IMG/VR virus record: IMGVR_UViG_3300009158_000031
Location: 1 to 64,000 of that record
Strand: one strand, 5' to 3'
Length of the DNA stretch: 64,000 nucleotides
Positions 1 through 64,000 of this stretch are shown here, piece after piece; within the stretch, counting starts at the first letter, position 1; the number at the start of each line of letters is the position of its first letter. The position numbers were made by a program, and so were the translations under genes. Below the pieces are notes generated by a model. That model ran no database searches and was not told the DNA's origin. It saw only the letters and a program-made list of their open reading frames with translations.

Positions 1-200
1 CTTGAAAACCTAATCCACTTGGACCTTGAATACCTTGAAGACCAGTAGTTCCAATTGTACCTTGATATCCTTGAAAACCTAATCCACTTGGACCTTGAAT
101 ACCTTGAAGACCAGTAGTTCCAATTGTACCTTGATATCCTTGAGCGCCTAATCCACTCGGACCTTGAATACCCTGAGCACCAGTAGTTCCAGAAGCTCCA
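1..200. repeat. 69-bp tandem duplication (23-aa unit) within the collagen gene
   Basis: Positions 1-69 recur at 70-138, with a diverged third copy from 139. Confidence 0.85.
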
Positions 201-676
201 GCACCTTGATATCCTTGAAAACCTAATCCACTCGGACCTTGAATACCTTGAATACCAGTAGTTCCGGAAGGTCCGGCAATACCATCTGGACCTTGACGTC
301 CTTGTCGACCTTGATTACCAGTTAAACCGATAGGTCCTTGTAAACCTTGAAGTCCAGTACCTACAGAACCTTGATATCCTTGATCTCCTTTAGCTCCTTG
401 AACACCAGATCCTTGATTACCTTGATAACCCTGATCACCTTTAGCACCTTGATAACCTTGATAACCCTGAGATCCTTTAGCTCCTTGTACACCTTGATAA
501 CCTTGAGATCCTATACCTGGACCTTGTACCCCTTGAAATCCAGTAGCTCCTTGAAAACCTAATCCACTTGGACCTTGCGATCCAGTTAAGCCTTCCGAAC
601 CAGTCGAACCTTGAAATCCTTGAAATCCAAGTTCAACAAGTAATCCATTTTGTGGGGATCTTGTACCTATTGCCAT
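1..676 (-). CDS. Collagen-like (G-X-Q repeat) fibre protein, runs off the left edge
   Basis: Not in the ORF track. ATG at 676 (minus) reads MAIGTRSPQNGLLVELGFQGFQGSTGSEGLTGSQGPSGLGFQ..., with Gly-X-Y repeats open to position 1. Confidence 0.9.
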   Translation of the reverse strand, partial: MAIGTRSPQNGLLVELGFQGFQGSTGSEGLTGSQGPSGLGFQGATGFQGVQGPGIGSQGYQGVQGAKGSQGYQGYQGAKGDQGYQGNQGSGVQGAKGDQGYQGSVGTGLQGLQGPIGLTGNQGRQGRQGPDGIAGPSGTTGIQGIQGPSGLGFQGYQGAGASGTTGAQGIQGPSGLGAQGYQGTIGTTGLQGIQGPSGLGFQGYQGTIGTTGLQGIQGPSGLGFQ

Positions 677-700
677 TGTTAATATACTTTGATATTTTAT

Positions 701-708
701 TATCTATC
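701..708 (-). promoter_or_regulatory. Putative late promoter (GATAGATA) for the collagen gene
   Basis: Variant of the RATAWATA motif seen upstream of many structural genes. Confidence 0.45.
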
Positions 709-779
709 TCCGGATAAAGAGTTGTTTTTTCGTGGGATGAAAGAAATTTTTATTTGTTTTTATGTGAGAACTGGGTAAT

Positions 780-837
780 AATGTTAATAACTTTTTGTGC
801 TAAAATTTTTTTATACCAACCTTTTTTATTATATTTG
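780..837 (+). promoter_or_regulatory. Bacteroidota-type sigma promoter (early/middle) with upstream TGTTAATAAC box
   Basis: TATATTTG at 830-837 fits the Bacteroidota -7 consensus TAnnTTTG. The same architecture recurs at about 3090 and 21474. Confidence 0.75.
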
Positions 838-862
838 TATATACAATTTAAAACATATACAT

Positions 863-1393
863 ATGACACAATTACAATGTACAAGGTTTTCTTTAATAAA
901 GAATACCAAGCCATTAGGCACCGAAGATTTGCTAACAGTTTTAAACGAAATTGCATCTGACAAATACAAAGTTCAAATCGAAGAAATTCGTAAAGCCGAA
1001 AATCCTTCAAAATCTCCTTTGAAAGATAAACTTCCATTATTTACACCGACCGGTATCTTCTCTCATCGTTCAATGGCCGGACTAGAATCTTACAATGGTA
1101 TTATATGCCTCGATATTGATGGTGTATCAAATCCACAAGAACTAAAAGAAAAAGCAAAAACATTACATTGGGTATATGCTGCTTTTATTACTCCTTCTGG
1201 CCAAGGACTTAAAGTTCTAGTAAAAACTAATGCAACTTCCGAAACCTACAAACAAACCGAAATTCTGGTTGCCGAAGCATTTTTTAATATAACCGGTTCA
1301 TCTCGAGATAATCACTGCAAAGATATTGCAAGAATTCAATTCGTTTCACACGATCCAGATATTTACATTAACGAACATTCTGTAACATTTTAA
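863..1393 (+). CDS. BT4734/BF3469-like (VirE N-terminal, primase-like) protein
   Basis: Motifs LKDKLPLFTPTGIF, YNGIICLDID, FITPSGQGLK and DNHCKDIARIQFVSHDP. Start moved to ATG 863, downstream of the promoter. Confidence 0.8.
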   Translation: MTQLQCTRFSLIKNTKPLGTEDLLTVLNEIASDKYKVQIEEIRKAENPSKSPLKDKLPLFTPTGIFSHRSMAGLESYNGIICLDIDGVSNPQELKEKAKTLHWVYAAFITPSGQGLKVLVKTNATSETYKQTEILVAEAFFNITGSSRDNHCKDIARIQFVSHDPDIYINEHSVTF

Positions 1394-1436
1394 TTAATCA
1401 AATCAATAGAAAACATCATATAAAATAAAACACAAT

Positions 1437-1730
1437 ATGTATACCGAATCTACATTAGATCCTGCTGCTAAATCAGTATTGGAACACTTAAAATCAAATT
1501 GCGAAGAAGAAATTAAGATGATTGAAGATTGTATTAAGCTACGTCTTCATATGTCAAATGGTCTTACATCGAAAGAAAGAGAACAAAATCTTTTTGATCC
1601 ATTTCAACTACAACTAGTTATTCATGATACTTATGATTTAGAAATGCATGCATATGACGTTGGTGCATGGGAAACGCAAAAACAAACATTAGATACAATT
1701 AATCAATTATTAGAATATGAAGTCGAATAA
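1437..1730 (+). CDS. Hypothetical protein
   Basis: ORF in the operon with an A-rich upstream region. Confidence 0.7.
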   Translation: MYTESTLDPAAKSVLEHLKSNCEEEIKMIEDCIKLRLHMSNGLTSKEREQNLFDPFQLQLVIHDTYDLEMHAYDVGAWETQKQTLDTINQLLEYEVE

Positions 1731-2208
1731 ATCAAGAATTATACTATGCGGTAAAGCTGCATCAGGAAAAGATCATCTTCGAAAAATCCTCGAAGGTCGC
1801 GGTTTTAAGTATGGTGTATCTTATACTACTCGTCCACCACGTCAAGGAGAAATTGATGGTAAAGATTATTTCTTTTTAGAAGAATCTGAATTTAACGATC
1901 TAATCGAACAAAATTTCTTCTATGAATATGTAACCTTTAATGGTTGGTTCTATGGAACATCAAAAGATCAATGGTATAACACCGATGATATATTCATTAT
2001 GACTCCTTCAGGTATTCGCAAGCTACATGCAGCCGATAGAAAATCTTCGTTTATCATTTGTATTGATATTCCTAGAGAAACCAGAAAAGCTAGATTAACT
2101 GAAAGAAATGATACGGCAGATTCTATTGATCGTCGATTAGATGCAGATGATCGAGATTTTGAAGGATTTAACGATTTTGATATCGTAATCAACAATGAAA
2201 ATTTTTAA
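1717..2208 (+). CDS. gmk: Guanylate kinase
   Basis: P-loop GKAASGKD, plus SYTTRPPRQGEIDGKDYFF and FYGT. Confidence 0.9.
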   Translation: MKSNKSRIILCGKAASGKDHLRKILEGRGFKYGVSYTTRPPRQGEIDGKDYFFLEESEFNDLIEQNFFYEYVTFNGWFYGTSKDQWYNTDDIFIMTPSGIRKLHAADRKSSFIICIDIPRETRKARLTERNDTADSIDRRLDADDRDFEGFNDFDIVINNENF

Positions 2209-2212
2209 ATAT

Positions 2213-2644
2213 ATGGAAAAGAAATCAAAAAAACCAAGTTGGAACGAAATTATACATCGTCCACAATTACCAGAAGGATGGAGTGTTATCGAACAACAAA
2301 CATCTCTTAAATGTTCAACCACCAATTTTGTTAGATGGGGAAAAACTCATCATAATGGACAACCTGAAAGAATTTGGGTAGTATTAGTGGAACATAATCC
2401 TGAATATTACGCTGTACCTTTCGTTGTTCGAGGAGGATTACATGCTAAAGGTCCTTCAGGATTAAGTTACTTTCAAGACATTAAATCAGCAACAGAATGC
2501 TTGGTTATTATTATGGAAGCTACTGATCGTTGGATTGAAGAAATCAACTCAGAGAAATATATCAAAGCTTACAATGATAAAATTGAAGCTGCGATTAAAG
2601 CTGACGAAAAACGAAGAAAGGATTCATCCGAACTTTATGCATAA
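2213..2644 (+). CDS. Hypothetical protein
   Basis: ORF; the ATG just after the gmk stop is the preferred start. Confidence 0.7.
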   Translation: MEKKSKKPSWNEIIHRPQLPEGWSVIEQQTSLKCSTTNFVRWGKTHHNGQPERIWVVLVEHNPEYYAVPFVVRGGLHAKGPSGLSYFQDIKSATECLVIIMEATDRWIEEINSEKYIKAYNDKIEAAIKADEKRRKDSSELYA

Positions 2645-3086
2645 TTATTTAGTAGTATCTCAGAGTGGAGATTTTGGCTTAAACAAGCAATTAGCTCTAA
2701 AGGTAATGAGTATATTGAAGATGGAACATGGAAAAGATTCTGTCTATATAAATGCATCTGGCTTTACTAAAGCGGATTATGCATTTAATAAGATTATATT
2801 CATTATTCCTGAATGGAATGGAACATATCCATATCTATTCAAACAAATCATCGATAATTCAGAATGGCCTTCTCTTTTAGATAAAAAGAAAGTTCTGCTT
2901 ATTGGTACATCAAATGGTAAATTTGGTAATGTTATGGGAGTCAATCACTTTGAGTATACTCTTAATTATGTCGGTTCTTCCGTCTTTACGAAGAAGGTTT
3001 ATGTACCTAAATTAACAGAAAATATAGAAAACGAAGAGTATATAGGTTATCTAAAAGATGTACTATTAGAGTTCCATTTAGCATAA
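2637..3086 (+). CDS. NAD(P)H-dependent FMN reductase (flavodoxin-like)
   Basis: IIPEWNGTYPYLFKQIID and KKVLLIGTSNGKFG resemble the PEYNxSxPxxLKxxxD family motif. Confidence 0.75.
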   Translation: MHNYLVVSQSGDFGLNKQLALKVMSILKMEHGKDSVYINASGFTKADYAFNKIIFIIPEWNGTYPYLFKQIIDNSEWPSLLDKKKVLLIGTSNGKFGNVMGVNHFEYTLNYVGSSVFTKKVYVPKLTENIENEEYIGYLKDVLLEFHLA

Positions 3087-3088
3087 AA

Positions 3089-3156
3089 ATGTTAATAACT
3101 TTCCGAAAATAAATGTCAAAAAAGTTTTTTATTCCACAAAAAAGTATTATATTTGT
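3089..3156 (+). promoter_or_regulatory. Bacteroidota-type promoter, near-identical to 21473-21540
   Basis: TGTTAATAAC...TTTTTTATTCCACAAAAAAGTATTATATTTGT, with TAnnTTTG at 3148-3155. Confidence 0.8.
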
Positions 3157-3176
3157 ATATACAAAATAATCAAATA

Positions 3177-5075
3177 ATGAACATACGAGAAAAAGAAAAT
3201 TTATACCTTTTAGCCAAAACTAAATATTACGAAGGTGAACCTATTCTATCCGATTTCGAATTCGATAATCTCGAAGATGAATTAAAGCTAGAAAATTCTC
3301 AAGTAATTAAAATTGTAGGTTCTCAAGATCTAAAGGATATTAAGTTTAATCACGTATCTCCTATGCTTTCGTTAAACAAAATTCAAGTTCAACGAAACGA
3401 ATCAATCACTGTTGCTAATACTAAATATCTTACATGGTTAACTGCCAATCAAAGTAATACTTCCTTACAAATGGAAGCTACTCCTAAATTCGATGGTTCT
3501 TCTTGTAATTTGATTTACGAAAATGGTAAACTAACTCTCGCATTAACTCGTGGTGATGGTGCTAAAGGCCAAAATATTATTGAAAAAATGAAATTGATTG
3601 TACCTAATACAATCTCTTCAAAAGATAAAATCGAAATTCGAGGTGAAGTGGTTATTCCAGTAACTACGTTCGATTCTAAATATGCCGCAATATATAAAAA
3701 TCCACGAAACTTCGTTGCTGGTATTCTAGGTAGGGATATCGTCGATACCTCAATTATTTCAGATTTTCATTTTATAGCATTCGAATGCAGAATTCATACA
3801 AACACATCTCAACACCATTCAAACACTCTACAATTCTTAATCGATAATCAATTCAGAACTACACCAAAAATGATTATGTTCGATAAATTCGAATATGCTT
3901 ATAATGAAATACATAATTATCGAACAAACGGTTCACCTTACCAATTAGATGGTATGGTTATTAAATTCCCAGAAAATTTAAGAAATGTAATTGGCGAAAC
4001 CGATTATGCACCTAAATGGGCAGTAGCAATTAAATTTCCTCCAAAGGAATCTATTACCACAATCAAAAAAATTATATGGAACGTTGGTATATCTTCTGAA
4101 TTTACACCAGTTGCAGTACTCGATCCAATCGATTTAGATGGAACTATCGTTTCAAATGTTAATCTTCATAATTATGGTAATGTAATACGTCAAGGTTTAC
4201 TTCCAGGTGCTCAAGTAATTATCGTAAAATCTGGTGATATCATTCCTATCGTTCAAAAAGTTATTAAACCTTCTACTGAATCTATCGAAAAATATCTACC
4301 TTCTCCGTGTTCTTCTCAATGTAAAATTGAAGTACAAGGTAATATTCACTTAGTATGTACAAATCCTACATGTCCTAACAAATCAATTCTACAATTAATG
4401 CGAGGAATTGGTACCTTCGGTTTTCGAAATGTAGCCGGATCTACGATTAAGAAAATTCACAAAGCAGGTATACAATCAATACATGATATATTCGATAATT
4501 CTAAATTCAACGAACAAAAACTAATTGAAAGTGGCGAATTTAAAAAAGGAAGATCGCTAGAAATTCTTCTTAATTCTCGAAATAATCCAGAAAGAAAAAT
4601 AACGCTTCCCCTGGTTATTGCATCGTTATCCTTCGATAACGTTGGATTTTCTACTGCTACACAAATAGCTAAGTTATTCGAAAACAAAACACCTGATTGG
4701 ACCGGATTATCATCTGCATCTTATTTACCTTTCTTAAATAAACAATCTACTGAATATCTATCAGTTCTTCGCTTAATACAAACTCTAGAATCTAATGGAT
4801 TTGCAATACAAAGCGAAGAAGTTCGTACAATTTCAGTAAATTCAATTATCTTTGAAATGACCGGATCACCAAAACCTTATGGATTTAAAACCAAGGAAGA
4901 TTTCTTAAAGTTAATTACCAACAATGGTTATTCTCATGGTGATCTTAATGATAAATGCAAAATATTAATTACTGACGATATCAATTCAAATTCATCTAAA
5001 ATGACAAAAGCTAAAAAGTTAGGTGTTGAAATCATGACTTATGAAGATATTCTTAATAAAATCAAGAATATATAA
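3177..5075 (+). CDS. ligA: NAD-dependent DNA ligase
   Basis: KxDG motif (PKFDG), TRGDG, RGEV, NPRN, DGMVIK, PKWAVAIKF, a Cys4 Zn finger and a C-terminal BRCT domain. Confidence 0.95.
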   Translation: MNIREKENLYLLAKTKYYEGEPILSDFEFDNLEDELKLENSQVIKIVGSQDLKDIKFNHVSPMLSLNKIQVQRNESITVANTKYLTWLTANQSNTSLQMEATPKFDGSSCNLIYENGKLTLALTRGDGAKGQNIIEKMKLIVPNTISSKDKIEIRGEVVIPVTTFDSKYAAIYKNPRNFVAGILGRDIVDTSIISDFHFIAFECRIHTNTSQHHSNTLQFLIDNQFRTTPKMIMFDKFEYAYNEIHNYRTNGSPYQLDGMVIKFPENLRNVIGETDYAPKWAVAIKFPPKESITTIKKIIWNVGISSEFTPVAVLDPIDLDGTIVSNVNLHNYGNVIRQGLLPGAQVIIVKSGDIIPIVQKVIKPSTESIEKYLPSPCSSQCKIEVQGNIHLVCTNPTCPNKSILQLMRGIGTFGFRNVAGSTIKKIHKAGIQSIHDIFDNSKFNEQKLIESGEFKKGRSLEILLNSRNNPERKITLPLVIASLSFDNVGFSTATQIAKLFENKTPDWTGLSSASYLPFLNKQSTEYLSVLRLIQTLESNGFAIQSEEVRTISVNSIIFEMTGSPKPYGFKTKEDFLKLITNNGYSHGDLNDKCKILITDDINSNSSKMTKAKKLGVEIMTYEDILNKIKNI

Positions 5076-5083
5076 CTAACAAC

Positions 5084-5425
5084 ATGAACAAGCTACCTAC
5101 ATATCAAGAGTTCTTAAATGAATCATTAGTTATCCTTTCTTTGAAAGGTATAATGAAGAATGAATTTATGAACAATATAGAACTTAAGCAAGAGTTCGAA
5201 ACCGCTAGAAGATTATTCTTCGACAATGGTTCATGTTTATTCGATCACATTGAAGGCGATCGATTTACGCTAAGAACGCATTCTACATTCGAAACTTCGG
5301 ATATGGATGCACTCATTACAAAGATCAACGACGAAATTGAAAGGTTTTCTTTCAAGAGAGTCGGTCCGGCTAAAAAGAATATCATTAAAGAAAATCTTTG
5401 GTCTCTTAAAGCCAAACTTAATTGA
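5084..5425 (+). CDS. Putative internal head protein with a capsid-targeting N-terminus
   Basis: MNKLPTYQEFLNE resembles T4 IP MKTYQEFIAE. Late motif AATATATA at 5067-5074. Confidence 0.6.
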   Translation: MNKLPTYQEFLNESLVILSLKGIMKNEFMNNIELKQEFETARRLFFDNGSCLFDHIEGDRFTLRTHSTFETSDMDALITKINDEIERFSFKRVGPAKKNIIKENLWSLKAKLN

Positions 5426-5473
5426 TACTTTTTAATCATTTCATTCATTTAATTATTATTAATCCCACAAAAC

Positions 5474-6184
5474 ATGACAAAATACTTTAAGTATTCTGAC
5501 TTTGAGCAAGCGTTTCTTTGCATTAATGGCGAAATAATTACCAATCCTGAATATCGTTCAACTTCTCGATTAGGTGATATGTTAGAAATTCAAAGTCTTA
5601 CATATGAAGTTGCAGATCCAACAACATATAAATTCACAAACGAAAACATCGGCAGATTAAATTACGATTATGCAGATACATTTTATCAATGGATGATATC
5701 TGGATCTACTGATAATGAAGCACTTCTTAAAGATTATCCTAATGTTGCAAGATTCATGGAAAAACCTAAATCTCCTGATCTTCCAGCAAATTTCAATACA
5801 TTCTATGGTCCTCGTATTCTAGAACAACTACCTCACGTTATCAAAGAACTTAAAGATCATCCTGATACTCGTCGAGCAGTAATTTCTATCCTTGATAAAA
5901 GTGATGTACTTCTTCTCGATAAACCAAATGAAACTCTTGAATTTCCTTGTTGTGATTCTGCAACATTCTCTATTCGTGAAGGTAAGCTGAATATTCACTT
6001 ACATATGCGTTCACAAAATATAGGTCAAGTACTTAAGCTGGATATGTATCTATGGGGTAGATTTCAAACGCAAATTGCTGAAGAATTAGGTTTACCTGTT
6101 GGTAGATTCGTTTCAACTGTAGTTTCTGCTCATGTATTCGAAAAAGATATTGCTTACTTAAATGACTTAATTATTAATTCGTAA
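5474..6184 (+). CDS. Thymidylate-synthase-fold dCMP-modifying enzyme (gp42-like, atypical)
   Basis: Motifs YGPRI, DTRRAV, catalytic PC, MRS and SAH. Asp occupies the cytosine-specificity position (RSQNIGQVLKLD). Confidence 0.85.
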   Translation: MTKYFKYSDFEQAFLCINGEIITNPEYRSTSRLGDMLEIQSLTYEVADPTTYKFTNENIGRLNYDYADTFYQWMISGSTDNEALLKDYPNVARFMEKPKSPDLPANFNTFYGPRILEQLPHVIKELKDHPDTRRAVISILDKSDVLLLDKPNETLEFPCCDSATFSIREGKLNIHLHMRSQNIGQVLKLDMYLWGRFQTQIAEELGLPVGRFVSTVVSAHVFEKDIAYLNDLIINS

Positions 6185-6194
6185 ATCCAAACAA

Positions 6195-7511
6195 ATGAAA
6201 GATAAAAAACTCCAAGTATTCTATGCAGTTCAAGTATCAAACTTTACATTAGTAAATGGCAAACCTAAATGGTTATTGCGAAATGATGCATGCACTAACA
6301 TTGCAATCGGAATCATCTCTACGGTTTTAAAGAGATATCCTGATCAATTCAAATTTTTAATTAAACTTCCTTCTGCTTATGATACAGTAGATGTGGTTCA
6401 ATTAGAAGATCTATTTAAACCAGAATTTCATAAAGATATCGAATTTCTTATTGATGATATCCCTCATTCTCCAGTAACTAGTCGCTATCATTTCGATATG
6501 CAACGATATCTCGTTCATCCTGAATATGCAAAAGCTTTCAGCGAAGTAGATCTTATGATTAATGATGAAAATACATTAACGAAGAATTGGCGAGTACTTT
6601 TCAATGAAATGAAATTAACCATCCCAATCATTTCTACGAATTATTTCCTCGATTCACCTATCGCAAATAAAGTTCCAGAAAAACTTCGTTATTATGAACG
6701 TCAAATGGAATCTTTTATTACATCGGATATTGCTGCATTTCAATGCGAAGCTGGCAGAGTCGAAGCTATGGAAGCTTATGATGTTTTATTTAAGACTCGT
6801 GAGATTCTAGCTCCTCAATCCGTATGGGGTGTTGGTGCACATTATGCCGAAATCGAAGAATATCATACAGATAAAAAATTCGAGATACCTACAATTTACT
6901 TTGGCAATCGTATTTCGGATACTGCAAATCGTTATACTAATTATGATACATTCGCCGAAGCAATTGGTATTCTATCGACTATCACCGATAAACCATTTCG
7001 AGCAGTAATGCTTAATCCAACTCGTAAAGTTACTGCCGATCAATTGAATTTAATTGCAGATCTATCTAAACATCAAGTTGAAGTAATGTCTAACGATGAA
7101 AAATTCACTCGTCAAGATTATCTAACATTCATCAACAAATCTCATATTGCTTGTAACCTATTCGTCACCGAAGTTCATGGTGGTGTTACTCATTGTGAAG
7201 CAATGATGGCTAAGAATATTTTGGTAATGCCTAAAGTAAATAATTACTGGCACAAAATGAAAAAGGCTGGTCATGAAGATTATCCTCTATTCACTGCACT
7301 CGATTCAACGAATTCTCATAAACCAGATGCTCGTGATGTAGCAGAAAAATTGAAGATTGCTCTTAATTATATAGATACTCCTATAGAAAATCAATTAAGA
7401 GAATTATGTCATAATGTCGGTTATAAATACGAATCTTACGAATCTGCTTGTGATCGTATCGTAAATGATATACGTTCGCTTGTTCTTCCTATCTTGAATA
7501 ATAAAAACTAA
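6195..7511 (+). CDS. GT-B glycosyltransferase (GT4/alpha-glucosyltransferase-like)
   Basis: C-terminal donor-binding motif EVHGGVTHCEAMMAKNILVMP and YFGNR. Lies in the modification operon. Confidence 0.7.
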   Translation: MKDKKLQVFYAVQVSNFTLVNGKPKWLLRNDACTNIAIGIISTVLKRYPDQFKFLIKLPSAYDTVDVVQLEDLFKPEFHKDIEFLIDDIPHSPVTSRYHFDMQRYLVHPEYAKAFSEVDLMINDENTLTKNWRVLFNEMKLTIPIISTNYFLDSPIANKVPEKLRYYERQMESFITSDIAAFQCEAGRVEAMEAYDVLFKTREILAPQSVWGVGAHYAEIEEYHTDKKFEIPTIYFGNRISDTANRYTNYDTFAEAIGILSTITDKPFRAVMLNPTRKVTADQLNLIADLSKHQVEVMSNDEKFTRQDYLTFINKSHIACNLFVTEVHGGVTHCEAMMAKNILVMPKVNNYWHKMKKAGHEDYPLFTALDSTNSHKPDARDVAEKLKIALNYIDTPIENQLRELCHNVGYKYESYESACDRIVNDIRSLVLPILNNKN

Positions 7512-7520
7512 TTAACAATT

Positions 7521-7555
7521 TGACGAGGAGTAATCATTTGGTTACTCCTTTGTCA
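7521..7555 (+). other. Intergenic stem-loop (weak terminator or processing site)
   Basis: TGACGAGGAGTAATC-ATTT-GGTTACTCCTTTGTCA inverted repeat. Confidence 0.55.
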
Positions 7556-7571
7556 TATAATAATTAAACAT

Positions 7572-8126
7572 ATGGCAAACTTAATTCTACTTGAAGGCTT
7601 ATCCAGAACAGGCAAATCAACTATTTCAAAATCGATTGCTGATGAATTTGGATTTCGTAATTTCTCCATTAAGACTAAGATGCCGGATTATGTACAAAAT
7701 TTACCTGATTTTTATCATGGTATGCACGTTTTAGCAAATGAATTATTCAGATCTTTTCCCCATGAAACTTTCATCTTAGATAGATCTTTTTTATCTGAGA
7801 TGGTTTATTCTCAATTTTTTAACAGACATTCATATATAAATAACGATCAAGTCATTTGCGATTTACTTCTAGATAACAAGTTTATACTTGTACTTCTAGA
7901 TAACAATCATCAAAATTATTTAGATCGTGGACCAAAAGATAAAATCACTTATTCTGAACAAGAATTTATTAAACAGAAAGATCTTTTCCAATGGCACTTC
8001 CATAATTTCCGTGACAAATACGATCCACAATCATGGCGAGATAGATTTTTACACATTGATACATCAATCACAACTCTAGAAGATACAACAAAACAAATTA
8101 AAACAAAGATAAAACAAGTATTATGA
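7572..8126 (+). CDS. dNMP (thymidylate-kinase-like) kinase
   Basis: P-loop LEGLSRTGKST and the ILDRSFLSE motif. Confidence 0.85.
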   Translation: MANLILLEGLSRTGKSTISKSIADEFGFRNFSIKTKMPDYVQNLPDFYHGMHVLANELFRSFPHETFILDRSFLSEMVYSQFFNRHSYINNDQVICDLLLDNKFILVLLDNNHQNYLDRGPKDKITYSEQEFIKQKDLFQWHFHNFRDKYDPQSWRDRFLHIDTSITTLEDTTKQIKTKIKQVL

Positions 8127-9280
8127 AAAATAAAGCAGCGATAGTAACCGGTAGTTCAGGTCTTATTGGTTCGCAAACGGTTAAATCTCTTATTGAAAAG
8201 GGATATTATGTGATTGGCATTGATAATGATATGCGATCATATTTTTTCGGATCCGATGCATCTACTAAAGAATCTGAACAAAAAATGTTATCTGATTATG
8301 GTAGAGAAAAATTCAATCCTGTAAGTATCGATATTCGAGATTATGAAGGATTGGAATTCGTATTCAAATATCTAACAGAAAATATAACTACTCTTCTTGG
8401 AGAACCAGTTGAATTTGATTTTGATTTAGTTGTTCATACCGCAGCACAACCTTCACATGATTGGGCAGCTAAAGAACCTCTAACTGATTTTTCTGTTAAT
8501 GCAATCGGTACCATGAATTTACTAGAATTAACTCGACTATATGCACCAAAAGCAACCTTCATCTTTACTTCGACTAACAAAGTTTATGGTGATACTCCTA
8601 ATCGTTTGAATTTAGTTGAATTGGAAACTCGATATGAAGCAGTATCTAATCTTTCGAAAAATCTTATCGAGGTAGATGAATTTATGTCAATCGACCATAC
8701 TAAACATTCCATCTTCGGTGCATCTAAAGTTGCTGCTGATATTATGGTTCAAGAATATGGAAGATATTTTGGAATGAATACCGTAGTATTTCGAGGTGGT
8801 TGTTTAACTGGACCTAATCATGCAGGTGCTGAACTTCATGGATTCTTATCTTACTTAATCAAATGTATTGTTAATAACAAACCTTATACCATCTTTGGTT
8901 ATAAAGGAAAACAAGTTCGAGATAACATTCATTCATCAGATCTAGTAAATATGTTCTGGCATTATCATCAAAATCCTATTCCAGGTGCAGTGTATAATGC
9001 AGGTGGTGGTCGAGAAAACAGCACATCTATTCTTGAAGCTATCGCAACCACAAATACTATTCTTAAAGAAGAAAATCCTGAACATAAAGATTGGAAGAAT
9101 TTCAAAATCTCCAATGATGCTCGAATCGGTGACCATCAATGGTATATCTCAGATCTAACTAAATTTAAGACTGATTATCCACAATGGCCTGGAATTACAA
9201 TTTCATTAGATGAAACTATTCGTCAAATAATCAAATTTGAACAAACAAAAACAGCTGAAGTACTAAATGAAGCGAATTAA
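8123..9280 (+). CDS. NAD-dependent NDP-sugar epimerase (CDP-paratose 2-epimerase-like SDR)
   Basis: TGSSGLIG, AAQPSHDWAA, STNKVYGD, HSIFGASKVAAD and GKQVRDNIH. Confidence 0.9.
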   Translation: MKNKAAIVTGSSGLIGSQTVKSLIEKGYYVIGIDNDMRSYFFGSDASTKESEQKMLSDYGREKFNPVSIDIRDYEGLEFVFKYLTENITTLLGEPVEFDFDLVVHTAAQPSHDWAAKEPLTDFSVNAIGTMNLLELTRLYAPKATFIFTSTNKVYGDTPNRLNLVELETRYEAVSNLSKNLIEVDEFMSIDHTKHSIFGASKVAADIMVQEYGRYFGMNTVVFRGGCLTGPNHAGAELHGFLSYLIKCIVNNKPYTIFGYKGKQVRDNIHSSDLVNMFWHYHQNPIPGAVYNAGGGRENSTSILEAIATTNTILKEENPEHKDWKNFKISNDARIGDHQWYISDLTKFKTDYPQWPGITISLDETIRQIIKFEQTKTAEVLNEAN

Positions 9281-10535
9281 CATTGGCGTAATCATTTATA
9301 CGAAGATTGGTACTAAAACTTCTATTCTTCTAGGAGAATTCGAGTTTTGGAACGATTTTCAACGAATGAACCCTGATTGTGACTTCTATTTTATATCAAT
9401 ATCGAAGAACACAACAAAGAGTATTATTGACCATCAACATCTACTTAACTTTCCAGTTAGGATGATACAGGTGTATGATGTGAAGGATCTTTCCAAGCTA
9501 AATAACCTTTCTGGGATATTTTCATATATGACTAGAAATACCTTCTTTGGAGGTCAAATGAATCCATCATGTGTTCATAATTACGTGATATCTGCTTACT
9601 GTAGCAATACGCTAAACCTTCCTTTATTTATTAGAACTCCTGATTCAGAATATCCCTATTTGGATTATAAGAAAATGGCGGATGTTCGAATTGAGAAAGC
9701 TACACCAAGTACACCTAAATTCATTAGAGAAAATAAACGTTTTCTAGATGTTATGACTGCAGATATCAAATATGAAAATGTTTATTTTGTAGCCAATGGA
9801 TCTCGTCATATGTGTGATTGGGTACAAGATATTGTATACCATGATATTCCAGATGTTATGAGAATAATGGAACCTAAAGAAATTTCTAGAAGAACTCTTT
9901 ATGTTTCGGATGATGTTCTATTCAATCTTCATATTAATAGAGAGCGTTATGCAAATCTAAATGTTGAAGTAAAGAATAATAAGCTTTTGTTTATTGGATT
10001 CCTTTCCGGATCAGTTGCAAAAAATCGTTTAGTTGCTTTAACTAAAATGTTGAAGGAAAAAACCGAAGAAATTCCTATGGATATTATTGGACCTGGAGCA
10101 GATTTGTTGATAGAAGATATTATTCGTGAGGATGTTACTCTTGAAAACCGTTCAGTTTTTGGTGATGAATTTTTCAAGCTACTTAATACATATTTAGCTT
10201 ATGTGTTTATTGGTAAAGGTAATGCGATAAACAAATATGTAAACAAAACAATTTACGATTGTATATCTGCAAAATGTCCTATTGTCGTTTACTCTGCATG
10301 TGATACTAATCAAGCTATTTTTAAGAGCAACGAATATTATTTCTCTAACGAATCCGAACTAAAAACAACCATGGATAAATTAAGAGATCCTGCAATTCGT
10401 AATCGTTGGATCGATGAACAGAAAGCTGATATTGAAGAAAAATTAACACATAACGAAGAGATATTTAAGTTCTCTCAATTCTGTAAGCCTAAAGATCAAG
10501 TTGTTAATAACATTAGAATCGAGCCATTATTCTAA
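9267..10535 (+). CDS. T4 beta-glucosyltransferase-like DNA glycosyltransferase
   Basis: TFFGG parallels T4 BGT NFFGG, and TPDSEYP parallels FTDIRLP (catalytic Asp). The C-terminal KTIYDCISAK...YYFSNESEL parallels BGT RVWETMAS...FYVNNRAEL. Confidence 0.75.
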   Translation: MKRINIGVIIYTKIGTKTSILLGEFEFWNDFQRMNPDCDFYFISISKNTTKSIIDHQHLLNFPVRMIQVYDVKDLSKLNNLSGIFSYMTRNTFFGGQMNPSCVHNYVISAYCSNTLNLPLFIRTPDSEYPYLDYKKMADVRIEKATPSTPKFIRENKRFLDVMTADIKYENVYFVANGSRHMCDWVQDIVYHDIPDVMRIMEPKEISRRTLYVSDDVLFNLHINRERYANLNVEVKNNKLLFIGFLSGSVAKNRLVALTKMLKEKTEEIPMDIIGPGADLLIEDIIREDVTLENRSVFGDEFFKLLNTYLAYVFIGKGNAINKYVNKTIYDCISAKCPIVVYSACDTNQAIFKSNEYYFSNESELKTTMDKLRDPAIRNRWIDEQKADIEEKLTHNEEIFKFSQFCKPKDQVVNNIRIEPLF

Positions 10536-10551
10536 TTCATAAAATAATAAA

Positions 10552-11166
10552 ATGAATATATTTGTACTAGATCAAGATCCGAGAATTGCTGCACAAATGC
10601 ATTGTGACAAACATGTTCCAAAAATGATTATCGAACATGCGCAAATGATGACGGCTGCATATTATTCTACTTTAGGTATTAGCCGAAAGAAAGAAATTCC
10701 GGATCAACAATTTGTAGTAAATGAAATGTTTCGCGGTTGGCCTAGAAGAAATGCCGATGGAAGTGAATGGCATTATGCAATATCACATGTCAATCATCCA
10801 TGCACAATTTGGACACGAGCTTCAATCGAGAATTTTAATTGGTTACTAGATTGTACTGAAGAACTTTGTTACGAATTCACTCGTCGTTGGGGTGGTAAAC
10901 ATTCAATCGAAAAGATCGTAGATTGGATGCGTCAAAATCCTCCTAAATTGCCTTCTTCTAAACAAACTCCTTTCGCAATGGCAATGCCGGATTGTTTTAG
11001 AACTACTAATCCGATTGAATCTTATCGTAGATACTATGGCATGAAAACAACTTACATGAAAGTAGCTTGGATTCGAGGAACTCAACCGGATTGGTGGTCA
11101 GATCAATTTGCCAAAGATTGCGTTAATCAATATTATATTGCAAACCCAGCCTTGTTGGTTGGATAA
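10552..11166 (+). CDS. Pyrimidine-dimer DNA glycosylase / endonuclease V-like
   Basis: MNIFVLD...HCDKHVPKMIIEHAQM, HVNHPCTIW, FAMAMPD and ESYRRYY. Confidence 0.85.
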   Translation: MNIFVLDQDPRIAAQMHCDKHVPKMIIEHAQMMTAAYYSTLGISRKKEIPDQQFVVNEMFRGWPRRNADGSEWHYAISHVNHPCTIWTRASIENFNWLLDCTEELCYEFTRRWGGKHSIEKIVDWMRQNPPKLPSSKQTPFAMAMPDCFRTTNPIESYRRYYGMKTTYMKVAWIRGTQPDWWSDQFAKDCVNQYYIANPALLVG

Positions 11167-11185
11167 ATAAAAAAAACCGACACTA

Positions 11186-11791
11186 ATGCGTCTATTAACA
11201 AAAACCGAGTTTGATGCTCTTGTGCTTAATGAATCATATGATGATTACAAGAAAAGCATTAATGAAAATATCAAATATCACATAGAAAATGAGCTAACTA
11301 TATCTGAATCAATATTTAGAGTAGGATCTGAAGCTTATTTAGATTTCGTTAATGAAATGAGAGCACTTTGGAGAGATGGTAAAATATCAATATCCGAAGA
11401 CGATCAATTTATTTTAGAAAAATTATATACTGGCCAAAAAGGAACTTATACCGACCGAGATACTGATCGAAAGAAAACTGTTAATTTTGATGATCCTCAA
11501 TTATCTCCAAAGGAAATTGATACACTCTATTATGTTTATCGTCCATCTCCTTCAGGAGATAAAGATAAAGATACTGGTTTACCAAAAGCTATCATGATTG
11601 GATTTGGTGAAAAAACTGGTCCTGGTGAAGATGATGTTAGAGATAAACATCAGGATCCAGGTAAACGTGCTGGATTTCTAGCTAGACAAAATTGCAAAGA
11701 GAAGAAAGATGAATATGCTTCTGGTTGGTGGTCATGTAACATACATAAATTCTGGAAACAACTAGGACTTAAAACAAACGATCCATGGTAA
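11186..11791 (+). CDS. Putative virion/internal head protein
   Basis: Late motif at 11162, LNE/INE putative cleavage sites, and a C-terminal FLARQNC...GWWSC phage domain. Confidence 0.55.
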   Translation: MRLLTKTEFDALVLNESYDDYKKSINENIKYHIENELTISESIFRVGSEAYLDFVNEMRALWRDGKISISEDDQFILEKLYTGQKGTYTDRDTDRKKTVNFDDPQLSPKEIDTLYYVYRPSPSGDKDKDTGLPKAIMIGFGEKTGPGEDDVRDKHQDPGKRAGFLARQNCKEKKDEYASGWWSCNIHKFWKQLGLKTNDPW

Positions 11792-12114
11792 ATAAAGACT
11801 GTAATTGTAAGAATTGCGAATGCAAAGAAAGAGAATCTTTTTATCTAACATTCGAAGATTATAAACCTTTTACTGATAGTTATTTCAATGGATCTCTTGT
11901 TCGTAAATTTCCTAAAGAGACACCGGCTCATTTACTCAAATGGCATATAGACGATGAAGATCGTACAATATATCCGGTAGAAGAGAATGATTGGAAATTT
12001 CAATTTGATAATAAGTTACCTATCTCGTTTGATAGTAAAATTGAAATTCCTAAGGGAATTCAACATAGAATAATAAAAGGAACCACCGATCTAATCATCT
12101 TAATCGAAAAGTAA
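11785..12114 (+). CDS. Small cupin-like phage protein
   Basis: WHIDDEDR...IPKGIQHRIIKG pattern. Confidence 0.55.
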   Translation: MVNKDCNCKNCECKERESFYLTFEDYKPFTDSYFNGSLVRKFPKETPAHLLKWHIDDEDRTIYPVEENDWKFQFDNKLPISFDSKIEIPKGIQHRIIKGTTDLIILIEK

Positions 12115-12503
12115 TGGCTATTATACAACAAGAATTTCAACACGATCCATGGAAAATGCTTATAGGTTGCATCATGCTAAATCAAACTAGCAATAAAAAT
12201 GTACGCCAAGTAATATACGCATTCTTCGAGAAATGGCCAAATCCACTTTCCGTTTTACGAGCAAATCCAGATGATATTCGAGAACACATCAGACCTTTAG
12301 GATTCTATAATCGTAGAACTGCTACTATACAAAAATTCTCACAAGATTACATATCTAAATCTTTTAATCGAATAAGTGAACTTCATGGCATTGGCAAATA
12401 TGCCGAAGATTCATATGAAATCTTTATTCGCGGTAATGAAAATGTACAACCAACCGATAAGATATTGATTCGTTATCTTGCCGGTGAATTTATCGATCAA
12501 TAA
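12114..12503 (+). CDS. MBD4-like HhH-GPD DNA glycosylase
   Basis: HDPWKMLIGCIMLNQTS, PLGFYNRR, ELHGIGKYAEDSYEIF and VQPTDKIL match the MBD4 glycosylase domain. Confidence 0.85.
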   Translation: MAIIQQEFQHDPWKMLIGCIMLNQTSNKNVRQVIYAFFEKWPNPLSVLRANPDDIREHIRPLGFYNRRTATIQKFSQDYISKSFNRISELHGIGKYAEDSYEIFIRGNENVQPTDKILIRYLAGEFIDQ

Positions 12504-12538
12504 CCGGAATATATAACTAGAAATAAATTCTTTGAATA

Positions 12539-13090
12539 ATGAATAAACATATACCTTCCTTCAATTCTTTCATAAATGAAGGAAAAGAAATTCCTATTGA
12601 AGTGACTAAAGGTCAAGCTGCCTATTATAAAGGTCTTCCTAAATCTACTGCTCAAAAGAAGAAATCTCAAATCACCGCACAAGCAGAGAAACCTTCAGAT
12701 GATCCTTCAGCATATAAAGCTTTACCTGGAGATAAAAAAGCTCAATCTAAAGGAATAGTTAAAACTTCATCTCATGTGAAAAAATACAAAGAGATGTTTG
12801 GTGAATCTGTTATTAATGAAAAAGAAGAGGAACTTAAAAAAGGACCTATCGAAAACCCAGATATTGAAAAAGCTTTAAAGAATAAGGTAGAAGAAACCGG
12901 AGTAGATTTAGATATACTTCGAGTAGTTATGCGAAGAGGAATGGCTGCTTGGAAAGCTGGTCATCGTCCAGGAGCTACTCAAGAACAATGGGGTTATGCA
13001 AGAATTGCTTCTTTTGTTACTAAAGGACCTACTTACAAATCAACTGACTCAGATATGGCTAAAATCGCAAGAGATAGAGGTCAATTATAA
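12539..13090 (+). CDS. Putative internal head protein (conserved viral RGxAAWxxGHRPGATxxQW domain, possibly DUF5824)
   Basis: N-terminus MNKHIPSFNSFINE and a late motif at 12508. Confidence 0.6.
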   Translation: MNKHIPSFNSFINEGKEIPIEVTKGQAAYYKGLPKSTAQKKKSQITAQAEKPSDDPSAYKALPGDKKAQSKGIVKTSSHVKKYKEMFGESVINEKEEELKKGPIENPDIEKALKNKVEETGVDLDILRVVMRRGMAAWKAGHRPGATQEQWGYARIASFVTKGPTYKSTDSDMAKIARDRGQL

Positions 13091-13123
13091 CTCGAATATA
13101 TAAAATAACAAAAAAATAGAACA

Positions 13124-13639
13124 ATGCAAAAATTCACCGAATTCGTAAAAGCCCGTGAAACTTCTATTGAAGAAAATGCTAAAGCAGAAATTGCCGCAAA
13201 ATTCAATGAATTATACGAAGCAAAATTAAAAGAAATGGGAGCTAAATCTCCTTTAGATCTTACTGAAGAAGATTCTCAAGTTTTCTTTGAATACCTTAAG
13301 AGCTTAAAAGAAGCTGAATTAACTAAAGCTGACGTTAAGAAAGCCGTTAAAGCCGAGACTAAAGGTCTTGAGAAAAAAGTTGATGCTGCTGAAAAGAAAG
13401 CTGAAGCTGCCGAAGATACTGCTAAAGATGCAGAAAAAGATGCAAAGAAAGCTGGTCAAGATGAAGTTACCGATGAAAAATCTTTCAGAGAGTATGCTAC
13501 TAACCTACTTAAAACTGCACATCCTGATGATTTCGATGAGAAAATTGCTAACAAAGTAATTGATGGTATCATCGCTAAAGTTGAAGATGATAATTGGGGT
13601 GAGGCTATTGGCCGTTTAACTTCTGGTCTGGGAGGATAA
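13124..13639 (+). CDS. Putative internal/prohead core protein, charged coiled coil
   Basis: N-terminus MQKFTEFVKARE, K/E/A-rich, late motif at 13095. Confidence 0.55.
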   Translation: MQKFTEFVKARETSIEENAKAEIAAKFNELYEAKLKEMGAKSPLDLTEEDSQVFFEYLKSLKEAELTKADVKKAVKAETKGLEKKVDAAEKKAEAAEDTAKDAEKDAKKAGQDEVTDEKSFREYATNLLKTAHPDDFDEKIANKVIDGIIAKVEDDNWGEAIGRLTSGLGG

Positions 13640-13663
13640 TCAATAATATAAAACAAACACAAT

Positions 13664-14170
13664 ATGAAACATATTAAAACATTTGAAATCTTCGTTAATG
13701 AAGCAGTTAAATTCAATCCAAGAAATCTAGATCAAGGAACTTTCTTTGATTTTATCGATAGTATGGATGCAGAAACTATTGAAGATTATGGAGTTGAAAT
13801 GGATAACATGACTAAAGGTTATGAAGCCGTTGCTAAAGAATTAGGTGGTAATTTAAAAAACGTTAGCTTTGGTGATTCAGAGAATAATGATTATGAATTT
13901 TTTAAATTCTTAATGAATGTTTCTTTAGGAAGCATGGCATTTGATAAAGGAGTTAAACTTCCTGAAGTAAAATCTTTAAAAACTTTTAATATTCCATCAG
14001 GTTGGAGAGACGGTGATAATCAAGCTACATTGGTAGAAATTCCAGGAGTAGCGAATTACGTTACTTGGTTAGATGGTGATGATTTTTCTAATTTTGATTA
14101 TTGTGCTTATAAATCTTCGGATCTTCCCAAGATTGCAAAATGGGCTCAAGAGAATTACGTAGAATCTTAA
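13664..14170 (+). CDS. Putative internal head protein
   Basis: MKHIKTFEIFVNE capsid-targeting-like N-terminus. Confidence 0.6.
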   Translation: MKHIKTFEIFVNEAVKFNPRNLDQGTFFDFIDSMDAETIEDYGVEMDNMTKGYEAVAKELGGNLKNVSFGDSENNDYEFFKFLMNVSLGSMAFDKGVKLPEVKSLKTFNIPSGWRDGDNQATLVEIPGVANYVTWLDGDDFSNFDYCAYKSSDLPKIAKWAQENYVES

Positions 14171-14187
14171 TTCAATTATAACTTATT

Positions 14188-14235
14188 AACAAAGAAGGAT
14201 TTGGACGCTATGCGACTGAATCCTTTTGTTTTTTG
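14188..14235 (+). terminator. Rho-independent terminator
   Basis: AACAAAGAAGGATT...AATCCTTTTGTT stem followed by a T-tract. Confidence 0.7.
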
Positions 14236-14276
14236 ATTTCATAATAATAATACGATAAATAGAAATAAATTAGCAT

Positions 14277-14882
14277 ATGCCTAAAACATTCATGAAATAT
14301 CAGGATTTCGTTGATCCTAAAAGATCAGGGAAATATCAGAGCATCACGATATTTGATGTTGATGATACGTTAGTCGTAACTAAATCTCAAATTAAAGTAA
14401 TTGATACTAATACCAATAAGTCTTTTACTTTAACTCCGGCAGAATTTAATGAATTTGAAAAGAAATCTCATCATGAAATGGATTATTCAGATTTCAAAAA
14501 CCTAGATATTCTAAAGGCCGGTAAAATTATAGAAAATATCTTCTCTATCCTTAAGAAAGAAATGCGTAAAGGCGGAAGAGTTGGTATTATCACTGCCAGA
14601 GACGATCGAAATCTAATCTATCAATTTCTACTTCATCATGGAGTAGTGGTTAATCCAAATTACATATTTGCAGTTAATGATCCTGAACTTGAATTTACTG
14701 GAAGCGTAGCTGAAAAGAAAAAACAAGCCTTTATAGAATTAATAAAGATTGGATTTAGAGACTTTACATTTTATGACGATGATGCTGAAAATATACGAAT
14801 TGCTAAAGAGTTAGATGGTGAAATTGAAGGTATACATATTAAGACTAAACATGTAAAGGTAAGATGGAACAACAAAGACTGA
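14277..14882 (+). CDS. HAD-superfamily phosphatase
   Basis: Motif I FDVDDTL, motif II ITAR, a Lys, and motif IV FYDDD. Confidence 0.8.
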   Translation: MPKTFMKYQDFVDPKRSGKYQSITIFDVDDTLVVTKSQIKVIDTNTNKSFTLTPAEFNEFEKKSHHEMDYSDFKNLDILKAGKIIENIFSILKKEMRKGGRVGIITARDDRNLIYQFLLHHGVVVNPNYIFAVNDPELEFTGSVAEKKKQAFIELIKIGFRDFTFYDDDAENIRIAKELDGEIEGIHIKTKHVKVRWNNKD

Positions 14883-15343
14883 TACACCGAAACGATCAAA
14901 AGATTGATACATTCGCAGAAATCGTTGAATCGATTGCTACTTTATCTGCCGCATCAACTAAGAAAGTTGCATGTATGGCTATTCACAAAAATTTTATTAA
15001 GATTGCATCCTTTGGATATAATGGATCTTATGCTGGTGCTCCCATCAACGAAACAACTGGAACCGAAGAAGATTCGCTAGAACCTGGTAATTCAGGATTT
15101 ATTCATGCAGAAGTTAACATGATTTCGAAATTTCGAGAACATGATCCTGAAAATTATATCGTTTTTCTTACGCTTTCTCCTTGCAAAATGTGCACTAAGA
15201 TTCTAGTTAATTCTGGATTTAAAATGGTGTATTGGTTAGAAGATTATCGAGAACAAGAACATCTCACTATTTTCGATGAATGTGGAATTCATTATGGTAA
15301 TATAAACAAACTCAAAAAAGATTATTTCAAATTAGTAAAATGA
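14864..15343 (+). CDS. dCMP deaminase
   Basis: GYNG, HAE and SPCKMC zinc motifs. Confidence 0.9.
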   Translation: MEQQRLIHRNDQKIDTFAEIVESIATLSAASTKKVACMAIHKNFIKIASFGYNGSYAGAPINETTGTEEDSLEPGNSGFIHAEVNMISKFREHDPENYIVFLTLSPCKMCTKILVNSGFKMVYWLEDYREQEHLTIFDECGIHYGNINKLKKDYFKLVK

Positions 15344-15762
15344 AATATACTCTAACAATTCTAAAACCAGATGCAATATCTCGTGGAATAGAATCTAAAA
15401 TCACCAAACACATAACCGATGCCGGTTTTCAAATTGCCGCTCGTAAAAGAATTCACCTAACAAATGAAGAGGCCTACGATTTCTATGAGGTACACAAAGA
15501 CAAACCTTTCTTTAGATCTCTTGTAGATTACATGACTTCTGGAGCTTGTGTATTTATGGTTCTTCGTAATGAGAATTCTCCTAATGCAATAGATCATTTT
15601 CGTAAGTTAATAGGATCTACCGATCCGGCTGAAGCAGAGGAAGGAACCATTCGTAAAATGTATGCAGAATCCCTAGAAAGAAACTCTATCCATGGATCTG
15701 ATTCACCGGAATCAGTTATTAAGGAGTGTGATCTTATGTTTCCGGAATTATCGTTCAATTAA
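15340..15762 (+). CDS. ndk: Nucleoside diphosphate kinase
   Basis: LKPDA, FYEVHKDKPFF, GSTDP, GTIR and NSIHGSDS. Confidence 0.95.
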   Translation: MKYTLTILKPDAISRGIESKITKHITDAGFQIAARKRIHLTNEEAYDFYEVHKDKPFFRSLVDYMTSGACVFMVLRNENSPNAIDHFRKLIGSTDPAEAEEGTIRKMYAESLERNSIHGSDSPESVIKECDLMFPELSFN

Positions 15763-15774
15763 AATTAATAAATT

Positions 15775-16137
15775 ATGATAGGTGAAGAATTAGACAAATA
15801 TATCCAAAATCGAGTTAAAGAAGTTTTGGATAATTCAAAATTCCCTGAATATGATGACATTCATAGTGATTCATTTTCAGAGTTAATTGACAAATTAATA
15901 ATTGTACATATTAGATTATGGTACTTAGAAGATGTTATGAGTGTTGAAAAGGATGCTGATAAAATGATGATCCTTAAAAAGAAAGCCGATATAACTTTTA
16001 AAGAGAAACGTCCTATGTTAGTAAGATCAATCGATAAAATTATCAATAATATGTGTACTGGTAAATTTTCTCCTCCATCAGAAAGTCCAAAATTATATGT
16101 TGGATTTACGGATGACGATGAAAAAATTAATGCCTAA
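15775..16137 (+). CDS. Small helical protein (DUF4254-like), glycosylation-locus associated
   Basis: ELIDKLIIVHIRLWYLED motif; translationally coupled to the next GT-like gene. Confidence 0.45.
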   Translation: MIGEELDKYIQNRVKEVLDNSKFPEYDDIHSDSFSELIDKLIIVHIRLWYLEDVMSVEKDADKMMILKKKADITFKEKRPMLVRSIDKIINNMCTGKFSPPSESPKLYVGFTDDDEKINA

Positions 16138-17003
16138 TGAAATATATCATAACATCAAAAAATGTTCGTTCTGGTACTAGCGTAGATGATGCCGCTGATC
16201 CATTTCAAGTTACCGAAATAGCAACTGAATTAATAATAACTCGGTTGTATTTGATACATCTGTTAAATACCTCGATTATAGACATTGAAGATACTATCGT
16301 ATGTATAGGAGATAGACGATGTTTATATACAAACATTTTCAAAAATGTTATGTCATTCGAAGATTATACTAATTCTATTGACATCGATAAAAAAGATGTT
16401 ATAGATCTATTAGAATCCAGCAAATTTAATTCGCTTGCCTCTGGATTAGTAGACTCGAGAGAATTACCATATCTACCTTTTTATCGAAATTGGGATAGAG
16501 ATAAAAATCATATTTTAAACGTTGAAGATAGTGATCTATCAGATTATGATTTATCTTCACCGTTCTTGTGTTTAGTTATTCGAAAACGAAGTGCATGGTC
16601 AGAAAAAAACATGTCAAATGATTTTTGGAATGATGTTATATCTGAATTAGAAAATCGAGGAATTAAAATATTCGTATTTGGAAAAGAAACTGAGGGTTTT
16701 TGTACAGAAAAAACGAAGCAAATTAAAACATTTCGAGATTGGTGTTCTATTGTTAAACATGTTAATTGTAAACATGTTGCTAGTACAATGACTGGTGGAG
16801 TATATCCTCTTATCGTATTTGGAAATTCAAATTGTAAAATGACAATAATCGACAATACCAATCTTAAGAAAGCTCATGGACACGATCCATCGTTCTATAA
16901 CTCATGTATAAATTTCTCTAATATCGAAATGAAATTTATCGAAAATATACCAACAATAAAAGAATTTGCCGATGAATTATGTAGTAATTACATCAATAAA
17001 TAA
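16137..17003 (+). CDS. Putative GT-B (GT9-like) glycosyltransferase
   Basis: The C-terminal half RKRSAWSEKN...FWNDVI...IFVFGK...MTGG has the GT9-like layout. Confidence 0.45.
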   Translation: MKYIITSKNVRSGTSVDDAADPFQVTEIATELIITRLYLIHLLNTSIIDIEDTIVCIGDRRCLYTNIFKNVMSFEDYTNSIDIDKKDVIDLLESSKFNSLASGLVDSRELPYLPFYRNWDRDKNHILNVEDSDLSDYDLSSPFLCLVIRKRSAWSEKNMSNDFWNDVISELENRGIKIFVFGKETEGFCTEKTKQIKTFRDWCSIVKHVNCKHVASTMTGGVYPLIVFGNSNCKMTIIDNTNLKKAHGHDPSFYNSCINFSNIEMKFIENIPTIKEFADELCSNYINK

Positions 17004-17955
17004 TTTAACCGAATCTATTCGAAAATTCTCGGCAATACCGGATTGGCATGTTATTGTTGTAGGCGATTTAAAGAGTAAAAGATATTCACATCCAAATGTG
17101 ACTTATCTAGGAGTAGAAGAACAAACGAAACTTAATTTATTTAGTGCATTAACAACTCCATACAATCATTATTCAAGAAAGAATTTAGGTTATTTGTACG
17201 CTATAAGTAAAGGAGCTAATCTAATTTTTGATACTGACGATGATACTATTCCGTATGATGATTGGTATCCAAGAGATTTTGTATGCGATAAATTGGTAGA
17301 TGGATCAACCGTTATCAATCCCTATACGCTATTCACTAAAGAAAAATGTTGGCCTAGAGGATTAGACCTATCTCATATAAATAAGCCAAATACTTACACG
17401 ATATCTAATAAAGGCTCAAAGATAGGTGTTTGGCAAGGAGTAATTGATGATGATTCAGATTTTGATGCAATATATCGATTAACCATAAATAAGCACATAA
17501 AATTTAATAAAGAAGATGATGTCGCAATAGGAACACGATGTTACACCCCTTTCAATACACAAAGTACTTTATGGAATACTAAATTTCATTCTTTGCTTTA
17601 TGTTCCCATCTCAGTAGATTTCAGATTTACGGATATTCTAAAAGGTTATATAGCTCAAAGAATTATGTGGGATTATGGATATCAGGTGGGTTTTCATTAT
17701 CCTAACACATATCAAGTTAGAAATGAGCACGACTTCTATAAAGATTTTCTAGACGAGATTTCCATGTACCGATCAATTCCTTCATTGATGAATACTCTAG
17801 AAAGTATAAAACTCAAAAATGAGTCTATTGAAAATGATCTATTTTCGGTTTATTCTGCTTTATTAGATATTGGCATCGTGAAAGAGGAAGAGATGATAAA
17901 CCTACAACATTGGATAGATGATATCTCTAAGTTATCTAAAAAGGATTTAAGGTAA
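16972..17955 (+). CDS. STELLO/DUF288 (GT75-related) glycosyltransferase
   Basis: VITSIN, VIVVGDLKS, YNHYSRKNLGYLYAI, IFDTDDD, WPRG, PFNTQST and FRFTDILKGY. Confidence 0.8.
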   Translation: MNYVVITSINNLTESIRKFSAIPDWHVIVVGDLKSKRYSHPNVTYLGVEEQTKLNLFSALTTPYNHYSRKNLGYLYAISKGANLIFDTDDDTIPYDDWYPRDFVCDKLVDGSTVINPYTLFTKEKCWPRGLDLSHINKPNTYTISNKGSKIGVWQGVIDDDSDFDAIYRLTINKHIKFNKEDDVAIGTRCYTPFNTQSTLWNTKFHSLLYVPISVDFRFTDILKGYIAQRIMWDYGYQVGFHYPNTYQVRNEHDFYKDFLDEISMYRSIPSLMNTLESIKLKNESIENDLFSVYSALLDIGIVKEEEMINLQHWIDDISKLSKKDLR

Positions 17956-18103
17956 TATCTATAAAGGAATATTCCGTTCAACTGAGGTCACGAGAGATAT
18001 CTAGAGAGATCCTTCAGTTTATCTACTATTAACTAAAACATTAAGAAAGATCCTAAAATATTTGGCTTTTCTTTTTTGATATATACTAAAAATACTCTGT
18101 CCA

Positions 18104-18640
18104 ATGAATGGAGAAATGCTCGTAGTAGCTAACCAATTTTTAGTAAGACTTAATAAAGTAGGATTCGTTTCTAGCGATATTCGAGTAAGATCTATTGCTC
18201 ATACTGGTAATTATACAACCAGAACGAACTTTGCGAATTATGAGCAATTCTCGACTACGTTTGGTCAAGTTTTCGATTCTAACAGCCCAACTGATTATAT
18301 TGGAGATTATCCTTTTATTGAATCAATAAATATCACATATCCAAGATTAGGATATACCAACCTATTTAGATGTTATGACATTCTCAATAAACGGAAAATT
18401 GTTCAGACGGTAGGTGTAACAAAGAATAGTCAATCTAACAATTCATTAAGAGAAAGAGATCAATCAGATATAGCTAAAGTGAGAGATTTGGAAAGAGCTC
18501 TATCAAATCTAAATAATGAATTTGATACATACAAAATATCAGCTAATTCCACATATGCGGCTATCATTCAATATTATGTTGATCGTAATTATGTTATTGA
18601 TGGTTATGTTGATACTAAATCCGATACACTTATAAAATAA
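18104..18640 (+). CDS. Putative structural protein
   Basis: Late motif GATATATA at 18078, a coiled coil and a C-terminal YVxxNYVxxGYV. Confidence 0.6.
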   Translation: MNGEMLVVANQFLVRLNKVGFVSSDIRVRSIAHTGNYTTRTNFANYEQFSTTFGQVFDSNSPTDYIGDYPFIESINITYPRLGYTNLFRCYDILNKRKIVQTVGVTKNSQSNNSLRERDQSDIAKVRDLERALSNLNNEFDTYKISANSTYAAIIQYYVDRNYVIDGYVDTKSDTLIK

Positions 18641-18652
18641 TTAATATAAATA

Positions 18653-19915
18653 ATGGCTACTGGACCATACACCAATTCGTTAAACTTTCGTTTAAACCGA
18701 ACAAAACCTCTAAATTATACAGATTTAGATAATAACTTTAGATATCCAAATCAATGGGGACTCGATCGATCATATCTGTCAGGTATGATGGTTGTTTCGT
18801 ATGATTTTGGTTATACTGCATCAGATTCAATATCTATGTATATTGCTTCTAGCGATCATACGAGTACTATGCTTAATGCTCCAGGATTAACTGGTGCTCA
18901 ATGGACTGCAATTGCAGTTCCTAGTGCTGGATATGTTGGTCCAACCGGACCTCAAGGTGGAATTGGTGCTCAAGGTGCTGGATCTCAAGGATCTCAAGGT
19001 CCTCAAGGTTATCAAGGTGTTACCGGTTTTCAAGGAGTTCAAGGATCTCAAGGAGCTACTGGTATTCAAGGACATACTGGATATCAAGGGGTTCAAGGTA
19101 CTAAAGGAGATCAAGGTTTTAAAGGAGATCAAGGATTCCAAGGAGCTCAAGGTTATACTGGTAATAAAGGAGATCAAGGTTTTCAAGGTATTCAAGGAAC
19201 TGTAGGTAATCAAGGATTCCAAGGAGCTCAAGGAGAACAAGGAGATCAAGGTAACTCTATTACTGGATCTCAAGGAGATCAAGGATTTCAGGGAGATCAA
19301 GGATTTCAGGGAGATCAAGGTACTAAAGGAGATCAAGGTATTCAAGGTATTACTGGGCCAGGAGTTGGGTCTCAAGGACCTACTGGTTTCCAAGGTATTC
19401 AAGGAGCTAAAGGAGATCAAGGATTTCAAGGTATTCAAGGATCTAAAGGAGATCAAGGATTTACTGGATTTCAGGGTAATCAAGGACCTACCGGTTTCCA
19501 AGGTAATCGAGGTAATCAAGGATATCAAGGAGATCAAGGTTATCAGGGATATCAAGGTTATCAGGGATATCAAGGAGATCAAGGATTTCAAGGATTCGAT
19601 ACAGCATATGCTGCTATAAATAATCAAGTTTCTAGTTACACATTAGTGTTAGCCGATGCTGGTAAATTAGTGGAAATAGATAATGCCGCATCTTCAATTC
19701 TTACGGTTCCTTTGAATGCATCGGTTGCTTTTCCTGTAGGTACTCAAATTATTATTGCTAGACTTGGTACTGGTGAGGTGAGCGTTGTTGGTACTGGTGG
19801 TGTAACGGTTGTTAGTGCAAATTCATTTACATTCTTAAATAATCGATACTCATCTGCATCTCTCATAAAAAGAGGTACCAATGCATGGTATCTATTTGGA
19901 GATCTTAAACCTTAA
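18653..19915 (+). CDS. Collagen-like tail/head fibre protein
   Basis: N-terminal PLNYTDLDNNF fibre-attachment motif, a long G-X-Q collagen tract, and a C-terminal YTLVLADAGK domain typical of phage fibres. Confidence 0.85.
   Translation: MATGPYTNSLNFRLNRTKPLNYTDLDNNFRYPNQWGLDRSYLSGMMVVSYDFGYTASDSISMYIASSDHTSTMLNAPGLTGAQWTAIAVPSAGYVGPTGPQGGIGAQGAGSQGSQGPQGYQGVTGFQGVQGSQGATGIQGHTGYQGVQGTKGDQGFKGDQGFQGAQGYTGNKGDQGFQGIQGTVGNQGFQGAQGEQGDQGNSITGSQGDQGFQGDQGFQGDQGTKGDQGIQGITGPGVGSQGPTGFQGIQGAKGDQGFQGIQGSKGDQGFTGFQGNQGPTGFQGNRGNQGYQGDQGYQGYQGYQGYQGDQGFQGFDTAYAAINNQVSSYTLVLADAGKLVEIDNAASSILTVPLNASVAFPVGTQIIIARLGTGEVSVVGTGGVTVVSANSFTFLNNRYSSASLIKRGTNAWYLFGDLKP
18929..19600 (+). repeat. Collagen Gly-X-Y coding repeats (GFQ/GDQ/GYQ)
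   Basis: 9-nt periodic caagg repeats. Confidence 0.9.
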
Positions 19916-19930
19916 TAAATTTAAAACGAT

Positions 19931-20659
19931 ATGATAATTGGATCTATAGGAACTGTTAGTTCTACTTGGGAACCACCAATACCTATGAGTGGTTTAATGG
20001 AATGGTATGAACCTGGTAATACGGCCGGTATTATCATTGCCAATCCACCGACCACGCCTATGGATGAGATGATAAACCTTGCTAATCCAACAGGCTCACC
20101 AAAATATCAACAATTATTTGTTTCTGAATTTGGAAGTGATTTACTTGGAGCTACCACGATAACAACAAATGCAACTTCGAATAGTTGGAGTAATTCAACG
20201 GATTGGAGTTCTATGACTGCATATACAGTAATTATCATATCTAAATATAACGATCCATCAAATAATCTAGAAAATACTTTTACAAACTTAGGTGGACCAG
20301 TCACGTTTAACTTAGGTAATGGTAATAATGGTGGTCATGGAAAAATAAATTTATGTATAGTCAATGGAGATGTTTTATACGCAGGAGATGCCGCCGATAT
20401 ACTTTGGGGAATGTATACTTTATGCGGTAGCACAACCATTAAATTAAATTTTTATAGAAATGCGAATCCAACTTCAATTCTAAGTCCACCTGCTAATTTC
20501 CGACCTCTTCCCGGAGGAACCCTGATTTTTTCATTTGATCCACCTGAAACATCTTCGTCGGTTGGTGCGGTTTTGCTCTATAATAGAATAATAACCGATG
20601 ATGAAAGAAATTCGATATTTCAACATTATAAGAAACAATTTCCTTTATCTGATACTTAA
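19931..20659 (+). CDS. Fibre-associated protein, LamG/ConA-like
   Basis: GLMEWY...VGAVLLYNRIITDDE pattern; follows the fibre gene. Confidence 0.55.
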   Translation: MIIGSIGTVSSTWEPPIPMSGLMEWYEPGNTAGIIIANPPTTPMDEMINLANPTGSPKYQQLFVSEFGSDLLGATTITTNATSNSWSNSTDWSSMTAYTVIIISKYNDPSNNLENTFTNLGGPVTFNLGNGNNGGHGKINLCIVNGDVLYAGDAADILWGMYTLCGSTTIKLNFYRNANPTSILSPPANFRPLPGGTLIFSFDPPETSSSVGAVLLYNRIITDDERNSIFQHYKKQFPLSDT

Positions 20660-20667
20660 CATACAAC

Positions 20668-20699
20668 AAAAGCTCTAGAAATTAATCTAGAGCTTTTTT
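20668..20699. terminator. Bidirectional rho-independent terminator
   Basis: AAAAGCTCTAGA-aattaa-TCTAGAGCTTTT lies between the convergent + gene and the tmRNA. Confidence 0.85.
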
Positions 20700-20713
20700 C
20701 ATTTAAGTGGAAG

Positions 20714-21149
20714 TGGAGCTGGAGGGAATCGAACCCTCGTCTTGTTCAGCTAATACTAAGAATTCATTTACAGGCTTAGTTTGGTTTATGACACCAACAA
20801 ACTTTTGTGCATTTCGTTTTTCTTGTTGACTTAATGCTCGGTCAAGTTTACTCTTCGGTATAAGCCGAATTTCACAGAACAATTAACAGCGATCTTAATG
20901 GGTTACTGATTGTTCTCGGATGGTACTACTAACCCTTTTTCCCGGTGTGCACATTTTTTTAATATCAGTAAGTGCGACTGATTGGTTAGGCAGCGATAGC
21001 TACTTCACCACCAACGAATGCCATAGCATCTTCGAAGGTAAAAGTTGACGTATTGTCAGTTATTGTTTTGATAGGTAATTTAAGTGTTTCCATCTAACAC
21101 TGCCTGCATTCAAAGAACTACGACTGCCAATCGATGCCTGGTCAGCCCC
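20714..21149 (-). ncRNA. ssrA: tmRNA
   Basis: 5' GGGGCTG pairs with 3' CAGCTCC-A, giving the G3:U Ala identity. T-arm GAGGGTTCGATTCCCTC. Internal tag frame 21057-20986 reads DNTSTFTFEDAMAFVGGEVAIAA*. Confidence 0.95.
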
Positions 21150-21189
21150 ATATTAATTTGTGTATGTATTATATGTATACTACAGAAAC

Positions 21190-21218
21190 AAAAAAAGGAG
21201 AGTACGAATACTCTCCTT
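21190..21218 (-). terminator. Rho-independent terminator (UUCG loop)
   Basis: Minus strand AAGGAGAGTA-TTCG-TACTCTCCTT followed by a T run, downstream of the lipoprotein gene. Confidence 0.85.
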
Positions 21219-21240
21219 AATGCGATTGATGTTGGTACAA

Positions 21241-21408
21241 TTACTTAGTAGTAGCAGTATCAACACAAGTGGCTTTGCAAGTGGTATCAACCGAAGTTGA
21301 ATCTGTTGCAACCATCGTAGAATCAGTTGCTGTTGCAGTTGATTCAGGAGCATTTCCACAAGAAGCTAAAGCTACCGTTGCGATTAATGCGAAAATTACG
21401 TTTTTCAT
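21241..21408 (-). CDS. 55-aa lipoprotein (missed by the ORF track)
   Basis: MKNVIFALIATVALAS-CGNAPESTATATDSTMVATDSTSVDTTCKATCVDTATTK*. It has an SPII lipobox (LAS-C) and its own terminator. Confidence 0.85.
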   Translation of the reverse strand: MKNVIFALIATVALASCGNAPESTATATDSTMVATDSTSVDTTCKATCVDTATTK

Positions 21409-21472
21409 AAATTAATTATTTTAAATTGTTATAAGATAGTTATATGTAAGCCTAGGTTCGTTAGTTTTGGTA

Positions 21473-21540
21473 TTGTTAACAAGTTTCCTAAAATAAATGT
21501 TAAAATATTTTTTTATTCCACAAAAAAGTATTATATTTGT
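21473..21540 (+). promoter_or_regulatory. Bacteroidota-type promoter, copy of 3089-3156
   Basis: 32 identical bp with 3125-3156; TAnnTTTG at 21532-21539. Confidence 0.8.
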
Positions 21541-21562
21541 TATAACCAATTAAATAAATTAT

Positions 21563-21763
21563 ATGAGCATCACAAAACAAATTGAAGAAAAAATCCAAAA
21601 TGATCCAATCTTTGCAGAATTATACGAACAACACGAATCTGCAAAATTCCATCGTTTACTCAATAAGACAATAAACATTCAAGAAGCACTATCTAACTTC
21701 TTTAATGAAACTCCCATGAACAAAAATGAAAATCCTTCATATAATAAATTACATAACATATAA
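21563..21763 (+). CDS. Hypothetical protein
   Basis: First ORF after the promoter. Confidence 0.65.
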   Translation: MSITKQIEEKIQNDPIFAELYEQHESAKFHRLLNKTINIQEALSNFFNETPMNKNENPSYNKLHNI

Positions 21764-21765
21764 AC

Positions 21766-22074
21766 ATGGGAAATAAACTTACAAAATCTGAATCTGAGCA
21801 GATAACTGCACTCGCTAAAGAGTTTGCTCAGTTTTGGGAAACCATCAATGAAAGAGAAAGAGAATTGAATAAAATTGATGAAAGAAAAACGGAAATACAA
21901 ACCGAACTTGGATATGTTCTTAATAGAATAAATGAAGTTCGTGTAGAAGAGAAAAAATTTACTGATAAATTAAAGAAAAAATATGGAAATTGTGAAATCA
22001 ATATGGAGACGTTTGAAGTCTATCCTATTGCCGAAGAATCGGCTAAATCAAAAAACAACGTACCTAATGTTTAA
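21766..22074 (+). CDS. Coiled-coil hypothetical protein
   Basis: Heptad pattern and a C-terminal KKYGxxxINxET. Confidence 0.7.
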   Translation: MGNKLTKSESEQITALAKEFAQFWETINERERELNKIDERKTEIQTELGYVLNRINEVRVEEKKFTDKLKKKYGNCEINMETFEVYPIAEESAKSKNNVPNV

Positions 22075-22372
22075 CGTTTTTCGTTATCCCTATGGTAAAA
22101 TGTTATCTGCATCTAAATCAGGTTACCGAGAAAAAAATCCAGGAAACGAAGTATTCTTCAATGCAAATATCTTCACCGTGGAAGATGGCAAAATTTGGTA
22201 TGGTGATATCGACTATACTAAGGATCGAGAAACTTTAGAGAAGATCGCAACAAAATTGGAACGAAATCTATACATCCTAAAGGAGTTAGATGGTCGTTTC
22301 GAAAACGAAAAAATTGAAGCTAATCAAATTAAGAAAAAAGCTATTAAGCTTATTCAACCTACAAAATTCTAA
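22067..22372 (+). CDS. Hypothetical protein
   Basis: ORF with the start moved to ATG 22067. Confidence 0.7.
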   Translation: MFNVFRYPYGKMLSASKSGYREKNPGNEVFFNANIFTVEDGKIWYGDIDYTKDRETLEKIATKLERNLYILKELDGRFENEKIEANQIKKKAIKLIQPTKF

Positions 22373-22376
22373 TAAT

Positions 22377-22955
22377 ATGGAAGAGTTAGAAGTAAAGAAA
22401 AAATACCAATGGACTTCCGGTCCTAGATCCAATCAATTAGAAGTTTATCTTGCAGAAGACGAAACTCATATCTGGTTTGAAAGTGGTAGAAATGTACAAA
22501 AAGAAATGATGGATGTTCAACTTCGACAAATTGAAGATTCGATGTACAATTCATTAGTTGGTGCACAAACTGAACGTGAACGTATACAAGGTTTACTAGG
22601 AAATGATGCACCATTGACAATGTCAAATATCACTCCTGAGCAATTGGGATTAAATCAACCGGCACATATTGTTGAAGTCGCACCACCAGCACCTATCAAA
22701 GAAGAAAATCCAATTTCTCTTATTCTAGCCAAACAAAAAAAGCTGGAAGTAGTCGATATCAAAATGAATATGCCGGTAGAAATTCCTTCGGCTAAAGTTT
22801 TCGAATTTCTTACAATGATGTTCGATGAAGAAGAAGTACTTGATATTCTATCGGCTAAAATCACAGAGAAATTCTCTACCGAAGATATCCAAATCATTGT
22901 TAGAAATTCAATCATAAAATATTATACAGAAGAAAATAATTCAAAACCAGAATAA
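22377..22955 (+). CDS. Hypothetical protein
   Basis: ORF with the start moved to ATG 22377. Confidence 0.7.
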   Translation: MEELEVKKKYQWTSGPRSNQLEVYLAEDETHIWFESGRNVQKEMMDVQLRQIEDSMYNSLVGAQTERERIQGLLGNDAPLTMSNITPEQLGLNQPAHIVEVAPPAPIKEENPISLILAKQKKLEVVDIKMNMPVEIPSAKVFEFLTMMFDEEEVLDILSAKITEKFSTEDIQIIVRNSIIKYYTEENNSKPE

Positions 22956-22956
22956 T

Positions 22957-23295
22957 ATGAAAAAACCACAATCTCAAGCAAGAGCACAACGTCGTGCATA
23001 TGAATCTTTCCTAAAACAAACTAATCCACAAGCTTATAAGCAATGGAAAGCTGAATCTATCGAAAGAGGAAATCAAATACATGAATCTAATGTTGAGGCT
23101 GTTCGTAAAGCAGAGGAAGAACATTATGAAAAATTACAAACTTCAATTATTGAATCAATGAGAGCAGATGGAAAATCTGATTCTGAAATTGATGCATATG
23201 TTGCTGATTGGGTACAAACCATTAAAGTATGGGGTTCCGGAGAAAGACCTAAAAGAATTAGAGAAATTCACCGAGAAAAATTAAATAAAGCCTAA
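22957..23295 (+). CDS. Hypothetical protein
   Basis: Tightly packed operon ORF. Confidence 0.7.
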   Translation: MKKPQSQARAQRRAYESFLKQTNPQAYKQWKAESIERGNQIHESNVEAVRKAEEEHYEKLQTSIIESMRADGKSDSEIDAYVADWVQTIKVWGSGERPKRIREIHREKLNKA

Positions 23296-23636
23296 TGGTT
23301 TCTATCGAATTAACTAATGCTTCGAATGGATTAATCAAAAAAATTACAGATACCAATTATAATGGTGCCGGTGAGCGCTTTGAGGAAGTTATCGTTTATC
23401 AGATAGATAATAAAGAACAACGCTTCGAAGTAATCACTGATTTTTTGTATGAGATATCTGCCGATTTAGGTTTAGATCTAGGAAGCGATTTTTCTTCGGC
23501 TCAATTAAAGATTAATGCGGATTGGGGCGAAAATTATAATCCATCTATAAAAGAGATCGATGATAAAATCAAAGAGTTACAAGAAGTAACTAAATTTCTT
23601 AAGTCTATTAGGAAATCAAAAGAAGGAAATATATAA
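23295..23636 (+). CDS. Hypothetical protein
   Basis: TAATG translational coupling. Confidence 0.7.
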   Translation: MVSIELTNASNGLIKKITDTNYNGAGERFEEVIVYQIDNKEQRFEVITDFLYEISADLGLDLGSDFSSAQLKINADWGENYNPSIKEIDDKIKELQEVTKFLKSIRKSKEGNI

Positions 23637-23639
23637 ACA

Positions 23640-24017
23640 ATGCCGATTCAATCAAAAAACGTTTTTCTTGTCAAATGCGAAATAGCTGTGTTTGAATCTC
23701 TATTCTCAAAAAAGAAGAATTTAGAGGTTATAAACCATCGAGAAATTCGTGAAAAGATGCAGAATTCGGACTATCAAAAATTTGAACCATCTGATGATGT
23801 GGTTCAACTTCAAATAATCAAGAAAATAAACACATTCAAGGATTGTAAGAGAACCGAAACTCTATACATTCATCGTGAAAAAGTTGACAAAGACTTTATC
23901 CAAAGAATTAAAGGACTTCTTAAATCCTCTCCGTTTATTATCGAATATCATCTATTACATGATGGTAAAATGGAAAGAGGGATAAAACGAGAATTCGATA
24001 CCATCAAAGAAATCTAA
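23640..24017 (+). CDS. Hypothetical protein
   Basis: Operon ORF. Confidence 0.7.
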   Translation: MPIQSKNVFLVKCEIAVFESLFSKKKNLEVINHREIREKMQNSDYQKFEPSDDVVQLQIIKKINTFKDCKRTETLYIHREKVDKDFIQRIKGLLKSSPFIIEYHLLHDGKMERGIKREFDTIKEI

Positions 24018-24018
24018 A

Positions 24019-24558
24019 ATGATAACATCTAATATCCTAGATAAAAAATCAATTTGTCATGGATTTATTTCATCCACAAGTAAGCCAGATGTTTTGATTC
24101 CTTTTAAAGGAATTATAGAAGATATTCAATTTCATGAAAACTTTCCCAGATATTCTATTCGAATTATCAAGTTTTACGATAACATATACTTCTTAAAAGA
24201 ATTTTTGACTGATGGATTCTATCAACAAAAATTTGAAGGAAAACCAAAATCTGTTACAATTCCTGCTTCGATAAAAACCGTTCCTGATCTCGAATCTTGG
24301 ATAGTCTCTTGCCGATTTGTGGTTGAGAGTAACTTTGTCGTAAAGACTAAAAATGAAATGGTAGAGATATTCACAAAGCTTCAAGAGTATCTAATTGCAA
24401 AAGCCTATCGAGAGATTCAACAATTCTCGGTAAGATCTTTATTAGAATCTCCTCTTAAGCTAGAATCAAAAGTTGAACTTAAGGCTAGAATTAAGCGAAT
24501 GTACGGAGATAAGTTCAAATCGATCGAAGATCTCGATTCTTTCTTGGATTGCATATAG
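24019..24558 (+). CDS. Hypothetical protein
   Basis: Operon ORF. Confidence 0.7.
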   Translation: MITSNILDKKSICHGFISSTSKPDVLIPFKGIIEDIQFHENFPRYSIRIIKFYDNIYFLKEFLTDGFYQQKFEGKPKSVTIPASIKTVPDLESWIVSCRFVVESNFVVKTKNEMVEIFTKLQEYLIAKAYREIQQFSVRSLLESPLKLESKVELKARIKRMYGDKFKSIEDLDSFLDCI

Positions 24559-24603
24559 TCTAAGATGGAATGAGAATATATAATAAAATAGTATTCACAA
24601 ATT

Positions 24604-26349
24604 ATGGCAAATGGTAGTACCCCACAGAATATAAATGCAACCGAGTATTATGGTATTGTTGGTGCACCGGAAAATGGTGGAAAAGCAATAATCGGTTCTT
24701 TCTATGATGGAACCTATGATTGGCCAGCACCAAAACCGGTAAAGGCTCAAGGACAAGAAATTACATCTTCTCTTCAAGGCAGAAAAGCTCCAAGTTCAAT
24801 ATTCAATAGATATGCCATATTTTTCTATAATAATCGAGTTGGATCGGTTGGTACTACAACTGATCAATATCTAGATGATCCCAAATGGTATACTGATGCA
24901 GAAAAGAAGAGAGTTCAAAATCCTACGGCTGCACAAATTATTAAATGGTCAAGAGAAAGTAAACAGGCTAATCAAGCCGATTTTGCATGGGAAGATTTCC
25001 TTTGGTGTAAGAATTATGGAGTAGTTCCAAATAATTATATGATTACTTTACGTCGTTTTAAGATGCCAGTTAATGATGATCTTTTAGATGCTGGAAAAAA
25101 TCCTGCTCCGGATGTTGGTCGTATGATTGCTTGGGTTGATGGAGAAGCTAATACATGGGAAGCAGTTGGTTTGAAATGGACACAAAAATTAAAATGGAAG
25201 GATCTTGAATCGAAAGTTAGTGAGGTAACCTCTTCAAGTCAAGCTTCCGGTAATGAAGGTGCCGCTCTTTCGAAAAAGATGCCAATCCTCGGAGCTGTCG
25301 TACAACAAGGGTCATATTTGTCTCAAAAGGACAATGCACAATCATCTTTAGCCGGAAATAACAAAGGTCAATCATTTGACCCATATTCCGATCCATCTAA
25401 AATTTATGGAAATATTAATGTAATTGAAAAGATGATTATTAGAGATAGAGGTTTAGACTTTACTCAAGAGATGACTGTCAAATTTGAATTTGAATTGCGA
25501 TCTATCGATGGAATAAATCCTAGAATTGCAATGTTAGATTTACTATCAAATGTAATGGTATGCACTTATAATAAAGGTCAATGGTGGGGTGGAGAAATTC
25601 GTTTTACTGGAGGAGCAAATTCTCGTAACATTAAACCTTTAGGAAATCCTGCGCTATTAGCTTCTGGTGATTATGGTGGATATTTAAAATCATTAACCTC
25701 TGGAATATCTGAAAGAATTGGTTCATTAACCGGTGGTGCTGGACTTTCTCTTGAAGGTATTGGTAATGCCGCTAAAAATCTAGGAGGTAATTTGATGGCT
25801 AAAATTGCCGGAGGTGCTTTAGATGATATGGGTAGACCGGATCCATCAGCAATGAACGGTATTCAATCTCTTCTAAGCGGAGCTGATACTGGAGAATGGC
25901 ATCTTACAGTTGGAAATCCAATGAATCCTATTCTTATGGTAGGTAATCTTGTATTAGATAAAACTGATGTTAAAATACATGGTGCATTGGGATTAGATGA
26001 TTTTCCTACGAAACTAGAAGTTGTATGTACATTAAAACCTGCAAGATCTAGAGATTTAAACGATATTATGGGAATGTTTCATAGAGGAGGTAGAACTTAT
26101 TTAACAAATCCTCCAGCTGCACAAAAATTTGGAGATGGATCGAAACAATTAAATCCAGGAGTTACTCCAAAACATCCTAAGAAAAATAAAAAATCGCCAA
26201 AAGTTGGAAGTGGACAAGATGCACAGAAATTTTATTATGCCGATGCATCATTCTTTTCAAATGATGCTAGAGCTAAGGCTCGATTCCCTAATCAAACGGA
26301 TGAAGCTGCAAAAGCAATCCTTCAACAAGTGGCAGGAATGCTAGATTAA
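24604..26349 (+). CDS. Putative baseplate/tail-tube initiator structural protein
   Basis: First gene of the baseplate cluster; late motif at 24575. Confidence 0.5.
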   Translation: MANGSTPQNINATEYYGIVGAPENGGKAIIGSFYDGTYDWPAPKPVKAQGQEITSSLQGRKAPSSIFNRYAIFFYNNRVGSVGTTTDQYLDDPKWYTDAEKKRVQNPTAAQIIKWSRESKQANQADFAWEDFLWCKNYGVVPNNYMITLRRFKMPVNDDLLDAGKNPAPDVGRMIAWVDGEANTWEAVGLKWTQKLKWKDLESKVSEVTSSSQASGNEGAALSKKMPILGAVVQQGSYLSQKDNAQSSLAGNNKGQSFDPYSDPSKIYGNINVIEKMIIRDRGLDFTQEMTVKFEFELRSIDGINPRIAMLDLLSNVMVCTYNKGQWWGGEIRFTGGANSRNIKPLGNPALLASGDYGGYLKSLTSGISERIGSLTGGAGLSLEGIGNAAKNLGGNLMAKIAGGALDDMGRPDPSAMNGIQSLLSGADTGEWHLTVGNPMNPILMVGNLVLDKTDVKIHGALGLDDFPTKLEVVCTLKPARSRDLNDIMGMFHRGGRTYLTNPPAAQKFGDGSKQLNPGVTPKHPKKNKKSPKVGSGQDAQKFYYADASFFSNDARAKARFPNQTDEAAKAILQQVAGMLD

Positions 26350-26350
26350 T

Positions 26351-26944
26351 ATGGTTATTAAATTACTCAATCTGAAAAATGAAATGATTCGTAATGGTGA
26401 AACCATGGTGGATTTTTTATCAAATAATTTCAAAGTAAATTACTTTGACCCTCAGTTAGAAATAGGTAAAATTATGCTAATTGAAGAACGTCACTTATGT
26501 AGGTTAGATTTAATCTCATATGAAGCATATGCATCTATTGATTTTGTTGATGTTATAATGAAATTTAATCAAATCACTAACCCATTCTCTATGCAGATAC
26601 ATGATTTAATTGTATGTCCTACAAGAGAATCCGCTTCAAGATTCTATCAACAAGAAGCATTACGTAATGATAAATTAATTCTAGACACTAAAGCATTATT
26701 TATAGATCCTAGTAGAGCTAGTCAAAAAGATAAAGCTCGATTAGAACAACTACAAAAAATCGCAGATAAGCGTAAAAATGGATCGAAAGAAATTAAACCT
26801 GCGAATTTACTTAAAGCCGGAGAAGTTCCTTTTATTGCCGATGGTACCGCATTGAGATTTTCACCATATAACTCTAAGGCTAGACCTTCATTAACGGATT
26901 CCACTTCACAGATACCAAAAACCAGTGATAATAGAAACATATGA
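26351..26944 (+). CDS. Baseplate wedge protein, T4 gp53-like (LysM-like)
   Basis: RLDLISYEAY...IMKFNQITNPF pattern. Confidence 0.7.
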   Translation: MVIKLLNLKNEMIRNGETMVDFLSNNFKVNYFDPQLEIGKIMLIEERHLCRLDLISYEAYASIDFVDVIMKFNQITNPFSMQIHDLIVCPTRESASRFYQQEALRNDKLILDTKALFIDPSRASQKDKARLEQLQKIADKRKNGSKEIKPANLLKAGEVPFIADGTALRFSPYNSKARPSLTDSTSQIPKTSDNRNI

Positions 26945-28482
26945 GTAATTTTGAAAGAAGTATTGTAACTCTTATAGAACCAACTATTAAAGTCGATGCT
27001 CTGTTTCTACAGGATTCAGAATCTAAAGAAGCGATTGATAAAAAAAGTTCTGCTGCACCTAGTGGTGATGATAAATTAAAACAATCAAATAGACAAGGTT
27101 TTACTTCTCCAGTTATCTTTATCAATACGACTAAATTTGAAGAGGCAGAAATAGATAGCTTTGAACTTGATATGTATGGTCCTGTACCAACAATAAGTTT
27201 TTCTATTACTGATGCAACTAGGAAAATGAATATTTCTGGTCCTTTAGATGGTGATGTAATTTCGTTGTATATGAAACCGCCGGATGATAAGAATCAAAGA
27301 CCCTTTAGAATGGATTTTGATATAACATCAATGGATCCTTCCGGAGATGCTAATTTTCGTTTTGAAGGATTGATGAAAATTCCAGGTTTATATGCCGAAA
27401 CAAACAAATCATTTCCAAAAGATACTTCATTTAATCATCTACAAGATGTTGCTGAATTTTTAAAAATTGGTTTTGCTTCCAATGAGACTCTTACTCAAGA
27501 TAAAATGATTAGACTTTGTCCTTATACAACTTTGAATGAGTTTTTAGATGAAACTGTTAATAGCTCTTATAAAGATGATGATTCTTTCTTTTGTTGGTTT
27601 ATCGATCCATATTACTATTTGAATTTCGTAAACCTAAATAAACAATTTTCATTAGATGATAAAACGGATCCAATCAATATAACCAATGGAAATATTGGTT
27701 TAGGTTGGGATCAAGGAGAAACAGAAAAATCCGTAAAAGGATCTTTAGTTTTATCGAATAAAAATGATAAAGTCGGAACTAACGTTTACATAAAAACTTT
27801 CTCGTTAGAGAATAATGCCGCGGCAATAGCATTAAGTGAAGGTTATAAAAGATATGCTCAATATTATAATGTAGGTGATGGTAAGGCTAAAGGCGAATAC
27901 GTTTCTAATTTTGTAGATCCTTTAACTACTAAAGGAGCAGAAGATAAGCTAATATTAGCTAAAGGAAGAAGAGACGAAGATCGATACAAGAAACAAGTTA
28001 AATATAAATGGTTAGGTAAACTTTCAGGAGATGTTGATGGAGGAAATATGCATGACAATTTTATATTCTCTGAAGTTCTCAATCATCAAAATAAGAAAGA
28101 AATAACCAAACAATCTTTAAAGATAGAAATGGAACAGGTGAATTTTTACATATATAAATATATGAGAATTCCAATTCTAATTTATCAAGGTGCAGAGAAT
28201 AAAAGTTCATTTAGTAGAGCAGATTCAAGAGATAAAGATTTAGGAGAAAACAAATCAGATGCTGATCCTAATGGTCGTAGTGATATTCAAGGAAATACTC
28301 AAACTGCTCCAGGAGGAAAAGTTGGAGATGACGAAAGAGACGCAATCAAAAACGAATTTTTGAGTGGGTATTATGTAGTTAGTGGAATGAAATATAAATG
28401 GACTTCTCCTGGACCAATAAGCATGGAAATGACTCTTCTTCGTAGAGAATGGCCAATACCAGCTAAGTTGAAAAATTATTAA
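26941..28482 (+). CDS. Putative baseplate hub (gp27-like)
   Basis: Position between the gp53-like gene and the spike; C-terminal FLSGYYVVSGMKY...MTLLRREW. Confidence 0.55.
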   Translation: MSNFERSIVTLIEPTIKVDALFLQDSESKEAIDKKSSAAPSGDDKLKQSNRQGFTSPVIFINTTKFEEAEIDSFELDMYGPVPTISFSITDATRKMNISGPLDGDVISLYMKPPDDKNQRPFRMDFDITSMDPSGDANFRFEGLMKIPGLYAETNKSFPKDTSFNHLQDVAEFLKIGFASNETLTQDKMIRLCPYTTLNEFLDETVNSSYKDDDSFFCWFIDPYYYLNFVNLNKQFSLDDKTDPINITNGNIGLGWDQGETEKSVKGSLVLSNKNDKVGTNVYIKTFSLENNAAAIALSEGYKRYAQYYNVGDGKAKGEYVSNFVDPLTTKGAEDKLILAKGRRDEDRYKKQVKYKWLGKLSGDVDGGNMHDNFIFSEVLNHQNKKEITKQSLKIEMEQVNFYIYKYMRIPILIYQGAENKSSFSRADSRDKDLGENKSDADPNGRSDIQGNTQTAPGGKVGDDERDAIKNEFLSGYYVVSGMKYKWTSPGPISMEMTLLRREWPIPAKLKNY

Positions 28483-28496
28483 AATAAAAGAAAGAA

Positions 28497-30293
28497 ATGG
28501 CATTTTCAGCTAGATCCGCAAAATATAAAGATGGAGCACTTAATAGATTTGTAAAGACTAATTTATTTTTTGAAACAAATCCATATATTCTATTTCAGGA
28601 TCCTACATATCTAGGATTCAAACTATTCTTTTTGGTTAATCAACCGGATAGTAAGTTATTATCAGATGAGCCTTTGCCTAATACCGCAATGTCATACTTG
28701 TATAATATTGGAGATACCGCTAGAATGCATTATCTTCAAAAATTCGTACAACATTTAGTTGCTATTAATCAACAAACTCCTTGGTTCTTTCAATCAATTG
28801 AAGGTTTAGCAGAGGCATGGAAACATGGTTTTCAAGAAGCAGATTTTAAACCTAAATTAGGTGATGATAGAAAAATTTCTATTAAATGTTTGGAAAGTAT
28901 AGATCTTCGCATGACTGCATTAATAGATCTTTATCGTAAAGCATGTTTTGATTGGCCAAATAGAAGAGAAGTAGTTCCCAAGAATTTAAGACAATTTACG
29001 ATGTATATTTATTGTTATGAGAATCGTACTATAAATGTTAAAGGTCAACCTGGCTCTAATTCCCTATCATCTCTTAAAGAATATGCCGCATTGCCTGAGG
29101 TTAATCAAAGACAAATAGATCAAAATAAAATTTTATTAGGTTTACCATTAAGTAAAGGTGGTGGAGCAAAACCTATTCCATCTGCTACCGAAATTACAGC
29201 CGGTGTACAAAGTATTATTGGTATAGGAGGAGGAGAAGAGGATGATGGTTTTGATAATGATTCTCAGTTTGCAAATACCATCAATGATAATATTAATAGA
29301 GTAATGTTTAAATTTGATCTTTGTGAATGGTTACCTGACGAGAGCGGGGTTATTGGTGCTAAAATTAATAACATAACTGGTGAAGCGGCTGATCAAACTC
29401 TAGCATTCTCATATAAAACCGTATATGAAGAAAATGTTTATAATATGTTTTCCGGAATTAGTGTTACCGATCTAAATTATATTCTAGATCAATCATCATT
29501 AGATAATGCTGATAAAACATTAACCGGATTAAGATCTAAATTTACTGAAGGTGGTGGATTTGGTTTACAATCCATTACAAATGGAAATTTTAATGCACTT
29601 ACGCCTTTTGCATCTATGGCTGCTGATAGATTAACTGAAGCAATTTCTTCTAAAGCTAAAGGTCTTCTATTAGGTAATATATTTGGATTTTCTCCAGCAA
29701 ATGTTGCTGGTGCTGCACAATCAATACTTACTGGAGATCCATCCGCGATGGTTCAAGGAGTAACACAATTAGCTAATGCTGGTGGTGGTGCATCTATAAA
29801 AAATGCCACAAATAAAATTCAAGGAGCACCAAACGTATTCGATTCAATTACTGGAGCATTAGGCGGTATCGTCGATAATGGTGATCTAGGAAACATATTT
29901 AATGATAGATCTGCTTCATTGGCAAATGATAATGGACCAGATGCTAAATCTCAAGGAACGGGTAATCCTACGGCTTCATTGGCAAACGATAATGGACCGG
30001 ATGCTAAATCACAAGGAACGGGTAATTCAACAGCCTCTTTAACAAATAATAATAGTTCTGGTGCTAAATCACAGGGAAAAGGCAATGATCAATCTTCTTT
30101 ATCGAATGATAATGGTTCAGATGCTAAATCCCAAGGAACAGGTAATTCAACTGCATCATTATCTAACAATCCTAGCTCTGGTGCTAAAACTCAAGGTTCA
30201 GGTAATCCAACTGCTTCTTTAGCAAATGATAATGGACCAGATGCTAAATCACAAGGAACAGGTAATGATCGAGCTTCATTGTCTAATGGATAA
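28497..30293 (+). CDS. Tail-tube-fold baseplate protein (gp54-like) with C-terminal 20-aa repeats
   Basis: Genomic context, a tube-like N-terminal half (CLESIDLRM) and a repeat tail. Confidence 0.45.
   Translation: MAFSARSAKYKDGALNRFVKTNLFFETNPYILFQDPTYLGFKLFFLVNQPDSKLLSDEPLPNTAMSYLYNIGDTARMHYLQKFVQHLVAINQQTPWFFQSIEGLAEAWKHGFQEADFKPKLGDDRKISIKCLESIDLRMTALIDLYRKACFDWPNRREVVPKNLRQFTMYIYCYENRTINVKGQPGSNSLSSLKEYAALPEVNQRQIDQNKILLGLPLSKGGGAKPIPSATEITAGVQSIIGIGGGEEDDGFDNDSQFANTINDNINRVMFKFDLCEWLPDESGVIGAKINNITGEAADQTLAFSYKTVYEENVYNMFSGISVTDLNYILDQSSLDNADKTLTGLRSKFTEGGGFGLQSITNGNFNALTPFASMAADRLTEAISSKAKGLLLGNIFGFSPANVAGAAQSILTGDPSAMVQGVTQLANAGGGASIKNATNKIQGAPNVFDSITGALGGIVDNGDLGNIFNDRSASLANDNGPDAKSQGTGNPTASLANDNGPDAKSQGTGNSTASLTNNNSSGAKSQGKGNDQSSLSNDNGSDAKSQGTGNSTASLSNNPSSGAKTQGSGNPTASLANDNGPDAKSQGTGNDRASLSNG
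29913..30290 (+). repeat. 60-bp coding tandem repeat, six full copies plus a partial one (ASLANDNGPDAKSQGTGNxT)
   Basis: Successive 60-nt lines align, with synonymous divergence. Confidence 0.9.
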
Positions 30294-30315
30294 CCAAATC
30301 ATATAATAGTATACG

Positions 30316-30993
30316 ATGGCAATAAGAGACTTTTCAAAAGACGATTTACGAAACACCTCATGGTTAGGTGAAGTGGTAGATATTGCTGATCCTCAAAAAA
30401 TTGGTCGCATCAAAGTTAAAGTATTTGGTAAATTCGACGAATTAACTAATGATGCTATTCCATGGGCTTATCCAGGAAATAATATTTCTGCCGGAAGTGC
30501 GGATGGTGGATCTTTCTTTTCGGTTCCTAAAATGGGATCTATAGTTTCTATTAAATTTGATAATGGAAATATCTATTACCCTGAATATTTTTTCAATCAG
30601 CATTTATCACAAGATGCACGTAAAGAAATTGAGAATTCTTATGAAAACGCTCATATAATAGTTTATGATACTGTTACTGATGGAAAACTTAAAATCTTCT
30701 TTACTCAAGAAAAGGGACTTATGCTAGATTATAAAGAGACTCAAATTAACATCAAACCAGACAAATCTATTGTGATAAAAGCGGAGAATGTTATAATCGA
30801 TCAAGCAAAATCAATTGAATTAGGAAAAGGTGCAACGGATCCAGTAATTTTAGGAAATGCTTTCTTGACTCTTTTTAATGCACATACTCATTTAGGTAAT
30901 CTAGGAGCTCCTACATCACCACCGACCTCACCAATGACTCCGGCTGCTCATCTTAGTGGTAAAGGATCTACTCCACAAACTACCGTAAAATAA
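30316..30993 (+). CDS. Baseplate central spike (gp5/gpV-like, no lysozyme domain)
   Basis: OB-fold WLGEVVDIADPQKIGRIKVKV...IPWAYP...VPKMGS and apex metal motif FNAHTH. Confidence 0.85.
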   Translation: MAIRDFSKDDLRNTSWLGEVVDIADPQKIGRIKVKVFGKFDELTNDAIPWAYPGNNISAGSADGGSFFSVPKMGSIVSIKFDNGNIYYPEYFFNQHLSQDARKEIENSYENAHIIVYDTVTDGKLKIFFTQEKGLMLDYKETQINIKPDKSIVIKAENVIIDQAKSIELGKGATDPVILGNAFLTLFNAHTHLGNLGAPTSPPTSPMTPAAHLSGKGSTPQTTVK

Positions 30994-31003
30994 TAAAAAG
31001 AAT

Positions 31004-31399
31004 ATGCCTTTAATCCCAATTGCAATAGAAACTCCTCTAGATACTGCGTTTAAAGCATCTAGAAATAAATTCAAAATATCTTCTAGAAAAGCCTTTCTTG
31101 ATGCAATGACAAAATTTAAAACAGAATCTGCAGCAGCAGCTGCAGAGAAAACAATTAATAAAGATGGAATTTTTGATACTGCAGTAGCAGCTGCATCTGA
31201 TGTTTTTATGAATGAGATGGATAACGCCTATGGCGATACATTTGAAGGTCTAGGTAAAATTATCGCTGCACAAGTAGACGCTTACATCAGAACAATGACT
31301 ATCATTGTTCCTCCAGGACAAGTTGTTCTTACTCCTTTTGCTCCATCCCCACTTCCTGGATCAACAACCGCACCTTCACCTCCAGCAATAATCTCATAG
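31004..31399 (+). CDS. Spike-adjacent hypothetical structural protein
   Basis: Genomic context. Confidence 0.55.
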   Translation: MPLIPIAIETPLDTAFKASRNKFKISSRKAFLDAMTKFKTESAAAAAEKTINKDGIFDTAVAAASDVFMNEMDNAYGDTFEGLGKIIAAQVDAYIRTMTIIVPPGQVVLTPFAPSPLPGSTTAPSPPAIIS

Positions 31400-31462
31400 A
31401 AACGAGAGATATATAATCTAATAATACAATAATCTATTTATATTCACTTAACAAACAAAAAA

Positions 31463-32632
31463 ATGACAGAACAAATCGAATCTTTAATGACTAAAAAAGT
31501 ATGGACCGACACAGATTGGGAAAACTATGAGTCAGAATCCTTTGGGAAACGAAGAATCAACAAAAAAATTAAACACACTCTAGGTGACACCTCAAAAGTC
31601 TTTTACAATGGGCCAGACGCTCAAAAGATTTATGATTTGTATATGGGATCTCTTTCAAATTTAAAAGAACCTAAAACTGGAGATGTTGTCCTTGCAACCG
31701 TTTTATCGGTTAATCAAGAAAAAAATCATGCTATTCTCTATGTAGGCTGGAGAGAAGATGCTATCCTAGATCTTAAAAAAGAATTAGCCGAGTACATTCC
31801 TAACATTAAAGTAGGAAATCAAATTGAGGTTATCATTGAGACTAAAGGTCAAAATGTGCCTATTACCGCATCTTATTCTAAAAACATTCAAGCCCTTAAG
31901 CGTAACGAAGTATTCGATGCTATTGGCAAAAATGTTGCTTATGCCGCTAAAGTTGAAGAACTTATTCATGGTGGTTACTTCTTAAACATTGATGGAGTTC
32001 GTTGTTTCATGCCAGGATCTCTTGGTGGAATGAACAAATTAGTTAACTTCGAATCTTTAATTGGCCAAACTATTTATGTAGTTCCCATCAATTACTCAAA
32101 AGAGAAAGATTATATCGTGGTTTCTCATCGCGAATATCTTAAAGCTCTGGTTCCTCAAGAAATTGAAAAACTTATCATTAGTCAAAAATACAATGGTTTC
32201 GTTACTGGAACTAGCCGACATGGAATATTCGTTGAATTTAATGGTTGCTTAACTGGATTAATTACCAAATCAGATATCGATGATATGAACCTGGTAAATT
32301 ACAACGAAGGTCGTATTAAACCAGGTGATCCAATTGAATTCTATTTAAAAGAAGTTCTCGATGATACAAAAATCATCCTTTCTTGTAAACCGGAAACTAT
32401 TATTAATGAATGGGACGGAATCGAAGATAAATACAAAGTGCCATCGATGGTAACTGGTAAAGTGAAGAGAATCGTGAAATACGGAATATTCGTTGAACTA
32501 GAACCTAAAATCGTAGGCTTATTACATAAATCACATCTTAATGAAGATATGCAATTTGAAGTTGGTCAAGATATCGATGTTAAAATCGTAAAGATCGACA
32601 AAGAATCCAAGAAAGTAGACTTTACTGTATAA
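31463..32632 (+). CDS. Ribosomal protein S1-like multi-S1-domain protein
   Basis: About four S1/OB repeats, including GGYFLNIDGVRCFMPGS, IVVSHRE, HGIFVEF...GLI and YGIFVELEPKIVGLLHKS. Confidence 0.85.
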   Translation: MTEQIESLMTKKVWTDTDWENYESESFGKRRINKKIKHTLGDTSKVFYNGPDAQKIYDLYMGSLSNLKEPKTGDVVLATVLSVNQEKNHAILYVGWREDAILDLKKELAEYIPNIKVGNQIEVIIETKGQNVPITASYSKNIQALKRNEVFDAIGKNVAYAAKVEELIHGGYFLNIDGVRCFMPGSLGGMNKLVNFESLIGQTIYVVPINYSKEKDYIVVSHREYLKALVPQEIEKLIISQKYNGFVTGTSRHGIFVEFNGCLTGLITKSDIDDMNLVNYNEGRIKPGDPIEFYLKEVLDDTKIILSCKPETIINEWDGIEDKYKVPSMVTGKVKRIVKYGIFVELEPKIVGLLHKSHLNEDMQFEVGQDIDVKIVKIDKESKKVDFTV

Positions 32633-32670
32633 TTTCTTTAAGATAAATAATAAAAGGAAATGGTAAGGAA

Positions 32671-34029
32671 ATGGATTATAACTCACTTAATTTTACACCT
32701 CTATTCGAAAAGAGCTTAGTAAGGGTTACTGCTGAATTTCACAGTGACAAGAGTAATAGTGCAGCACTTGAAACATTATCGAAGGATCTGAAGCGTAAGG
32801 TAACTCCTTCAGATCCTTCTTCTATGTCTTTCCAGTTGAAAAGAGATGAATCCGGAAAATTCACATTTTCTACTGGATTCTTGTTGTACCGAGATGCTCG
32901 GCTTACGTTAATAGATCTATTCAAATGGATGGAACGTAATTCAAAAACCGAAAGAACGGATAATCTTTATCTAGATCTTAAGTTTATTGATGTAATTTCA
33001 GGACCTTTCAAAGGAACTTTGTTTAATACATCTACAAAAATTGATTCAATTGATAAAATCAAATTCGCTTTAGGATTTGATGAAGATGCCGTGTATAAAG
33101 TTTTCCCATCTAGAAAGAATGGATTTAATTCTCAAACTATTCGAAATTTCGCACCTCAACAAAAGTTTTTAGTGAAAACTAAATACATAGATCCTACATC
33201 ATATGATATTCCAAACACTCTTAATAGTGGAGTAAACTTCGAAACTTTAACTGATGGATATGTTAGATTACAATATATTGGTGGAACTAAATATGAAGAA
33301 AAATCTAGTGAAATTCTTACAATCCTTAATCAATTCACGATCACTGCTTGGGATTCGGTTATTAATAAAACTTACACCAAAGACAATTTAGATAAATTTG
33401 TATCTATGTTATCAAGAACAAAAGGTGCAAGAGAAGCCTATTTAGATTATGATTTATTTCTTAAGAATTTTCCAAAAGTTAAATTTACGGTAGATCTATT
33501 AGGTGATAAGAAAATTCTTGAATCTTATTATGGAATTTTAAAAGATCGAGTATATGAGATATTCAGTAATATTACAATTGAAGGTGATTGCGATCTTAAT
33601 TATGATACTCTTCTTTGTACGTTTCAAATACGTTCAGCTAAATTTAGAGCTAACAAACTAGTTAAAATAGACTTTATTGATTGTGAAATTGCGAGTGGAT
33701 CTTTTGAAATGTGTGATTTTTATGATTGTCGATTAATTGATTCATCTTTAAATTATTGCAATTTATTTCTACATTCTATTGTTGATAGATCTAATATATT
33801 AGATTCCTTTGCAAATAGAACGGTTCAACTTAAAAATTGTGAAATTGATGGTATGAATACCGTTATTAATTGCGATGTTATTGGAGGACTAATTAAAAAA
33901 TGTAAAGTCGGTGAACATGCTAGCATTGCAAAAGATGTCGTTGTTATCGAATATTCACCAATCAAATCAGGGTATTTTGTTGCTGGTGATAGAGTAATTA
34001 TACCTACAAAAAAATTTAATACACTGTGA
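32671..34029 (+). CDS. Hypothetical late protein: possible degenerate amidoligase-like N-domain plus a beta-helix C-domain
   Basis: GVNF...YVRLQYIGGTKYE resembles phage amidoligase motifs; Cys/Ile periodic C-terminus; late motif at 32642. Confidence 0.4.
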   Translation: MDYNSLNFTPLFEKSLVRVTAEFHSDKSNSAALETLSKDLKRKVTPSDPSSMSFQLKRDESGKFTFSTGFLLYRDARLTLIDLFKWMERNSKTERTDNLYLDLKFIDVISGPFKGTLFNTSTKIDSIDKIKFALGFDEDAVYKVFPSRKNGFNSQTIRNFAPQQKFLVKTKYIDPTSYDIPNTLNSGVNFETLTDGYVRLQYIGGTKYEEKSSEILTILNQFTITAWDSVINKTYTKDNLDKFVSMLSRTKGAREAYLDYDLFLKNFPKVKFTVDLLGDKKILESYYGILKDRVYEIFSNITIEGDCDLNYDTLLCTFQIRSAKFRANKLVKIDFIDCEIASGSFEMCDFYDCRLIDSSLNYCNLFLHSIVDRSNILDSFANRTVQLKNCEIDGMNTVINCDVIGGLIKKCKVGEHASIAKDVVVIEYSPIKSGYFVAGDRVIIPTKKFNTL

Positions 34030-34811
34030 TAGACAATTGTAACGATCCAAATTCTCCGGCTGCAATAGCTTACGATCAATTCATATCGGATGTTCAACAA
34101 GAATTAAGTGTTGCTTGTGCTTTACCGTTCACAACACCAAGACCAGAAATTGAACGTATTATTAAGTATTCTGCTGATTGGTTCTATAAAAAATACGAAG
34201 ATGCGGTTGAGGAAAAATACTACATTATTCCTGTAACCTGGTTTAGTTTACCTCAATTTAAAAGAGAAAGATCTATAACTCTTCCTGATTGTGTTTTTTC
34301 CGTTTTCTCTGTTAAAAAGCTAAGAGAAGATTTTGGACGTAATATGACATTTGATGGTACTGCCGATTTTGGTATTGAACGTTTGTTCTTATCAGATTCT
34401 GTTTCATTAGGTCAAGGAACGGAAAACTTAATGTATTACACATTGAACATGTATTGGTTAGACGTTGCATCGCATATAATCAATCACACCATCAGTTTTA
34501 ATTATAACCGTAATACTCATAAATTATTCTTTCCTGGACAAACTCCGGATAGAGATTGTGTGTTACATACATATACTAAGCTACCAATTGATATGTTAAT
34601 GAGAGATGAATTATTCTTTCGTTATGTAGTAGCTAAATGTAAAATGCAATTATCTAGAGTAATTGGAACATTTGACTTTAATCTTCCTGGAGGAATAAAA
34701 ATTAATTTCGATTTGATTCGAGGTGAAGGTGAAAGTGCTCTAGAAAAGATTGAAGAAGAAATCAAATCCGAAGAAGGAATGGATTTTTTCTTTACATCTG
34801 GAGGATCTTAA
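34026..34811 (+). CDS. Neck / head-tail adaptor (T4 gp13-like)
   Basis: C-terminal RYVVAKCKMQLSRVIGTFDFNLPGGIKINFD resembles gp13 (LPGGV). Confidence 0.7.
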   Translation: MIDNCNDPNSPAAIAYDQFISDVQQELSVACALPFTTPRPEIERIIKYSADWFYKKYEDAVEEKYYIIPVTWFSLPQFKRERSITLPDCVFSVFSVKKLREDFGRNMTFDGTADFGIERLFLSDSVSLGQGTENLMYYTLNMYWLDVASHIINHTISFNYNRNTHKLFFPGQTPDRDCVLHTYTKLPIDMLMRDELFFRYVVAKCKMQLSRVIGTFDFNLPGGIKINFDLIRGEGESALEKIEEEIKSEEGMDFFFTSGGS

Positions 34812-34878
34812 TATACATCGAGACGATCATACCGGATCATCTAATGAAACGAAAATAAACCTAAAAGAATTAATATTA

Positions 34879-35247
34879 ATGGCAATTGACATATACTTAA
34901 GGATCCCTACCGATCCTAATTATGACCCAACGCAAATTGATGGCGATGACGAATTTCAACAATTTTTACAATTGATAGAAATGCTATTGACTACAAAAAG
35001 AGGTGAAGTTTTAGGTAATCCTGGTTTAGGTTGTAATTTAGAGCAATTTCTTTGGAATGAACAAATAACGTCTAGTGCAGTTAAGACTGAGATAATGACG
35101 CAAATTTTAGATTTTGGAAGTGATTATGGTACTAGAATTTCGTATGATATTGATGTCAATTTCATTGCAGGACCTATTACCGATAGTATTTTAGTAGATG
35201 TTTATATTGAAGATCAAAAAGTCTTAGGTATTGCAGCAACCCCTTAA
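34879..35247 (+). CDS. Baseplate wedge / sheath initiator (gp25-like)
   Basis: LLTTKRGEVLGNPGLGCNLEQFLW motif; start moved to ATG 34879. Confidence 0.85.
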   Translation: MAIDIYLRIPTDPNYDPTQIDGDDEFQQFLQLIEMLLTTKRGEVLGNPGLGCNLEQFLWNEQITSSAVKTEIMTQILDFGSDYGTRISYDIDVNFIAGPITDSILVDVYIEDQKVLGIAATP

Positions 35248-35267
35248 TAACATGAATAGATATAATA

Positions 35268-37043
35268 ATGGCAAAGCTTAACAAGATATTCACACCCAAT
35301 AGGATTGGATACCAACAACTTATTAATGATACATACCTTTACCTGATAGATACTTACTCTCAGGCACAAACTGTATTTTCTAAGGCTTCGCCTTATGGAC
35401 AATTACTTGATGTAATTAATAACTTCTCTCAGCTATTCTTCTTATATTTAGAAGATGCGATAGTGGAAAATAACATATTAACTGCACAGAAACAAAAATC
35501 TATTTATGGATTATCCCGATTAGTTGGGCACAATCCAACTAGAGCACTTTCTGCACAAGGAACTATTCGAGTTAAAATGAAACCTGGTGCTCAATCTGAT
35601 GTTAATGCGTCTTACCTTTTATTTCTTAATAAGAGTAAATTAAATTGCATAAATAATGGATTAGATTATTTTGTCCAAATGGGTAATGCTCTAGGTAATA
35701 CTAAAATAGATTCAAACAATATTGGATTTACTAGTTTTAAATTAATTCAAGGTATATTAGATACGCAAACCGCTATATCTAATGGAGATCCTCTACAAAC
35801 TTATAATTTCCAAACCGATAGACCTATAGAAAACGATATGGTTTATGTTTTTGTTAATGGAGAACCTTTTGATATTAAAGACTCTCTATACGATATGACT
35901 AGAGATCAAAAGCAATGTATGGTTAAAACTGGTGTTGCCGGTGGTATTGACGTTATTTTTGGAAATGAAGATTATGGATACATTCCTCCTTTTGGTAATA
36001 AAATTATGGTTGAATATGTAAAAACTGATGGTTTTCAAGGAAATATTTTTGGAAAAGGTAATTCAATACAATTCAAATGGGCAGATCCTGCATATACTAA
36101 TACCGGAGAAGAAATTGATATTAATGAATTTTTTATAACAGAAATAGAAAAACCTCTTATTTTAGGTGCAGATGAAGAACCGGTAGAATTAACAAAACTA
36201 ATTGCTCCTAAAACTTCTAGATCTTTTGTCCTAGCAAATCCAGACAATTACGTTAATTTACTTTCAAGATTTAATTATTCATATGTGGATGCATATACTA
36301 CAAAAGATGATGGATTCGTTGCAGATGACAATGTGATTTATTTATTTTTGCTACCAGATATTTCTAGAAGATTATCCAAAAATGCAGATTATTTTACAAC
36401 AGATATCAAAAACTTCTATTTAGATACAGATGAAAAAGATGCAATTATTTCATATATTAATCAAAGTGGAAGACAGATAATTTCAACAGAATTAAGTGTT
36501 GTTGATCCGGTTATTAAAAAATATGCGGTAAATGTTTTTCTTAGAGTATTTGATACGGTAGATACAACAACGATTAAAAATGACGTTATCAATCAAATAA
36601 CAAATTACTTAATTAATGTTACTCGAAGAGACAGAGTTCCTAAATCGGATTTGGTTGCTATTATTGAGGCAATTAACGGAGTAGATTCAGTAGATGTAAC
36701 TTTCGTTTCTCAAGAAAATGAAGATGCAATTATTGATGGATTTTATTATAGAGTAGAAAAGACCTCTTCTATAGTTAGATCATTAACAACCGAGACTTTA
36801 AAGAAAATAACGGTTGCACCTGGTCAAAATCCCAATTTAGGATTAGACGAATTTGGTGATATTGTTATCGAACAAAATGAAGTACCTATTATTAGAGGTG
36901 GATGGTATGATCGAAATAATAATTTCTATGAAGAAGGATTAAGTGAAAGAGATTTCTCTTCGGTTAACGTCATCATAAAAAGTGTAATTCCGGAAACTCT
37001 ATCTACTAGAATAACCATGAAAAATAAAGATGCCATTAAATAA
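35268..37043 (+). CDS. Baseplate wedge protein (gp6/baseplate J-like)
   Basis: TAQKQKSIYGLSRLVGHNP, VIFGNEDYGYIP, GADEEP and AINGVDSV. Confidence 0.85.
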   Translation: MAKLNKIFTPNRIGYQQLINDTYLYLIDTYSQAQTVFSKASPYGQLLDVINNFSQLFFLYLEDAIVENNILTAQKQKSIYGLSRLVGHNPTRALSAQGTIRVKMKPGAQSDVNASYLLFLNKSKLNCINNGLDYFVQMGNALGNTKIDSNNIGFTSFKLIQGILDTQTAISNGDPLQTYNFQTDRPIENDMVYVFVNGEPFDIKDSLYDMTRDQKQCMVKTGVAGGIDVIFGNEDYGYIPPFGNKIMVEYVKTDGFQGNIFGKGNSIQFKWADPAYTNTGEEIDINEFFITEIEKPLILGADEEPVELTKLIAPKTSRSFVLANPDNYVNLLSRFNYSYVDAYTTKDDGFVADDNVIYLFLLPDISRRLSKNADYFTTDIKNFYLDTDEKDAIISYINQSGRQIISTELSVVDPVIKKYAVNVFLRVFDTVDTTTIKNDVINQITNYLINVTRRDRVPKSDLVAIIEAINGVDSVDVTFVSQENEDAIIDGFYYRVEKTSSIVRSLTTETLKKITVAPGQNPNLGLDEFGDIVIEQNEVPIIRGGWYDRNNNFYEEGLSERDFSSVNVIIKSVIPETLSTRITMKNKDAIK

Positions 37044-37291
37044 TGTATAAAGACAGTATCTATACGAAGATGTTAAATGAATCTTCTAATTTAAAATATA
37101 AAGGATTTGAGTATCAGAATACAAATATAATGGAAAAATTTGTTTCTAACCGAATGACCGGAAATCCAATAATGGCTGGATTTCTTAAATTACTTAGTCC
37201 AATTTTTATAAATTGGCTAGAATCTGTTAAAAGAGTTCAATTCTTTTACAACTACATAATTGATAAAAACGATAATAGTATAAACCGATAA
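37043..37291 (+). CDS. Small baseplate-associated protein
   Basis: TAATG coupling on both sides. Confidence 0.6.
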   Translation: MYKDSIYTKMLNESSNLKYKGFEYQNTNIMEKFVSNRMTGNPIMAGFLKLLSPIFINWLESVKRVQFFYNYIIDKNDNSINR

Positions 37292-40200
37292 TGTTCAAAT
37301 ATCTTAATTTTTTTAGTAAAGATGGTGAATATCTTTCATTTGATTACGACGAGACTACTGATTTTTGGTCTGGTCGAATTGACATGAATACGGTTTCTCA
37401 AGGACTAATAGAAGACTACCAAATTTATATAATGGAAGAGGTTTGGAATCCAAACCCTGGCCAAATCGAATATAGCTGGCCAAGATTGTCTACGATCGAT
37501 GGTGTTCGAGCTTACTTCAATGCCGATGGTATAGCAAAACCTCTATCGGATTATTCACCAGAATCATATGATGTTACTCAGATATTTATGTATGATCCAA
37601 TATCATCTACTCCGGCAGATGGTTTGAATCAAGTTCCAGAACCTTATGTAAAATCTGATTATGAATTAGGTGGTACTCCAGGAGCAACAGGAACTTATAT
37701 AATTAATCAAATATATGGTAATCCTTATTCATCTGGATCTACTGCAGTCGGTCAACAACCAATAACTATAGGTGCAACTATTGGATATGGATATAGCAAT
37801 ATAGGAGATTATCAACATGGATCTACCGGAGATTATCCATACATATCATATACAAATAATCCTTATAATAGAGCAATGCAAATCAATCTGGCTTTTAGAC
37901 CAGATGATGAAGATGCCTATAAAACATACTTATTTCTTGAAACTTTAGGAGGAACCGCTTTCGCTAAAATTGAAATATATGGTGAAGGTCTAAATGAAGA
38001 TGAACGTCTTCGTGCATTATTAGAAACTTTAGGTTATGATATTCTACCGAGTGATTCTATAATATTTGATTCATCAGATGTTAATGAACCAAACCCGGAT
38101 TGGAATTTGATTAACCGAAAGAGAAAAGAACTCATAAATGAACATTCGAATATCTTTCCTTTCTTAGGTTCCTATAAAGCCCTGATTAATATTATTAAGT
38201 TTTATGGATATCAAAATGTAAGAGTTAAAGAATATTGGAAGAATGTAGATTTACAATCTAAGAATTATGGAAAGGTTCGCCAAACAAATATTATTGATAT
38301 ATTTTCACCAGCTGCTAATTTCAATGATGCTAGAACTTTACCTAGTAAAATATACAAGAAGACTAATCAATTCGGTTTATTCTATGACATAACTGAGGCA
38401 ACTAATGAATTTGATGATGATGGATTGCCTATCGTAAAGGAATCCTTTACTTTTACTATTCAAGAAGTTTTAATTAAGCTATTTGCTTTAAAGAAAAAGC
38501 TAGAACAATTCTTTCTTCCACTCAATACCAGAATTATTGATATTGTTGGCGAAGCTATTTACTTTGCTAAATATGATATTAATGTTTGGAATGACCAATC
38601 AAGAATTGAAGCTGTTAGTTTAGGAATCAATCCAACAATAAGTATTATTCCTGGAATAACTGGTCAAATAGAAGATCTTCGTCCTCTATATTTCTATGGA
38701 GCGGCAGTTGGTCCAGATCTTACTGTAGGCGGAACTTCTAATTATTACTCATGGAATATTCAAGTAGGAAATACGGCTAGTACTGTAGGTCCTTTGAGTT
38801 CTATACAAACCTATTATTTGGATCTAGTTCCTGCCGGATCTACAACATATTATCGAGTTGCTACTACTGTTAAGACTGATGATGATAATGGAAAACAAAT
38901 TTATCCGGCAAATGTTATTGTTGATAAAATGATAACCGATTGGAAAGGTGCTACTGAATCAGTATTCCGTAATTATAACATTTTTCAAGAAGGAGGAACT
39001 AGTGGAGTAATGCGAATCGTATCTACAATCGAAGGTGCTAGTGGAACAGTATTTGCTGGATGGTATTCTAATACAACTACCGCAATTCCTTCAGGAACTT
39101 ACCTATCACCTGGACTTACTGGTGGTACTGCAACATATATTGATATTTCCCCAAACGGAACATTCGGTCCAACCGGTGCATCTATTGGATATTATGGAAG
39201 TGCATTCATTGGATATTTCGATGGATTAAACCGAACAGTATACGAACTTAATGATGAACCTGATATTCCGGTTGGATATTCAATAGTTCTTCAAAATGAT
39301 ACATTTGATTTAACATGGGATGAAGCTGAAGTATCATATAATCAATTAGATATCGTTGGATCAACCGGTCCAAGTGCTGGATCTGGATATACTTTATTCT
39401 CATCATTTGATAATAGCTATGAAGTTACTGGATGGACATCGGTGAGTGGTGGACCTACTGGAGCTTATCCTATAGGTGCAACCTACATTAGTATACCGGT
39501 AGTTCAAGGTGCCACAGATTTTCCAACATCCCTTTATCCATACACAAATCAATATTCTTGGTATAATGTCGGTGATAGAGGATTCGTTGAATTAGAATGG
39601 AAAATTGAAATGGTTCCTGGAGCCGGTGCTACATTTACTCATACGTCACCAAGATTATCTGCAAGAGATGGATATCAATATCCTATAATCCTACCTTATG
39701 TTGGTAAATATCGAGTTACCCTTAAGATGTGGGATCTTTGGAATAATATGTCAATTAGAGTGAATGATGATTTCATTACGGTTAACGAAAGTGGAGCATC
39801 TGACTTTATTGGATGGTATCAGCAATTACAGAAATCCTACAATTGGAATGATGCTGATAGAAGATATCCAGTACAAAGTGATTATTCAATATTATCAGAA
39901 GAATGGAAAGATTCACATAAACCAGTTTTACGATGGAAAGATTATAATTCTACATGGGCATTACCTTTCCATCCTAATGAAGAGATTGGTATGTGTGACC
40001 TTACATATGACACATTAGACACAATCGAATTTTATCAATCTAAAACTAATACTAATTACGTCGATAATTACATTGACAAATTTCCTTACACATGGGATCT
40101 AGTAGGTGATTGGATGTCATGGTTCGATGGTTATCATTTATGGTGGGATGGAACTGGACCCAAGTTCAGTCAAGCTATTGTAAATTCTTTAGGTTATCAA

Positions 40201-41376
40201 ACTGGATCTACTGGATCTACTGCATATATGTATGTGTCTAGAGGAAACAGTACATTAAATATAAATGAAGGAACTCAAATACTTTGGACTGATGGTCCAA
40301 CAGGATTTAGTGGTCCAACCGGTGCTAGTGCTGCTCCATCTGGAGGAACTGGATCTATCATTTATTCTGCATCTAATGCTAGGGTTTATGTTTGGAATGG
40401 AACCGAATGGAAATATAGTAATGAGGATCTAGATGGTATTGCGATTCCTAATGTAACTTCCGGTTCAACTTCAGGATATATTGAAGCCATTAAGAAGATA
40501 AATGGTATTGGAGAAACTAATCCACATAACGTATTCCCTGATCTAATTGGATATTACGATGAGGTTTATGATACAAGCTACATACCTCAACCTAGAATTA
40601 CTTTAGTATCGAGAGATTATAGTCATAAAGGTCAATATAAATTCAATTATGGATTTAATTATGCTATACCGGCTGGAGGAACTATGATCGCTGGTACCGG
40701 TACAGTAACTTCATTTGAAACTCCGTTCTTTGGATATGCTGGAGATATGCCCGCCACATTTGAAATTTATGAAATCAACGGATATTCTTCTATTTTAATA
40801 GGACCAACCACTTCAACCGGAATGATAGATCCATTTGTTACTGGAGCAACTAATTTAATAGATCTAGCTAAGTACTTAAATGAGGCATCTGATTTAGGTT
40901 ATCCTGGTTTGATGGAGTATACATATAATACTGTATATTCAGCACCTGGATGGACCGGTGGAGCAGGACCTACTTCGTCAATACCTGTAAAAATACAGGC
41001 AATTGCCAAAGCCTTTACTTCCCCATTTCATGTAGATGTTGAATATACTGGTAACATTGTAGGTACAACTTATGGAAGACCATCAATACAAAATATTGAT
41101 TGGGATGCTATTAGAATACTTAAATATCGTGAAATTCTACCAAGAATGACACTTTTGAGCTTCTGTTATGATAATTCAAAAATGAAAGGAAAGAAAAATC
41201 CTGTATGGATTATCACAAGAGAAGGAAGTAATTCTACTGAGAATATATACTATAATAATCAGTACTTTTCGTACTTATTTAGAGATTCAGGAGATTATAC
41301 AATATCTCTTCAACTTGAAGATACTAACGGAAACATAAGTAAAATAGATAAAAAACAAATAATAAAAATTGTATAA
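37291..41376 (+). CDS. Large baseplate wedge protein (gp7-like) with Ig/PKD-like domains
   Basis: GSYKALINIIKFYGY gp7-like motif and PKD-like GKYRVTL / GDYTISL. Follows the gp6-like gene. Confidence 0.6.
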   Translation: MFKYLNFFSKDGEYLSFDYDETTDFWSGRIDMNTVSQGLIEDYQIYIMEEVWNPNPGQIEYSWPRLSTIDGVRAYFNADGIAKPLSDYSPESYDVTQIFMYDPISSTPADGLNQVPEPYVKSDYELGGTPGATGTYIINQIYGNPYSSGSTAVGQQPITIGATIGYGYSNIGDYQHGSTGDYPYISYTNNPYNRAMQINLAFRPDDEDAYKTYLFLETLGGTAFAKIEIYGEGLNEDERLRALLETLGYDILPSDSIIFDSSDVNEPNPDWNLINRKRKELINEHSNIFPFLGSYKALINIIKFYGYQNVRVKEYWKNVDLQSKNYGKVRQTNIIDIFSPAANFNDARTLPSKIYKKTNQFGLFYDITEATNEFDDDGLPIVKESFTFTIQEVLIKLFALKKKLEQFFLPLNTRIIDIVGEAIYFAKYDINVWNDQSRIEAVSLGINPTISIIPGITGQIEDLRPLYFYGAAVGPDLTVGGTSNYYSWNIQVGNTASTVGPLSSIQTYYLDLVPAGSTTYYRVATTVKTDDDNGKQIYPANVIVDKMITDWKGATESVFRNYNIFQEGGTSGVMRIVSTIEGASGTVFAGWYSNTTTAIPSGTYLSPGLTGGTATYIDISPNGTFGPTGASIGYYGSAFIGYFDGLNRTVYELNDEPDIPVGYSIVLQNDTFDLTWDEAEVSYNQLDIVGSTGPSAGSGYTLFSSFDNSYEVTGWTSVSGGPTGAYPIGATYISIPVVQGATDFPTSLYPYTNQYSWYNVGDRGFVELEWKIEMVPGAGATFTHTSPRLSARDGYQYPIILPYVGKYRVTLKMWDLWNNMSIRVNDDFITVNESGASDFIGWYQQLQKSYNWNDADRRYPVQSDYSILSEEWKDSHKPVLRWKDYNSTWALPFHPNEEIGMCDLTYDTLDTIEFYQSKTNTNYVDNYIDKFPYTWDLVGDWMSWFDGYHLWWDGTGPKFSQAIVNSLGYQTGSTGSTAYMYVSRGNSTLNINEGTQILWTDGPTGFSGPTGASAAPSGGTGSIIYSASNARVYVWNGTEWKYSNEDLDGIAIPNVTSGSTSGYIEAIKKINGIGETNPHNVFPDLIGYYDEVYDTSYIPQPRITLVSRDYSHKGQYKFNYGFNYAIPAGGTMIAGTGTVTSFETPFFGYAGDMPATFEIYEINGYSSILIGPTTSTGMIDPFVTGATNLIDLAKYLNEASDLGYPGLMEYTYNTVYSAPGWTGGAGPTSSIPVKIQAIAKAFTSPFHVDVEYTGNIVGTTYGRPSIQNIDWDAIRILKYREILPRMTLLSFCYDNSKMKGKKNPVWIITREGSNSTENIYYNNQYFSYLFRDSGDYTISLQLEDTNGNISKIDKKQIIKIV

Positions 41377-41379
41377 AAA

Positions 41380-41952
41380 ATGAGTATTTCAATAACCTCG
41401 CTTAACGGAACTGATGCACTATCATCATCTAGAATAACCATTAACGACAACTTTGCAACAATTAGTGATGCATTAAATTCAGTACTCGCTATCATTGATA
41501 TTTCAACCGGTAAGATTAATAATTCTGCCTATGGAAGTGATAACGATATTGAAACCGAAGATCTAATTGTTAGAGGATCAACTGGTGGTGGTATTACAGT
41601 TATTACCGGAAGTGTTACAGTCAATAATGGAAATGTAATTTCTGGTGGATATGTTGAATTAGGTTCTGGATCAAATGTTAGATTTGAAAAAATTAACAGA
41701 GTATTTAACAGTTCTCCATCATCTACTATTCCGATAATTAATTTCTCGGGAACTGCTGGAACTGGTGGTGTTGGACCTGTTGGTGCAATGATTCTTCCTC
41801 GTTTAGCACTTGCTGATATTATAGACATTCGTTACCCACAAATTGGTGCGGTTGTTAATGTTGTTACTGGTGCTAGTTGCTATCCAGTAATATGTACACA
41901 ATCTGGAACTACTGGAACTTGGAAACCGCTTACCTTAGGTACAGCAATATAA
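41380..41952 (+). CDS. Short fibre/baseplate attachment protein
   Basis: N-terminal D-x-L-x5-INDNF motif (T4 gp9/gp10-like). Confidence 0.55.
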   Translation: MSISITSLNGTDALSSSRITINDNFATISDALNSVLAIIDISTGKINNSAYGSDNDIETEDLIVRGSTGGGITVITGSVTVNNGNVISGGYVELGSGSNVRFEKINRVFNSSPSSTIPIINFSGTAGTGGVGPVGAMILPRLALADIIDIRYPQIGAVVNVVTGASCYPVICTQSGTTGTWKPLTLGTAI

Positions 41953-41967
41953 TAAAATTAATAATTA

Positions 41968-44013
41968 ATGGCTACACCTTTATTAAGTCCACTAAGGGTA
42001 CAAGGAGGAACATTTTATACTTTCACGTCTTCAGCTGAAGACATTTCGAAAACGTTTACTGACGATGATACTCGATTCGTCTTTTCGAAGTATGCTCTCC
42101 TTGATATCCCAGATGTAAGAACTCCATCTAATAATCGAGAAAATTATCTTGTATGGGAAGGGATTGGATCCGTTGCAGCTGGTGGAACTTCATCCGTAGC
42201 CACTTTATCAATAGATGATAATATTAATGCGGCAGAATCTCTTCAAAATTATTTACTTAATTTTGAACAATTAATCCTAGAAGGAAGTAATACTTTAGCT
42301 AGAGGATATAATCAATCTGAACTATACACAGTTTCTGAACGTTTGTTTTGGCGATGGTTAGCTCAAGTAAATGCCATTCGTTTTAAAAATGCCACTGCAT
42401 CTGAAAGTGCAGCCGGTACAAGATATACTGAAGAAGATTCTTCATCAGTTTATAATAAAGTTGTTAAATATCTAGGCGATATTGACATTATCAATAATGT
42501 ATCTAGAGACGGTCATTCATATTCAGAAATTTATTTGAATGTGCCTACTCAACATGGAAATACTCCATTTGCTCTATTCAAAACTTACCAAGATTATAAT
42601 TACTTCCCTGGAGGAATTTGGTCTAATGGAAACACTTATATTGATGGTCGTGATTCTGGATCTACTTCACCAAGTGGTTTAGATTTAAGAGCTTATTATG
42701 ATAGTGATTTAACTGATTATTACTCTACCGGTGCCACATTTGGTATGGTAACTAACAATTCAGGTTTTGCTAAAATTTCAGGAGGTAGTGCTAAACCAGT
42801 ACTCATATCTAATATGGATGGTGCTATCCTGGATTTTGAAGCCGCTTCATATCGTCCTATCGTTGATGATCCAGGTATTAATATCATTCCTGAATGGAAT
42901 GCCAGTGGTGCTGCTGGAGACTTCTCATTTAATGCAGTTCTAGTTTATTATGATGTTTATCAATCATCCAATCCTACAGTAAGAGCAAGAAACCTTTATG
43001 GTATTCTATTCCTAGATGATTATACTAACGCTTCATCTAGTTTCTCATATCTAAAAAGATTCGATAAATACAAACCAAATGCCATTACCAAACTAAATGG
43101 TAATTCATATGGATTGAAGCTAAATCTAAAATTTGATACATCTGCTGATAATGTTGGAGTTGAAACTGTAATCAATGATTACAATACATTTTCTATGGAT
43201 TTATTCATTGATGCTTCTGTTAGATTACAAGAAGCCGGTGAAATGTTTTTGCGACAAAGAAATGACGTTTCAGAAATCCGTCAAGAAATTTTAAATTTAA
43301 AAAATGTTGCATATTCTCAAGGCGGTTTAGATCTTTTAGCTCAAAGACTTTCTCTTCTGGAAAAACAATTAAATAATGCTAGATTAGCATTCTCTAGTGA
43401 AACTTCGTTATTAGATCTAATTGATAAAAATTCAGAGGATATTAGTAATATTCTTTCTGGAAGAACTAGTATTAGTTTAACCTATGATCTTGGTACTTTT
43501 ATGCCAGGTCCTGGAATTCTAATAGACAAATCAATACCTAATCAAATAAAGATTATCAATCGTAAACAAAATTACGATAATTTCGTTATTTGTAAGAATA
43601 CATCCGGACAATTGCTTACCGATGTAAATAATGGTCGAGTGGTTACTTCAACTACAAACGGAAACGTTTTAACTTTAGGTACATTTACCAATTACTTTAA
43701 ACAAAAAAATACAAATGCTGATCCTGATACTGGTATTGAAACTTTACAAGATTCTTTGTATATAAATATAGACGATACAAACGTTAAGTGGAAAAAAGGT
43801 CAAACTTTTAGATTAGTATTTAATGACCCTATAGCAACCGATGGCTACAACATGGTTTTCCGAACAGACGCTGCTAATACTTTAGGCGGTGGTGCCTATG
43901 GAAAAATAATTTATACCGTACTTACATCAGAATTATTATCATCAAAACCTATAATTGAAATTACTTGTACTGATGATAGTGGTTTCAATTTCGAATTAGA
44001 CATATTAAGATAA
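41968..44013 (+). CDS. Virion structural protein
   Basis: 681 aa in the structural module, with a central coiled coil. Confidence 0.6.
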   Translation: MATPLLSPLRVQGGTFYTFTSSAEDISKTFTDDDTRFVFSKYALLDIPDVRTPSNNRENYLVWEGIGSVAAGGTSSVATLSIDDNINAAESLQNYLLNFEQLILEGSNTLARGYNQSELYTVSERLFWRWLAQVNAIRFKNATASESAAGTRYTEEDSSSVYNKVVKYLGDIDIINNVSRDGHSYSEIYLNVPTQHGNTPFALFKTYQDYNYFPGGIWSNGNTYIDGRDSGSTSPSGLDLRAYYDSDLTDYYSTGATFGMVTNNSGFAKISGGSAKPVLISNMDGAILDFEAASYRPIVDDPGINIIPEWNASGAAGDFSFNAVLVYYDVYQSSNPTVRARNLYGILFLDDYTNASSSFSYLKRFDKYKPNAITKLNGNSYGLKLNLKFDTSADNVGVETVINDYNTFSMDLFIDASVRLQEAGEMFLRQRNDVSEIRQEILNLKNVAYSQGGLDLLAQRLSLLEKQLNNARLAFSSETSLLDLIDKNSEDISNILSGRTSISLTYDLGTFMPGPGILIDKSIPNQIKIINRKQNYDNFVICKNTSGQLLTDVNNGRVVTSTTNGNVLTLGTFTNYFKQKNTNADPDTGIETLQDSLYINIDDTNVKWKKGQTFRLVFNDPIATDGYNMVFRTDAANTLGGGAYGKIIYTVLTSELLSSKPIIEITCTDDSGFNFELDILR

Positions 44014-44014
44014 A

Positions 44015-47000
44015 ATGAGCGAAACTAAATATACATTAACTACCCTTCTTAGTGACCTACTGGCATTACAGAATAATGGTTACGAGATTATGAGTAAACT
44101 ATCTGAGGTAGTTTCTTCTAAATCAGATACCGTTGAAATACTTGTACTAGATCCTAGTGATCGTAGTAAAATGATGACTGTTAAAGTTCCATCATTCGGT
44201 GCAATGAAAGAGCAAATCTCTGCATTATCGAAAAATGTAGAAGCCCTTTCAGGTGTAGGAGAATCCGCATCTAATGTTCAATTATCTGATGGTTCATTTA
44301 GAAAAATTTTAGTTAGCGAACTTAAAAAAGAGGCTGCTAATATTCAAAAAGTTGCAAATCCAACTACTTTTAATACACGAGAAAATTGGTTCTTTGAATC
44401 TTTTCTTAATCCTTTAATGTATGTTTCATACGATCTAACTGATCAAGTTAAATTCAATACTGAAAATGTAGATGTTGCTCGTTACATCCTTAGTTTAGAT
44501 ACTTTTGAAAAAACTCAAGTATTCGAGCAAAGACTTAAAGGTAGATCAGATATTAGTTATGATGATTTTGTAAAGATTTTAATTGATTATAATATTGCCT
44601 ATTTCCTAGATAAAGACGTTATCACTGTTCCTCCTAGAGCAGTTAGATTCTATGGAGATTTTTCAGTTCTTAATGTTGAAGATTCTACAATATCTAATGT
44701 TGTAGATGGAGTAACTATACAAAACCGTCAAATCATTGTTCAACTAGATAATCTTTTCTATAATGATTCTAATTCTCCTTATTTAGCTACTCAATCTCTT
44801 AAATTAGGAGATTATCTAATAATCAAAGGTGGAAGAGGAAATACTCGATATGAAATTACATCAATCGATGGAGGTCAACGTAAAGTTGCTCTTAAATTAA
44901 TTGAAGGATTCGATCCAGTTTCAATTGGAGCTGGAGTTTTATCTTTTTATACAGAAGATGTTTCGACGATCAGCATTAATATTAATGTAGGATTCAATGA
45001 AAACTGTGTGGTATTCATTAAACCAATTGATCCAGAATCTAAATTAGAAGCTATCAAATGGTCTCCAGGATCTTCTTTCTATACAAATGAATTAACTATC
45101 GTAGATCAAGCTACAGGAAACTTAATATTCTTATCGGATTATTATAAGAATTCCGTAATTGACTTTGGTGCTTTTCTTTATTCAATGTCTAAAGAGAAAG
45201 TTCCACCTGCTATTTTCGGATTAGTTCCTGATGCTCCAAAACTTAATGCCGGAGATTTTAAAGTGGTACAAATCAATAATCATTTAACAGATACTTCACC
45301 GGCTGCTAAATTGAAAGGTCTTCAAGCAGATAAAATTCGTATTTCCGCTGATATATCTTCATTGGATGCATCTATTAATCAATTGAGATCCAAGATACAA
45401 ACCGTTAAATATACAACTACTCGTTTAAGAGATGTAGATGAGAATAAACTTAATGCGCTAATAACACAAAAAGATGCAGCAACTCAGCTATATGGTACTA
45501 CGGTTAATGAGATCGTTAAAATTGGAACAGATCCAAACTCTGATATTGTTCCTAAATACCGACTTAGAGGTTTCTTTCCAATACCACAACCTAAATTATC
45601 AGATAGAACAAACCCTCAACAAGTTGTTCAATTCAATATTCAATACCGATACTTACAGAAAAATGGAAGTGCTAATTCACCGCAACAAATTCCTTTTACT
45701 GATAACAACGGTCAACCTAGAACAGGAACTTTTTCTACATGGACAGAATACAAATCCGAAGTAAGAAAGAGAGCAGTGGATCCTACAAGCGGTTCTCAGA
45801 AATGGGTGGTTGAAGATGTTGAAAATCCTGATTATGTAAATATCAATCAAATAGATATTGCTATTCAAGCCGGAGAAGCCGTTGAATTTAAAGTTCAATC
45901 TTTATCTGAAGCTGGATGGCCAATATCGCCTTCAACTTCCGTTTATAGCGAAACTATTAAAGTTGATTTTCCTTCAGATTTAGAAGTAGATCAAGGATTA
46001 ACGAAGATAATCGAACAAGCAAAACAAGATAAAGTTAGAGTAGATCTAGAACTTGCTCTTATTCAAGATGGAGTTCCTCAACATATATCTACATCATTTA
46101 CTCAAGGAGAAAATTATTGGGCACATAACGCATTCGATATTGCTTCCGGATTCTTAACACCTGAAAATAATATTCTCTCATTATTTGATAAAATAAATGA
46201 TTTACAAACGCAAATACAAAATCTTGCTGCACTTATTACGGTTGCAAAAGGTGTATTAGTAGTTAAAGTTATTGAGGATGGTGGTACTGAATATAGTGTT
46301 GAAGCTAATAAAACGCTTAAGATTTTTGCTGGAAACTATAAAGATGAAGTTGCCGGATTAAACGTTAAGAAAGGCGTTATTATGACTAAGAATTATTATG
46401 TTCAAATTCAAAATGCCGATACATCTCCATTAGAAATGTATGCAAGAATTTGGGGTTCTAAATATCAAATTGCAAATGCATCTTATTCAGAAGGTTTTGG
46501 ATATTCTACAACGGATTCAGATTATAATACCGTTAGACGCTATGATTATGTTCCTTTAGGACTTTCAAATCCTGCAACCCTAGATGTTAATAGATATGGA
46601 ATTATCAATCGTCAACCAGAACAAAGTGCTCAAGTTAGAGGTCAATTTATTAATTCTCGTTTCCTAGCAATCGATGGAATTTCTAAATTATTTTCTAATG
46701 TTGGTGGTGCTACTTATGGAGTTGAACGTACTGACTTATTCTTACAATATGGAACTGGTGGTCTTCCATCAGCTACTACACAAGCAAATGCTCAATATGC
46801 CACTTCGTTAGATCAAATGGAATATTTTGCTGGAACTACCGCATTAAGTGCAATAACATCTTTAGCAAATGGACAGGCTGCCTCAGATTTTATTTGGAAA
46901 CCTACACCTACGGTAAATTCTAAATTTGTGGTTGGATCTACTTCATCTATTATTAATACATTCTATGATAGTGATATTCTAATTCACATTGACCATCCAT

Positions 47001-47743
47001 CAATTATTGATTGGCAAACTGCATGTGCTGGATCTACTGCAAATCTACTTAATATAACTAAAGGTACAATAAGAAATTCTCGTTTTGCTCCTGTTCAAGT
47101 TCCTAATTATGGATATGGAAGACAAAGTGCTCTTTATTTTAATGGTGCTTCTGCCGGTGCAATTGGTGCAACATATTCTAAGGTTGCCTTTGTTGAATAC
47201 GATCAATATTTATTAGGTCCTAAATCATGTGGATCTTATCTATTCCTTAATCCAAATACTCATGGAGATGTAGTGGTTGATGGTAGCGGATTCGATGCAG
47301 TTAAGACTGTGCAATTTGGTGGAGCTAATGCTATTAATATTCCCATCACTTTTCAATATCGAATGACTGATTATTTTGGATTTGGAACTTCCGGATTAGG
47401 AAAAATTGGAGGAAATCTAAATGCATCTCCGAATGCAAATGTTGAATATTCAAAAACGATTGGTATAGACATTTACACAAATCCCAAGGAAACTCAAAGG
47501 TTCTCATTTGATATTGAAATTACCGCTAGATATCGTTCTAATTCTATCGTAGGTTCTCTTTTACCAGTAACTACATTCGAATCCCAAATTAATACATTAA
47601 CTAATGTGGTTAAGAACATTAATCCTACAGTTACTCAAATTAAAGGAACTGGTATTAGTCAAGTATCGTCGGCTCCAGCTCCAAAGACTAAAGCTGGAAT
47701 TTCGTCTCTTAAGAATCTGATCAAATCTGCTAAAGGTGGTTAA
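44015..47743 (+). CDS. Large virion structural protein
   Basis: 1242 aa with coiled coils, in structural context. Confidence 0.6.
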   Translation: MSETKYTLTTLLSDLLALQNNGYEIMSKLSEVVSSKSDTVEILVLDPSDRSKMMTVKVPSFGAMKEQISALSKNVEALSGVGESASNVQLSDGSFRKILVSELKKEAANIQKVANPTTFNTRENWFFESFLNPLMYVSYDLTDQVKFNTENVDVARYILSLDTFEKTQVFEQRLKGRSDISYDDFVKILIDYNIAYFLDKDVITVPPRAVRFYGDFSVLNVEDSTISNVVDGVTIQNRQIIVQLDNLFYNDSNSPYLATQSLKLGDYLIIKGGRGNTRYEITSIDGGQRKVALKLIEGFDPVSIGAGVLSFYTEDVSTISININVGFNENCVVFIKPIDPESKLEAIKWSPGSSFYTNELTIVDQATGNLIFLSDYYKNSVIDFGAFLYSMSKEKVPPAIFGLVPDAPKLNAGDFKVVQINNHLTDTSPAAKLKGLQADKIRISADISSLDASINQLRSKIQTVKYTTTRLRDVDENKLNALITQKDAATQLYGTTVNEIVKIGTDPNSDIVPKYRLRGFFPIPQPKLSDRTNPQQVVQFNIQYRYLQKNGSANSPQQIPFTDNNGQPRTGTFSTWTEYKSEVRKRAVDPTSGSQKWVVEDVENPDYVNINQIDIAIQAGEAVEFKVQSLSEAGWPISPSTSVYSETIKVDFPSDLEVDQGLTKIIEQAKQDKVRVDLELALIQDGVPQHISTSFTQGENYWAHNAFDIASGFLTPENNILSLFDKINDLQTQIQNLAALITVAKGVLVVKVIEDGGTEYSVEANKTLKIFAGNYKDEVAGLNVKKGVIMTKNYYVQIQNADTSPLEMYARIWGSKYQIANASYSEGFGYSTTDSDYNTVRRYDYVPLGLSNPATLDVNRYGIINRQPEQSAQVRGQFINSRFLAIDGISKLFSNVGGATYGVERTDLFLQYGTGGLPSATTQANAQYATSLDQMEYFAGTTALSAITSLANGQAASDFIWKPTPTVNSKFVVGSTSSIINTFYDSDILIHIDHPSIIDWQTACAGSTANLLNITKGTIRNSRFAPVQVPNYGYGRQSALYFNGASAGAIGATYSKVAFVEYDQYLLGPKSCGSYLFLNPNTHGDVVVDGSGFDAVKTVQFGGANAINIPITFQYRMTDYFGFGTSGLGKIGGNLNASPNANVEYSKTIGIDIYTNPKETQRFSFDIEITARYRSNSIVGSLLPVTTFESQINTLTNVVKNINPTVTQIKGTGISQVSSAPAPKTKAGISSLKNLIKSAKGG

Positions 47744-47820
47744 TAAGATCTTATAGGTGATATATCATCTAATATCATAGAGTAGATCTATGAACTAAAC
47801 TAATTGGATAAATATATTGT

Positions 47821-50800
47821 ATGGCAAATAAGATACTAAAGAGAACCTCATTCGGTCTCATAAGAACTAATCCTAGATTATCAACTAACGTAAAAATAGT
47901 TGCAAGCTCTTCAGATGAACTTTTTCTGGAGAGTATAGACTCGAATCCAATTTTAAGTAGCTCTTTATATAAAGGGTATGGAGTACAAGGTTACTATTCA
48001 CAAGATCTTTTTAATTTTTTCAATCAAGGAAATGCAATTCCTAAAAATCTTCTTTACGAAGTATACGAAGAAGATGGAGCTATTTCAGTAAAAGATCGTT
48101 ATAAATTTCAAAGAGATTTCACATATGCTTTAGGATCTTATCCTAAAAATTCAAAGTTATATACCGAAGAATTTGCTGCATTTGCTCCTCTTTGGTTAGA
48201 ACGAGACAATATTCCTGACTATTTTATCATATTTAGAATGGATGGTCCAGTTACCAAGAATATCAATACTGCTGAATATTCTGGAATTGATAAAGATACT
48301 GATCCTATATTGGATAAACTTATTAAAAGTCCAGATCTATTTTTCTCTAATTATATTCAAAAGGCTAAAATCATTGCTCAATTTGATCTGACTGGTAACA
48401 CAAACGTTGGATCATATATTCGTCGACATGTCAATGATCCTAATTTCCCAGAAGCTCCTCTATACTTTTCGCCAGAAGAAGGAGATTTAACTTATTGGCA
48501 AGGAATATCTCTAGATGAAGGCGGATTCACTAGAAAATCAGAGCCAATTAATACTGAATATGTTTTACCAGACAAGACTATAATTGAATCTGAAGATTTT
48601 ATCACGTTTGGTTTTTCTAGAAATTCTATTGTTTGTGCAAATCTATTAAACATGGAATTTTTATTCGATGATACCGAGCAAGAAGATTACAAATTCTATC
48701 GTTACTTTGGTATGTACGTTAGTGAACAGGAATTAGGACAATTCACGATTGATCCAGATAGGCTATATGCCGATAGATTTGTTGAAAATACTCAATCACC
48801 AATTCCTATTCTTCCTAATGTAGGAGATCCAACATTAGCGGAAAATCAAATACAAACAAATCCAAAAGGTCTTAAAGTTTATCCTAGAATTATTACAGGT
48901 TCTACCGGAATTTATTCAGGTAGATTACTTACATGGGAAGAAACTCAAAAACCGAGGTTTGGTTATTTAAAAGATACCCTTGGTAATGTTTATTCAATAG
49001 ACAATAATTATAAATGGGATAGCGAATATCAAAATCCAGGAACAACGGCTAAAGGAGATACATATACCGATAGTTCATTCTTAAGAGTAAAAGATACTAC
49101 CGTCAATTGGGCAGCATTTGGCGGATTCCAAGAGCCTTTTAAGTATATTACCACTCAACAAAATGGATTGAATGGAAGTGCTAATTTTGCATTTGATGTA
49201 CTAAAAAAACCAAAAGGAAAGGATCAGATTAGAATTAAATATATCAATCCTACTAATTCAAAGGCATCTACTAAAATTACAACCGGTAATACCTTTAAAG
49301 CTTTAATAGATCAATATACAATTAGAGGAAATTCCAGTCTATCTGCCGGAACTAATGATGGAAATGAATATAGTACTTTAGGTACAACCGATCAAGTTGC
49401 TAGTTCAATAGCATTAGCTATTAATAACATAACATCATTAATTACAAGAGATCCTAGTAATTTCGGTGAAGAAATTTTATTTGAAGCGGTTTCGCAAAAA
49501 TCGACAGTAGTTGTTTATTATAAAAATACATCTGAAATTTTTAACAATATAGAATTTAGTATATTTGCTGACGTTCTTTATGCTGAAGATATACCTTATT
49601 CCAGTCCTTCCTCTTTATCTGAATGGAATCAAGAACAATATTTAGCATCTCCAATTTTTACATCAACCGGTGCCACTTATAATGCATCTCAAATGGGATT
49701 TGTTTATAAATATAAATTTGTAGGAGGAAATACGAAACCAGGTACTAGATTTATAATTGAAAAAGATTTTGTTGATAATTTCCTAGATCAAACCGATAAA
49801 ACTTATGTTAAAACCGATAAAGGATATTCTACAATAGTTCATGAATACTCGAATTATCTAGATTCTCCTCTTTATGAAGGAGCTAATATTGTTGGATTTA
49901 CCGGACTTGATAAATATTATGTTCTATCGATAACCGAGAAAACTCATTCATTAGAAATAGGAAGTGAAGGAAAGATACCTTTAAGAAAGCTAATAAAAAA
50001 TTCAGTTGGTTATCTTTCATTAATGCCTATTAGAGATTTTGATTTTGACTTCTTCAATACAGATTACAATAAAGATGGAGATGCTTCATTAGACAATCTA
50101 TTTGAATGGGAATTAGGTGAAGGAGTTTTAGGAGATGGTTATGTTGCCGGTTCTTATGCCGGAGCCACTTCGCTTTTAGTTACCACTAAAAATGCCTTCA
50201 CTAATCAAACTTTATATCCTATTCCAGTTGGTGCAAATTCACCTTCATTAAGAGTGGTATTCGCAAAAAGTCCTACTGGAGAAAAAGGTATGACCGGAGC
50301 TCTGCTTAATTTGCATGAAATATACACAACGGTAGATGGCGGAGATACTTGGAACATTTATCAATCTCTACCCGCTTTTGATTATATCGATTTAGATTGG
50401 GCAGAAAACGATATTTTTATGTCATCTTCATCGGAAGAATATCCTACTATTAGAAAATTTAGCGTTACTTCGACCGGTGCAAGTCAACTAGCAATTATAA
50501 AATTAATGGATTATCCAAATTTTGGAATGCGAACTTTATCGGCTATCAACGAAGATGAGGTTGTTTTTGCTGGAACTAGAACATATCCTGAACCAGCCGA
50601 ATATCCTGAATATTTTCCATATCAAAATCAGAATGAATTGTTCTTCTATAACAGACCTTATGGTAGATGGACTACGATAGGTGCAACCGCAATAGCTCCA
50701 ATAACCCGAGCAGATTTAGGTGCTGAAGGTATTCAAGGAGGAATTGGTCAATTTGCAAGCGGAGATCCACAAGCAACATCTTATCAATCTGCGTATATTG

Positions 50801-53800
50801 GCTCAAATTTTGGATTTAAACTTCAGGCAAATTTAGTCAATCCTTTTAATTTTTGTCAATTCGGAATACCGGGTAATACAGGAGGTGGAACTGCTGGAGA
50901 TATGCCACTTTGGAGTTGTGGTGACGGAAGATTTAAAGTTGGTCCAGATATCGTCGCATACAATGGATTAGGTGCATTACTTACTGCTCAAGATATGTCT
51001 GGTGGAGGTGCATCTGCTGAATGGGTATTTCAAAATATTTCGACTGGAGCTACTACTGTAGCAGCGTTTGGTATTACTGGATCTTATTCAGATCATTATA
51101 ATGTTATGGACGGAAAACCAGTAGGTGCCTTATCTTTCTTTAGTGTTGGAGGAGCTGGATCTAGCGCATCCGTATATTTGGGAAAAGACATGGTGCTCAG
51201 TAATTATTTAGTAAGTAATTATAATACAACTAGAAAATATGTTATCGGAAGAAATATGTGGAATCAAAATGATTTTGCTACTCAATTCGGTAATTCATTA
51301 AATTTAGTATCTGCAACCTTTCCAGAATTCGGAGGAATATTTACTGCAACTTGGAATCAGGGAGATGATCCTATCTATAATGCCTCATTTGATATGCCAG
51401 GACACTCAATTTACATACCTGAGCAAACTGGATGTGTTGCTGCAATTCCAACCGGTACAAACACCGATTCATCAATATGGGGCAAAGCGACGAATTTAGA
51501 TACTGGTTTAATTGGACCGGCAAATCTAACATTCGATTATCGACAAATGTATTGGGATACGATTCCAGCAAGTGCTCCAACTGCCGGATATGGTTATGGT
51601 TTACCTAAATTTGATGGAATTGATGGTGAATTATACCTTCAAACTGGATATGCCATAGATGCTATTCAATCGAATAATTTTACTTTTCGATCAATATATC
51701 ATGTATGGAAGTGGAGTGCTAGTCTAAGTCAATGGCGATGGGAAGATCGTACTCTTTATGATAATGAAATAGCGGTTAAAACGGTTACATTTGAAGATAA
51801 ACCTATTTGGTTTGGTGTAGCTCCTCTAGGAGGAATTGAGGCAGTAGAAGCTAGTGGCACTGGAAACTTAAATACTGGAGGAACTATTTTCTCATGGGAT
51901 GAAGATAGAGGAATTCAAGTTCTTTATTATTTTGGTGGAACTGCTACAGTTCAACCAAGAGGTTCTTTGATTGACGATCCAACAAACTCGGGTTTTCATC
52001 GACTTTTCGGTTGCGCAAGTGGAGGACCTTTTAGTCTTGATCTAGATGCCCTTTATTCAACTGCTCTTCCGGCAAATTTTATGTTTCCTAAAGATAATAC
52101 TGGACAATTCCAAGCTAACAACGGTTCGATGTTTACCACAACATCCACTTTTGGAAGTGGTATTTTAGGAGGAATTTCGATTGGATCTTCGGCAAATCCT
52201 CATAGATTACATGGAGTATCATCCGCTGGAGGAATTGGCGGACAAGGAGTTGTATGGAGCTATGATGCTAATTTACCAATTAATGTTAGTACTTCATATC
52301 AAGTAGAAGCTAATTTTAAAGGAGCTACAAATGGAGCTAATCCTCTTTATGCTCCATTCCAAGGTCCTGAAGGATTCGTTTATGGAGATGTTTATAGCGG
52401 ATCCGATTTTGGATTAGGAGCTCTTTATAAAATTGCTCCGATTGCTCCTACTGGACAGGTTTGGTATGGAAATTTTGACACTAATTATATTTCCGGTTTA
52501 ACTGGATCCGGTACTATATTTGAAGATTATGATGGAGAATCCGAATTCGTTTCGATATCTGCTACTAAATCTGCGCAATTCCATACTGTTGGTAATACGG
52601 TAGTTGCACTATCGAATTATTCAACTGGCCTTATAGGATCTGTAGGAGCTAGTGCTGGTCCCTGGATTTATGGAACTAAATTTATAGGTTCCACTTCGTT
52701 ATCCAATCAATATCAACCAATGGGACCTACTGGAGCCAGTGTTGGAGGTACTTCTGGTGGATACTTCTATTCATTTAATCGAGTAAAGAATTTCCCTTGG
52801 TTAGGATCCACTGCAAATCCGGATTATTATGTTGTAAGTGGACAATCCACATTCGCTAATACTTCTGGAGCAACTTCAATTGTAATATCTAGAGGAATTA
52901 CTGGATTCTCACCTATAACAGATTACGGTATAATTAAACCGATACCTACTAGTCTTAATTTAGGTTCTGGTCCAGCATACTCAACATCGGCACATGAAAA
53001 TGATTTTGGATTATTATCTTTATGGACCTTAACTCAAGGAGGAAATCTTCTAAATTCAGTTATCGGAACAACTTCAGTCAATGTGGCATGGGGAAGTATC
53101 ACTTTACCAGGAGCTACTAATACAAGTCCTTCATTTGGAGAAGATCTAGAAATATTCCCAGTAGATATTCCTGATGAAAATCCATTTGTTCAATGGTGGG
53201 CGCTTACCGAGGAATCTAGAAACAATGTTACCGAAGCCGTTGGTGCTGAATCTCCTTTTACCATCACTGGAGGATTCCAAAAACTTATTGGTTTATACAA
53301 TGAATATGATGATACGGCAGATGACATAACAAATGAATATGATCGTCTAAAAGAAAATGACAATCCTACACTTTCAGTTTATTCTAGAGTAGTTCCATTT
53401 ATAAACAAATGGGTTTATGATAATGAATCAACTGACGTTAGAGAAAATGGATATCGTCTAAATGTCGATCAAGCATTCGGTATGTTCAATTTTACGCCTT
53501 CATTTGATGAATATAATAGAAATCCCAAGCTATTTACTCATGAATGGTATTATCTACAAGAATATCCCAAGTATATGACATTCGATGAAAAGCGAAATTC
53601 ATTTTCATATTTCGATTCAGCAATTATTAATCCTACTGGACCTACTGGTGATTATGCTTCTTATACAGGAATAACCGGATCTTCCGGTGGTGGTTTATAT
53701 AGTATAGTCGATGATTATTTCGTTGATTATTTCACTAGAGAAACGGTGGATGGAAATCCAGTGCCTAGAGATTTTAGATATTCAATATTCAATGGTGGAA

Positions 53801-55788
53801 ACGATTTTGCCTTTGCCGAAGCTTTATTTAGAGGAGCTAAGGTTGCAATTAAAGACCGAAGTGGTACATCTAATATTGATTATAATGTTGAGGAAATTAA
53901 AACAGTTCCTAGCGCAATATATGATGATTATAAATTCTCAGCAATATTAACTTATGGAGAATCTACTGCAATCAAAGCTATCAAAAATGATAAATGGAAA
54001 ACTTTAACGGTTTTAATCGAAGCTGATATGAATGATCCGCTTTTAACAAATTATGTTGGAGATCGTTGGATTGATCGTGCTTACTTATACTCGGCAAACG
54101 ACAAATATAGCTATGTTGGATATGGTGGTGCTTTTCAATATGCCGATATTGTAATTAAAGGATCTATTAATGGTTGGGTAGATACTGGAGAATATTTTGA
54201 AATTTATAGCGGAACGGATATTAATGGAGAACAACCGGATTTTAGAAATGATTTAACTCTTAATCAAGAAGGTGGATTCAATTCCGTATACCTAGCTAAT
54301 ACGGTAGGTGTAACTACATACATATATAAATTTGGAGGAATATTTGATATTTCTACTAGATCATTTAAATGTACAACGATTGAAGGTCTTCCACTCAATC
54401 CAACTTTAACGCCTAATGGTTATAATTCATATGTGAATATTCGAAATGCTTGGCCGGGTTCAGTGAGAGCAGATTATACAAAACCATTTCAACCAGGAAT
54501 TGGATCTCGGATATATTATGAATTCGGTGGATATAACGCATATTCTAATATCTTAACCGGTATTAGCTTTGCTTCTATTGCCGATGCATTTAATAGTGGA
54601 GATCCACATGTTCAATATATTCAAGTAAACGATGATGGTACTGTAGAATTTAATACATTTATGCTTTCAGTATTACCACCGGATGATCTTGTTAAAGCCA
54701 GTTATTTAGACATTGCTACATCTCAAGATAAACCTTCTGGTCTACAATCATCAGTTGATATTGGATTCGAATTAATAGGTGCACCAAGAGTAGAATTATC
54801 TAGAATGAACAGATATCGTGGAGAATATGTTCCCAGATGGTATGATGTTATTAAATTTGTAGATGAAACGGATCTTAAAGAAGAAGGTCTTCAATATCTT
54901 AATATTAATATATGGGATGTTCAACGTGGAGGAAGTGGAAGTACGGCTTCGCCATATTACTATTGGAAAGATGAATCGTTAGGAATTATCCCGAATCTTT
55001 ATGTTTATAAAGTTAATGTTGAAAATCCAAATATAGTTGGTGGACAAAATATAACTGGCTCAACTCGTTCAATATATCCAGCAATAGGAGAGATTTCTAT
55101 TGACCATAAAGACTTCTTTGTATTTCGTTCTAATTGGGATCCGTATTATTATTGGAAATATATACGACGTAATATATCTCAAGCGGTTATAGGTACAAGA
55201 GAACCTAAAGAAGAAAAAGCTTTTTTTGGATCTAAGGTTATTGCTATTCCGGATTCTCCAATTATTGAAAAATTTGATGGAGGAGCTATTGATAGAAACG
55301 ATTTTGGTCGAAGATCTACTAGGGCTAAAATCAAAACAATAACTCAAGATATTGTATTTGAAATAACTAATACTACTGCCATACAAAAAGAGTTAACCTT
55401 AGATGTTTATGTTACATCAGCATTAAGTAAATGGTTAATCTCCGAAGGATTTGGTGCTGAATTTACTAAATATATGGATCCTGATTATTCATTTGATCAG
55501 CGAACAATAGACGACGATATCACTAAATACATCGAAGAAAATATCTTTGATCGGTATGAGGTATCGAACATAACATTCTGGGAAAAGACTTATCAACCAA
55601 ATATTGTTGAACCTTTGATTCGATTAGATTATACAGATGCTCAAAAGAAAGATAATGGTTATGTGGTTTCGACTAATTTCCAAACCGTTCCTTTGGGAAA
55701 TAACCCATTGAATTTTAGCTTGATATATAAACTACCAACAGACAAGCAAGTGTCTATTTCTTGCACAGTCACATTAAATAAAAAATAA
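47821..55788 (+). CDS. Very large virion/baseplate protein with a beta-propeller-like insert
   Basis: 2655 aa; late motif at 47807; Asp-box TVDGGDTW and GloVer-like repeats. Confidence 0.65.
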   Translation: MANKILKRTSFGLIRTNPRLSTNVKIVASSSDELFLESIDSNPILSSSLYKGYGVQGYYSQDLFNFFNQGNAIPKNLLYEVYEEDGAISVKDRYKFQRDFTYALGSYPKNSKLYTEEFAAFAPLWLERDNIPDYFIIFRMDGPVTKNINTAEYSGIDKDTDPILDKLIKSPDLFFSNYIQKAKIIAQFDLTGNTNVGSYIRRHVNDPNFPEAPLYFSPEEGDLTYWQGISLDEGGFTRKSEPINTEYVLPDKTIIESEDFITFGFSRNSIVCANLLNMEFLFDDTEQEDYKFYRYFGMYVSEQELGQFTIDPDRLYADRFVENTQSPIPILPNVGDPTLAENQIQTNPKGLKVYPRIITGSTGIYSGRLLTWEETQKPRFGYLKDTLGNVYSIDNNYKWDSEYQNPGTTAKGDTYTDSSFLRVKDTTVNWAAFGGFQEPFKYITTQQNGLNGSANFAFDVLKKPKGKDQIRIKYINPTNSKASTKITTGNTFKALIDQYTIRGNSSLSAGTNDGNEYSTLGTTDQVASSIALAINNITSLITRDPSNFGEEILFEAVSQKSTVVVYYKNTSEIFNNIEFSIFADVLYAEDIPYSSPSSLSEWNQEQYLASPIFTSTGATYNASQMGFVYKYKFVGGNTKPGTRFIIEKDFVDNFLDQTDKTYVKTDKGYSTIVHEYSNYLDSPLYEGANIVGFTGLDKYYVLSITEKTHSLEIGSEGKIPLRKLIKNSVGYLSLMPIRDFDFDFFNTDYNKDGDASLDNLFEWELGEGVLGDGYVAGSYAGATSLLVTTKNAFTNQTLYPIPVGANSPSLRVVFAKSPTGEKGMTGALLNLHEIYTTVDGGDTWNIYQSLPAFDYIDLDWAENDIFMSSSSEEYPTIRKFSVTSTGASQLAIIKLMDYPNFGMRTLSAINEDEVVFAGTRTYPEPAEYPEYFPYQNQNELFFYNRPYGRWTTIGATAIAPITRADLGAEGIQGGIGQFASGDPQATSYQSAYIGSNFGFKLQANLVNPFNFCQFGIPGNTGGGTAGDMPLWSCGDGRFKVGPDIVAYNGLGALLTAQDMSGGGASAEWVFQNISTGATTVAAFGITGSYSDHYNVMDGKPVGALSFFSVGGAGSSASVYLGKDMVLSNYLVSNYNTTRKYVIGRNMWNQNDFATQFGNSLNLVSATFPEFGGIFTATWNQGDDPIYNASFDMPGHSIYIPEQTGCVAAIPTGTNTDSSIWGKATNLDTGLIGPANLTFDYRQMYWDTIPASAPTAGYGYGLPKFDGIDGELYLQTGYAIDAIQSNNFTFRSIYHVWKWSASLSQWRWEDRTLYDNEIAVKTVTFEDKPIWFGVAPLGGIEAVEASGTGNLNTGGTIFSWDEDRGIQVLYYFGGTATVQPRGSLIDDPTNSGFHRLFGCASGGPFSLDLDALYSTALPANFMFPKDNTGQFQANNGSMFTTTSTFGSGILGGISIGSSANPHRLHGVSSAGGIGGQGVVWSYDANLPINVSTSYQVEANFKGATNGANPLYAPFQGPEGFVYGDVYSGSDFGLGALYKIAPIAPTGQVWYGNFDTNYISGLTGSGTIFEDYDGESEFVSISATKSAQFHTVGNTVVALSNYSTGLIGSVGASAGPWIYGTKFIGSTSLSNQYQPMGPTGASVGGTSGGYFYSFNRVKNFPWLGSTANPDYYVVSGQSTFANTSGATSIVISRGITGFSPITDYGIIKPIPTSLNLGSGPAYSTSAHENDFGLLSLWTLTQGGNLLNSVIGTTSVNVAWGSITLPGATNTSPSFGEDLEIFPVDIPDENPFVQWWALTEESRNNVTEAVGAESPFTITGGFQKLIGLYNEYDDTADDITNEYDRLKENDNPTLSVYSRVVPFINKWVYDNESTDVRENGYRLNVDQAFGMFNFTPSFDEYNRNPKLFTHEWYYLQEYPKYMTFDEKRNSFSYFDSAIINPTGPTGDYASYTGITGSSGGGLYSIVDDYFVDYFTRETVDGNPVPRDFRYSIFNGGNDFAFAEALFRGAKVAIKDRSGTSNIDYNVEEIKTVPSAIYDDYKFSAILTYGESTAIKAIKNDKWKTLTVLIEADMNDPLLTNYVGDRWIDRAYLYSANDKYSYVGYGGAFQYADIVIKGSINGWVDTGEYFEIYSGTDINGEQPDFRNDLTLNQEGGFNSVYLANTVGVTTYIYKFGGIFDISTRSFKCTTIEGLPLNPTLTPNGYNSYVNIRNAWPGSVRADYTKPFQPGIGSRIYYEFGGYNAYSNILTGISFASIADAFNSGDPHVQYIQVNDDGTVEFNTFMLSVLPPDDLVKASYLDIATSQDKPSGLQSSVDIGFELIGAPRVELSRMNRYRGEYVPRWYDVIKFVDETDLKEEGLQYLNINIWDVQRGGSGSTASPYYYWKDESLGIIPNLYVYKVNVENPNIVGGQNITGSTRSIYPAIGEISIDHKDFFVFRSNWDPYYYWKYIRRNISQAVIGTREPKEEKAFFGSKVIAIPDSPIIEKFDGGAIDRNDFGRRSTRAKIKTITQDIVFEITNTTAIQKELTLDVYVTSALSKWLISEGFGAEFTKYMDPDYSFDQRTIDDDITKYIEENIFDRYEVSNITFWEKTYQPNIVEPLIRLDYTDAQKKDNGYVVSTNFQTVPLGNNPLNFSLIYKLPTDKQVSISCTVTLNKK

Positions 55789-55792
55789 GTAA

Positions 55793-58345
55793 ATGGCTAA
55801 CATTTCAATAAAAGAACTTTTTCCAGCGGATTCGCTAATAAATGCCGTTGAAAAAATAAATTTTAACTTCGATCAAGTAATTCTTGGTGGCGGTGGCCCT
55901 CAAGGAGATACTGGTGTTACTGGTCCTGCTGGTGGACAAGGTCCAGTAGGAGATCGAGGAAATTATTGGTTTGCTGGAACTACTTATGGAGGAGTTACTG
56001 GTGATGCCTATGGTAATCCATTAGAATTAGGTGATGGATTTGTAAGTAGTGGAGGAACTGTCTACATATACTCTTTTACTGGAGGTTCAACCGGATGGTA
56101 CAATACCGGAATTAGTCTTGTTGGTCCTAGTGGTCCTCAAGGAGTTACTGGTGGATCATTCGAATGGCAATATTTTAGAGGAGCTACCGACATTGGTGTT
56201 AACTCATGGATTGCTGCTACTGCATATGGTGCAACTACGACGGTTAGTTCAAATCGAGATATTATTTCGTATGTTGGTGCCGAGAAGAATATTGTATTTA
56301 TGGGATCTACTGGTTGGGCAATTGACCAACTTTCGGATTTTGGTTACTTCCCGACTGGATCTAATTTACAAAAACAGCTACCTACATTAACAGTAATTCA
56401 AAGATATATTGATGGAGATAGTGTTAGTGGAATTGCATTTGGTGCAGTAGGTTTAACTTCTGGTACTGCTGGAACACTTCCTACTTCAGGAGATCTTAAT
56501 GAACCGGTATCTGCTCTAGATTTTACATATTATGGATTTGAAACTACAACAACGGATCCTTGGTATAACGGAACTCTTATACAAAGAGCGGTTATTCACT
56601 CACCTAAAATGCCTATGGCAATTAAGATTGGTGGAACCACTCCTCTAGAAACACCGGCTAACCTTTATATAGAATCTCAATTCTTAAAATTTAACGATTA
56701 TCTAAGTGAAAAATCTTGGTTAACCGGAAACGATTCAACCGGATCTACTCCATTAGGTTTTCATCATATATTTTCAAAATCCGTTGGATTAAATCCTCTT
56801 TCAACCGGAGTTGGTAAACAAGGTGCTGTGGTACTTCAAGGAATTGATGGAACTTATTCGATAGGATCTTATCAACATCGATTGGGAAATACCATTATTG
56901 GTACTACTGCCGGTTTAGCTGGTAATATTGTTGCTGGATTAATTATATCAAGAGGAAATACCGGTGGAATTAGTGCATCAAATAATTACGATTCTCATAT
57001 ATCATTACATGCCGATAACACATCAAATGCAGTTGCAAAAATTATTGCTTCAACTGATGCGAATGGAATTCCTAGAACTCAATTTGCTTCGAGTCGTTTA
57101 GGTATTATTGGTGCTACTCCAGGAGCTACTGGATCTGCCGGATTTTTAAAAGGCGCTTGGAATTCAGAAAATTATACGCCTAAGGTTCCCTTTCACATCA
57201 TTCAAGATAGTGGAAATCTAAATACAATTAATGGATCAGGTGCTGGTATATCCAGTTTAACTCTTCCTGCAAATTTATCTGGTTTAAGAGTTTTATCAAT
57301 GACTGATGTTATTGATGCTCGAGGTGGTGGTCTTATTCATGGACTTACTCCAGCTTATAATATTACATCTTTATCAGGTCCAATGGGAGCTACTGTAATT
57401 TATTCATGGGATGATATTGTTCTAAGAACATTTGCTAGAGGAGCAACAAATATGTCTCCTAACATTTGGGTTAATCCTGGAGGAAGTGCAAATGGTGGAT
57501 CTTTAATAGTAGGTTTAAGTTTTCCAACTACTTCGTCTAATCTTTTAGGAGGAACCGGTCAATATATTAGATCTAAACTTGCCATTGGTGGATCAATAAC
57601 TGTAGGAGAGATTGCATGGCATAGAGATTATCAACCACCAACAAATGGTATTAGACTTCAAGGTTCTATATACCAAGGGGTAACCGCAAATAATCCAGGA
57701 GCTTCTGCATCATTTGATGGTTATGGATATTATGGAGGAACCGGAGGAATTGGATCTGAATCATTTTTAGCGATTGGTGATTCTACATTTACTGCTAGAG
57801 CATTAGGTGGATATAAATATTACCAATCACAAGTTGGAAATGGAGGAATTCCATCAATATTTGCTGGAGCATTCCAAGGACCTATAATTATTGAAGGATC
57901 TAATAAAACAACGGATGGAGCAAATGGTCAATTACAAGATATTCGTATAGTTAACTCAAGTATGTTTAATCATGCGGCTGCCTTAATTGGAGGAAAAGTT
58001 ATTATTGGAGGATCTGCATATTCTCAATCATGGTACACAAAAGACCCGTATTATACCGGTGGTTTAGTTGCTAATGTAGTTGTAGTTGGAGATCCAATAA
58101 CCGGAGCTACTGTATCAGGACATGGTTTAGGTTATCCTGAAACTGCTGCTCTATCAGTTAACTCAACAACTAAAGGTTTTGCACCACCGAGAATGAGCCA
58201 GACACAAAGAGTTGCAATGGGATCCGTCGCCCAAGGTCTTATGGTTTATCAAGTAACTGGAACTCCCGGTGCTCCTGGTCCTACTGGAGAAGGTTTATAT
58301 ATGTACACTAGTGCTGGATGGACTGGTCCAATGAGATTCTCGTAA
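55793..58345 (+). CDS. Tail fibre protein
   Basis: N-terminal DSLxxAxxKINxNF, short collagen segments, and a C-terminal STTKGFAPPRM...QGLMVY motif common in Bacteroidota fibres. Confidence 0.75.
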   Translation: MANISIKELFPADSLINAVEKINFNFDQVILGGGGPQGDTGVTGPAGGQGPVGDRGNYWFAGTTYGGVTGDAYGNPLELGDGFVSSGGTVYIYSFTGGSTGWYNTGISLVGPSGPQGVTGGSFEWQYFRGATDIGVNSWIAATAYGATTTVSSNRDIISYVGAEKNIVFMGSTGWAIDQLSDFGYFPTGSNLQKQLPTLTVIQRYIDGDSVSGIAFGAVGLTSGTAGTLPTSGDLNEPVSALDFTYYGFETTTTDPWYNGTLIQRAVIHSPKMPMAIKIGGTTPLETPANLYIESQFLKFNDYLSEKSWLTGNDSTGSTPLGFHHIFSKSVGLNPLSTGVGKQGAVVLQGIDGTYSIGSYQHRLGNTIIGTTAGLAGNIVAGLIISRGNTGGISASNNYDSHISLHADNTSNAVAKIIASTDANGIPRTQFASSRLGIIGATPGATGSAGFLKGAWNSENYTPKVPFHIIQDSGNLNTINGSGAGISSLTLPANLSGLRVLSMTDVIDARGGGLIHGLTPAYNITSLSGPMGATVIYSWDDIVLRTFARGATNMSPNIWVNPGGSANGGSLIVGLSFPTTSSNLLGGTGQYIRSKLAIGGSITVGEIAWHRDYQPPTNGIRLQGSIYQGVTANNPGASASFDGYGYYGGTGGIGSESFLAIGDSTFTARALGGYKYYQSQVGNGGIPSIFAGAFQGPIIIEGSNKTTDGANGQLQDIRIVNSSMFNHAAALIGGKVIIGGSAYSQSWYTKDPYYTGGLVANVVVVGDPITGATVSGHGLGYPETAALSVNSTTKGFAPPRMSQTQRVAMGSVAQGLMVYQVTGTPGAPGPTGEGLYMYTSAGWTGPMRFS

Positions 58346-58362
58346 TAAAAAATTAAAAAATT

Positions 58363-59142
58363 ATGAAATTTGACTATAAAAAATTGAAGCTTAATCAAAT
58401 CTTAATGATTGGATTTGTGATTGTGCTGCTTCTATTTCTTAGACAATGTTCAGTTACGGATGGTCTTAAAGATGAATTGATGGTAGCCGGACAAAATGAA
58501 AAAGCACTTAACGACTCAGTTAGAGAAACAACTAATAAGCTAGGCGAACAAGTTTTTCTAAAGAACACCTTCATTGCAGACGGTAAGAAACTTAAAGAAC
58601 TTAATGCGGAACTTTATAGAGAAGTTAAAAATCTAAAGGGTGACGTTAAGATGATTACTACCGCCAATGCCGGAATCAAATCGGATCCAATTTATCTGAC
58701 AAATACCATCACTAAATATGCCGATGGAATTGTAGATATTGGTTGGAAATATGATTCCATCTTTTCGAAAGGTAATTACAGAAAGTTGGCAGGGATATCT
58801 AAGATTCAATACGATTCAGCGAATGTTCTAGATAAAGGAACCACTATAACACAAGATGAAATCGGTATCTCGGTGACCACAGGTTTGGTTAAACTTGATG
58901 GATCTTATCAAATATTTGTAAAATCTAATTATCCTGGAATGACAATTTCTGATATACAAGGATCTATTCTTGACAAGAACATGATTCAATCTGATGAATC
59001 TTCTTGGGTATTTGGACCTTATGTAGGTGTTGGTGTTGGTGTTGATCCCATGAATAAAACTATTGGACCTAATGTATCTTTTGGATTGGGAATTACATAT
59101 AACTTGAATAAGAAGATTAAAAGGCTCTTTAAGCCCTTCTAA
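58363..59142 (+). CDS. Membrane protein, spanin candidate
   Basis: N-terminal hydrophobic segment ending LRQC, a coiled coil, and C-terminal amphipathic beta-strands GPYVGVGVG...GLGITYNL. Confidence 0.5.
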   Translation: MKFDYKKLKLNQILMIGFVIVLLLFLRQCSVTDGLKDELMVAGQNEKALNDSVRETTNKLGEQVFLKNTFIADGKKLKELNAELYREVKNLKGDVKMITTANAGIKSDPIYLTNTITKYADGIVDIGWKYDSIFSKGNYRKLAGISKIQYDSANVLDKGTTITQDEIGISVTTGLVKLDGSYQIFVKSNYPGMTISDIQGSILDKNMIQSDESSWVFGPYVGVGVGVDPMNKTIGPNVSFGLGITYNLNKKIKRLFKPF

Positions 59143-59155
59143 ATAATAAACGTAA

Positions 59156-61750
59156 ATGGCTACATCTTCAAAATTTATTTTACTTAATGATGCGGTATTG
59201 ATGGAATACATCTATGCGGATCAGGCTCAAATAAATGTACCAGGGAACGAATTCCGTATCCCTACTACAACTGCACCGTTATGGAAGACTCAAAATCTAC
59301 ATACCGGAGAATATCAAATTCTTAATGATGATGCTTGTGGAATAATTCAGGATGGTCTTCCAGTAGGAACGGCTAATATCCGAAATCATTCATATGCTCA
59401 AATCTCAAGATCTAAAGTTGCAGAATTAGATATTGATCGTATTGTATTCTATAATGATTTCGATACAGATCTTACTTCGTCTGCTAGTTTACCTATCAGT
59501 TTCAACACAGGAAAATCTCCGGTATATGATACTGTCAAATTTCATCTTGTACAAGGATTTAATTTTCAAGGTAATGAAGCTTTTGCGGCATCAATAAAAG
59601 CCAAGAAGAGAAATGGAACTAATCTAATTTTAGCCAATATACTTTATTCTAAATCAGATGCATGGGAAACTCTTAATCCATCATCATTCTTATTTGGTGG
59701 TAGAGTTTATGATTCATATGTAGAAGTAAGAGTTCTTTCTCTTTACAATCTAGTATATGATTATTGGTATACTACACTTAATGGAGATTCAGTTGCTGAA
59801 AAAATTACGGATGGATCCGGTTTTGAACCTTCTCAAAATATACAAATAGATTTTAGATTTTTGAATAATCCAACTTTTGTTGATGGACAAAATTATCTAA
59901 CTTTTTACGAAGGAGTTCAAGCAGAAATACCTACTAAAGATCAATTCGAATCTATTAGTGCTTATATTGCAGAATCTAATGATGGTGATTATATAGAATT
60001 TTATGGAAAATTCAATGGTGATATTATCGAGAATTTTATTCTAGATATTAATGCATCTGGTTATGATTACATGTTACTTCACGATTTAGTCGTTTCTGAA
60101 TATGTTTACGATCAAACTAGTGCAACTTATGCGTGGGTACAAACTGCCGATGTTCAACTTTCACAAGTTGACAATTATGATTTACCCAATACATTTCGTC
60201 CAGTAATTAAGAACACGAATGCAATATCTTTTAAAATAGATTATGTACTTCGACTATATAATAGATCAGATAATTCACAAATTTGGAAAGCCTCATCTAT
60301 GATTTCTAGTAAGGTTAATAAATATGGAAGAGTTCTTAAGGCTATTAATTTAGGTTCAAATCCTATTCAACTTAAAGTATACAATCAATTAGTATCTAAA
60401 GAAATAAATTTACAAAGGGCTTTAGATCCAGTCATTAGCAATGTAAGATATTTGACATCGTTCACCGACAATAACGCTATTTCTATCGCATGGGATAATA
60501 TTACTACTGGTGGAACTGCCACTCAAGGAACTATTCAAAATGTGTTACAAAACGGAACTAATCTGAGAATATATCCTCAAAGTTTAGGAAGAATAATGGT
60601 ATCTAAAGGAACCTCGTATGTACGTTTTACTTTATATCAGACTAAAAATAATGCTAATACAATTCTAGATCTTTCTGGTCTAGGTGATGTTATTTTAGAA
60701 TTTGGATCTAATACTGATGAATCTATTACATTTGATGAATTTCCAACAACGGCAGCCGATAAAGCAAGAGGTCAAGTTGTATTTCGTTTAAATGAAACTC
60801 AATCAACTAATATTCTAGGTTTAAAAAATCGAGAATTTAATCTTTACATACGAAATGAAAAGGGAACTACTGCCGGTTTAACCGGAGTAACTTCTATGGA
60901 AATAACCAATACAGCAGCAGCTAATGATGCATCCTCTAGAGGAGAAAAACAACAACTCTATACTGGTAAATTCTATTCATCTAGCGAATATGCTAAATTA
61001 AAAGAAATTGATAAAATTGAAGATCTTCTAATAACCATTAACGAAAAAAATGGTCAAATCAGTAGACAAGAAACGATTATCGTTGAAAGAAATTCTACCG
61101 TTGTTAACAAAGATAATCAAATTTCATCTCTTAATTCTCAATTAACTAAATCTAATTCAGATTTATCTCAGGCTTTAACAAATAACGCTGCATTAGTAGC
61201 AGCAGATAATATAGAAGACGCTGAATTCAATGCAACAATTGCTTCATTATCAAAACAATTATCTACAATTCAATCCGTAGTAGGACAACAAACTACATTT
61301 ATACAAAATATAAGTAATGAAAAGACTACATTGACTAACGAGAATAATCGTTTGCTAGCTTTAATAAGTACTCTTAATGCAACAATCTCTGCTTTACGAG
61401 CAGTTCCAGTTCAACAACCGATTCAGACTTTTACTCCTATAGAAGTTAGAAACTTTGGAACTTCTAGTAGTATTTCTGCGAATACCAATTTGATAAGCTC
61501 TCCTACTGCAATAACTAGAAATGAAGTAGCAGTATTACCTCCTTCTTCTTCAGTTATATCTAGTCCTGTTCCTAGTTTTGCAGTTACTCCAGTATCAGCT
61601 CCTAGAGTGGTAACGGTTTCTCCGAATGTAATTGCCGCTCCATCGGTAACAATTTCAGTTCCTGCACCTTTCCAAACTGCAATTAAAGGAACTAATGTTA
61701 AAGGAACTAATGTTAAAGGAACTTCATCTAAAGGAACAAATCAACAATAA
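59156..61750 (+). CDS. Structural protein with a C-terminal coiled coil and low-complexity tail
   Basis: 864 aa; ends with KGTNV repeats. Confidence 0.6.
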   Translation: MATSSKFILLNDAVLMEYIYADQAQINVPGNEFRIPTTTAPLWKTQNLHTGEYQILNDDACGIIQDGLPVGTANIRNHSYAQISRSKVAELDIDRIVFYNDFDTDLTSSASLPISFNTGKSPVYDTVKFHLVQGFNFQGNEAFAASIKAKKRNGTNLILANILYSKSDAWETLNPSSFLFGGRVYDSYVEVRVLSLYNLVYDYWYTTLNGDSVAEKITDGSGFEPSQNIQIDFRFLNNPTFVDGQNYLTFYEGVQAEIPTKDQFESISAYIAESNDGDYIEFYGKFNGDIIENFILDINASGYDYMLLHDLVVSEYVYDQTSATYAWVQTADVQLSQVDNYDLPNTFRPVIKNTNAISFKIDYVLRLYNRSDNSQIWKASSMISSKVNKYGRVLKAINLGSNPIQLKVYNQLVSKEINLQRALDPVISNVRYLTSFTDNNAISIAWDNITTGGTATQGTIQNVLQNGTNLRIYPQSLGRIMVSKGTSYVRFTLYQTKNNANTILDLSGLGDVILEFGSNTDESITFDEFPTTAADKARGQVVFRLNETQSTNILGLKNREFNLYIRNEKGTTAGLTGVTSMEITNTAAANDASSRGEKQQLYTGKFYSSSEYAKLKEIDKIEDLLITINEKNGQISRQETIIVERNSTVVNKDNQISSLNSQLTKSNSDLSQALTNNAALVAADNIEDAEFNATIASLSKQLSTIQSVVGQQTTFIQNISNEKTTLTNENNRLLALISTLNATISALRAVPVQQPIQTFTPIEVRNFGTSSSISANTNLISSPTAITRNEVAVLPPSSSVISSPVPSFAVTPVSAPRVVTVSPNVIAAPSVTISVPAPFQTAIKGTNVKGTNVKGTSSKGTNQQ

Positions 61751-62317
61751 ATGATACTTCAAAATAGAAATGATCTTTTTAAAGTTGAGTTACCTAGAAT
61801 ATTCGTACCTCAAGAAATAAAAGATCGATACGCACCATACCTCTTTAGGATGCCAACTCCAGTAACGGATGTGGCCGATATTGTGAATTATTCTATTCAA
61901 TCAATAACTATTCCTAATTTTAATTTTCAACCAATTGAACAGGTTAAGCCTGGTTATTATGCAGAAGCTAAAGGTACTACAAGAAGATTTCGTCAAGCTC
62001 TATCACCAGAGATGTTAATTGATAGAAACTTCACCGTCACATTTCAGCTGTTAGACGGAAATGTTAATTATTGGATATTATTAGAAACATTCTTTCATTA
62101 TTATAGCTTTGATAATCGTAATCCATATACATTTGATGTTCCTATTGGTATATTTGATGCTGAAGGAAATAAGATGTACTCATCAATATTCAAAGATTGT
62201 TTGTTTACCGGAATGAATCAATTCACACTTTCTTATTCAGAATTAACTCCTGAATTTAGAACCTTCGAAGCTACATTTGCATTTAATGAGATAAAATTAG
62301 AATTTGAAACTCAATAA
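61751..62317 (+). CDS. Tail-tube-fold protein (gp3 tail terminator-like)
   Basis: SIQSITIP...FTVTFQL...FKDCLF...FEATFAF pattern of the tube/terminator fold. Confidence 0.55.
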   Translation: MILQNRNDLFKVELPRIFVPQEIKDRYAPYLFRMPTPVTDVADIVNYSIQSITIPNFNFQPIEQVKPGYYAEAKGTTRRFRQALSPEMLIDRNFTVTFQLLDGNVNYWILLETFFHYYSFDNRNPYTFDVPIGIFDAEGNKMYSSIFKDCLFTGMNQFTLSYSELTPEFRTFEATFAFNEIKLEFETQ

Positions 62318-62318
62318 A

Positions 62319-62957
62319 ATGAAATTTTACAAATATCATGAATTTCTAAATGAGGCATCTATTGCATCGGTGATTGATAGAATAGGAAATGAAGAGAATA
62401 TTCAAATTGAAAATATGGATGATTATGTTAATCATTTCATAAATATAGGCGCAAAAAGGATTGCCGGCGGTTCATCTGCTGAAATACTCGAATACCAAGG
62501 TGGAGTTATCAAGATATATGCTCCTATCAATGATCCAGGAATGACTAGATATTTAGCATTTTGTTTATCTAATAAAACGAATTCATATACTCCTAAAATA
62601 GAAAAAATTCTAAAGGTTTGGGCCAATGAAGAAAGATGGATATTTGCAGTATTCATGGAAAATCTAGAAAAACCAAGTGGAGATTTTACCAATGAATTAA
62701 ACATGTATTTAGAAACTCAATTAAAGGGATATCGTTTCGGTAATAATAAAGAGGATACCAACTTTTTTGAAGGTTTAAAATCTATTATAATTAAATATTC
62801 AAAAGATTCAGATAAAAAATCTTTAAACGATATAATTGCATTCCTTAATGGATCAATTGACAAATATCGATATCAGGTAGATTTTGGTCCTCAGAATTGG
62901 ATGATGCGAAGAGGTCAATTAGTTTTAATTGATCCATTTTGGCCAAGTATGGAATAG
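62319..62957 (+). CDS. Ser/Thr protein-kinase-fold protein with a capsid-targeting-like N-terminus
   Basis: Gly loop IAGGSSAEI, VIK lysine, MENL hinge, catalytic DFGPQN and metal-binding LIDP. N-terminus MKFYKYHEFLNE. Confidence 0.75.
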   Translation: MKFYKYHEFLNEASIASVIDRIGNEENIQIENMDDYVNHFINIGAKRIAGGSSAEILEYQGGVIKIYAPINDPGMTRYLAFCLSNKTNSYTPKIEKILKVWANEERWIFAVFMENLEKPSGDFTNELNMYLETQLKGYRFGNNKEDTNFFEGLKSIIIKYSKDSDKKSLNDIIAFLNGSIDKYRYQVDFGPQNWMMRRGQLVLIDPFWPSME

Positions 62958-62994
62958 GATTGAATATATAAATTAATATAAAAACAACAAACTA

Positions 62995-63300
62995 ATGAAT
63001 ATCATTCCAACATTTGATGGATTTATTAACGAAGGAAAGATTTCCATCGGAAAAATGAATTTTTTTGTACGAGTTTTTAACGATGCAAAAGGACTATACG
63101 TACAATTTATACCGGATGGCAAGACTTTAGATAAATTTTCTAAGAATGACATGGTAGAAAATATAAAAGATAAACTAGATTCAGCAATGCCTCAATTTGC
63201 AAGTGCTCTTTGGTTCGCAATTGACAATCAAGCCACAGGAGTAATTTTCAGATTAGACCCATATAAATTAGAAGAAATAATTACAAAAGCTATTAAATAA
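62995..63300 (+). CDS. Putative internal head protein
   Basis: N-terminus MNIIPTFDGFINE; late motif at 62963. Confidence 0.6.
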   Translation: MNIIPTFDGFINEGKISIGKMNFFVRVFNDAKGLYVQFIPDGKTLDKFSKNDMVENIKDKLDSAMPQFASALWFAIDNQATGVIFRLDPYKLEEIITKAIK

Positions 63301-63665
63301 TGAAAACATTCAAAGAATATCTTATTGAAAGTAATACTTTCTCTGAAGAAGAAATCAAAGCACTTAATGAAAATCTTAAGTCTGAATTAACTGAAGCTGA
63401 AGAAGCTAAAATCGATAAAGCTATCAAAGAATTTTGTAGTCAATATCTTGATAAAAACAAGAATATAAAAGAATTTAATGAAGAGCTTACAAATGAAGGT
63501 TTTCTAGGATCTATCCTAGGAGGTCTTACCGGTTTTGCTCTAGGATCTTCGATCGGTAAAATTATTGCAAATGTACTAGGTATTGAGAGAGGCGTAATTT
63601 ACGATTTACTAACAAGTAGACTTGTTGGAGCTGCATTAGGTGCTGCATTAGGAAAACGTGTATGA
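63300..63665 (+). CDS. Putative internal head protein with a glycine-zipper C-terminus
   Basis: N-terminus MKTFKEYLIE; LTNE is followed by GFLGSILGGLTGFALG...VGAALGAALG. Confidence 0.65.
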   Translation: MKTFKEYLIESNTFSEEEIKALNENLKSELTEAEEAKIDKAIKEFCSQYLDKNKNIKEFNEELTNEGFLGSILGGLTGFALGSSIGKIIANVLGIERGVIYDLLTSRLVGAALGAALGKRV

Positions 63666-64000
63666 TAATAGGAATTGATTTCTCAATTAACAGTACAGCC
63701 GTATCTATAAACGAAGGAGGTAACCTCACTCTATTTTCATTCGTTCCAAATTTTCAATCAGGTAAAGCCGCATTCAGAACACATGATGCAATACGAGAAA
63801 TTGTCACGGTTGTTAGCTATAATAAAGAACCTAATACTAAAGATAGTTTAGAAGATCAAAGAATTAAGATTCGTAATGCTAACGAATTATCCGATCAAAT
63901 AATATCTCACATTAGACCTTATTTAGAAGAAGCAGAATTTATCAATATAGAAGGTTTCTCATTTGGATCTAAAGGAAATTCTTTCATCGATCTAATATCA
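63662..64000 (+). CDS. RuvC-like Holliday junction resolvase (truncated at the window end)
   Basis: Not in the ORF track. MIIGIDFSINSTAV...FINIEGFSFGSKGNS has the RNase H-fold D and E motifs. Confidence 0.8.
   Translation, partial: MIIGIDFSINSTAVSINEGGNLTLFSFVPNFQSGKAAFRTHDAIREIVTVVSYNKEPNTKDSLEDQRIKIRNANELSDQIISHIRPYLEEAEFINIEGFSFGSKGNSFIDLIS

What the first reader, a model, noticed from the sequence alone, without database searches (positions are those of the whole stretch)
12114..12503. Stand-alone MBD4-like glycosylase, possibly repairing deaminated modified cytosine
Seen: a close match to the eukaryotic MBD4 catalytic domain. Known: MBD4 excises T, U and 5hmU opposite G, the deamination products of C, 5mC and 5hmC. 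Inference: a genome with C5-modified cytosine needs such an enzyme because host Ung cannot remove those products. This would make it a maintenance partner of the operon 1.6 kb upstream.
Basis: partly seen in the sequence, partly recalled or inferred. Interest (0 to 1): 0.6.

Follow-up and report, generated by a model that had tools for sequence, protein, structure and literature searches.

The report
Phage stand-alone MBD4-type mismatch glycosylase
A freshwater jumbo phage encodes a 129-residue copy of the catalytic domain of the animal repair enzyme MBD4, just downstream of genes that most likely put a sugar-bearing 5-hydroxycytosine into its DNA; it probably removes the mispaired bases left when such cytosines lose their amino group, but the same enzyme family also occurs in phages without these genes.

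Summary
ORF 12114..12503 (+, 129 aa) is an HhH-GPD glycosylase whose only close solved relatives are MBD4 catalytic domains (E 3.7e-27, next family 1e-4). The predicted fold superposes on MBD4 at TM 0.90, rmsd about 1.2 A, 42% identity. The catalytic Asp and the base-contacting Gln and Tyr are invariant. There is no methyl-CpG-binding domain and no Fe-S loop.

The upstream thymidylate-synthase homologue carries the published signature of 5-hydroxy-dCMP synthases. It heads a cassette of synthase, glycosyltransferase, Tmk-like kinase, sugar epimerase/dehydratase and second glycosyltransferase, so the genome very likely has C5-modified cytosine.

Relatives of the glycosylase sit one gene from the dCMP methylase of the 5-methylcytosine phage Xp12. 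Cytosine-type synthase homologues occur in all four near-complete glycosylase-bearing viral genomes and in cyanophage S-TIM54.

The family is not specific to cytosine modification. About a third of the 80 nearest viral loci embed it in a 7-deazapurine gene set, others next to an FkbM methyltransferase. RB69, DLP3 and T-even phages lack it. Enrichment against a control set is only borderline (p about 0.05).

It is an uncharacterised phage branch of a known enzyme family. No activity was tested.

The parts
12114..12503 (+). Stand-alone MBD4-type HhH-GPD DNA glycosylase, 129 aa. Residues against human MBD4: Q5 = Q449; Q24 at the R468 'finger' position; F64 at L508; Y96 = Y540; D115 = catalytic D560. 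One Cys only, so no Fe-S loop.
10552..11166 (+). phrog_624 protein with a T4 endonuclease V-like fold. Candidate pyrimidine-dimer glycosylase/AP lyase. Directly adjacent to the glycosylase in the relative G001.
   Evidence: Pfam Pyr_excise E 0.007, below cut-off. phrog_624 E 3e-49. AF2 pLDDT 94.1. Best VIA-align hit 1enj, Z 8.6, 116 aligned, next hit 5.1. Invariant M1, N2 and E28. Synteny.
5474..6184 (+). Thymidylate-synthase homologue, predicted 5-hydroxy-dCMP synthase: catalytic C159; N182 at ThyA D169; D190 at ThyA N177.
   Evidence: PDB 9iqu, E 2.5e-76; 52-54% identity to the Mosigvirus gp48-type protein; signature from PMC13326640
6195..7511 (+). 438-aa protein, probable GT-B glycosyltransferase. 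Its position next to the TS homologue matches the published 5hoC cassettes.
   Evidence: No Pfam or PHROG hit. The language-model look-alikes are GT1/GT4 clusters, a lead only. 72% identical orthologue in G001.
7572..8126 (+). Thymidylate-kinase-like nucleotide kinase
   Evidence: phrog_761 E 1.6e-16; weak Pfam Thymidylate_kin hit; the same position as DLP3 gp78, RB69 gp45 and RL38J1 gp214
8123..9280 (+). NAD-dependent nucleotide-sugar epimerase/dehydratase (SDR)
   Evidence: Pfam Epimerase E 6.9e-37; phrog_540; NCBIfam dTDP-glucose dehydratase and GalE-like hits, below cut-offs
9267..10535 (+). 422-aa protein, possible second DNA glycosyltransferase. Absent from the G001 cassette.
   Evidence: No family hit. 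Its look-alikes include T4 beta-glucosyltransferase clusters, a lead only. Absence in G001.
11186..12114 (+). Two ORFs of unknown function (201 aa and 109 aa) between the endo V-like gene and the glycosylase. The second overlaps the glycosylase start (TAATG). Neither is present in G001.
14864..15343 (+). dCMP/cytidine-deaminase-family protein, conserved downstream of the glycosylase in G001 (78% identity)
   Evidence: Pfam dCMP_cyt_deam_1 E 5.8e-14
3153..5075 (+). NAD-dependent DNA ligase, able to seal a repair patch, at the head of the same gene string
   Evidence: Pfam DNA_ligase_aden E 3.8e-36, ligase OB fold and BRCT; syntenic in G001

Best explanation
The ORF encodes an active, monofunctional DNA glycosylase of the MBD4 type.

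Proposed mechanism:
- It binds duplex DNA through its helix-hairpin-helix.
- It flips a uracil-type base (U, T or a 5-substituted uracil) that is mispaired with G into a pocket lined by Q5 and Y96.
- It cleaves the glycosidic bond with D115 and leaves an abasic site.
- The site is then processed by a host AP endonuclease, or possibly by the neighbouring endonuclease V-like protein, and sealed. The phage has its own NAD-dependent ligase.

In this phage cytosine is most likely made as 5-hydroxy-dCMP and glycosylated in DNA. The relevant lesions would then be 5-hydroxyuracil or glycosyl-5-hydroxyuracil opposite G. These would arise spontaneously, or through off-target action of the phage's own deaminase-family enzyme on single-stranded DNA. 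The enzyme would restore the modified C:G pair and so prevent C-to-T drift.

Shown: the family, the fold, the catalytic residues, the gene linkage and the TS signature.
Inferred: the substrate range, the link to the modification, and the downstream steps.
For: Enzyme identity:
- MBD4-specific sequence and fold match.
- Invariant Q5, N23, T25, G92, G94, Y96 and D115 across 33 phage homologues at 40-78% identity.
- The two nearest characterised families, MBD4 and Mig, are both G:T/U mismatch glycosylases.
- Tyr, not Lys, follows the GIGK motif, as in monofunctional enzymes (for the alignment; the rule is from memory).

Modified cytosine in this genome:
- TS homologue with N182, D190 and C159, and 52-54% identity to the Mosigvirus (RB69-type) gp48-like protein. 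The RB69 protein was shown to make 5hodCMP (PMC13326640).
- The gene order mirrors the published cassettes.
- A separate canonical ThyA lies at G000:204810.

Linkage:
- Same strand, 1.6 kb after the cassette and 6 kb after the TS gene.
- The arrangement is kept in G001, G052, G053 and G055.
- In Xp12 and Donnerlittchen the homologue lies in the order glycosylase, NTP pyrophosphohydrolase, Asp-type TS, deaminase, DHFR.

Distribution:
- Asp-type TS in 13 of 50 glycosylase records, against 3 of 38 control records that lack the glycosylase.
- Among records at least 65% complete, 5 of 8 against 1 of 9.
- The one control record with the glycosylase also has the TS homologue.
- S-TIM54 has one too.
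- At least five mutually distant Asp-type TS subfamilies are involved.

Source of lesions: phage deaminases found next to such TS genes deaminate 5mC and 5hmC in single-stranded DNA (bioRxiv 10.1101/2024.12.05.627091). A member of that protein family lies at 14864..15343.

Expression: pieces of the ORF occur in contigs of four lake metatranscriptome libraries, and one contig spans the junction with the upstream ORF.
Against: - No activity, substrate or DNA chemistry was measured.
- The Arg 'finger' of MBD4 (R468) is Gln here and Leu in Xp12 and S-TIM54.
- Whether the pocket accepts a glycosylated 5-substituent is unknown.
- The experimentally proven 5hoC and 5hmC phages (RB69-like, DLP3, T-even) lack the gene.
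- Many family members lie in other contexts, namely 7-deazapurine genes, an FkbM methyltransferase, or DNA polymerase B and ribonucleotide reductase.
- The close copy in G003 has no TS homologue in 132 kb.
- The statistics are borderline and the genomes are related.
- No T4-type dCTPase was found, so complete replacement of C is not shown.
- No phage AP endonuclease was found.
- The RNA-library contigs do not prove transcription.
Confidence: 0.5

Rival explanations
1. It is a general-purpose mismatch or uracil repair glycosylase of large phages. It removes U or T opposite G whatever the state of cytosine, as part of a small repair kit with the endonuclease V-like protein and the ligase. It sits near modification genes only because all nucleotide-metabolism and replication genes cluster.
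For: - At least 579 viral contigs encode relatives, mostly fragments of jumbo phages.
- The contexts vary: DNA polymerase B with ribonucleotide reductase, an FkbM methyltransferase, 7-deazapurine genes, or none of these.
- The 73%-identical copy in L007 shares no neighbour with the window.
- The endonuclease V-like gene lies within 10 kb in 10 loci of different contexts.
- Proven C-modifying phages lack the gene.
Against: - Tight, conserved placement inside the 5mC cassette of the Xp12 group.
- Asp-type TS in 4 of 4 near-complete carriers, against 1 of 9 comparable non-carriers.
- The gene is rare among other large ThyA-bearing phages (1 of 39) and in cultured phages (16 of 50,697 records). 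A general repair function should be spread more widely.
Confidence: 0.27
2. It is a component of base-modification pathways in general, for either partner of the C:G pair. It would police modified DNA by removing wrong or unmodified bases, or create abasic sites as part of a base-replacement route, rather than repair deamination damage.
For: - In about 25-31 of 80 loci it is sandwiched between a phosphoribosyltransferase and a QueE-like radical-SAM gene. FolE, QueD and a GMP-reductase-like gene are nearby.
- Five such records have no TGT/DpdA that could insert the base.
- It also lies inside the Xp12 cassette.
Against: - No HhH-GPD enzyme is known to me that exchanges bases or excises normal C (from memory).
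- The base-contacting Gln and Tyr of MBD4 are kept. This argues for a uracil-type substrate.
- The 7-deazapurine gene set looks like a nucleotide-level route that needs no DNA-level exchange (inference).
Confidence: 0.1
3. It is a counter-defence enzyme that repairs phage DNA deaminated by host or competitor DNA deaminases.
For: Only the predicted chemistry. Nothing in the neighbourhood points to defence or counter-defence genes.
Against: The gene sits in a nucleotide-metabolism string, not among early anti-host genes. I know of no DNA-deaminase defence that would fit, and none was seen here.
Confidence: 0.05
4. It is a catalytically dead DNA-binding remnant of a glycosylase.
For: The authors of the AXL1 paper could not find the canonical active-site motifs in the Xp12-group homologue (PMC9206674). 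The Arg finger is replaced.
Against: The catalytic Asp, the Gln and the Tyr are invariant over 40-78% identity. The model is confident. In Xp12 the Asp aligns as well.
Confidence: 0.05

Closest known systems
Catalytic (glycosylase) domain of eukaryotic MBD4, e.g. PDB 4e9e, 6vjw, 1ngn, 4ew0
   Same: - Same fold (TM 0.90, rmsd about 1.2 A) and 42% identity.
- Same catalytic Asp and the same Gln and Tyr that contact the flipped base.
- No iron-sulfur cluster.
- Tyr in place of the lyase Lys, so it is expected to be monofunctional and specific for U, T or 5hmU opposite G.
   Different: - No methyl-CpG-binding domain and no long linker: 129 aa in all.
- The intercalating Arg468 is Gln, Leu508 is Phe and Lys562 is Ile.
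- It is encoded by a bacteriophage.
- The expected lesion derives from glycosylated 5-hydroxycytosine rather than from 5mC in CpG.
Mig.MthI thymine-DNA glycosylase of Methanothermobacter (PDB 1kea), encoded beside a 5mC methyltransferase; likewise Vsr with Dcm in E. coli
   Same: Same logic: a repair enzyme for the deamination product is genetically coupled to the enzyme that makes the modified cytosine. Mig is the second-nearest solved relative (E 4.7e-12, TM 0.72).
   Different: - Mig carries a [4Fe-4S] cluster and is about 220 aa.
- Vsr is an endonuclease of another fold.
- Both serve sparse, site-specific methylation in cells. They do not serve a virus whose cytosines are replaced at the nucleotide level.
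- The Mig and Vsr pairings are recalled from memory.
gp65 of Stenotrophomonas phage AXL1 and its Xp12, FMYAK-P1, DoCa6 and Donnerlittchen homologues (annotated ENDO3c, 'endonuclease III' or hypothetical)
   Same: Same phage family of MBD4-type proteins (31-34% identity over 93% of the query). They lie next to an Asp-type TS homologue and a deaminase.
   Different: - About 155-160 aa with an N-terminal extension.
- Siphoviruses of about 60 kb whose DNA carries 5mC.
- The function was left open in the literature (PMC9206674).
5-hydroxycytosine glycosylation cassettes of RB69, DLP3 and RL38J1 (PMC13326640)
   Same: A TS homologue with the D169N signature lies next to a glycosyltransferase and a Tmk-like kinase.
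   Different: - Those phages have no MBD4-type glycosylase.
- Here the sugar genes are an SDR epimerase/dehydratase instead of the arabinose route.
- No T4-type dCTPase was found here.

Membership tests
MBD4-type glycosylase domain (cluster-less branch of the HhH-GPD superfamily) | HhH-GPD fold, with specific similarity to MBD4 above all other HhH-GPD families | tested here: met
   Pfam PF00730 E 2.3e-12. PDB: MBD4 3.7e-27 against EndoIII 1.7e-4. Family profile: 1e-39 against 4.7e-12. Fold: TM 0.90 against 0.72.
MBD4-type glycosylase domain (cluster-less branch of the HhH-GPD superfamily) | Catalytic Asp of the GPD loop (human D560) | tested here: met
   D115 aligns with D560. It is invariant in 9 and in 33 homologues.
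MBD4-type glycosylase domain (cluster-less branch of the HhH-GPD superfamily) | Pocket residues that read the flipped uracil-type base (human Q449, Y540) | tested here: met
   Q5 and Y96 align and are invariant. The roles of these residues are recalled from the MBD4 structure papers.
MBD4-type glycosylase domain (cluster-less branch of the HhH-GPD superfamily) | Intercalating Arg finger (human R468) and Leu wedge (L508) | tested here: not met
   Q24 and F64 in the window; Leu at the finger position in Xp12 and S-TIM54. From memory, EndoIII and MutY use Gln at this position, so this is a variation and not a loss.
MBD4-type glycosylase domain (cluster-less branch of the HhH-GPD superfamily) | No [4Fe-4S] cluster loop | tested here: met
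   The protein has a single Cys (C19) and ends 14 residues after the catalytic Asp.
MBD4 proper (methyl-CpG-binding domain protein 4) | N-terminal methyl-CpG-binding domain fused to the glycosylase | tested here: not met
   129 aa, wholly taken up by the glycosylase domain. It is therefore an MBD4-like stand-alone domain, not an MBD4 orthologue.
MBD4-type glycosylase domain (cluster-less branch of the HhH-GPD superfamily) | Excision of T, U or 5hmU opposite G, without AP-lyase activity | not testable with these tools
   Needs enzyme assays. Tyr at the position of the lyase Lys is consistent.
Modification-and-repair gene pairs (Mig with M.MthTI, Vsr with Dcm) | Physical linkage of the repair gene to the gene that makes the modified cytosine | tested here: met
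   Window: 6 kb from the TS gene and 1.6 kb from the cassette's end, on the same strand. The linkage is kept in G001, G052, G053 and G055. In Xp12 and Donnerlittchen the two genes are one gene apart. A TS homologue lies within 10 kb in 10 of 81 loci.
Modification-and-repair gene pairs (Mig with M.MthTI, Vsr with Dcm) | Co-distribution: the repair gene follows the modification gene across genomes | tested here: inconclusive
   13 of 50 against 3 of 38 records, and 5 of 8 against 1 of 9 near-complete records, both p about 0.05 and not corrected for relatedness. Exceptions: the 7-deazapurine clade, and the absence from RB69, DLP3 and T-even phages.
5-hydroxy-dCMP synthase cassette (PMC13326640) | TS homologue with Asn at ThyA D169 and Asp at N177 plus the catalytic Cys, flanked by a glycosyltransferase and a Tmk-like kinase | tested here: met
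   N182, D190 and C159. 52-54% identity to the Mosigvirus protein. Neighbours. Published rule and cassette.
5-hydroxy-dCMP synthase cassette (PMC13326640) | 5hoC or its glycosides present in virion DNA | not testable with these tools
   Needs LC-MS of virion DNA, or the in vivo assay of that paper.

The most novel reading that the evidence does not exclude
Phage MBD4-type glycosylases form a virus-borne family that has been recruited repeatedly as the dedicated proofreader of hypermodified C:G pairs. They sit beside at least four chemically different pathways: 5mC, glycosyl-5hoC, other cytosine-type TS homologues, and a nucleotide-level 7-deazapurine route. One of their jobs would be to undo the collateral deamination of single-stranded phage DNA by the phages' own modified-cytosine deaminases. 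The family was not found in 400 sampled Pseudomonadota genomes, and its nearest characterised kin is eukaryotic MBD4. It could therefore also bear on the origin of the MBD4 catalytic domain.
Probability: 0.25. Interest if true: 0.7.

Novelty: new member of a known kind. Interest (0 to 1): 0.55.

Why it matters
Phages that replace cytosine by 5mC, 5hmC, 5hoC or their glycosides turn every deamination event into a base that uracil-DNA glycosylase handles poorly or not at all. How such genomes keep their sequence has hardly been asked.

A phage-encoded MBD4-type enzyme next to the modification genes would be the viral counterpart of MBD4 with 5mC in animals, and of Mig or Vsr with methyltransferases in prokaryotes.

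Possible uses if the idea holds:
- The protein is small (129 aa), folds with high predicted confidence, and may accept bulky 5-substituted uracils. That would make it useful for mapping deaminated modified cytosines.
- The gene could serve as a marker for finding modified-DNA phages in metagenomes.
- It offers a testable explanation for the gene in the Xp12 group whose function was left open.

If the idea fails, the gene is simply one more repair glycosylase of jumbo phages.

Tried and rejected
- Megablast of 20 kb of the window against cultured phages: no match. tRNA scan: none.
- Promoter and terminator scan of 3-17 kb: fewer promoter-like sites than in shuffles, and terminators at the chance level. 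No transcription unit could be drawn.
- T4-type dCTPase: no tblastn hit with the Mosigvirus protein and no phrog_173 hit. Xth- and Nfo-type AP endonucleases: none in the 254-kb record, which is 83% complete.
- The PDB codes 9iqu, 9iqc and 9ir2 led to no paper. Searches for a phage MBD4-like glycosylase found none. The MetaGPA paper does not mention glycosylases.
- The alignment of Asp-type TS homologues was too divergent for a collection scan. The single-protein scan found only six close relatives.
- The scan of prokaryote genomes was limited by its one peptide pattern and found only two contigs of one Rickettsiales MAG. A profile search of 400 Pseudomonadota genomes found none beyond that MAG. 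This means 'not found in those searched', not 'absent'.
- The Aeropyrum virus hits are 223-aa EndoIII/MutY-like proteins and not members of this short family.
- Foldseek found nothing for the phrog_624 model. Only the exhaustive aligner gave T4 endonuclease V.
- A deaminase lies within 10 kb of the glycosylase in only four loci, all with a TS homologue, so a general deaminase-glycosylase pairing is not shown.
- Reads: only contigs were available. They show presence in RNA libraries but not transcription, strand or level.
- The large all-against-all protein search was not used, because the family assignment was already clear.
Full report
**What is there.** The window is the first 64 kb of a 254,393-bp viral record (IMG/VR; CheckV completeness 83%). 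GC is about 33%, and nearly all genes lie on the + strand. The record has a T4-like DNA polymerase and UvsX. Its sequence is held by freshwater and lake metagenomes. Its ATG overlaps the stop of the preceding ORF as TAATG.

**The observation.**
- Pfam places the protein in HhH-GPD (E 2.3e-12).
- Against all PDB sequences, the 15 best distinct hits are MBD4 glycosylase domains (E 3.7e-27 to 4.4e-26). The next family, endonuclease III, scores 1.7e-4.
- A profile of 33 phage homologues sharpens this to 1e-39 for MBD4, against 4.7e-12 for the archaeal T:G glycosylase Mig.
- The AlphaFold2 model (pLDDT 94.6) superposes on sixteen MBD4 structures at TM 0.89-0.91, rmsd 1.1-2.0 A and 41-42% identity. 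These include complexes with G:T and G:5hmU. Mig follows at TM 0.72.
- Numbering from the 155-residue chains: Q5 = human Q449, Y96 = Y540 and D115 = the catalytic D560. All three are invariant in the phage family.
- The Arg468 finger is Gln, Leu508 is Phe and Lys562 is Ile.
- There is one cysteine, so no Fe-S loop, and no room for a methyl-CpG-binding domain.

In detail: this is a stand-alone MBD4-type catalytic domain, not an MBD4 orthologue.

**The upstream operon.** The gene string reads:
- NAD-dependent ligase (3153..5075)
- TS homologue (5474..6184)
- 438-aa protein
- Tmk-like kinase
- SDR sugar epimerase/dehydratase
- 422-aa protein
- phrog_624 protein
- two unknown ORFs
- the glycosylase
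- further on, a dCMP-deaminase-family gene (14864..15343) and NDK

The TS homologue is 52-54% identical to the TS homologue of RB69-type Mosigviruses. It also matches PDB 9iqu at 2.5e-76.

A 2026 paper shows that RB69 gp48 and DLP3 gp80 make 5-hydroxy-dCMP. It also shows that Asn at the E. coli ThyA D169 position is diagnostic, and that the cassette is glycosyltransferase, Tmk-like kinase, glycosyltransferase and TS (PMC13326640). The window protein has that Asn (N182), Asp at the N177 position (D190) and the catalytic Cys (C159).

The genome has a separate canonical ThyA at 204810, so this homologue is not needed for dTMP. The 438-aa and 422-aa proteins have no family hit. Their language-model look-alikes are GT-B glycosyltransferases, including T4 beta-glucosyltransferase clusters; these are leads only.

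I conclude that the phage very likely makes glycosylated 5-hydroxycytosine, with a sugar other than the arabinose of RB69. A T4-type dCTPase was not found, so full replacement of cytosine is not shown.

**Relatives and their contexts.** The word search found 275 metagenomic proteins at 68-91% identity, several of which JGI had automatically named 'MBD4'. A scan of IMG/VR found at least 579 viral contigs with relatives. The 80 nearest (40-76% identity) are mostly fragments of genomes that CheckV rates as very large.

Among 50,697 cultured phage records only 16 match. Thirteen belong to the Xp12 group (Xanthomonas, Stenotrophomonas and Janthinobacterium phages), one is cyanophage S-TIM54, and two are records of an Aeropyrum virus. 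The Aeropyrum protein is a longer EndoIII/MutY-like one. No T-even, RB69-like, Acinetobacter or Rhizobium phage matches.

In Xp12 all cytosine is 5mC. In Xp12 and Donnerlittchen the gene order is glycosylase, NTP pyrophosphohydrolase, TS homologue, deaminase, DHFR. The Xp12 TS homologue is of the Asp type. The AXL1 paper noticed this 'ENDO3c' protein and left its function open (PMC9206674).

Clustering all ORFs within 10 kb of the gene in 81 loci gave four main contexts:
- an Asp-type TS homologue (10 loci)
- a 7-deazapurine gene set with the glycosylase sandwiched in it (25-31 loci): FolE, QueD, a phosphoribosyltransferase, a QueE-like radical-SAM enzyme and a GMP-reductase-like enzyme
- an FkbM-type methyltransferase directly upstream (14 loci)
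- DNA polymerase B with ribonucleotide reductase (about 18 loci)

The glycosylase tree follows these contexts.

**Co-occurrence test.** I built a profile of 13 Asp-type TS homologues, in which C159 and D190 are invariant. It found strong matches in 13 of 50 glycosylase-bearing records. These include all four records that are at least 90% complete, and 5 of 8 that are at least 65% complete.

In the polymerase/reductase clade the TS homologue lies about 28 kb from the glycosylase. S-TIM54 has an Asp-type TS besides ThyX.

As a control I took 39 large viral records selected by the phage's canonical ThyA. One has the glycosylase, four have an Asp-type TS, and the glycosylase carrier is one of those four. 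Fisher tests give p about 0.05, both for 13 of 50 against 3 of 38 and for 5 of 8 against 1 of 9. The genomes are related, so this is suggestive only.

The argument is strengthened because at least five mutually distant Asp-type TS subfamilies are involved. It is weakened by the following:
- The 7-deazapurine clade has no such TS, for example in G044, which is 73% complete.
- A 73%-identical glycosylase in G003 sits among unrelated genes.

Within the window's own clade the module is conserved at 52-80% identity. It runs TS, glycosyltransferase, kinase, SDR enzyme, phrog_624 protein, glycosylase and, further on, the deaminase. In G001 the phrog_624 gene directly abuts the glycosylase.

**How it most likely works.** By homology, the enzyme flips a uracil-type base mispaired with G into the pocket formed by Gln and Tyr and hydrolyses the glycosidic bond with D115. 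Tyr follows the GIGK motif where bifunctional enzymes have Lys. I therefore expect no lyase activity (the rule is from memory).

No Xth or Nfo homologue is in the record. The neighbouring phrog_624 protein has a weak Pyr_excise hit, a confident model, and T4 endonuclease V as its one outstanding structural match (Z 8.6, next 5.1). Its N-terminus and a Glu are invariant. It may therefore supply AP-lyase activity, and the phage ligase could seal the patch. These later steps are inference.

A likely enzymatic source of the lesions comes from a preprint. It shows that phage deaminases encoded next to Asp-type TS genes deaminate 5mdCTP and 5hmdCTP, and also 5mC and 5hmC in single-stranded DNA (10.1101/2024.12.05.627091). 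The window, G001, L034 and the Xp12 group all have a deaminase-family gene close by.

Pieces of the ORF occur in contigs of four lake metatranscriptome libraries, and one contig spans the junction at 12114. The tool warns that this does not prove transcription.

**Comparison with what is known, and novelty.** The enzyme is a new, phage-borne member of the MBD4-type branch of HhH-GPD glycosylases. The idea of a repair partner for a cytosine modifier has precedents in MBD4, Mig and Vsr.

I found no paper in the library that proposes this for phages. A profile search found no member in 400 sampled Pseudomonadota genomes beyond one MAG, whose contigs may be viral.

It fits this phage and the Xp12 group well. 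But the family is neither necessary for, nor restricted to, cytosine modification.

**Limits.** All sequences used came from the tools.

Noticed in passing
Related loci L015, L026, L028, L041, L042, L047, L053, L055, L057, L058, L060, L061, L063-L065, L067, L068, L070-L072, L076-L079, L082, L083 (glycosylase at about 10001-10360 in most): In these loci the MBD4-type gene is sandwiched in a gene set of FolE, QueD/PTPS, a phosphoribosyltransferase, a QueE-like radical-SAM enzyme, a GMP-reductase/IMPDH-like enzyme and a cytidylyltransferase-like protein. Five such records (up to 259 kb) have no TGT/DpdA and no QueC. From memory, the set resembles the tubercidin/toyocamycin route, in which a deazapurine nucleotide is built by a phosphoribosyltransferase. 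It does not resemble the DpdA base-exchange route. It may mark a nucleotide-level 7-deazapurine DNA modification in jumbo phages.
   Followed up: partly
Related loci L009, L011-L013, L016, L018, L020, L021, L029, L037, L073 (ORF about 600 bp upstream of the glycosylase, e.g. L073:9187-9990): An FkbM-type methyltransferase (PF05050, E 7e-13) lies directly upstream of the glycosylase, on the same strand, in 14 loci. These loci form their own clade of the glycosylase tree. Its substrate is unknown.
   Followed up: partly
window 10552-11166: The phrog_624 'DNA binding protein' folds like T4 endonuclease V (Z 8.6) and has an invariant N-terminus (M1, N2) and an invariant Glu (E28). It has 745 metagenomic relatives and is unnamed in most sources. 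It is possibly a widespread phage pyrimidine-dimer glycosylase/AP lyase.
   Followed up: partly
window 5474-6184: PDB entries 9iqu, 9iqc and 9ir2 ('thymidylate synthase', 234-238 aa) match this TS homologue at E 2.5e-76. No paper in the library cites them. They may be structures of a 5-hydroxy-dCMP synthase.
   Followed up: partly
G000:C1:204810-205871 (outside the window); also L086, L087, L090: The canonical ThyA of this phage and of several glycosylase-bearing jumbo phages carries an insertion of about 35-40 residues between the catalytic Cys region and the RS.D motif. The open frames are 380-410 aa.
   Followed up: no
G000:C1:79827-80915 and 85036-85965 (outside the window): The T4-like DNA polymerase (gp43) matches in two pieces about 4 kb apart. 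This suggests a split gene, or a gene interrupted by a mobile element.
   Followed up: no
window 13124-14170: Two ORFs of unknown function lie here. The first is rich in Lys, Glu and Ala. This is the part of the 9.5-15.4 kb stretch covered by the longest and deepest contigs in all four lake metatranscriptome libraries. It also shows many strain differences, including a 12-base insertion at 13429.
   Followed up: no
window 11785-12114: The 109-aa ORF that overlaps the glycosylase start begins with a CxCxxCxC motif and has no family hit. It and the 201-aa ORF before it are absent from the otherwise syntenic relative G001.
   Followed up: partly
L114, L115, L117, L118, L223, L224 (contigs of one Rickettsiales MAG): The only 'cellular' genome found with the glycosylase has it on two contigs and an Asp-type TS homologue on two others, each pair scoring identically. 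This looks like phage contigs binned into a MAG, or a duplicated assembly.
   Followed up: no
window 37291-61750: A run of very large ORFs (1361, 681, 1242, 2655, 850 and 864 aa) on the + strand, presumably virion or tail-fibre proteins. Not examined.
   Followed up: no

What the first reader, a model, noticed from the sequence alone, without database searches (positions are those of the whole stretch)
15775..17955. Second glycosylation cassette (DUF4254-like, GT9-like, STELLO/GT75-like) next to the fibre genes
Three overlapping genes, separate from the DNA-modification operon, lie immediately before the collagen fibre unit. STELLO/DUF288 is related to GT75, which includes UDP-arabinopyranose mutases. 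Inference: the cassette glycosylates virion proteins or collagen fibres, remodels the host surface, or supplies a furanose donor to the DNA GTs.
Basis: partly seen in the sequence, partly recalled or inferred. Interest (0 to 1): 0.6.

Follow-up and report, generated by a model that had tools for sequence, protein, structure and literature searches.

The report
Phage three-gene sugar-transfer cassette
A large freshwater phage carries three tightly coupled sugar-handling genes, including a relative of enzymes that turn six-ring sugars into five-ring sugars, as one piece of a much larger phage-encoded glycan pathway whose target (host envelope or virion, probably not DNA) is still unknown.

Summary
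Window 15775-17955 (+) carries three coupled genes: a 120-aa DUF4254-like helical hairpin, a 288-aa Pfam-dark GT-B protein whose model best matches GT9 heptosyltransferases, and a 327-aa STELLO/GT75-type protein.

The third protein's family profile matches the solved GT75 NDP-pyranose mutase MtdL at E 1e-30. It keeps the DxD motif, the catalytic arginine and most sugar- and phosphate-binding residues. It replaces the Mn-ligand His with Gln and Asp87 with Tyr, invariantly in 107 sequences.

The DUF4254-to-GT9 order mirrors bacteria (Gillisia, Spirosoma). The cassette is not a stand-alone unit. The 254-kb phage has at least 15 more glycan genes at four other loci, including Gmd, Fcl-like, GT2, GT10, GT11, GT25, a carbamoyltransferase and DegT. 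Related jumbo phages hold homologues of the cassette genes inside large glycan clusters (all three in one 219-kb phage), away from fibre or DNA-modification genes.

Most likely the cassette is a cytoplasmic glycan-assembly module: a transferase with a helper, plus a GT75-type nucleotide-sugar enzyme. The acceptor is unresolved. I lean slightly to host lipid-linked or LPS-core glycan over virion protein; DNA is unlikely. Mutase activity is plausible but unproven. Interest is moderate.

The parts
15775..16137 (+). Gene 1 (P0001, 120 aa): a DUF4254-like helical-hairpin protein, the presumed partner of the GT9-like transferase.
   Evidence: Pfam PF14063 gives E 1.8e-4, below the cut-off. There are 88 relatives, some carrying PF14063. 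The model has pLDDT 80 and shows a three-helix hairpin with no informative fold match. Invariant charged residues include D27, D32, E36, D39, K40, R47, W49, K78, D87 and K88. In 30 other viral loci a Pfam-less protein of about 280-300 aa usually lies directly beside it; 8 of these are clear P0002 homologues. In bacteria it precedes a true GT9 gene by 2-6 nt.
16137..17003 (+). Gene 2 (P0002, 288 aa): a divergent GT-B glycosyltransferase with a GT9-like fold.
16972..17955 (+). Gene 3 (P0003, 327 aa from ATG 16972; a TTG at 16966 is also open): a short STELLO/GT75-type GT-A enzyme.
   Evidence: Pfam STELLO gives 42.1 bits, residues 220-323 on profile positions 1-105 of 387. More than 1100 relatives were found, nearly all of those listed carrying PF03385. 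The family profile hits MtdL (7xpr, 7yua) at E 1.4e-30 over residues 49-287. The active-site signature is invariant in 107 sequences. With STELLO clusters left out, the nearest Atlas clusters are RGP / UDP-arabinopyranose mutase at 0.97-0.98.
16135..16139 (+). TAATG stop-start overlap between gene 1 and gene 2.
   Evidence: Read directly from the sequence. Lake metatranscriptome contigs from three runs bridge this junction.
16972..17003 (+). 32-nt overlap between gene 2 and gene 3.
   Evidence: Read directly from the sequence. The related 219-kb phage has a similar overlap: 9166-10029 and 10001-10984 in L009.

Best explanation
The three genes form a translationally coupled, cytoplasmic glycan-assembly module. 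It works together with the phage's other sugar genes.

Shown:
- Gene 2 is a GT-B transferase of the GT9 structural type.
- Gene 1 is the phage counterpart of the bacterial DUF4254 protein, which is encoded directly in front of GT9 (RfaF-type) genes.
- Gene 3 belongs to a large prokaryotic branch of the STELLO/GT75 superfamily. It keeps the DxD motif, the arginine that GT75 enzymes glycosylate during catalysis, and the Asp/Gln/Arg/His residues that hold the sugar and diphosphate in MtdL.
- The same phage encodes Gmd, an Fcl-like SDR, GT2, GT10, GT11, GT25 and GT32-like enzymes, a carbamoyltransferase, an FkbM/RfbT-type methyltransferase and two DegT aminotransferases elsewhere in its genome.

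Inferred:
- Gene 3 binds an NDP-sugar with a divalent metal. It either isomerises the sugar (pyranose to furanose, by the GT75 mechanism through the arginine) or transfers it.
- Gene 2, held or steered by the hairpin protein of gene 1, adds a sugar to the growing glycan.
- The finished fucose- and amino-sugar-containing, carbamoylated or methylated oligosaccharide ends up on something other than DNA.
- I lean slightly to a host lipid-linked acceptor of the LPS-core type over virion proteins. GT9, GT25 and DUF4254 are LPS-core-associated in bacteria. The bacterial STELLO-like genes sit in Wzm/Wzt O-polysaccharide loci. The phage record has no initiating phosphoglycosyl transferase of its own.
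For: - Fold and profile evidence for gene 2.
- DUF4254 -> GT9 adjacency, tested in Gillisia and Spirosoma (2-nt and 6-nt gaps). It is also noted for Flavobacteria in PMC9425974.
- A DUF4254-like gene lies next to a Pfam-less protein of about 280-300 aa in nearly all of 30 viral loci, 8 of them P0002 homologues.
- Gene 3 against MtdL at E 1e-30, with D89/D90/D91, R129, D163, Q197, R218, D221, R250 and H253 matching MtdL D109-D111, R159, D195, Q229, R257, D260, R289 and H292. All are invariant in 107 sequences.
- RGP clusters are nearest by language-model features.
- Other glycan loci in the same genome.
- Homologues of the cassette genes lie inside large glycan clusters in related phages (all three in the 219-kb phage, spread over about 8 kb).
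- Bacterial STELLO-like genes lie beside Wzt (21 of 80 loci), ABC-2 permease (17), GT2 (29) and GT4.
- No Bac_transf or Glycos_transf_4 gene in the phage record.
- Pieces of the cassette occur in four lake metatranscriptome runs.
Against: - No biochemical data exist for any of the three families.
- Gene 2 fails the Pfam GT9 model. By a low-confidence alignment it lacks WaaC Asp261 and His266 (Met218 and Tyr223 instead), so neither its donor nor its acceptor can be read off from GT9.
- Gene 3 has Gln in place of the Mn-ligand His287 and Tyr in place of Asp87. Asp87 was shown essential in MtdL; His287 is lost in the inactive AtRGP5.
- In plant STELLO the equivalent arginine was dispensable (PMC4906169).
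- Gene 1's role as a partner is inferred from gene order only; the complex prediction could not be run.
- The three genes are not an obligate trio. Several P0002 loci lack both neighbours within 8 kb. None of 80 bacterial STELLO-like loci has a P0002-like or DUF4254 gene.
- The lean toward a host lipid-linked acceptor is weak. Related phages carry Maf-like and NeuB genes, typical of protein O-glycosylation. The record is only 83% complete.
Confidence: 0.5

Rival explanations
1. Virion glycosylation. The cassette, with the phage's other GTs, builds O-linked glycans directly on structural proteins in the cytoplasm, for example on the collagen-like tail fibre encoded 700 nt downstream. Mycobacteriophages, chloroviruses and mimivirus fibrils do this.
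For: - The cassette lies directly before a 178-aa ORF and a collagen-repeat tail-fibre-like protein, with baseplate genes further on.
- Related phages place the same genes beside Maf/MptE-like, CMP-transferase and NeuB genes, the flagellin-type protein O-glycosylation toolkit.
- The phage has no lipid-carrier initiating enzymes.
- A PA14/GLEYA lectin-like ORF sits next to a GT2 gene just past the window.
Against: - The fibre adjacency is not conserved in any relative examined.
- This genome lacks detectable Maf, NeuB or CMP-transferase homologues.
- The bacterial counterparts of all three genes are linked to LPS or O-polysaccharide loci, not to protein glycosylation.
Confidence: 0.3
2. Gene 3 is an ordinary GT-A glycosyltransferase and not a mutase. 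The cassette is then two sequential transferases plus a helper, and no furanose sugar is involved. This rival concerns the chemistry only and is compatible with either acceptor.
For: - The Mn-ligand His287 of MtdL is Gln, and the essential Asp87 is Tyr, in all 107 family members.
- Pfam RGP does not match the genome.
- The plant STELLO arginine mutant still complemented, while the DxD mutants did not.
- In bacteria the gene often follows or precedes other GTs in O-polysaccharide loci.
Against: - The arginine equivalent to the GT75 autoglycosylation and catalytic site is invariant. So are eight other MtdL sugar- and diphosphate-binding residues.
- The nearest non-STELLO clusters are UDP-arabinopyranose mutases.
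Confidence: 0.35
3. DNA hypermodification. The cassette supplies a special donor to DNA glycosyltransferases in the upstream ThyA-like, kinase and SDR cluster, or itself transfers sugar to modified bases.
For: - Same strand, no convincing terminator, and 12 nt after NDK and dCMP deaminase.
- A ThyA-like gene, a kinase-like gene, an SDR and two Pfam-dark ORFs lie 5-10 kb upstream.
- Phage GT-B enzymes are known to put heptose, Kdo and other sugars on 5hmC (bioRxiv 10.1101/2023.12.21.572611).
- A 57%-identical homologue of the upstream SDR lies 4 kb from a STELLO-like gene in one bacterial MAG.
Against: - In every relative examined, the three genes travel with GT10, GT11, GT2, carbamoyltransferase or nonulosonic-acid genes, not with ThyA-like or DNA-modification genes.
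- No T4 beta-GT-type structure is among the 50 best fold matches of gene 2.
- Bacterial homologues of gene 3 sit in polysaccharide export loci.
Confidence: 0.07

Closest known systems
MtdL / Hyg20 and plant RGP/UAM (CAZy GT75, metal-dependent NDP-pyranose mutases; PDB 7xpr, PMC9937993)
   Same: Gene 3's family profile aligns to MtdL residues 65-323 at E 1e-30. It shares the DDD motif, the catalytic/autoglycosylated Arg, Asp195, Gln229, Arg257, Asp260, Arg289 and His292. It has a similar size (327 against 376 aa) and is soluble.
   Different: Gln replaces the Mn-ligand His287, Tyr replaces Asp87 and Lys replaces Arg90. The base-selecting positions differ (His for Ser86, Lys for Asn42). Pfam RGP does not match. 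No activity is known, and the genomic setting is O-polysaccharide or phage glycan clusters, not antibiotic pathways.
Plant STELLO1/2 (Pfam PF03385, Golgi proteins that regulate cellulose synthase assembly; PMC4906169)
   Same: The Pfam STELLO model matches above its cut-off, and both have a region homologous to GT75 with a DxD motif that is essential in the plant proteins.
   Different: The phage protein covers only profile positions 1-105 of 387. It has no transmembrane anchor and lacks the long C-terminal part. The plant arginine was dispensable, whereas here it is invariant.
GT9 heptosyltransferases WaaC / WaaF / TibC
   Different: About 10% identity and 30-60 residues shorter. The Pfam GT9 model fails. 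The positions of WaaC Asp261 and His266 are Met and Tyr in the alignment; that these two residues contact the heptose is from my own memory of the literature, not from a tool. ADP-heptose is therefore doubtful as donor.
Bacterial DUF4254-RfaF gene pair (Bacteroidota)
   Same: Same order, same strand and tight coupling: 1-nt overlap here, 2-nt and 6-nt gaps in Gillisia and Spirosoma. The linkage is noted in PMC9425974.
   Different: The phage protein is shorter (120 against 203-220 aa) and matches only profile positions 50-139. Its partner is not a recognisable sequence member of GT9.
Glycan and 'LPS' gene clusters of cyanomyophages and huge phages (for example Synechococcus phage S-T4, 735-kb phage LR756501)
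   Same: A gene 3 homologue at 30% identity lies in S-T4 among heptose-pathway and fucosyltransferase genes. A 48% homologue lies in LR756501 within 6 kb of a DUF4254 gene, an SDR and a GT2.
   Different: These phages have no P0002 homologue. Here the pathway is scattered over at least five loci, not held in one cluster.

Membership tests
Pfam DUF4254 (PF14063) | Score at or above the 27-bit gathering cut-off. | tested here: not met
   21.8 bits, E 1.8e-4, profile positions 50-139 of 144; 20.3 bits in the six-frame search. Relatives at 65-77% identity carry PF14063, and the LR756501 homologue scores 42 bits. The protein is therefore a shortened, divergent member by transitive evidence.
Pfam DUF4254 (PF14063) | Genomic linkage to a GT9 / RfaF-type transferase gene. 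| tested here: met
   In Gillisia and Spirosoma, DUF4254 is followed after 2 and 6 nt by genes scoring 91-97 bits on PF01075. Here it is followed, with a 1-nt overlap, by a protein with a GT9-like fold.
GT9 (Pfam PF01075 Glyco_transf_9) | Sequence match to the family model. | tested here: not met
   No hit at E <= 1 in hmmscan or in the six-frame genome search.
GT9 (Pfam PF01075 Glyco_transf_9) | GT-B two-domain fold closest to solved GT9 structures. | tested here: met
GT9 (Pfam PF01075 Glyco_transf_9) | Donor-site residues: the phosphate-binding Lys (WaaC K192), the heptose-contacting Asp261 and His266, and the catalytic Asp13. | tested here: inconclusive
   hhalign at Prob 74.8% puts K157 on K192, M218 on D261 and Y223 on H266. 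The N-terminal alignment (T14 on D13) comes from a 23%-probability global alignment. The residue roles in WaaC are from my memory of the literature.
Pfam STELLO (PF03385, formerly DUF288) | Score at or above the 27.8-bit gathering cut-off. | tested here: met
   42.1 bits, E 6.5e-11; 42.7 bits in the genome search. Only profile positions 1-105 of 387 are covered.
Pfam STELLO (PF03385, formerly DUF288) | Plant-type architecture: N-terminal membrane anchor and a long C-terminal DUF288 region. | tested here: not met
   The protein is 327 aa and ends at profile position 105. More than 1100 relatives are 320-340 aa long. Absence of a membrane anchor was judged from the sequence by eye and not with a predictor.
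CAZy GT75 (RGP / UDP-arabinopyranose mutase / MtdL) | Sequence homology to a characterised member. | tested here: met
   The family profile against MtdL gives E 1.4e-30, 110 bits, over 239 profile positions. The Pfam RGP model PF03214 itself finds nothing.
CAZy GT75 (RGP / UDP-arabinopyranose mutase / MtdL) | DxD motif and the conserved autoglycosylated/catalytic arginine. | tested here: met
   D89-D90-D91 and R129 align with MtdL D109-D111 and R159. They are invariant in 106 of 106 aligned sequences.
CAZy GT75 (RGP / UDP-arabinopyranose mutase / MtdL) | Mn-coordinating His287 and the essential Asp87 of MtdL. | tested here: not met
   Q248 and Y67 stand at these positions, invariantly. The paper reports that the inactive AtRGP5 lacks His287.
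CAZy GT75 (RGP / UDP-arabinopyranose mutase / MtdL) | NDP-pyranose / NDP-furanose mutase activity or reversible self-glycosylation. | not testable with these tools
   This needs an enzyme assay.

The most novel reading that the evidence does not exclude
The short STELLO-like family is found in more than 590 bacterial species, mostly in Wzm/Wzt O-polysaccharide loci, and in aquatic jumbo phages. It could be an unrecognised, flavin-independent NDP-sugar pyranose-to-furanose mutase clade of the GT75 type, with its own active-site signature (Gln for the metal-binding His, Tyr for Asp87). In this phage it would be translationally coupled to a dedicated GT9-like furanosyltransferase and its DUF4254 helper. 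The phage would then make and install a furanose sugar that the host cannot make.
Probability: 0.3. Interest if true: 0.7.

Novelty: new variant of a known kind. Interest (0 to 1): 0.45.

Why it matters
Furanose sugars in bacterial glycans are currently explained almost entirely by flavin-dependent mutases of the UGM type. The only characterised bacterial GT75 mutases are two antibiotic-pathway enzymes. If the short STELLO-like family is a mutase, a widespread second route to furanosyl donors has been missed in hundreds of bacterial O-polysaccharide loci and in phages.

The conserved DUF4254 -> GT9 pairing, now seen from Bacteroidota chromosomes to phages, gives a concrete, testable handle on a domain of unknown function that was reported in all 50 Flavobacteria genomes of one survey.

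For phage biology, the finding shows that a freshwater jumbo phage invests about 18 or more genes in making a complex glycan. That raises the question of whether such phages camouflage their virions or rewrite the host surface. If the genes turn out to be ordinary transferases, the result is a routine addition to the list of phage glycosyltransferases.

Tried and rejected
The proposed contact is therefore untested.
- The fold search 'atlas' library was not available.
- hhalign of the gene 2 family against single WaaC or WaaF sequences gave nothing. Only a five-sequence GT9 profile gave a usable local match.
- The idea that gene 3 is specifically a GDP-L-fucopyranose mutase was prompted by the phage's Gmd and Fcl-like genes and by MtdL's substrates. 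Bacterial contexts do not support it: Gmd lies within 7 kb in only 2 of 80 loci.
- I looked for an obligate trio. P0002 loci L004, L013 and L015 lack the other two genes within 8 kb. None of 80 bacterial STELLO-like loci has a P0002-like or DUF4254 gene.
- The Pfam-less families of about 290-300 aa beside DUF4254 in 20 other viral loci could not be tied to GT9. The best signals were PF01075 at E 0.083 and hhalign at E 0.011.
- NCBIfam and PHROGs gave nothing for the three proteins.
- megablast against phage records found nothing.
- The listing of cluster members returned no names.
- The large representative search was not used. Family scans, word searches and folds had already placed all three proteins.
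- I first assumed a marine origin because relatives carry Tara/GOS labels. This is corrected: the window's own DNA is held by freshwater and lake runs.
Full report
**What is there.** The window is the first 64 kb of a 254,393-bp IMG/VR virus record, judged 83% complete, with about 33% G+C. A near-identical 134-kb contig exists in another sample. The DNA of the cassette is held by freshwater and lake metagenomes from some 20 studies. A baseplate wedge gene at 35268-37043 has relatives in Tenacibaculum, Flavobacterium and Chryseobacterium jumbo phages, Lak megaphages and phage PAU. This is therefore a jumbo myovirus, and its host may be a Bacteroidota member (inference).

At the stated coordinates there are three + strand genes: 15775-16137 (120 aa), 16137-17003 (288 aa) and 16972-17955 (327 aa; a TTG at 16966 is also open). 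The first two share one base (TAATG). The last two overlap by 32 nt. The cassette starts 12 nt after a nucleoside-diphosphate kinase gene, which follows a dCMP deaminase gene. It ends 148 nt before a 178-aa ORF, which is followed by a collagen-repeat tail-fibre-like protein.

**Gene 1.** Pfam DUF4254 matches below its cut-off (21.8 against 27 bits). The 88 relatives include clusters that carry PF14063. A homologue in the 735-kb phage LR756501 scores 42 bits. The AlphaFold model (pLDDT 80) is a helical hairpin with no informative structural relative. Many charged residues are invariant.

The gene order is telling. In Gillisia mitskevichiae and Spirosoma endophyticum, full-length DUF4254 genes are followed after 2 and 6 nt by genes that score 91-97 bits on the GT9 Pfam model. 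A published survey lists DUF4254 as present in all 50 Flavobacteria studied and 'linked to RfaF' (PMC9425974). In 30 further viral loci, the DUF4254-like gene almost always abuts a Pfam-less protein of about 280-300 aa. Eight of these are clear homologues of gene 2.

A five-sequence GT9 profile aligns its residues 156-233 with WaaC 191-276 at Prob 74.8%, E 2.6e-5. This puts Lys157 on the phosphate-binding Lys192, but Met218 and Tyr223 on Asp261 and His266. Gene 2 is therefore a GT-B transferase of the GT9 structural type. It is not a sequence member of GT9, and probably does not use ADP-heptose. That last step is an inference resting on remembered residue roles.

**Gene 3.** Pfam STELLO matches above its cut-off, but only for residues 220-323 against the first 105 of 387 profile positions. 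This fits the plant architecture described in PMC4906169, where a GT75-homologous region precedes DUF288.

A profile of 32 relatives hits the crystal-structure sequences of MtdL, the GT75 NDP-pyranose mutase, at E 1.4e-30. Reading that alignment against the residues defined in PMC9937993:

| MtdL residue | Gene 3 residue | Status |
|---|---|---|
| D109-D110-D111 (DxD) | D89-D90-D91 | kept |
| R159 (autoglycosylated / catalytic) | R129 | kept |
| D195 | D163 | kept |
| Q229 | Q197 | kept |
| R257 | R218 | kept |
| D260 | D221 | kept |
| R289 | R250 | kept |
| H292 | H253 | kept |
| D87 | Y67 | changed |
| H287 (Mn ligand) | Q248 | changed |
| R90 | K70 | changed |

In an alignment of 107 family members, 75 of them from bacterial genomes, every one of these positions is invariant. 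With STELLO clusters excluded, the nearest Atlas clusters are RGP / UDP-arabinopyranose mutases at 0.97-0.98. The Pfam RGP model itself does not match.

The family is large. More than 1100 clusters were found in the word search. At least 590 bacterial species carry a copy at 37-45% identity, across Bacteroidota, Desulfobacterota, Cyanobacteria, Patescibacteria and others.

In 80 bacterial loci the commonest neighbours are:
- GT2 in 29 loci;
- a Wzt-type ABC ATPase in 21;
- an SDR epimerase in 18;
- an ABC-2 permease in 17;
- GT4;
- an unknown 321-aa family that ends 3-21 nt before the gene in 17 loci.

This is the setting of ABC-transporter-dependent polysaccharide synthesis.

**The cassette is a fragment of a larger pathway.** Proteins from relatives' glycan clusters find homologues at four other places in this genome. 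Pfam and NCBIfam name them:
- A 609-aa GT2 protein at 64.3-66.1 kb, next to a PA14/GLEYA ORF.
- A GFO/IDH/MocA oxidoreductase and a DegT aminotransferase at 139-141 kb.
- GT32-like, GT2, GT11 and GT10 enzymes, an Fcl-like SDR (GDP-L-fucose synthase model, E 1e-66, below its cut-off) and a DegT aminotransferase at 171.7-176.7 kb.
- An FkbM/RfbT-type methyltransferase, a carbamoyltransferase, a GT2-like protein, GT25 and GDP-mannose 4,6-dehydratase (382 bits) at 241-247 kb.

In a related 219-kb phage, homologues of genes 2 and 3 (57% and 66% identical, likewise overlapping) lie inside one roughly 17-kb cluster. That cluster holds GT2/GT4, GT10, GT11, a carbamoyltransferase, a Maf-like gene, a CMP-transferase, NeuB, SDRs and DegT. 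It is flanked by DNA-polymerase exonuclease, dUTPase and PhoH genes. The DUF4254 gene lies 6.6 kb further on, next to another 287-aa Pfam-less ORF.

Other relatives show the same company. Cyanophage S-T4 has a gene 3 homologue among heptose-pathway and fucosyltransferase genes. None of these loci contains homologues of this window's NDK, deaminase, fibre or ThyA-like genes. The phage record has no Bac_transf or Glycos_transf_4 initiating enzyme.

**Expression.** Contigs from four lake metatranscriptome runs hold near-identical short pieces of all three genes. Three of them bridge the gene 1 / gene 2 junction. DNA carry-over in such libraries cannot be excluded, so this is only weak support for transcription in nature.

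**How it most likely works.**
- Shown: the three genes are tightly coupled. All three belong to glycan biochemistry. They are part of a conserved phage glycan gene set.
- Inferred: gene 3 binds an NDP-sugar and a metal and either isomerises or transfers the sugar. Gene 2, with the gene 1 hairpin as helper, transfers a sugar onto a growing glycan in the cytoplasm.

I put about 45% on mutase-type chemistry for gene 3 and 35% on plain transfer. The invariant arginine favours mutase-type chemistry. The invariant Gln248 and Tyr67, and the dispensable arginine in plant STELLO, argue against it.

For the acceptor I put about 40% on a host lipid-linked or LPS-core-type glycan, for three reasons: GT9, GT25 and DUF4254 are associated with LPS core; bacterial STELLO-like genes lie in Wzm/Wzt loci; and the phage has no initiating enzyme of its own. 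I put about 30-35% on virion proteins, because a fibre gene is next door, relatives carry Maf-like and NeuB genes, and virion glycosylation is known in mycobacteriophages and giant viruses. I put about 7% on DNA.

**Comparison and novelty.** Phage-borne glycosyltransferases and 'LPS' clusters are well known. What is new is the particular combination:
- a phage copy of the DUF4254 -> GT9-type pair;
- a Pfam-dark, shortened GT9-like family;
- a member of a large, uncharacterised prokaryotic branch of the STELLO/GT75 superfamily with its own invariant active-site signature.

A full-text search for GT75 with bacteriophage found only metagenomic CAZy tallies and unrelated papers by title; I did not open them. 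I rate this a new variant of a known kind, of moderate interest. It would be of higher interest if the mutase reading proves true.

**Limits.**
- The complex prediction and the Atlas fold library were unavailable.
Gene 3's fold rests on homology to the solved MtdL.
- The N-terminal nucleotide-binding residues (T7, I9, D32 against MtdL T13, I15, D40) were matched by eye only, outside the HMMER alignment.

Noticed in passing
window 20711-21149 (- strand): A phage-encoded tmRNA: Rfam RF00023, 85.6 bits against a gathering score of 47, full-length model match. ARAGORN reported nothing in 20000-23000.
   Followed up: partly
window 20668-20697: A strong bidirectional terminator-like hairpin (12-bp stem, T runs on both strands) directly after the 242-aa ORF. 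It closes the fibre unit and precedes the tmRNA.
   Followed up: no
window 5474-11166: A candidate DNA-hypermodification set: ThyA-like 236 aa, Pfam-dark 438 aa, P-loop kinase-like 184 aa, SDR 385 aa, Pfam-dark 422 aa and a weak Pyr_excise-like 204 aa. The two dark ORFs have no PDB sequence relatives. The SDR has a 57%-identical homologue 4 kb from a STELLO-like gene in a Doudnabacteria MAG (L096).
   Followed up: partly
G000 64301-67144, 139047-141045, 171692-176713 and 241247-246781 (outside the window): Four further glycan loci in the same phage. They hold GT2; GFO/IDH/MocA with DegT; GT32-like, GT2, GT11, GT10, Fcl-like and DegT; and an FkbM/RfbT methyltransferase, a carbamoyltransferase, a GT2-like protein, GT25 and Gmd.
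   Followed up: yes
G000 66278-67144 (just past the window end): A 288-aa ORF with PA14/GLEYA carbohydrate-binding domains lies next to the 609-aa GT2 protein. It may be a lectin-like virion or adhesion protein.
   Followed up: no
L035 9033-9980 and 16 other bacterial loci (alignment A4): An unknown family of about 321 aa, with no Pfam, NCBIfam or PDB match, ends 3-21 nt before the STELLO-like gene on the same strand in 17 of 80 bacterial loci. It has an invariant DD pair and an H-P-x-K-L-S-x-W motif, and is a likely functional partner.
   Followed up: partly
L009 16311-16952; proteins P0193 and P0194: In the 219-kb phage, DUF4254 occurs fused behind a weak HAD-like piece (213 aa). In two 206-aa metagenomic proteins it occurs as a tandem duplication.
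   Followed up: no
window 35268-37043: A baseplate wedge protein with relatives in Tenacibaculum, Flavobacterium and Chryseobacterium jumbo phages, Lak megaphages, huge phages LR7565xx and Sphingomonas phage PAU. This hints at a Bacteroidota host.
   Followed up: partly
window 19071-19562 (collagen-repeat region of the fibre gene): Lake metatranscriptome contigs show several skip and go-back joints of 84-268 nt inside the collagen repeats. This fits repeat-length variants among related phages, or assembly slippage.
   Followed up: no
window 3153-5075, 14277-15762: An NAD-dependent DNA ligase with a BRCT domain, a polynucleotide-kinase-like ORF, a dCMP deaminase and a nucleoside-diphosphate kinase lie in the same + strand gene run as the cassette.
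   Followed up: no

What the first reader, a model, noticed from the sequence alone, without database searches (positions are those of the whole stretch)
20714..21149. Phage tmRNA with an unusually long 23-aa tag
It has an intact tRNA-Ala-like domain (G3:U), about 436 nt, and CCA is not encoded. The predicted tag DNTSTFTFEDAMAFVGGEVAIAA is about twice the usual ~10 aa but keeps a terminal IAA degron. The extra hydrophobic/acidic segment could alter protease or adaptor choice. Phage tmRNAs are known but uncommon, and may free ribosomes stalled by host mRNA- or tRNA-cleaving defences. The resume codon was inferred from the upstream ATAACT.
Basis: partly seen in the sequence, partly recalled or inferred. 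Interest (0 to 1): 0.6.

Follow-up and report, generated by a model that had tools for sequence, protein, structure and literature searches.

The report
Jumbo-phage tmRNA with conserved long tag
A 254-kb lake phage carries its own expressed ribosome-rescue RNA (tmRNA), and its 23-residue tag belongs to a conserved long-tag family that I found only in phage DNA, which suggests these viruses label stalled proteins in a way of their own.

Summary
Window 20714-21149, minus strand, is a full-length one-piece tmRNA (Rfam RF00023, 85.6 bits against a cut-off of 47). It has G3:U and no encoded CCA. ARAGORN misses it. The window is part of a 254-kb IMG/VR jumbo-phage record whose nearest relatives are phages of Bacteroidota hosts. 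Outside the window, the same genome encodes SmpB, a CCA-adding enzyme, a Ro60/TROVE protein and a T4 Rnl1-like RNA ligase. Contigs from four lake metatranscriptome runs cover the tmRNA gene almost end to end, while its neighbours have no cover.

The long tag is not a misreading. 28 distinct viral tmRNAs share the same core, and the core varies mainly at third codon positions (entropy 0.30/0.17/0.85, p=7e-5). The acceptor stem, T stem and PK1 stem 1 covary. A scan of 185,579 species genomes found the tag only on one phage-like tRNA-array contig. Tags in 33 cellular genomes of the likely host phylum are 8-10 residues.

Phage tmRNA with SmpB is already published. The phage-restricted, conserved 15-residue extension in front of a canonical-looking degron appears undescribed. 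What recognises the extension is unknown. My best guess is a second protease or adaptor contact. Novelty: new variant of a known kind. Interest 0.6.

The parts
20714..21149 (-). tmRNA (ssrA) gene, 436 nt from G1 to the discriminator A. The Rfam match runs on to 20711, over CUU where CCA would be.
   Evidence: Rfam RF00023 at 85.6 bits, full model. Metatranscriptome contigs cover 20713-21141.
21143..21149 (-). 5' strand of the acceptor stem (GGGGCUG), holding G3 of the G3:U alanine identity pair.
   Evidence: Sequence. In 27 relatives all 189 acceptor cells are paired, G3:U is invariant, and three positions covary.
20714..20738 (-). T arm (stem 5 bp, loop UUCGAUU), 3' strand of the acceptor stem and the discriminator A. 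The next bases, 20713-20711, are CUU, not CCA.
   Evidence: T stem is paired in 135 of 135 cells, with covariation at all 5 pairs.
21070..21101 (-). Pseudoknot PK1 (tmRNA positions 49-80).
   Evidence: Rfam structure line. Stem 1 is paired in 128 of 131 cells with covariation. The stem 2 count was spoiled by a 1-nt misalignment.
21058..21063 (-). AUAACU, positions -6 to -1 before the resume codon.
   Evidence: Aligned to the consensus AAUAAuU in front of the resume codon. The role of positions -6 to +1 is described in PMC3985003.
21013..21057 (-). Tag codons 1-15 (DNTSTFTFEDAMAFV): the resume codon GAC and the phage-specific extension.
   Evidence: The same core occurs in 28 distinct viral tmRNAs. 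Entropy by codon position in the 12-codon core of the extension is 0.30/0.17/0.85, permutation p=7e-5.
20989..21012 (-). Tag codons 16-23 (GGEVAIAA): a tail that looks like a canonical short tag.
   Evidence: Sequence. Family tags end in AVAA (18), AIAA (5), VVLA (3), AVSA (1) and ALAA (1). Cellular tags of the phylum end in ALAA, AMAA or RLAA.
20986..20988 (-). UAA stop codon of the tag frame.
   Evidence: Sequence.
20668..20697 (.). Two-way intrinsic terminator hairpin (12 bp) just past the tmRNA 3' end. It also ends the + strand ORF 19931-20659.
21195..21218 (-). Terminator of the preceding minus-strand gene. It sets the tmRNA apart as its own transcription unit.
   Evidence: RNA contig depth is zero from 21196 to 21681.
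21168..21173 (-). TATAAT hexamer 19 nt upstream of G1, a possible -10 box that would give a short leader for RNase P to remove.
   Evidence: Seen by eye. The sigma-70 scan found no full promoter, so this is unverified.

Best explanation
This is a working, phage-encoded transfer-messenger RNA of a freshwater jumbo phage whose host is probably in Bacteroidota.

Inferred from how tmRNA works in general: it is transcribed as its own unit and trimmed. It receives CCA from a CCA-adding enzyme, and the phage encodes one. The host alanyl-tRNA synthetase charges it with alanine through G3:U. It then enters stalled ribosomes with SmpB, which this phage also encodes. The ribosome switches to the GAC resume codon and adds Ala plus 23 residues.

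Shown here: the gene, its fold, its expression, and selection on the tag as a peptide.

The tag has two parts. The last eight residues resemble an ordinary short ssrA degron ending A-I-A-A. This is the kind of end that ClpXP or ClpAP reads in studied bacteria. In front of it lies a 15-residue extension that is conserved in 28 phage tmRNAs and was not found in cellular ones.

My best guess (inference, about 0.35) is that the extension is a second recognition element, for an adaptor or for another protease such as Lon. That would parallel the extended Mycoplasma tag. It would let the phage dispose of truncated proteins quickly, recycle ribosomes and amino acids when messages are cut during infection or by host RNA-targeting defences, and do so without relying on the host's own tmRNA.
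For: Identity and fold:
- Rfam match at 85.6 bits over the full model.
- Acceptor stem, T stem and PK1 stem 1 are kept through compensatory changes in 27 relatives, and G3:U is invariant.

Expression:
- In four lake metatranscriptome runs from four studies, contigs lie on 20713-21141. One is a single 428-nt contig with no mismatch.
- Depth on the tmRNA is 22-1250, against zero on the flanking genes.

The tag is read as a peptide:
- 28 distinct tmRNAs share the core.
- Third-position wobble is seen in the extension alone, p=7e-5.
- Tag lengths differ by whole codons.
- ARAGORN calls the same long tags in 19 relatives.

Viral setting: IMG/VR record of 254 kb, tail fibre and baseplate genes, T4-type clamp loader closest to Tenacibaculum PTm1/5, PAU and Lak phages.

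Partner genes in the same genome:
- SmpB at 160 bits, with its C-terminal tail present.
- tRNA nucleotidyltransferase.
- The phage's two tRNA genes also lack an encoded CCA.
- A Rnl1-like RNA ligase and a TROVE/Ro60-like protein beside SmpB.

Phage-restricted tag:
- A pattern scan of 185,579 species genomes gave 56 hits. 55 lie in 53 long and 2 short non-tag ORFs. One is a 4.5-kb contig packed with tRNAs, in a MAG that also has its own canonical tmRNA.
- Tags in 33 cellular genomes of the phylum are 8-10 residues.
- No GenBank phage carries the tag region.
Against: - No experiment shows charging, tagging or degradation.
- The RNA evidence comes from assembled contigs, which cannot give strand, exact ends or expression level.
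- ARAGORN does not call this gene, and it chooses a shorter downstream start in four relatives.
- Four complete genomes with the same tag family lack SmpB, so the phage SmpB is not a fixed part of the system.
- No Lon, SspB or RF-1 family gene was found in the phage. Its ClpP-like gene looks more like a head-maturation protease. So no phage-encoded reader of the extension is in sight.
- The host is inferred, not shown.
- The cellular scan used one exact degenerate pattern and would miss diverged cellular versions.
Confidence: 0.8

Rival explanations
1. The ribosome resumes further downstream, for example at the GGU GGU GAA region. The real tag is then about 8 residues, and the conserved 45 nt upstream matter as RNA, not as codons.
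For: ARAGORN picks such short downstream tags in four family members (L074, L140, L142, L153). The last eight residues on their own look like a normal short tag.
Against: - The 12 extension codons vary mainly at third positions (0.30/0.17/0.85, p=7e-5).
- Replacements are conservative (F/Y/W, M/L, A/S, V/I).
- Lengths differ by whole codons.
- GAC aligns with the consensus resume codon behind the AAUAAnU context and lies 12 nt after PK1, whereas a downstream start would lie about 57 nt after it.
- ARAGORN itself calls the long form in 19 relatives.
Confidence: 0.05
2. The gene is a passive piece of host DNA, such as an ssrA copy or attachment-site remnant picked up by faulty excision, with no role for the phage.
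For: tmRNA 3' ends are common prophage attachment sites. Most of the 70 viral loci sharing the 3' 24-mer hold only a fragment.
Against: - The gene is full length with all helices intact and covarying within a phage family.
- It is expressed.
- Its tag type was not found in cellular genomes.
- It is longer (436 nt) than every tmRNA match over cut-off in the sampled phylum (97 genomes, 349-405 nt).
- The genome adds SmpB and a CCA-adding enzyme.
- The gene lies among tail genes in a phage of lytic T4-like make-up.
Confidence: 0.02
3. The RNA is a functional tmRNA, but the long tag is not mainly a degradation signal. The extension might give tagged chains another fate (sequestration, use as a signal of host state, or saturation of host proteases so that phage proteins are spared), or the RNA might compete with host tmRNA.
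For: - There is strong peptide-level conservation of a segment that a simple degron does not need.
- At least three other unrelated long-tag groups occur in related jumbo phages, some ending in ELV or EVA rather than AA.
- Cells mainly need ribosome release, not proteolysis (PMC8012679).
- A TLD-only tmRNA in phage DS6A has been proposed as an inhibitor (PMC4131195).
Against: 23 of the 28 family tags keep an A-V/I-A-A end (one more ends ALAA), which is typical of ClpX/ClpA degrons (PMC3985003). Nothing here points to a specific alternative partner.
Confidence: 0.13

Closest known systems
Chromosomal one-piece tmRNA (ssrA) of Bacteroidota
   Same: Same architecture: acceptor stem with G3:U, T arm, PK1, tag frame without a start codon, stop codon, 3' pseudoknot region. 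The acceptor GGGGCUG/CAGCUCC and the absence of an encoded CCA are as in the Saprospiraceae and Ginsengibacter genes. The last eight tag residues resemble their 9-residue tags.
   Different: - The tag is 23 residues, against 8-10 in 33 sampled genomes.
- The RNA is 436 nt, against 349-405 in 97 genomes.
- It is encoded by a virus.
- The 15-residue extension was not found in 185,579 species genomes, apart from one phage-like contig.
tmRNA and SmpB genes of huge phages (Al-Shayeb et al. 2020, PMC7162821) and Lak megaphages
   Same: A large phage of the same broad lineage that carries both tmRNA and SmpB. The phage SmpB here is 45-47% identical to those of Lak-B phages and the 735-kb phage. The paper reports both genes in huge phages.
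   Different: The two published genomes with a clear tmRNA have ordinary 10-residue tags (LR756500 and Lak-B5). The paper used ARAGORN, which misses this gene. I found no description of conserved long tags.
Extended ssrA tag of Mycoplasma/Mesoplasma, read by Lon (Gur & Sauer 2008; Ge & Karzai 2009, as cited in PMC3985003)
   Same: A tmRNA tag well over 20 residues, in which the extra length carries recognition for a protease other than ClpXP. This is the best precedent for a functional tag extension.
   Different: The Mycoplasma tag ends in AFA and evolved where ClpXP is absent. This one keeps an AIAA end, shows no sequence likeness to the Mycoplasma tag, is viral, and has no known reader.
tmRNAs of isolated phages (mycobacteriophage Bxz1 group, Bacillus phage G, Melnitz and pelagimyophages)
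   Same: Phage-borne ssrA genes. 2.3% of 18,146 phage genomes carry one (PMC9004378; PMC4131195).
   Different: Those are unrelated in sequence. Melnitz has a two-piece form under a riboswitch, and DS6A has only the tRNA-like domain. None in the GenBank phage collection matches this tag region.

Membership tests
tmRNA (Rfam RF00023, one-piece) | Score at or above the curated covariance-model threshold over the full model | tested here: met
   85.6 bits against 47, model positions 1-374, E=8e-32.
tmRNA (Rfam RF00023, one-piece) | tRNA-Ala-like domain: 7-bp acceptor stem formed by the two ends, G3:U pair, T arm, discriminator A | tested here: met
   Sequence. In 27 relatives the acceptor and T stems are 100% paired with compensatory changes, and G3:U is invariant.
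tmRNA (Rfam RF00023, one-piece) | 3'-terminal CCA (encoded or added) | tested here: inconclusive
   CCA is not encoded (CUU follows the discriminator), as in the Bacteroidota genes looked at. The phage encodes a tRNA nucleotidyltransferase. RNA contigs end at 20713, which fits CCA addition but does not prove it.
tmRNA (Rfam RF00023, one-piece) | Pseudoknot PK1 shortly upstream of the resume codon | tested here: met
   Rfam structure. Stem 1 is paired in 128 of 131 cells with covariation. The resume codon lies 12 nt after PK1. The stem 2 count is unreliable because of misalignment.
tmRNA (Rfam RF00023, one-piece) | Internal open frame without a start codon, which encodes a tag with a hydrophobic, Ala-rich C-terminus and ends in a stop codon | tested here: met
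   23 codons plus UAA, ending in AIAA. Selection at the peptide level is shown by codon periodicity.
tmRNA (Rfam RF00023, one-piece) | SmpB partner available | tested here: met
   SmpB gene in the same phage genome (G000:C1:116243-116647, 160 bits), with the C-terminal tail motif aligned to solved SmpB structures.
tmRNA (Rfam RF00023, one-piece) | Present in cells as a discrete stable RNA | tested here: met
   In four RNA runs, contigs are confined to 20713-21141 and the flanks have zero depth. These are contigs only, so strand and exact ends are not shown.
tmRNA (Rfam RF00023, one-piece) | Alanine charging and trans-translation activity | not testable with these tools
   Needs biochemistry or genetics.
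ClpXP-type ssrA degron | C-terminal A-L/V/I-A-A recognised by ClpX or ClpA | tested here: inconclusive
   The sequence motif AIAA is present, and the family mostly ends in AVAA. Recognition by a protease was not tested. The rule comes from PMC3985003.
Lon-read extended tag (Mycoplasma type) | Extended tag with an AFA-type end, in a lineage that lacks ClpXP | tested here: not met
   The end is AIAA, not AFA. The control genome of the likely host phylum (Bacteroides thetaiotaomicron) has ClpP. So this is an analogy of principle only.

The most novel reading that the evidence does not exclude
Jumbo phages of lakes have evolved their own private tagging codes. At least four unrelated, conserved long-tag families (23-39 residues) sit on phage tmRNAs. 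The largest is the one in this window. Its 15-residue extension would be read by a dedicated host or phage factor, so that products of phage-driven trans-translation take a different route from those tagged by the host's tmRNA. This could mean faster or alternative proteolysis, or escape from a host response that monitors its own tmRNA system.
Probability: 0.3. Interest if true: 0.75.

Novelty: new variant of a known kind. Interest (0 to 1): 0.6.

Why it matters
tmRNA tags are the classic bacterial degradation signal, and short versions are widely used as tools. Here a virus carries the whole front end of the pathway: tmRNA, SmpB and a CCA-adding enzyme. It writes a different and much longer tag, which is conserved as a peptide across many phages and was not seen in cells.

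If the extension has its own reader, it would be a new degron-adaptor pair and a new way for phages to manage host translation during takeover or under RNA-cleaving defence.

There is also a practical point. ARAGORN, the standard tmRNA finder in phage surveys, misses this gene and calls a truncated or wrong tag for seven relatives (shorter downstream starts in four, odd calls in three). Published counts of phage tmRNAs and their tags are therefore likely to be too low.

Tried and rejected
- ARAGORN on the window and on the whole genome found no tmRNA at default or -ps90 settings. At -ps80 it gave 33 calls; the tail of the output that I read was junk, and I did not check whether the true locus was among them.
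- blastn of the tmRNA, of its tag region and of a typical family member against 50,697 GenBank phage records found nothing. The only matches were 30-50 nt of the tRNA-like 3' end in crAss-like phage tmRNAs and Listeria fragments.
- The scan of viral contigs with the 3' 24-mer mostly returned attachment-site fragments and tRNAs.
- The first Rfam call on loci exceeded the size limit and was resent with fewer loci.
- My first T-loop pattern was wrong and found nothing. It was corrected.
- Five extracted 'tmRNAs' were script artefacts or had an unclear resume codon. They were left out of the counts.
- The PK1 stem 2 pair count (53%) reflects a 1-nt MAFFT misalignment, so I did not use it.
- In the genome contigs tag scan, 55 of 56 hits were chance matches outside any tmRNA: 53 in long protein ORFs and 2 in short ORFs with no tag-like end.
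- Searches of the phage genome for a reader of the tag or other rescue factors found no Lon_C, SspB, RF-1/ArfB or RtcB.
- The ClpP-family ORF is only remotely like true ClpP, and its best PHROG is a head-maturation protease. I left it out of the mechanism.
- Linkage with SmpB across the family was rejected as a rule: only 2 of 15 records have SmpB, and four complete genomes lack it.
- Tag type following phage phylogeny is not supported by the one gene tested.
- Literature searches found no mention of the tag motif and no discussion of long phage tags.
- Not run: complex prediction (the tag is shorter than the 30 residues required, and I claim no protein pair), the large protein searches, the metagenome-contig scan and structure prediction.
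No genetic code other than table 11 was used.

Full report
**1. Observation**

Rfam's tmRNA model (RF00023) matches window 20711-21149 on the minus strand over its full length, at 85.6 bits against a gathering score of 47, E=8e-32. The same search of the whole genome record gives this one hit only.

Reading the minus strand:
- The ends pair as GGGGCUG with CAGCUCC, giving G3:U.
- The discriminator A (20714) is followed by CUU, so CCA is not encoded.

The CM alignment puts GAC on the consensus resume codon, behind the consensus AAUAAuU context. It lies 12 nt after PK1. ARAGORN finds nothing here. Terminator hairpins bracket the gene at 20668-20697 and 21195-21218, and the neighbouring genes are on the other strand.

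**2. Setting**

The window is bases 1-64000 of a 254,393-bp IMG/VR virus record (linear, CheckV 83%) with 33.4% G+C.
- Around the tmRNA are a collagen-like tail fibre (18653-19915) and a baseplate wedge protein (35268-37043).
- The T4-type clamp loader is closest to those of Tenacibaculum phages PTm1/PTm5, phage PAU and the Prevotella Lak megaphages.
- The tmRNA's acceptor stem matches the Saprospiraceae and Ginsengibacter tmRNA genes, and like all three Bacteroidota genes examined (Flavobacterium included) it lacks an encoded CCA.
- Its 3' end resembles the tmRNAs of crAss-like phages.
- An identical copy of the tmRNA and its neighbour lies on a 134-kb contig from another sample.
- Public runs holding the stretch are freshwater or lake metagenomes.

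I infer a lake jumbo phage with a Bacteroidota host. The host is not shown.

**3. Partner genes (outside the window)**

- The same genome encodes SmpB (G000:C1:116243-116647; 160 bits). Its C-terminal tail motif aligns to solved SmpB structures.
- Directly upstream of SmpB is a TROVE/Ro60-like RNA-binding protein. Downstream are a small winged-helix protein and a tRNA nucleotidyltransferase.
- The phage's two tRNA genes (Leu-UAG, Met) also lack an encoded CCA. A T4 Rnl1-like RNA ligase sits beside them.
- A RimK-like ATP-grasp enzyme lies nearby.
- No Lon, SspB, RF-1/ArfB or RtcB gene was found.
- A ClpP-family ORF is more like a head-maturation protease.

**4. Expression**

In four lake metatranscriptome runs from four studies, assembled contigs lie on 20713-21141.
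- One run has a single 428-nt contig (20713-21140) with no mismatch.
- Summed contig depth on the tmRNA is 22-1250, while 19900-20547 and 21196-21681 have none.

The empty flanks argue against DNA carry-over. Contigs cannot show strand or exact ends. Loose ends in these runs look like related tmRNA variants from the same lakes.

**5. Relatives and the tag**

Two pattern scans of IMG/VR gave 190 loci. A script that requires a T arm and a G3:U acceptor stem extracted 68 distinct candidate full-length tmRNAs. Five were script artefacts or had an unclear resume codon and were dropped, which leaves 63. Rfam confirmed every long-tag family member that I submitted to it.

28 distinct sequences, of 367-466 nt, share one long-tag family of 23-28 residues. 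Its core is S-T/S-x-T-F/W-E-D-A-M-A/S-F-V-G-A-D-Y-A-V-A-A. The window's tag is one of them.

In the gapless 20-codon core of 23 sequences:
- Entropy by codon position is 0.31/0.20/0.82.
- In the 12 codons of the extension alone it is 0.30/0.17/0.85, permutation p=7e-5.

Replacements are conservative, and lengths differ by whole codons. ARAGORN independently calls the same long tags in 19 family loci, picks a shorter downstream start in four, gives odd calls in three, and misses three.

In an alignment of 27 members:
- The acceptor stem is paired in 189 of 189 cells, with up to four pair types per position and an invariant G3:U.
- The T stem is paired in 135 of 135 cells, with covariation at all five pairs.
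- PK1 stem 1 is paired in 128 of 131 cells.

**6. Is the tag cellular?**

A degenerate pattern for F-E-D-A-M-A/S-F-V/I was scanned over one genome for each of 185,579 species and gave 56 hits. 55 are chance matches: 53 lie inside long protein ORFs and 2 in short ORFs without a tag-like end. The remaining hit is a 4.5-kb contig with 13 tRNA genes and a tmRNA of this family, binned into a MAG that also has its own canonical tmRNA (167 bits, 9-residue tag). That contig is most simply a phage tRNA-array fragment.

In 101 genomes drawn from the phylum of a Flavobacterium genome, 97 had a tmRNA match over the cut-off, all 349-405 nt long. The 33 cellular tags I extracted are 8-10 residues.

Published huge phages LR756500 and Lak-B5 have 10-residue tags. 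No GenBank phage matches the tag region, and no paper in the library contains the motif.

**7. Wider pattern**

- Among the 63 usable distinct viral tmRNAs from the scan, 38 have tags of 23-39 residues. The scan pattern favours this lineage, so this is not a frequency estimate.
- Beside the main family there are at least three other conserved long-tag groups.
- One of those groups reappears in a weak tmRNA-like hit in the 735-kb phage LR756501.
- Many members sit in phage tRNA arrays, three of them next to GOLLD RNA.
- Of 15 records tested, only the window's phage (its second copy) and one other encode SmpB. Four complete genomes of the family lack it. Most family members must therefore use host SmpB.
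- By clamp-loader identity the window's phage is nearer to phages with other long-tag groups (44-45%) than to complete genomes with the same tag family (35-42%). This hints at exchange of tmRNA genes among jumbo phages, but it rests on one gene only.

**8. Mechanism**

Shown: the gene, its fold, its expression, selection on the tag as a peptide, and partner genes in the same genome.

Inferred from established tmRNA biology (PMC3985003): 5' processing, CCA addition, charging by AlaRS through G3:U, entry with SmpB and EF-Tu, resume-codon placement by the -6 to +1 context, and degradation through the A-I-A-A end by ClpXP or ClpAP.

The tag looks like a canonical short tag (last eight residues) with a 15-residue insert in front. 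The best precedent for a functional extension is the Mycoplasma tag read by Lon. I therefore favour a second recognition element for an adaptor or another protease, at modest confidence.

That idea is untested.

**9. Comparison and verdict**

Phage tmRNAs are known (2.3% of phage genomes, PMC9004378; list in PMC4131195). tmRNA with SmpB in huge phages is published (PMC7162821).

As far as I can find, two things are new: a phage-restricted, peptide-conserved long-tag family, and several other long-tag groups in related jumbo phages. There is direct evidence that this member is expressed. There is also the practical finding that ARAGORN misses it or truncates its relatives' tags.

I rate it a new variant of a known kind, with interest 0.6.

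Noticed in passing
G000:C1:114575-117814 (outside the window; L073:6576-9814): A four-gene cluster on one strand: TROVE/Ro60-like RNA-binding protein, SmpB, a small winged-helix protein and a tRNA nucleotidyltransferase. A Ro60-like protein next to SmpB in a phage suggests an RNA quality-control module.
   Followed up: partly
G000:C1:239262-241014 (outside the window): A T4 Rnl1-like RNA ligase (65.6 bits) lies beside the phage's only two tRNA genes (Leu-UAG, Met-CAU). Both tRNA genes lack an encoded CCA. This points to tRNA repair.
   Followed up: partly
G000:C1:109121-110626 (L073:1122-2627): A RimK-like ATP-grasp protein with a weak C-terminal Zn_protease match. Its PHROG name is ribosomal protein S6 modification enzyme. 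It may be another ribosome-directed function.
   Followed up: no
G000:C1:191323-191850 (L302:5324-5851): A ClpP-family ORF of 175 aa lies among auxiliary genes (AdoMet decarboxylase, NUDIX, phosphoesterase). Its best PHROG is a head-maturation protease, and it is only remotely like true ClpP. Whether it could act on tagged proteins is open.
   Followed up: partly
L089:2810-3221, L187:4451-4861, L190:6933-7342: GOLLD RNA (268-306 bits) sits within a few kb of family tmRNAs and large tRNA arrays on jumbo-phage contigs.
   Followed up: no
L055:1017-1606; L062:4780-4897 and 7082-7261: ROOL RNA lies beside an array of more than 25 tRNAs on an 89-kb viral contig. A Hatchet ribozyme and RAGATH-22 RNA lie on a 97-kb viral contig.
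   Followed up: no
L091, L104, L157, L026; L108, L137, L258; L172, L175, L020; L080, L186: Related viral tmRNAs carry other conserved long-tag groups (23-39 residues). One group reappears in a weak tmRNA-like hit in the published 735-kb phage LR756501. Some groups end in ELV or EVA instead of AA.
   Followed up: partly
window 20714-21149; L019, L162, L179, L074, L140, L142, L153, L123, L170, L149: ARAGORN misses three family tmRNAs, including this one. In seven others it reports a truncated or wrong tag. Phage surveys built on ARAGORN may undercount or mis-tag this family.
   Followed up: yes
L222/L269 (contig C130 of MAG G020) and G020:C4:32373-32725: The phage-like tmRNA binned in this MAG has the same acceptor stem (GGGGGCG) as the MAG's own canonical tmRNA. 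Across the family, acceptor stems vary among forms also seen in cellular tmRNAs of the phylum. The tRNA-like domain may track the host while the tag stays phage-specific.
   Followed up: no
window 21009-21127: Metatranscriptome contigs match only this conserved stretch of the tmRNA and then run on into unlike sequence (loose ends at 21009, 21039, 21094). These are probably transcripts of related phage tmRNAs in the same lakes.
   Followed up: no
window 21225-21400, minus strand: Just upstream of the tmRNA, a short minus-strand ORF appears to encode a small Thr/Ser/Ala-rich protein with a lipoprotein-like start. This was seen by eye and ends at the terminator at 21195-21218.
   Followed up: no
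window 18653-19915: A collagen-like tail fibre protein matches many PHROG tail-fibre families, the best at E=2e-62.
   Followed up: no
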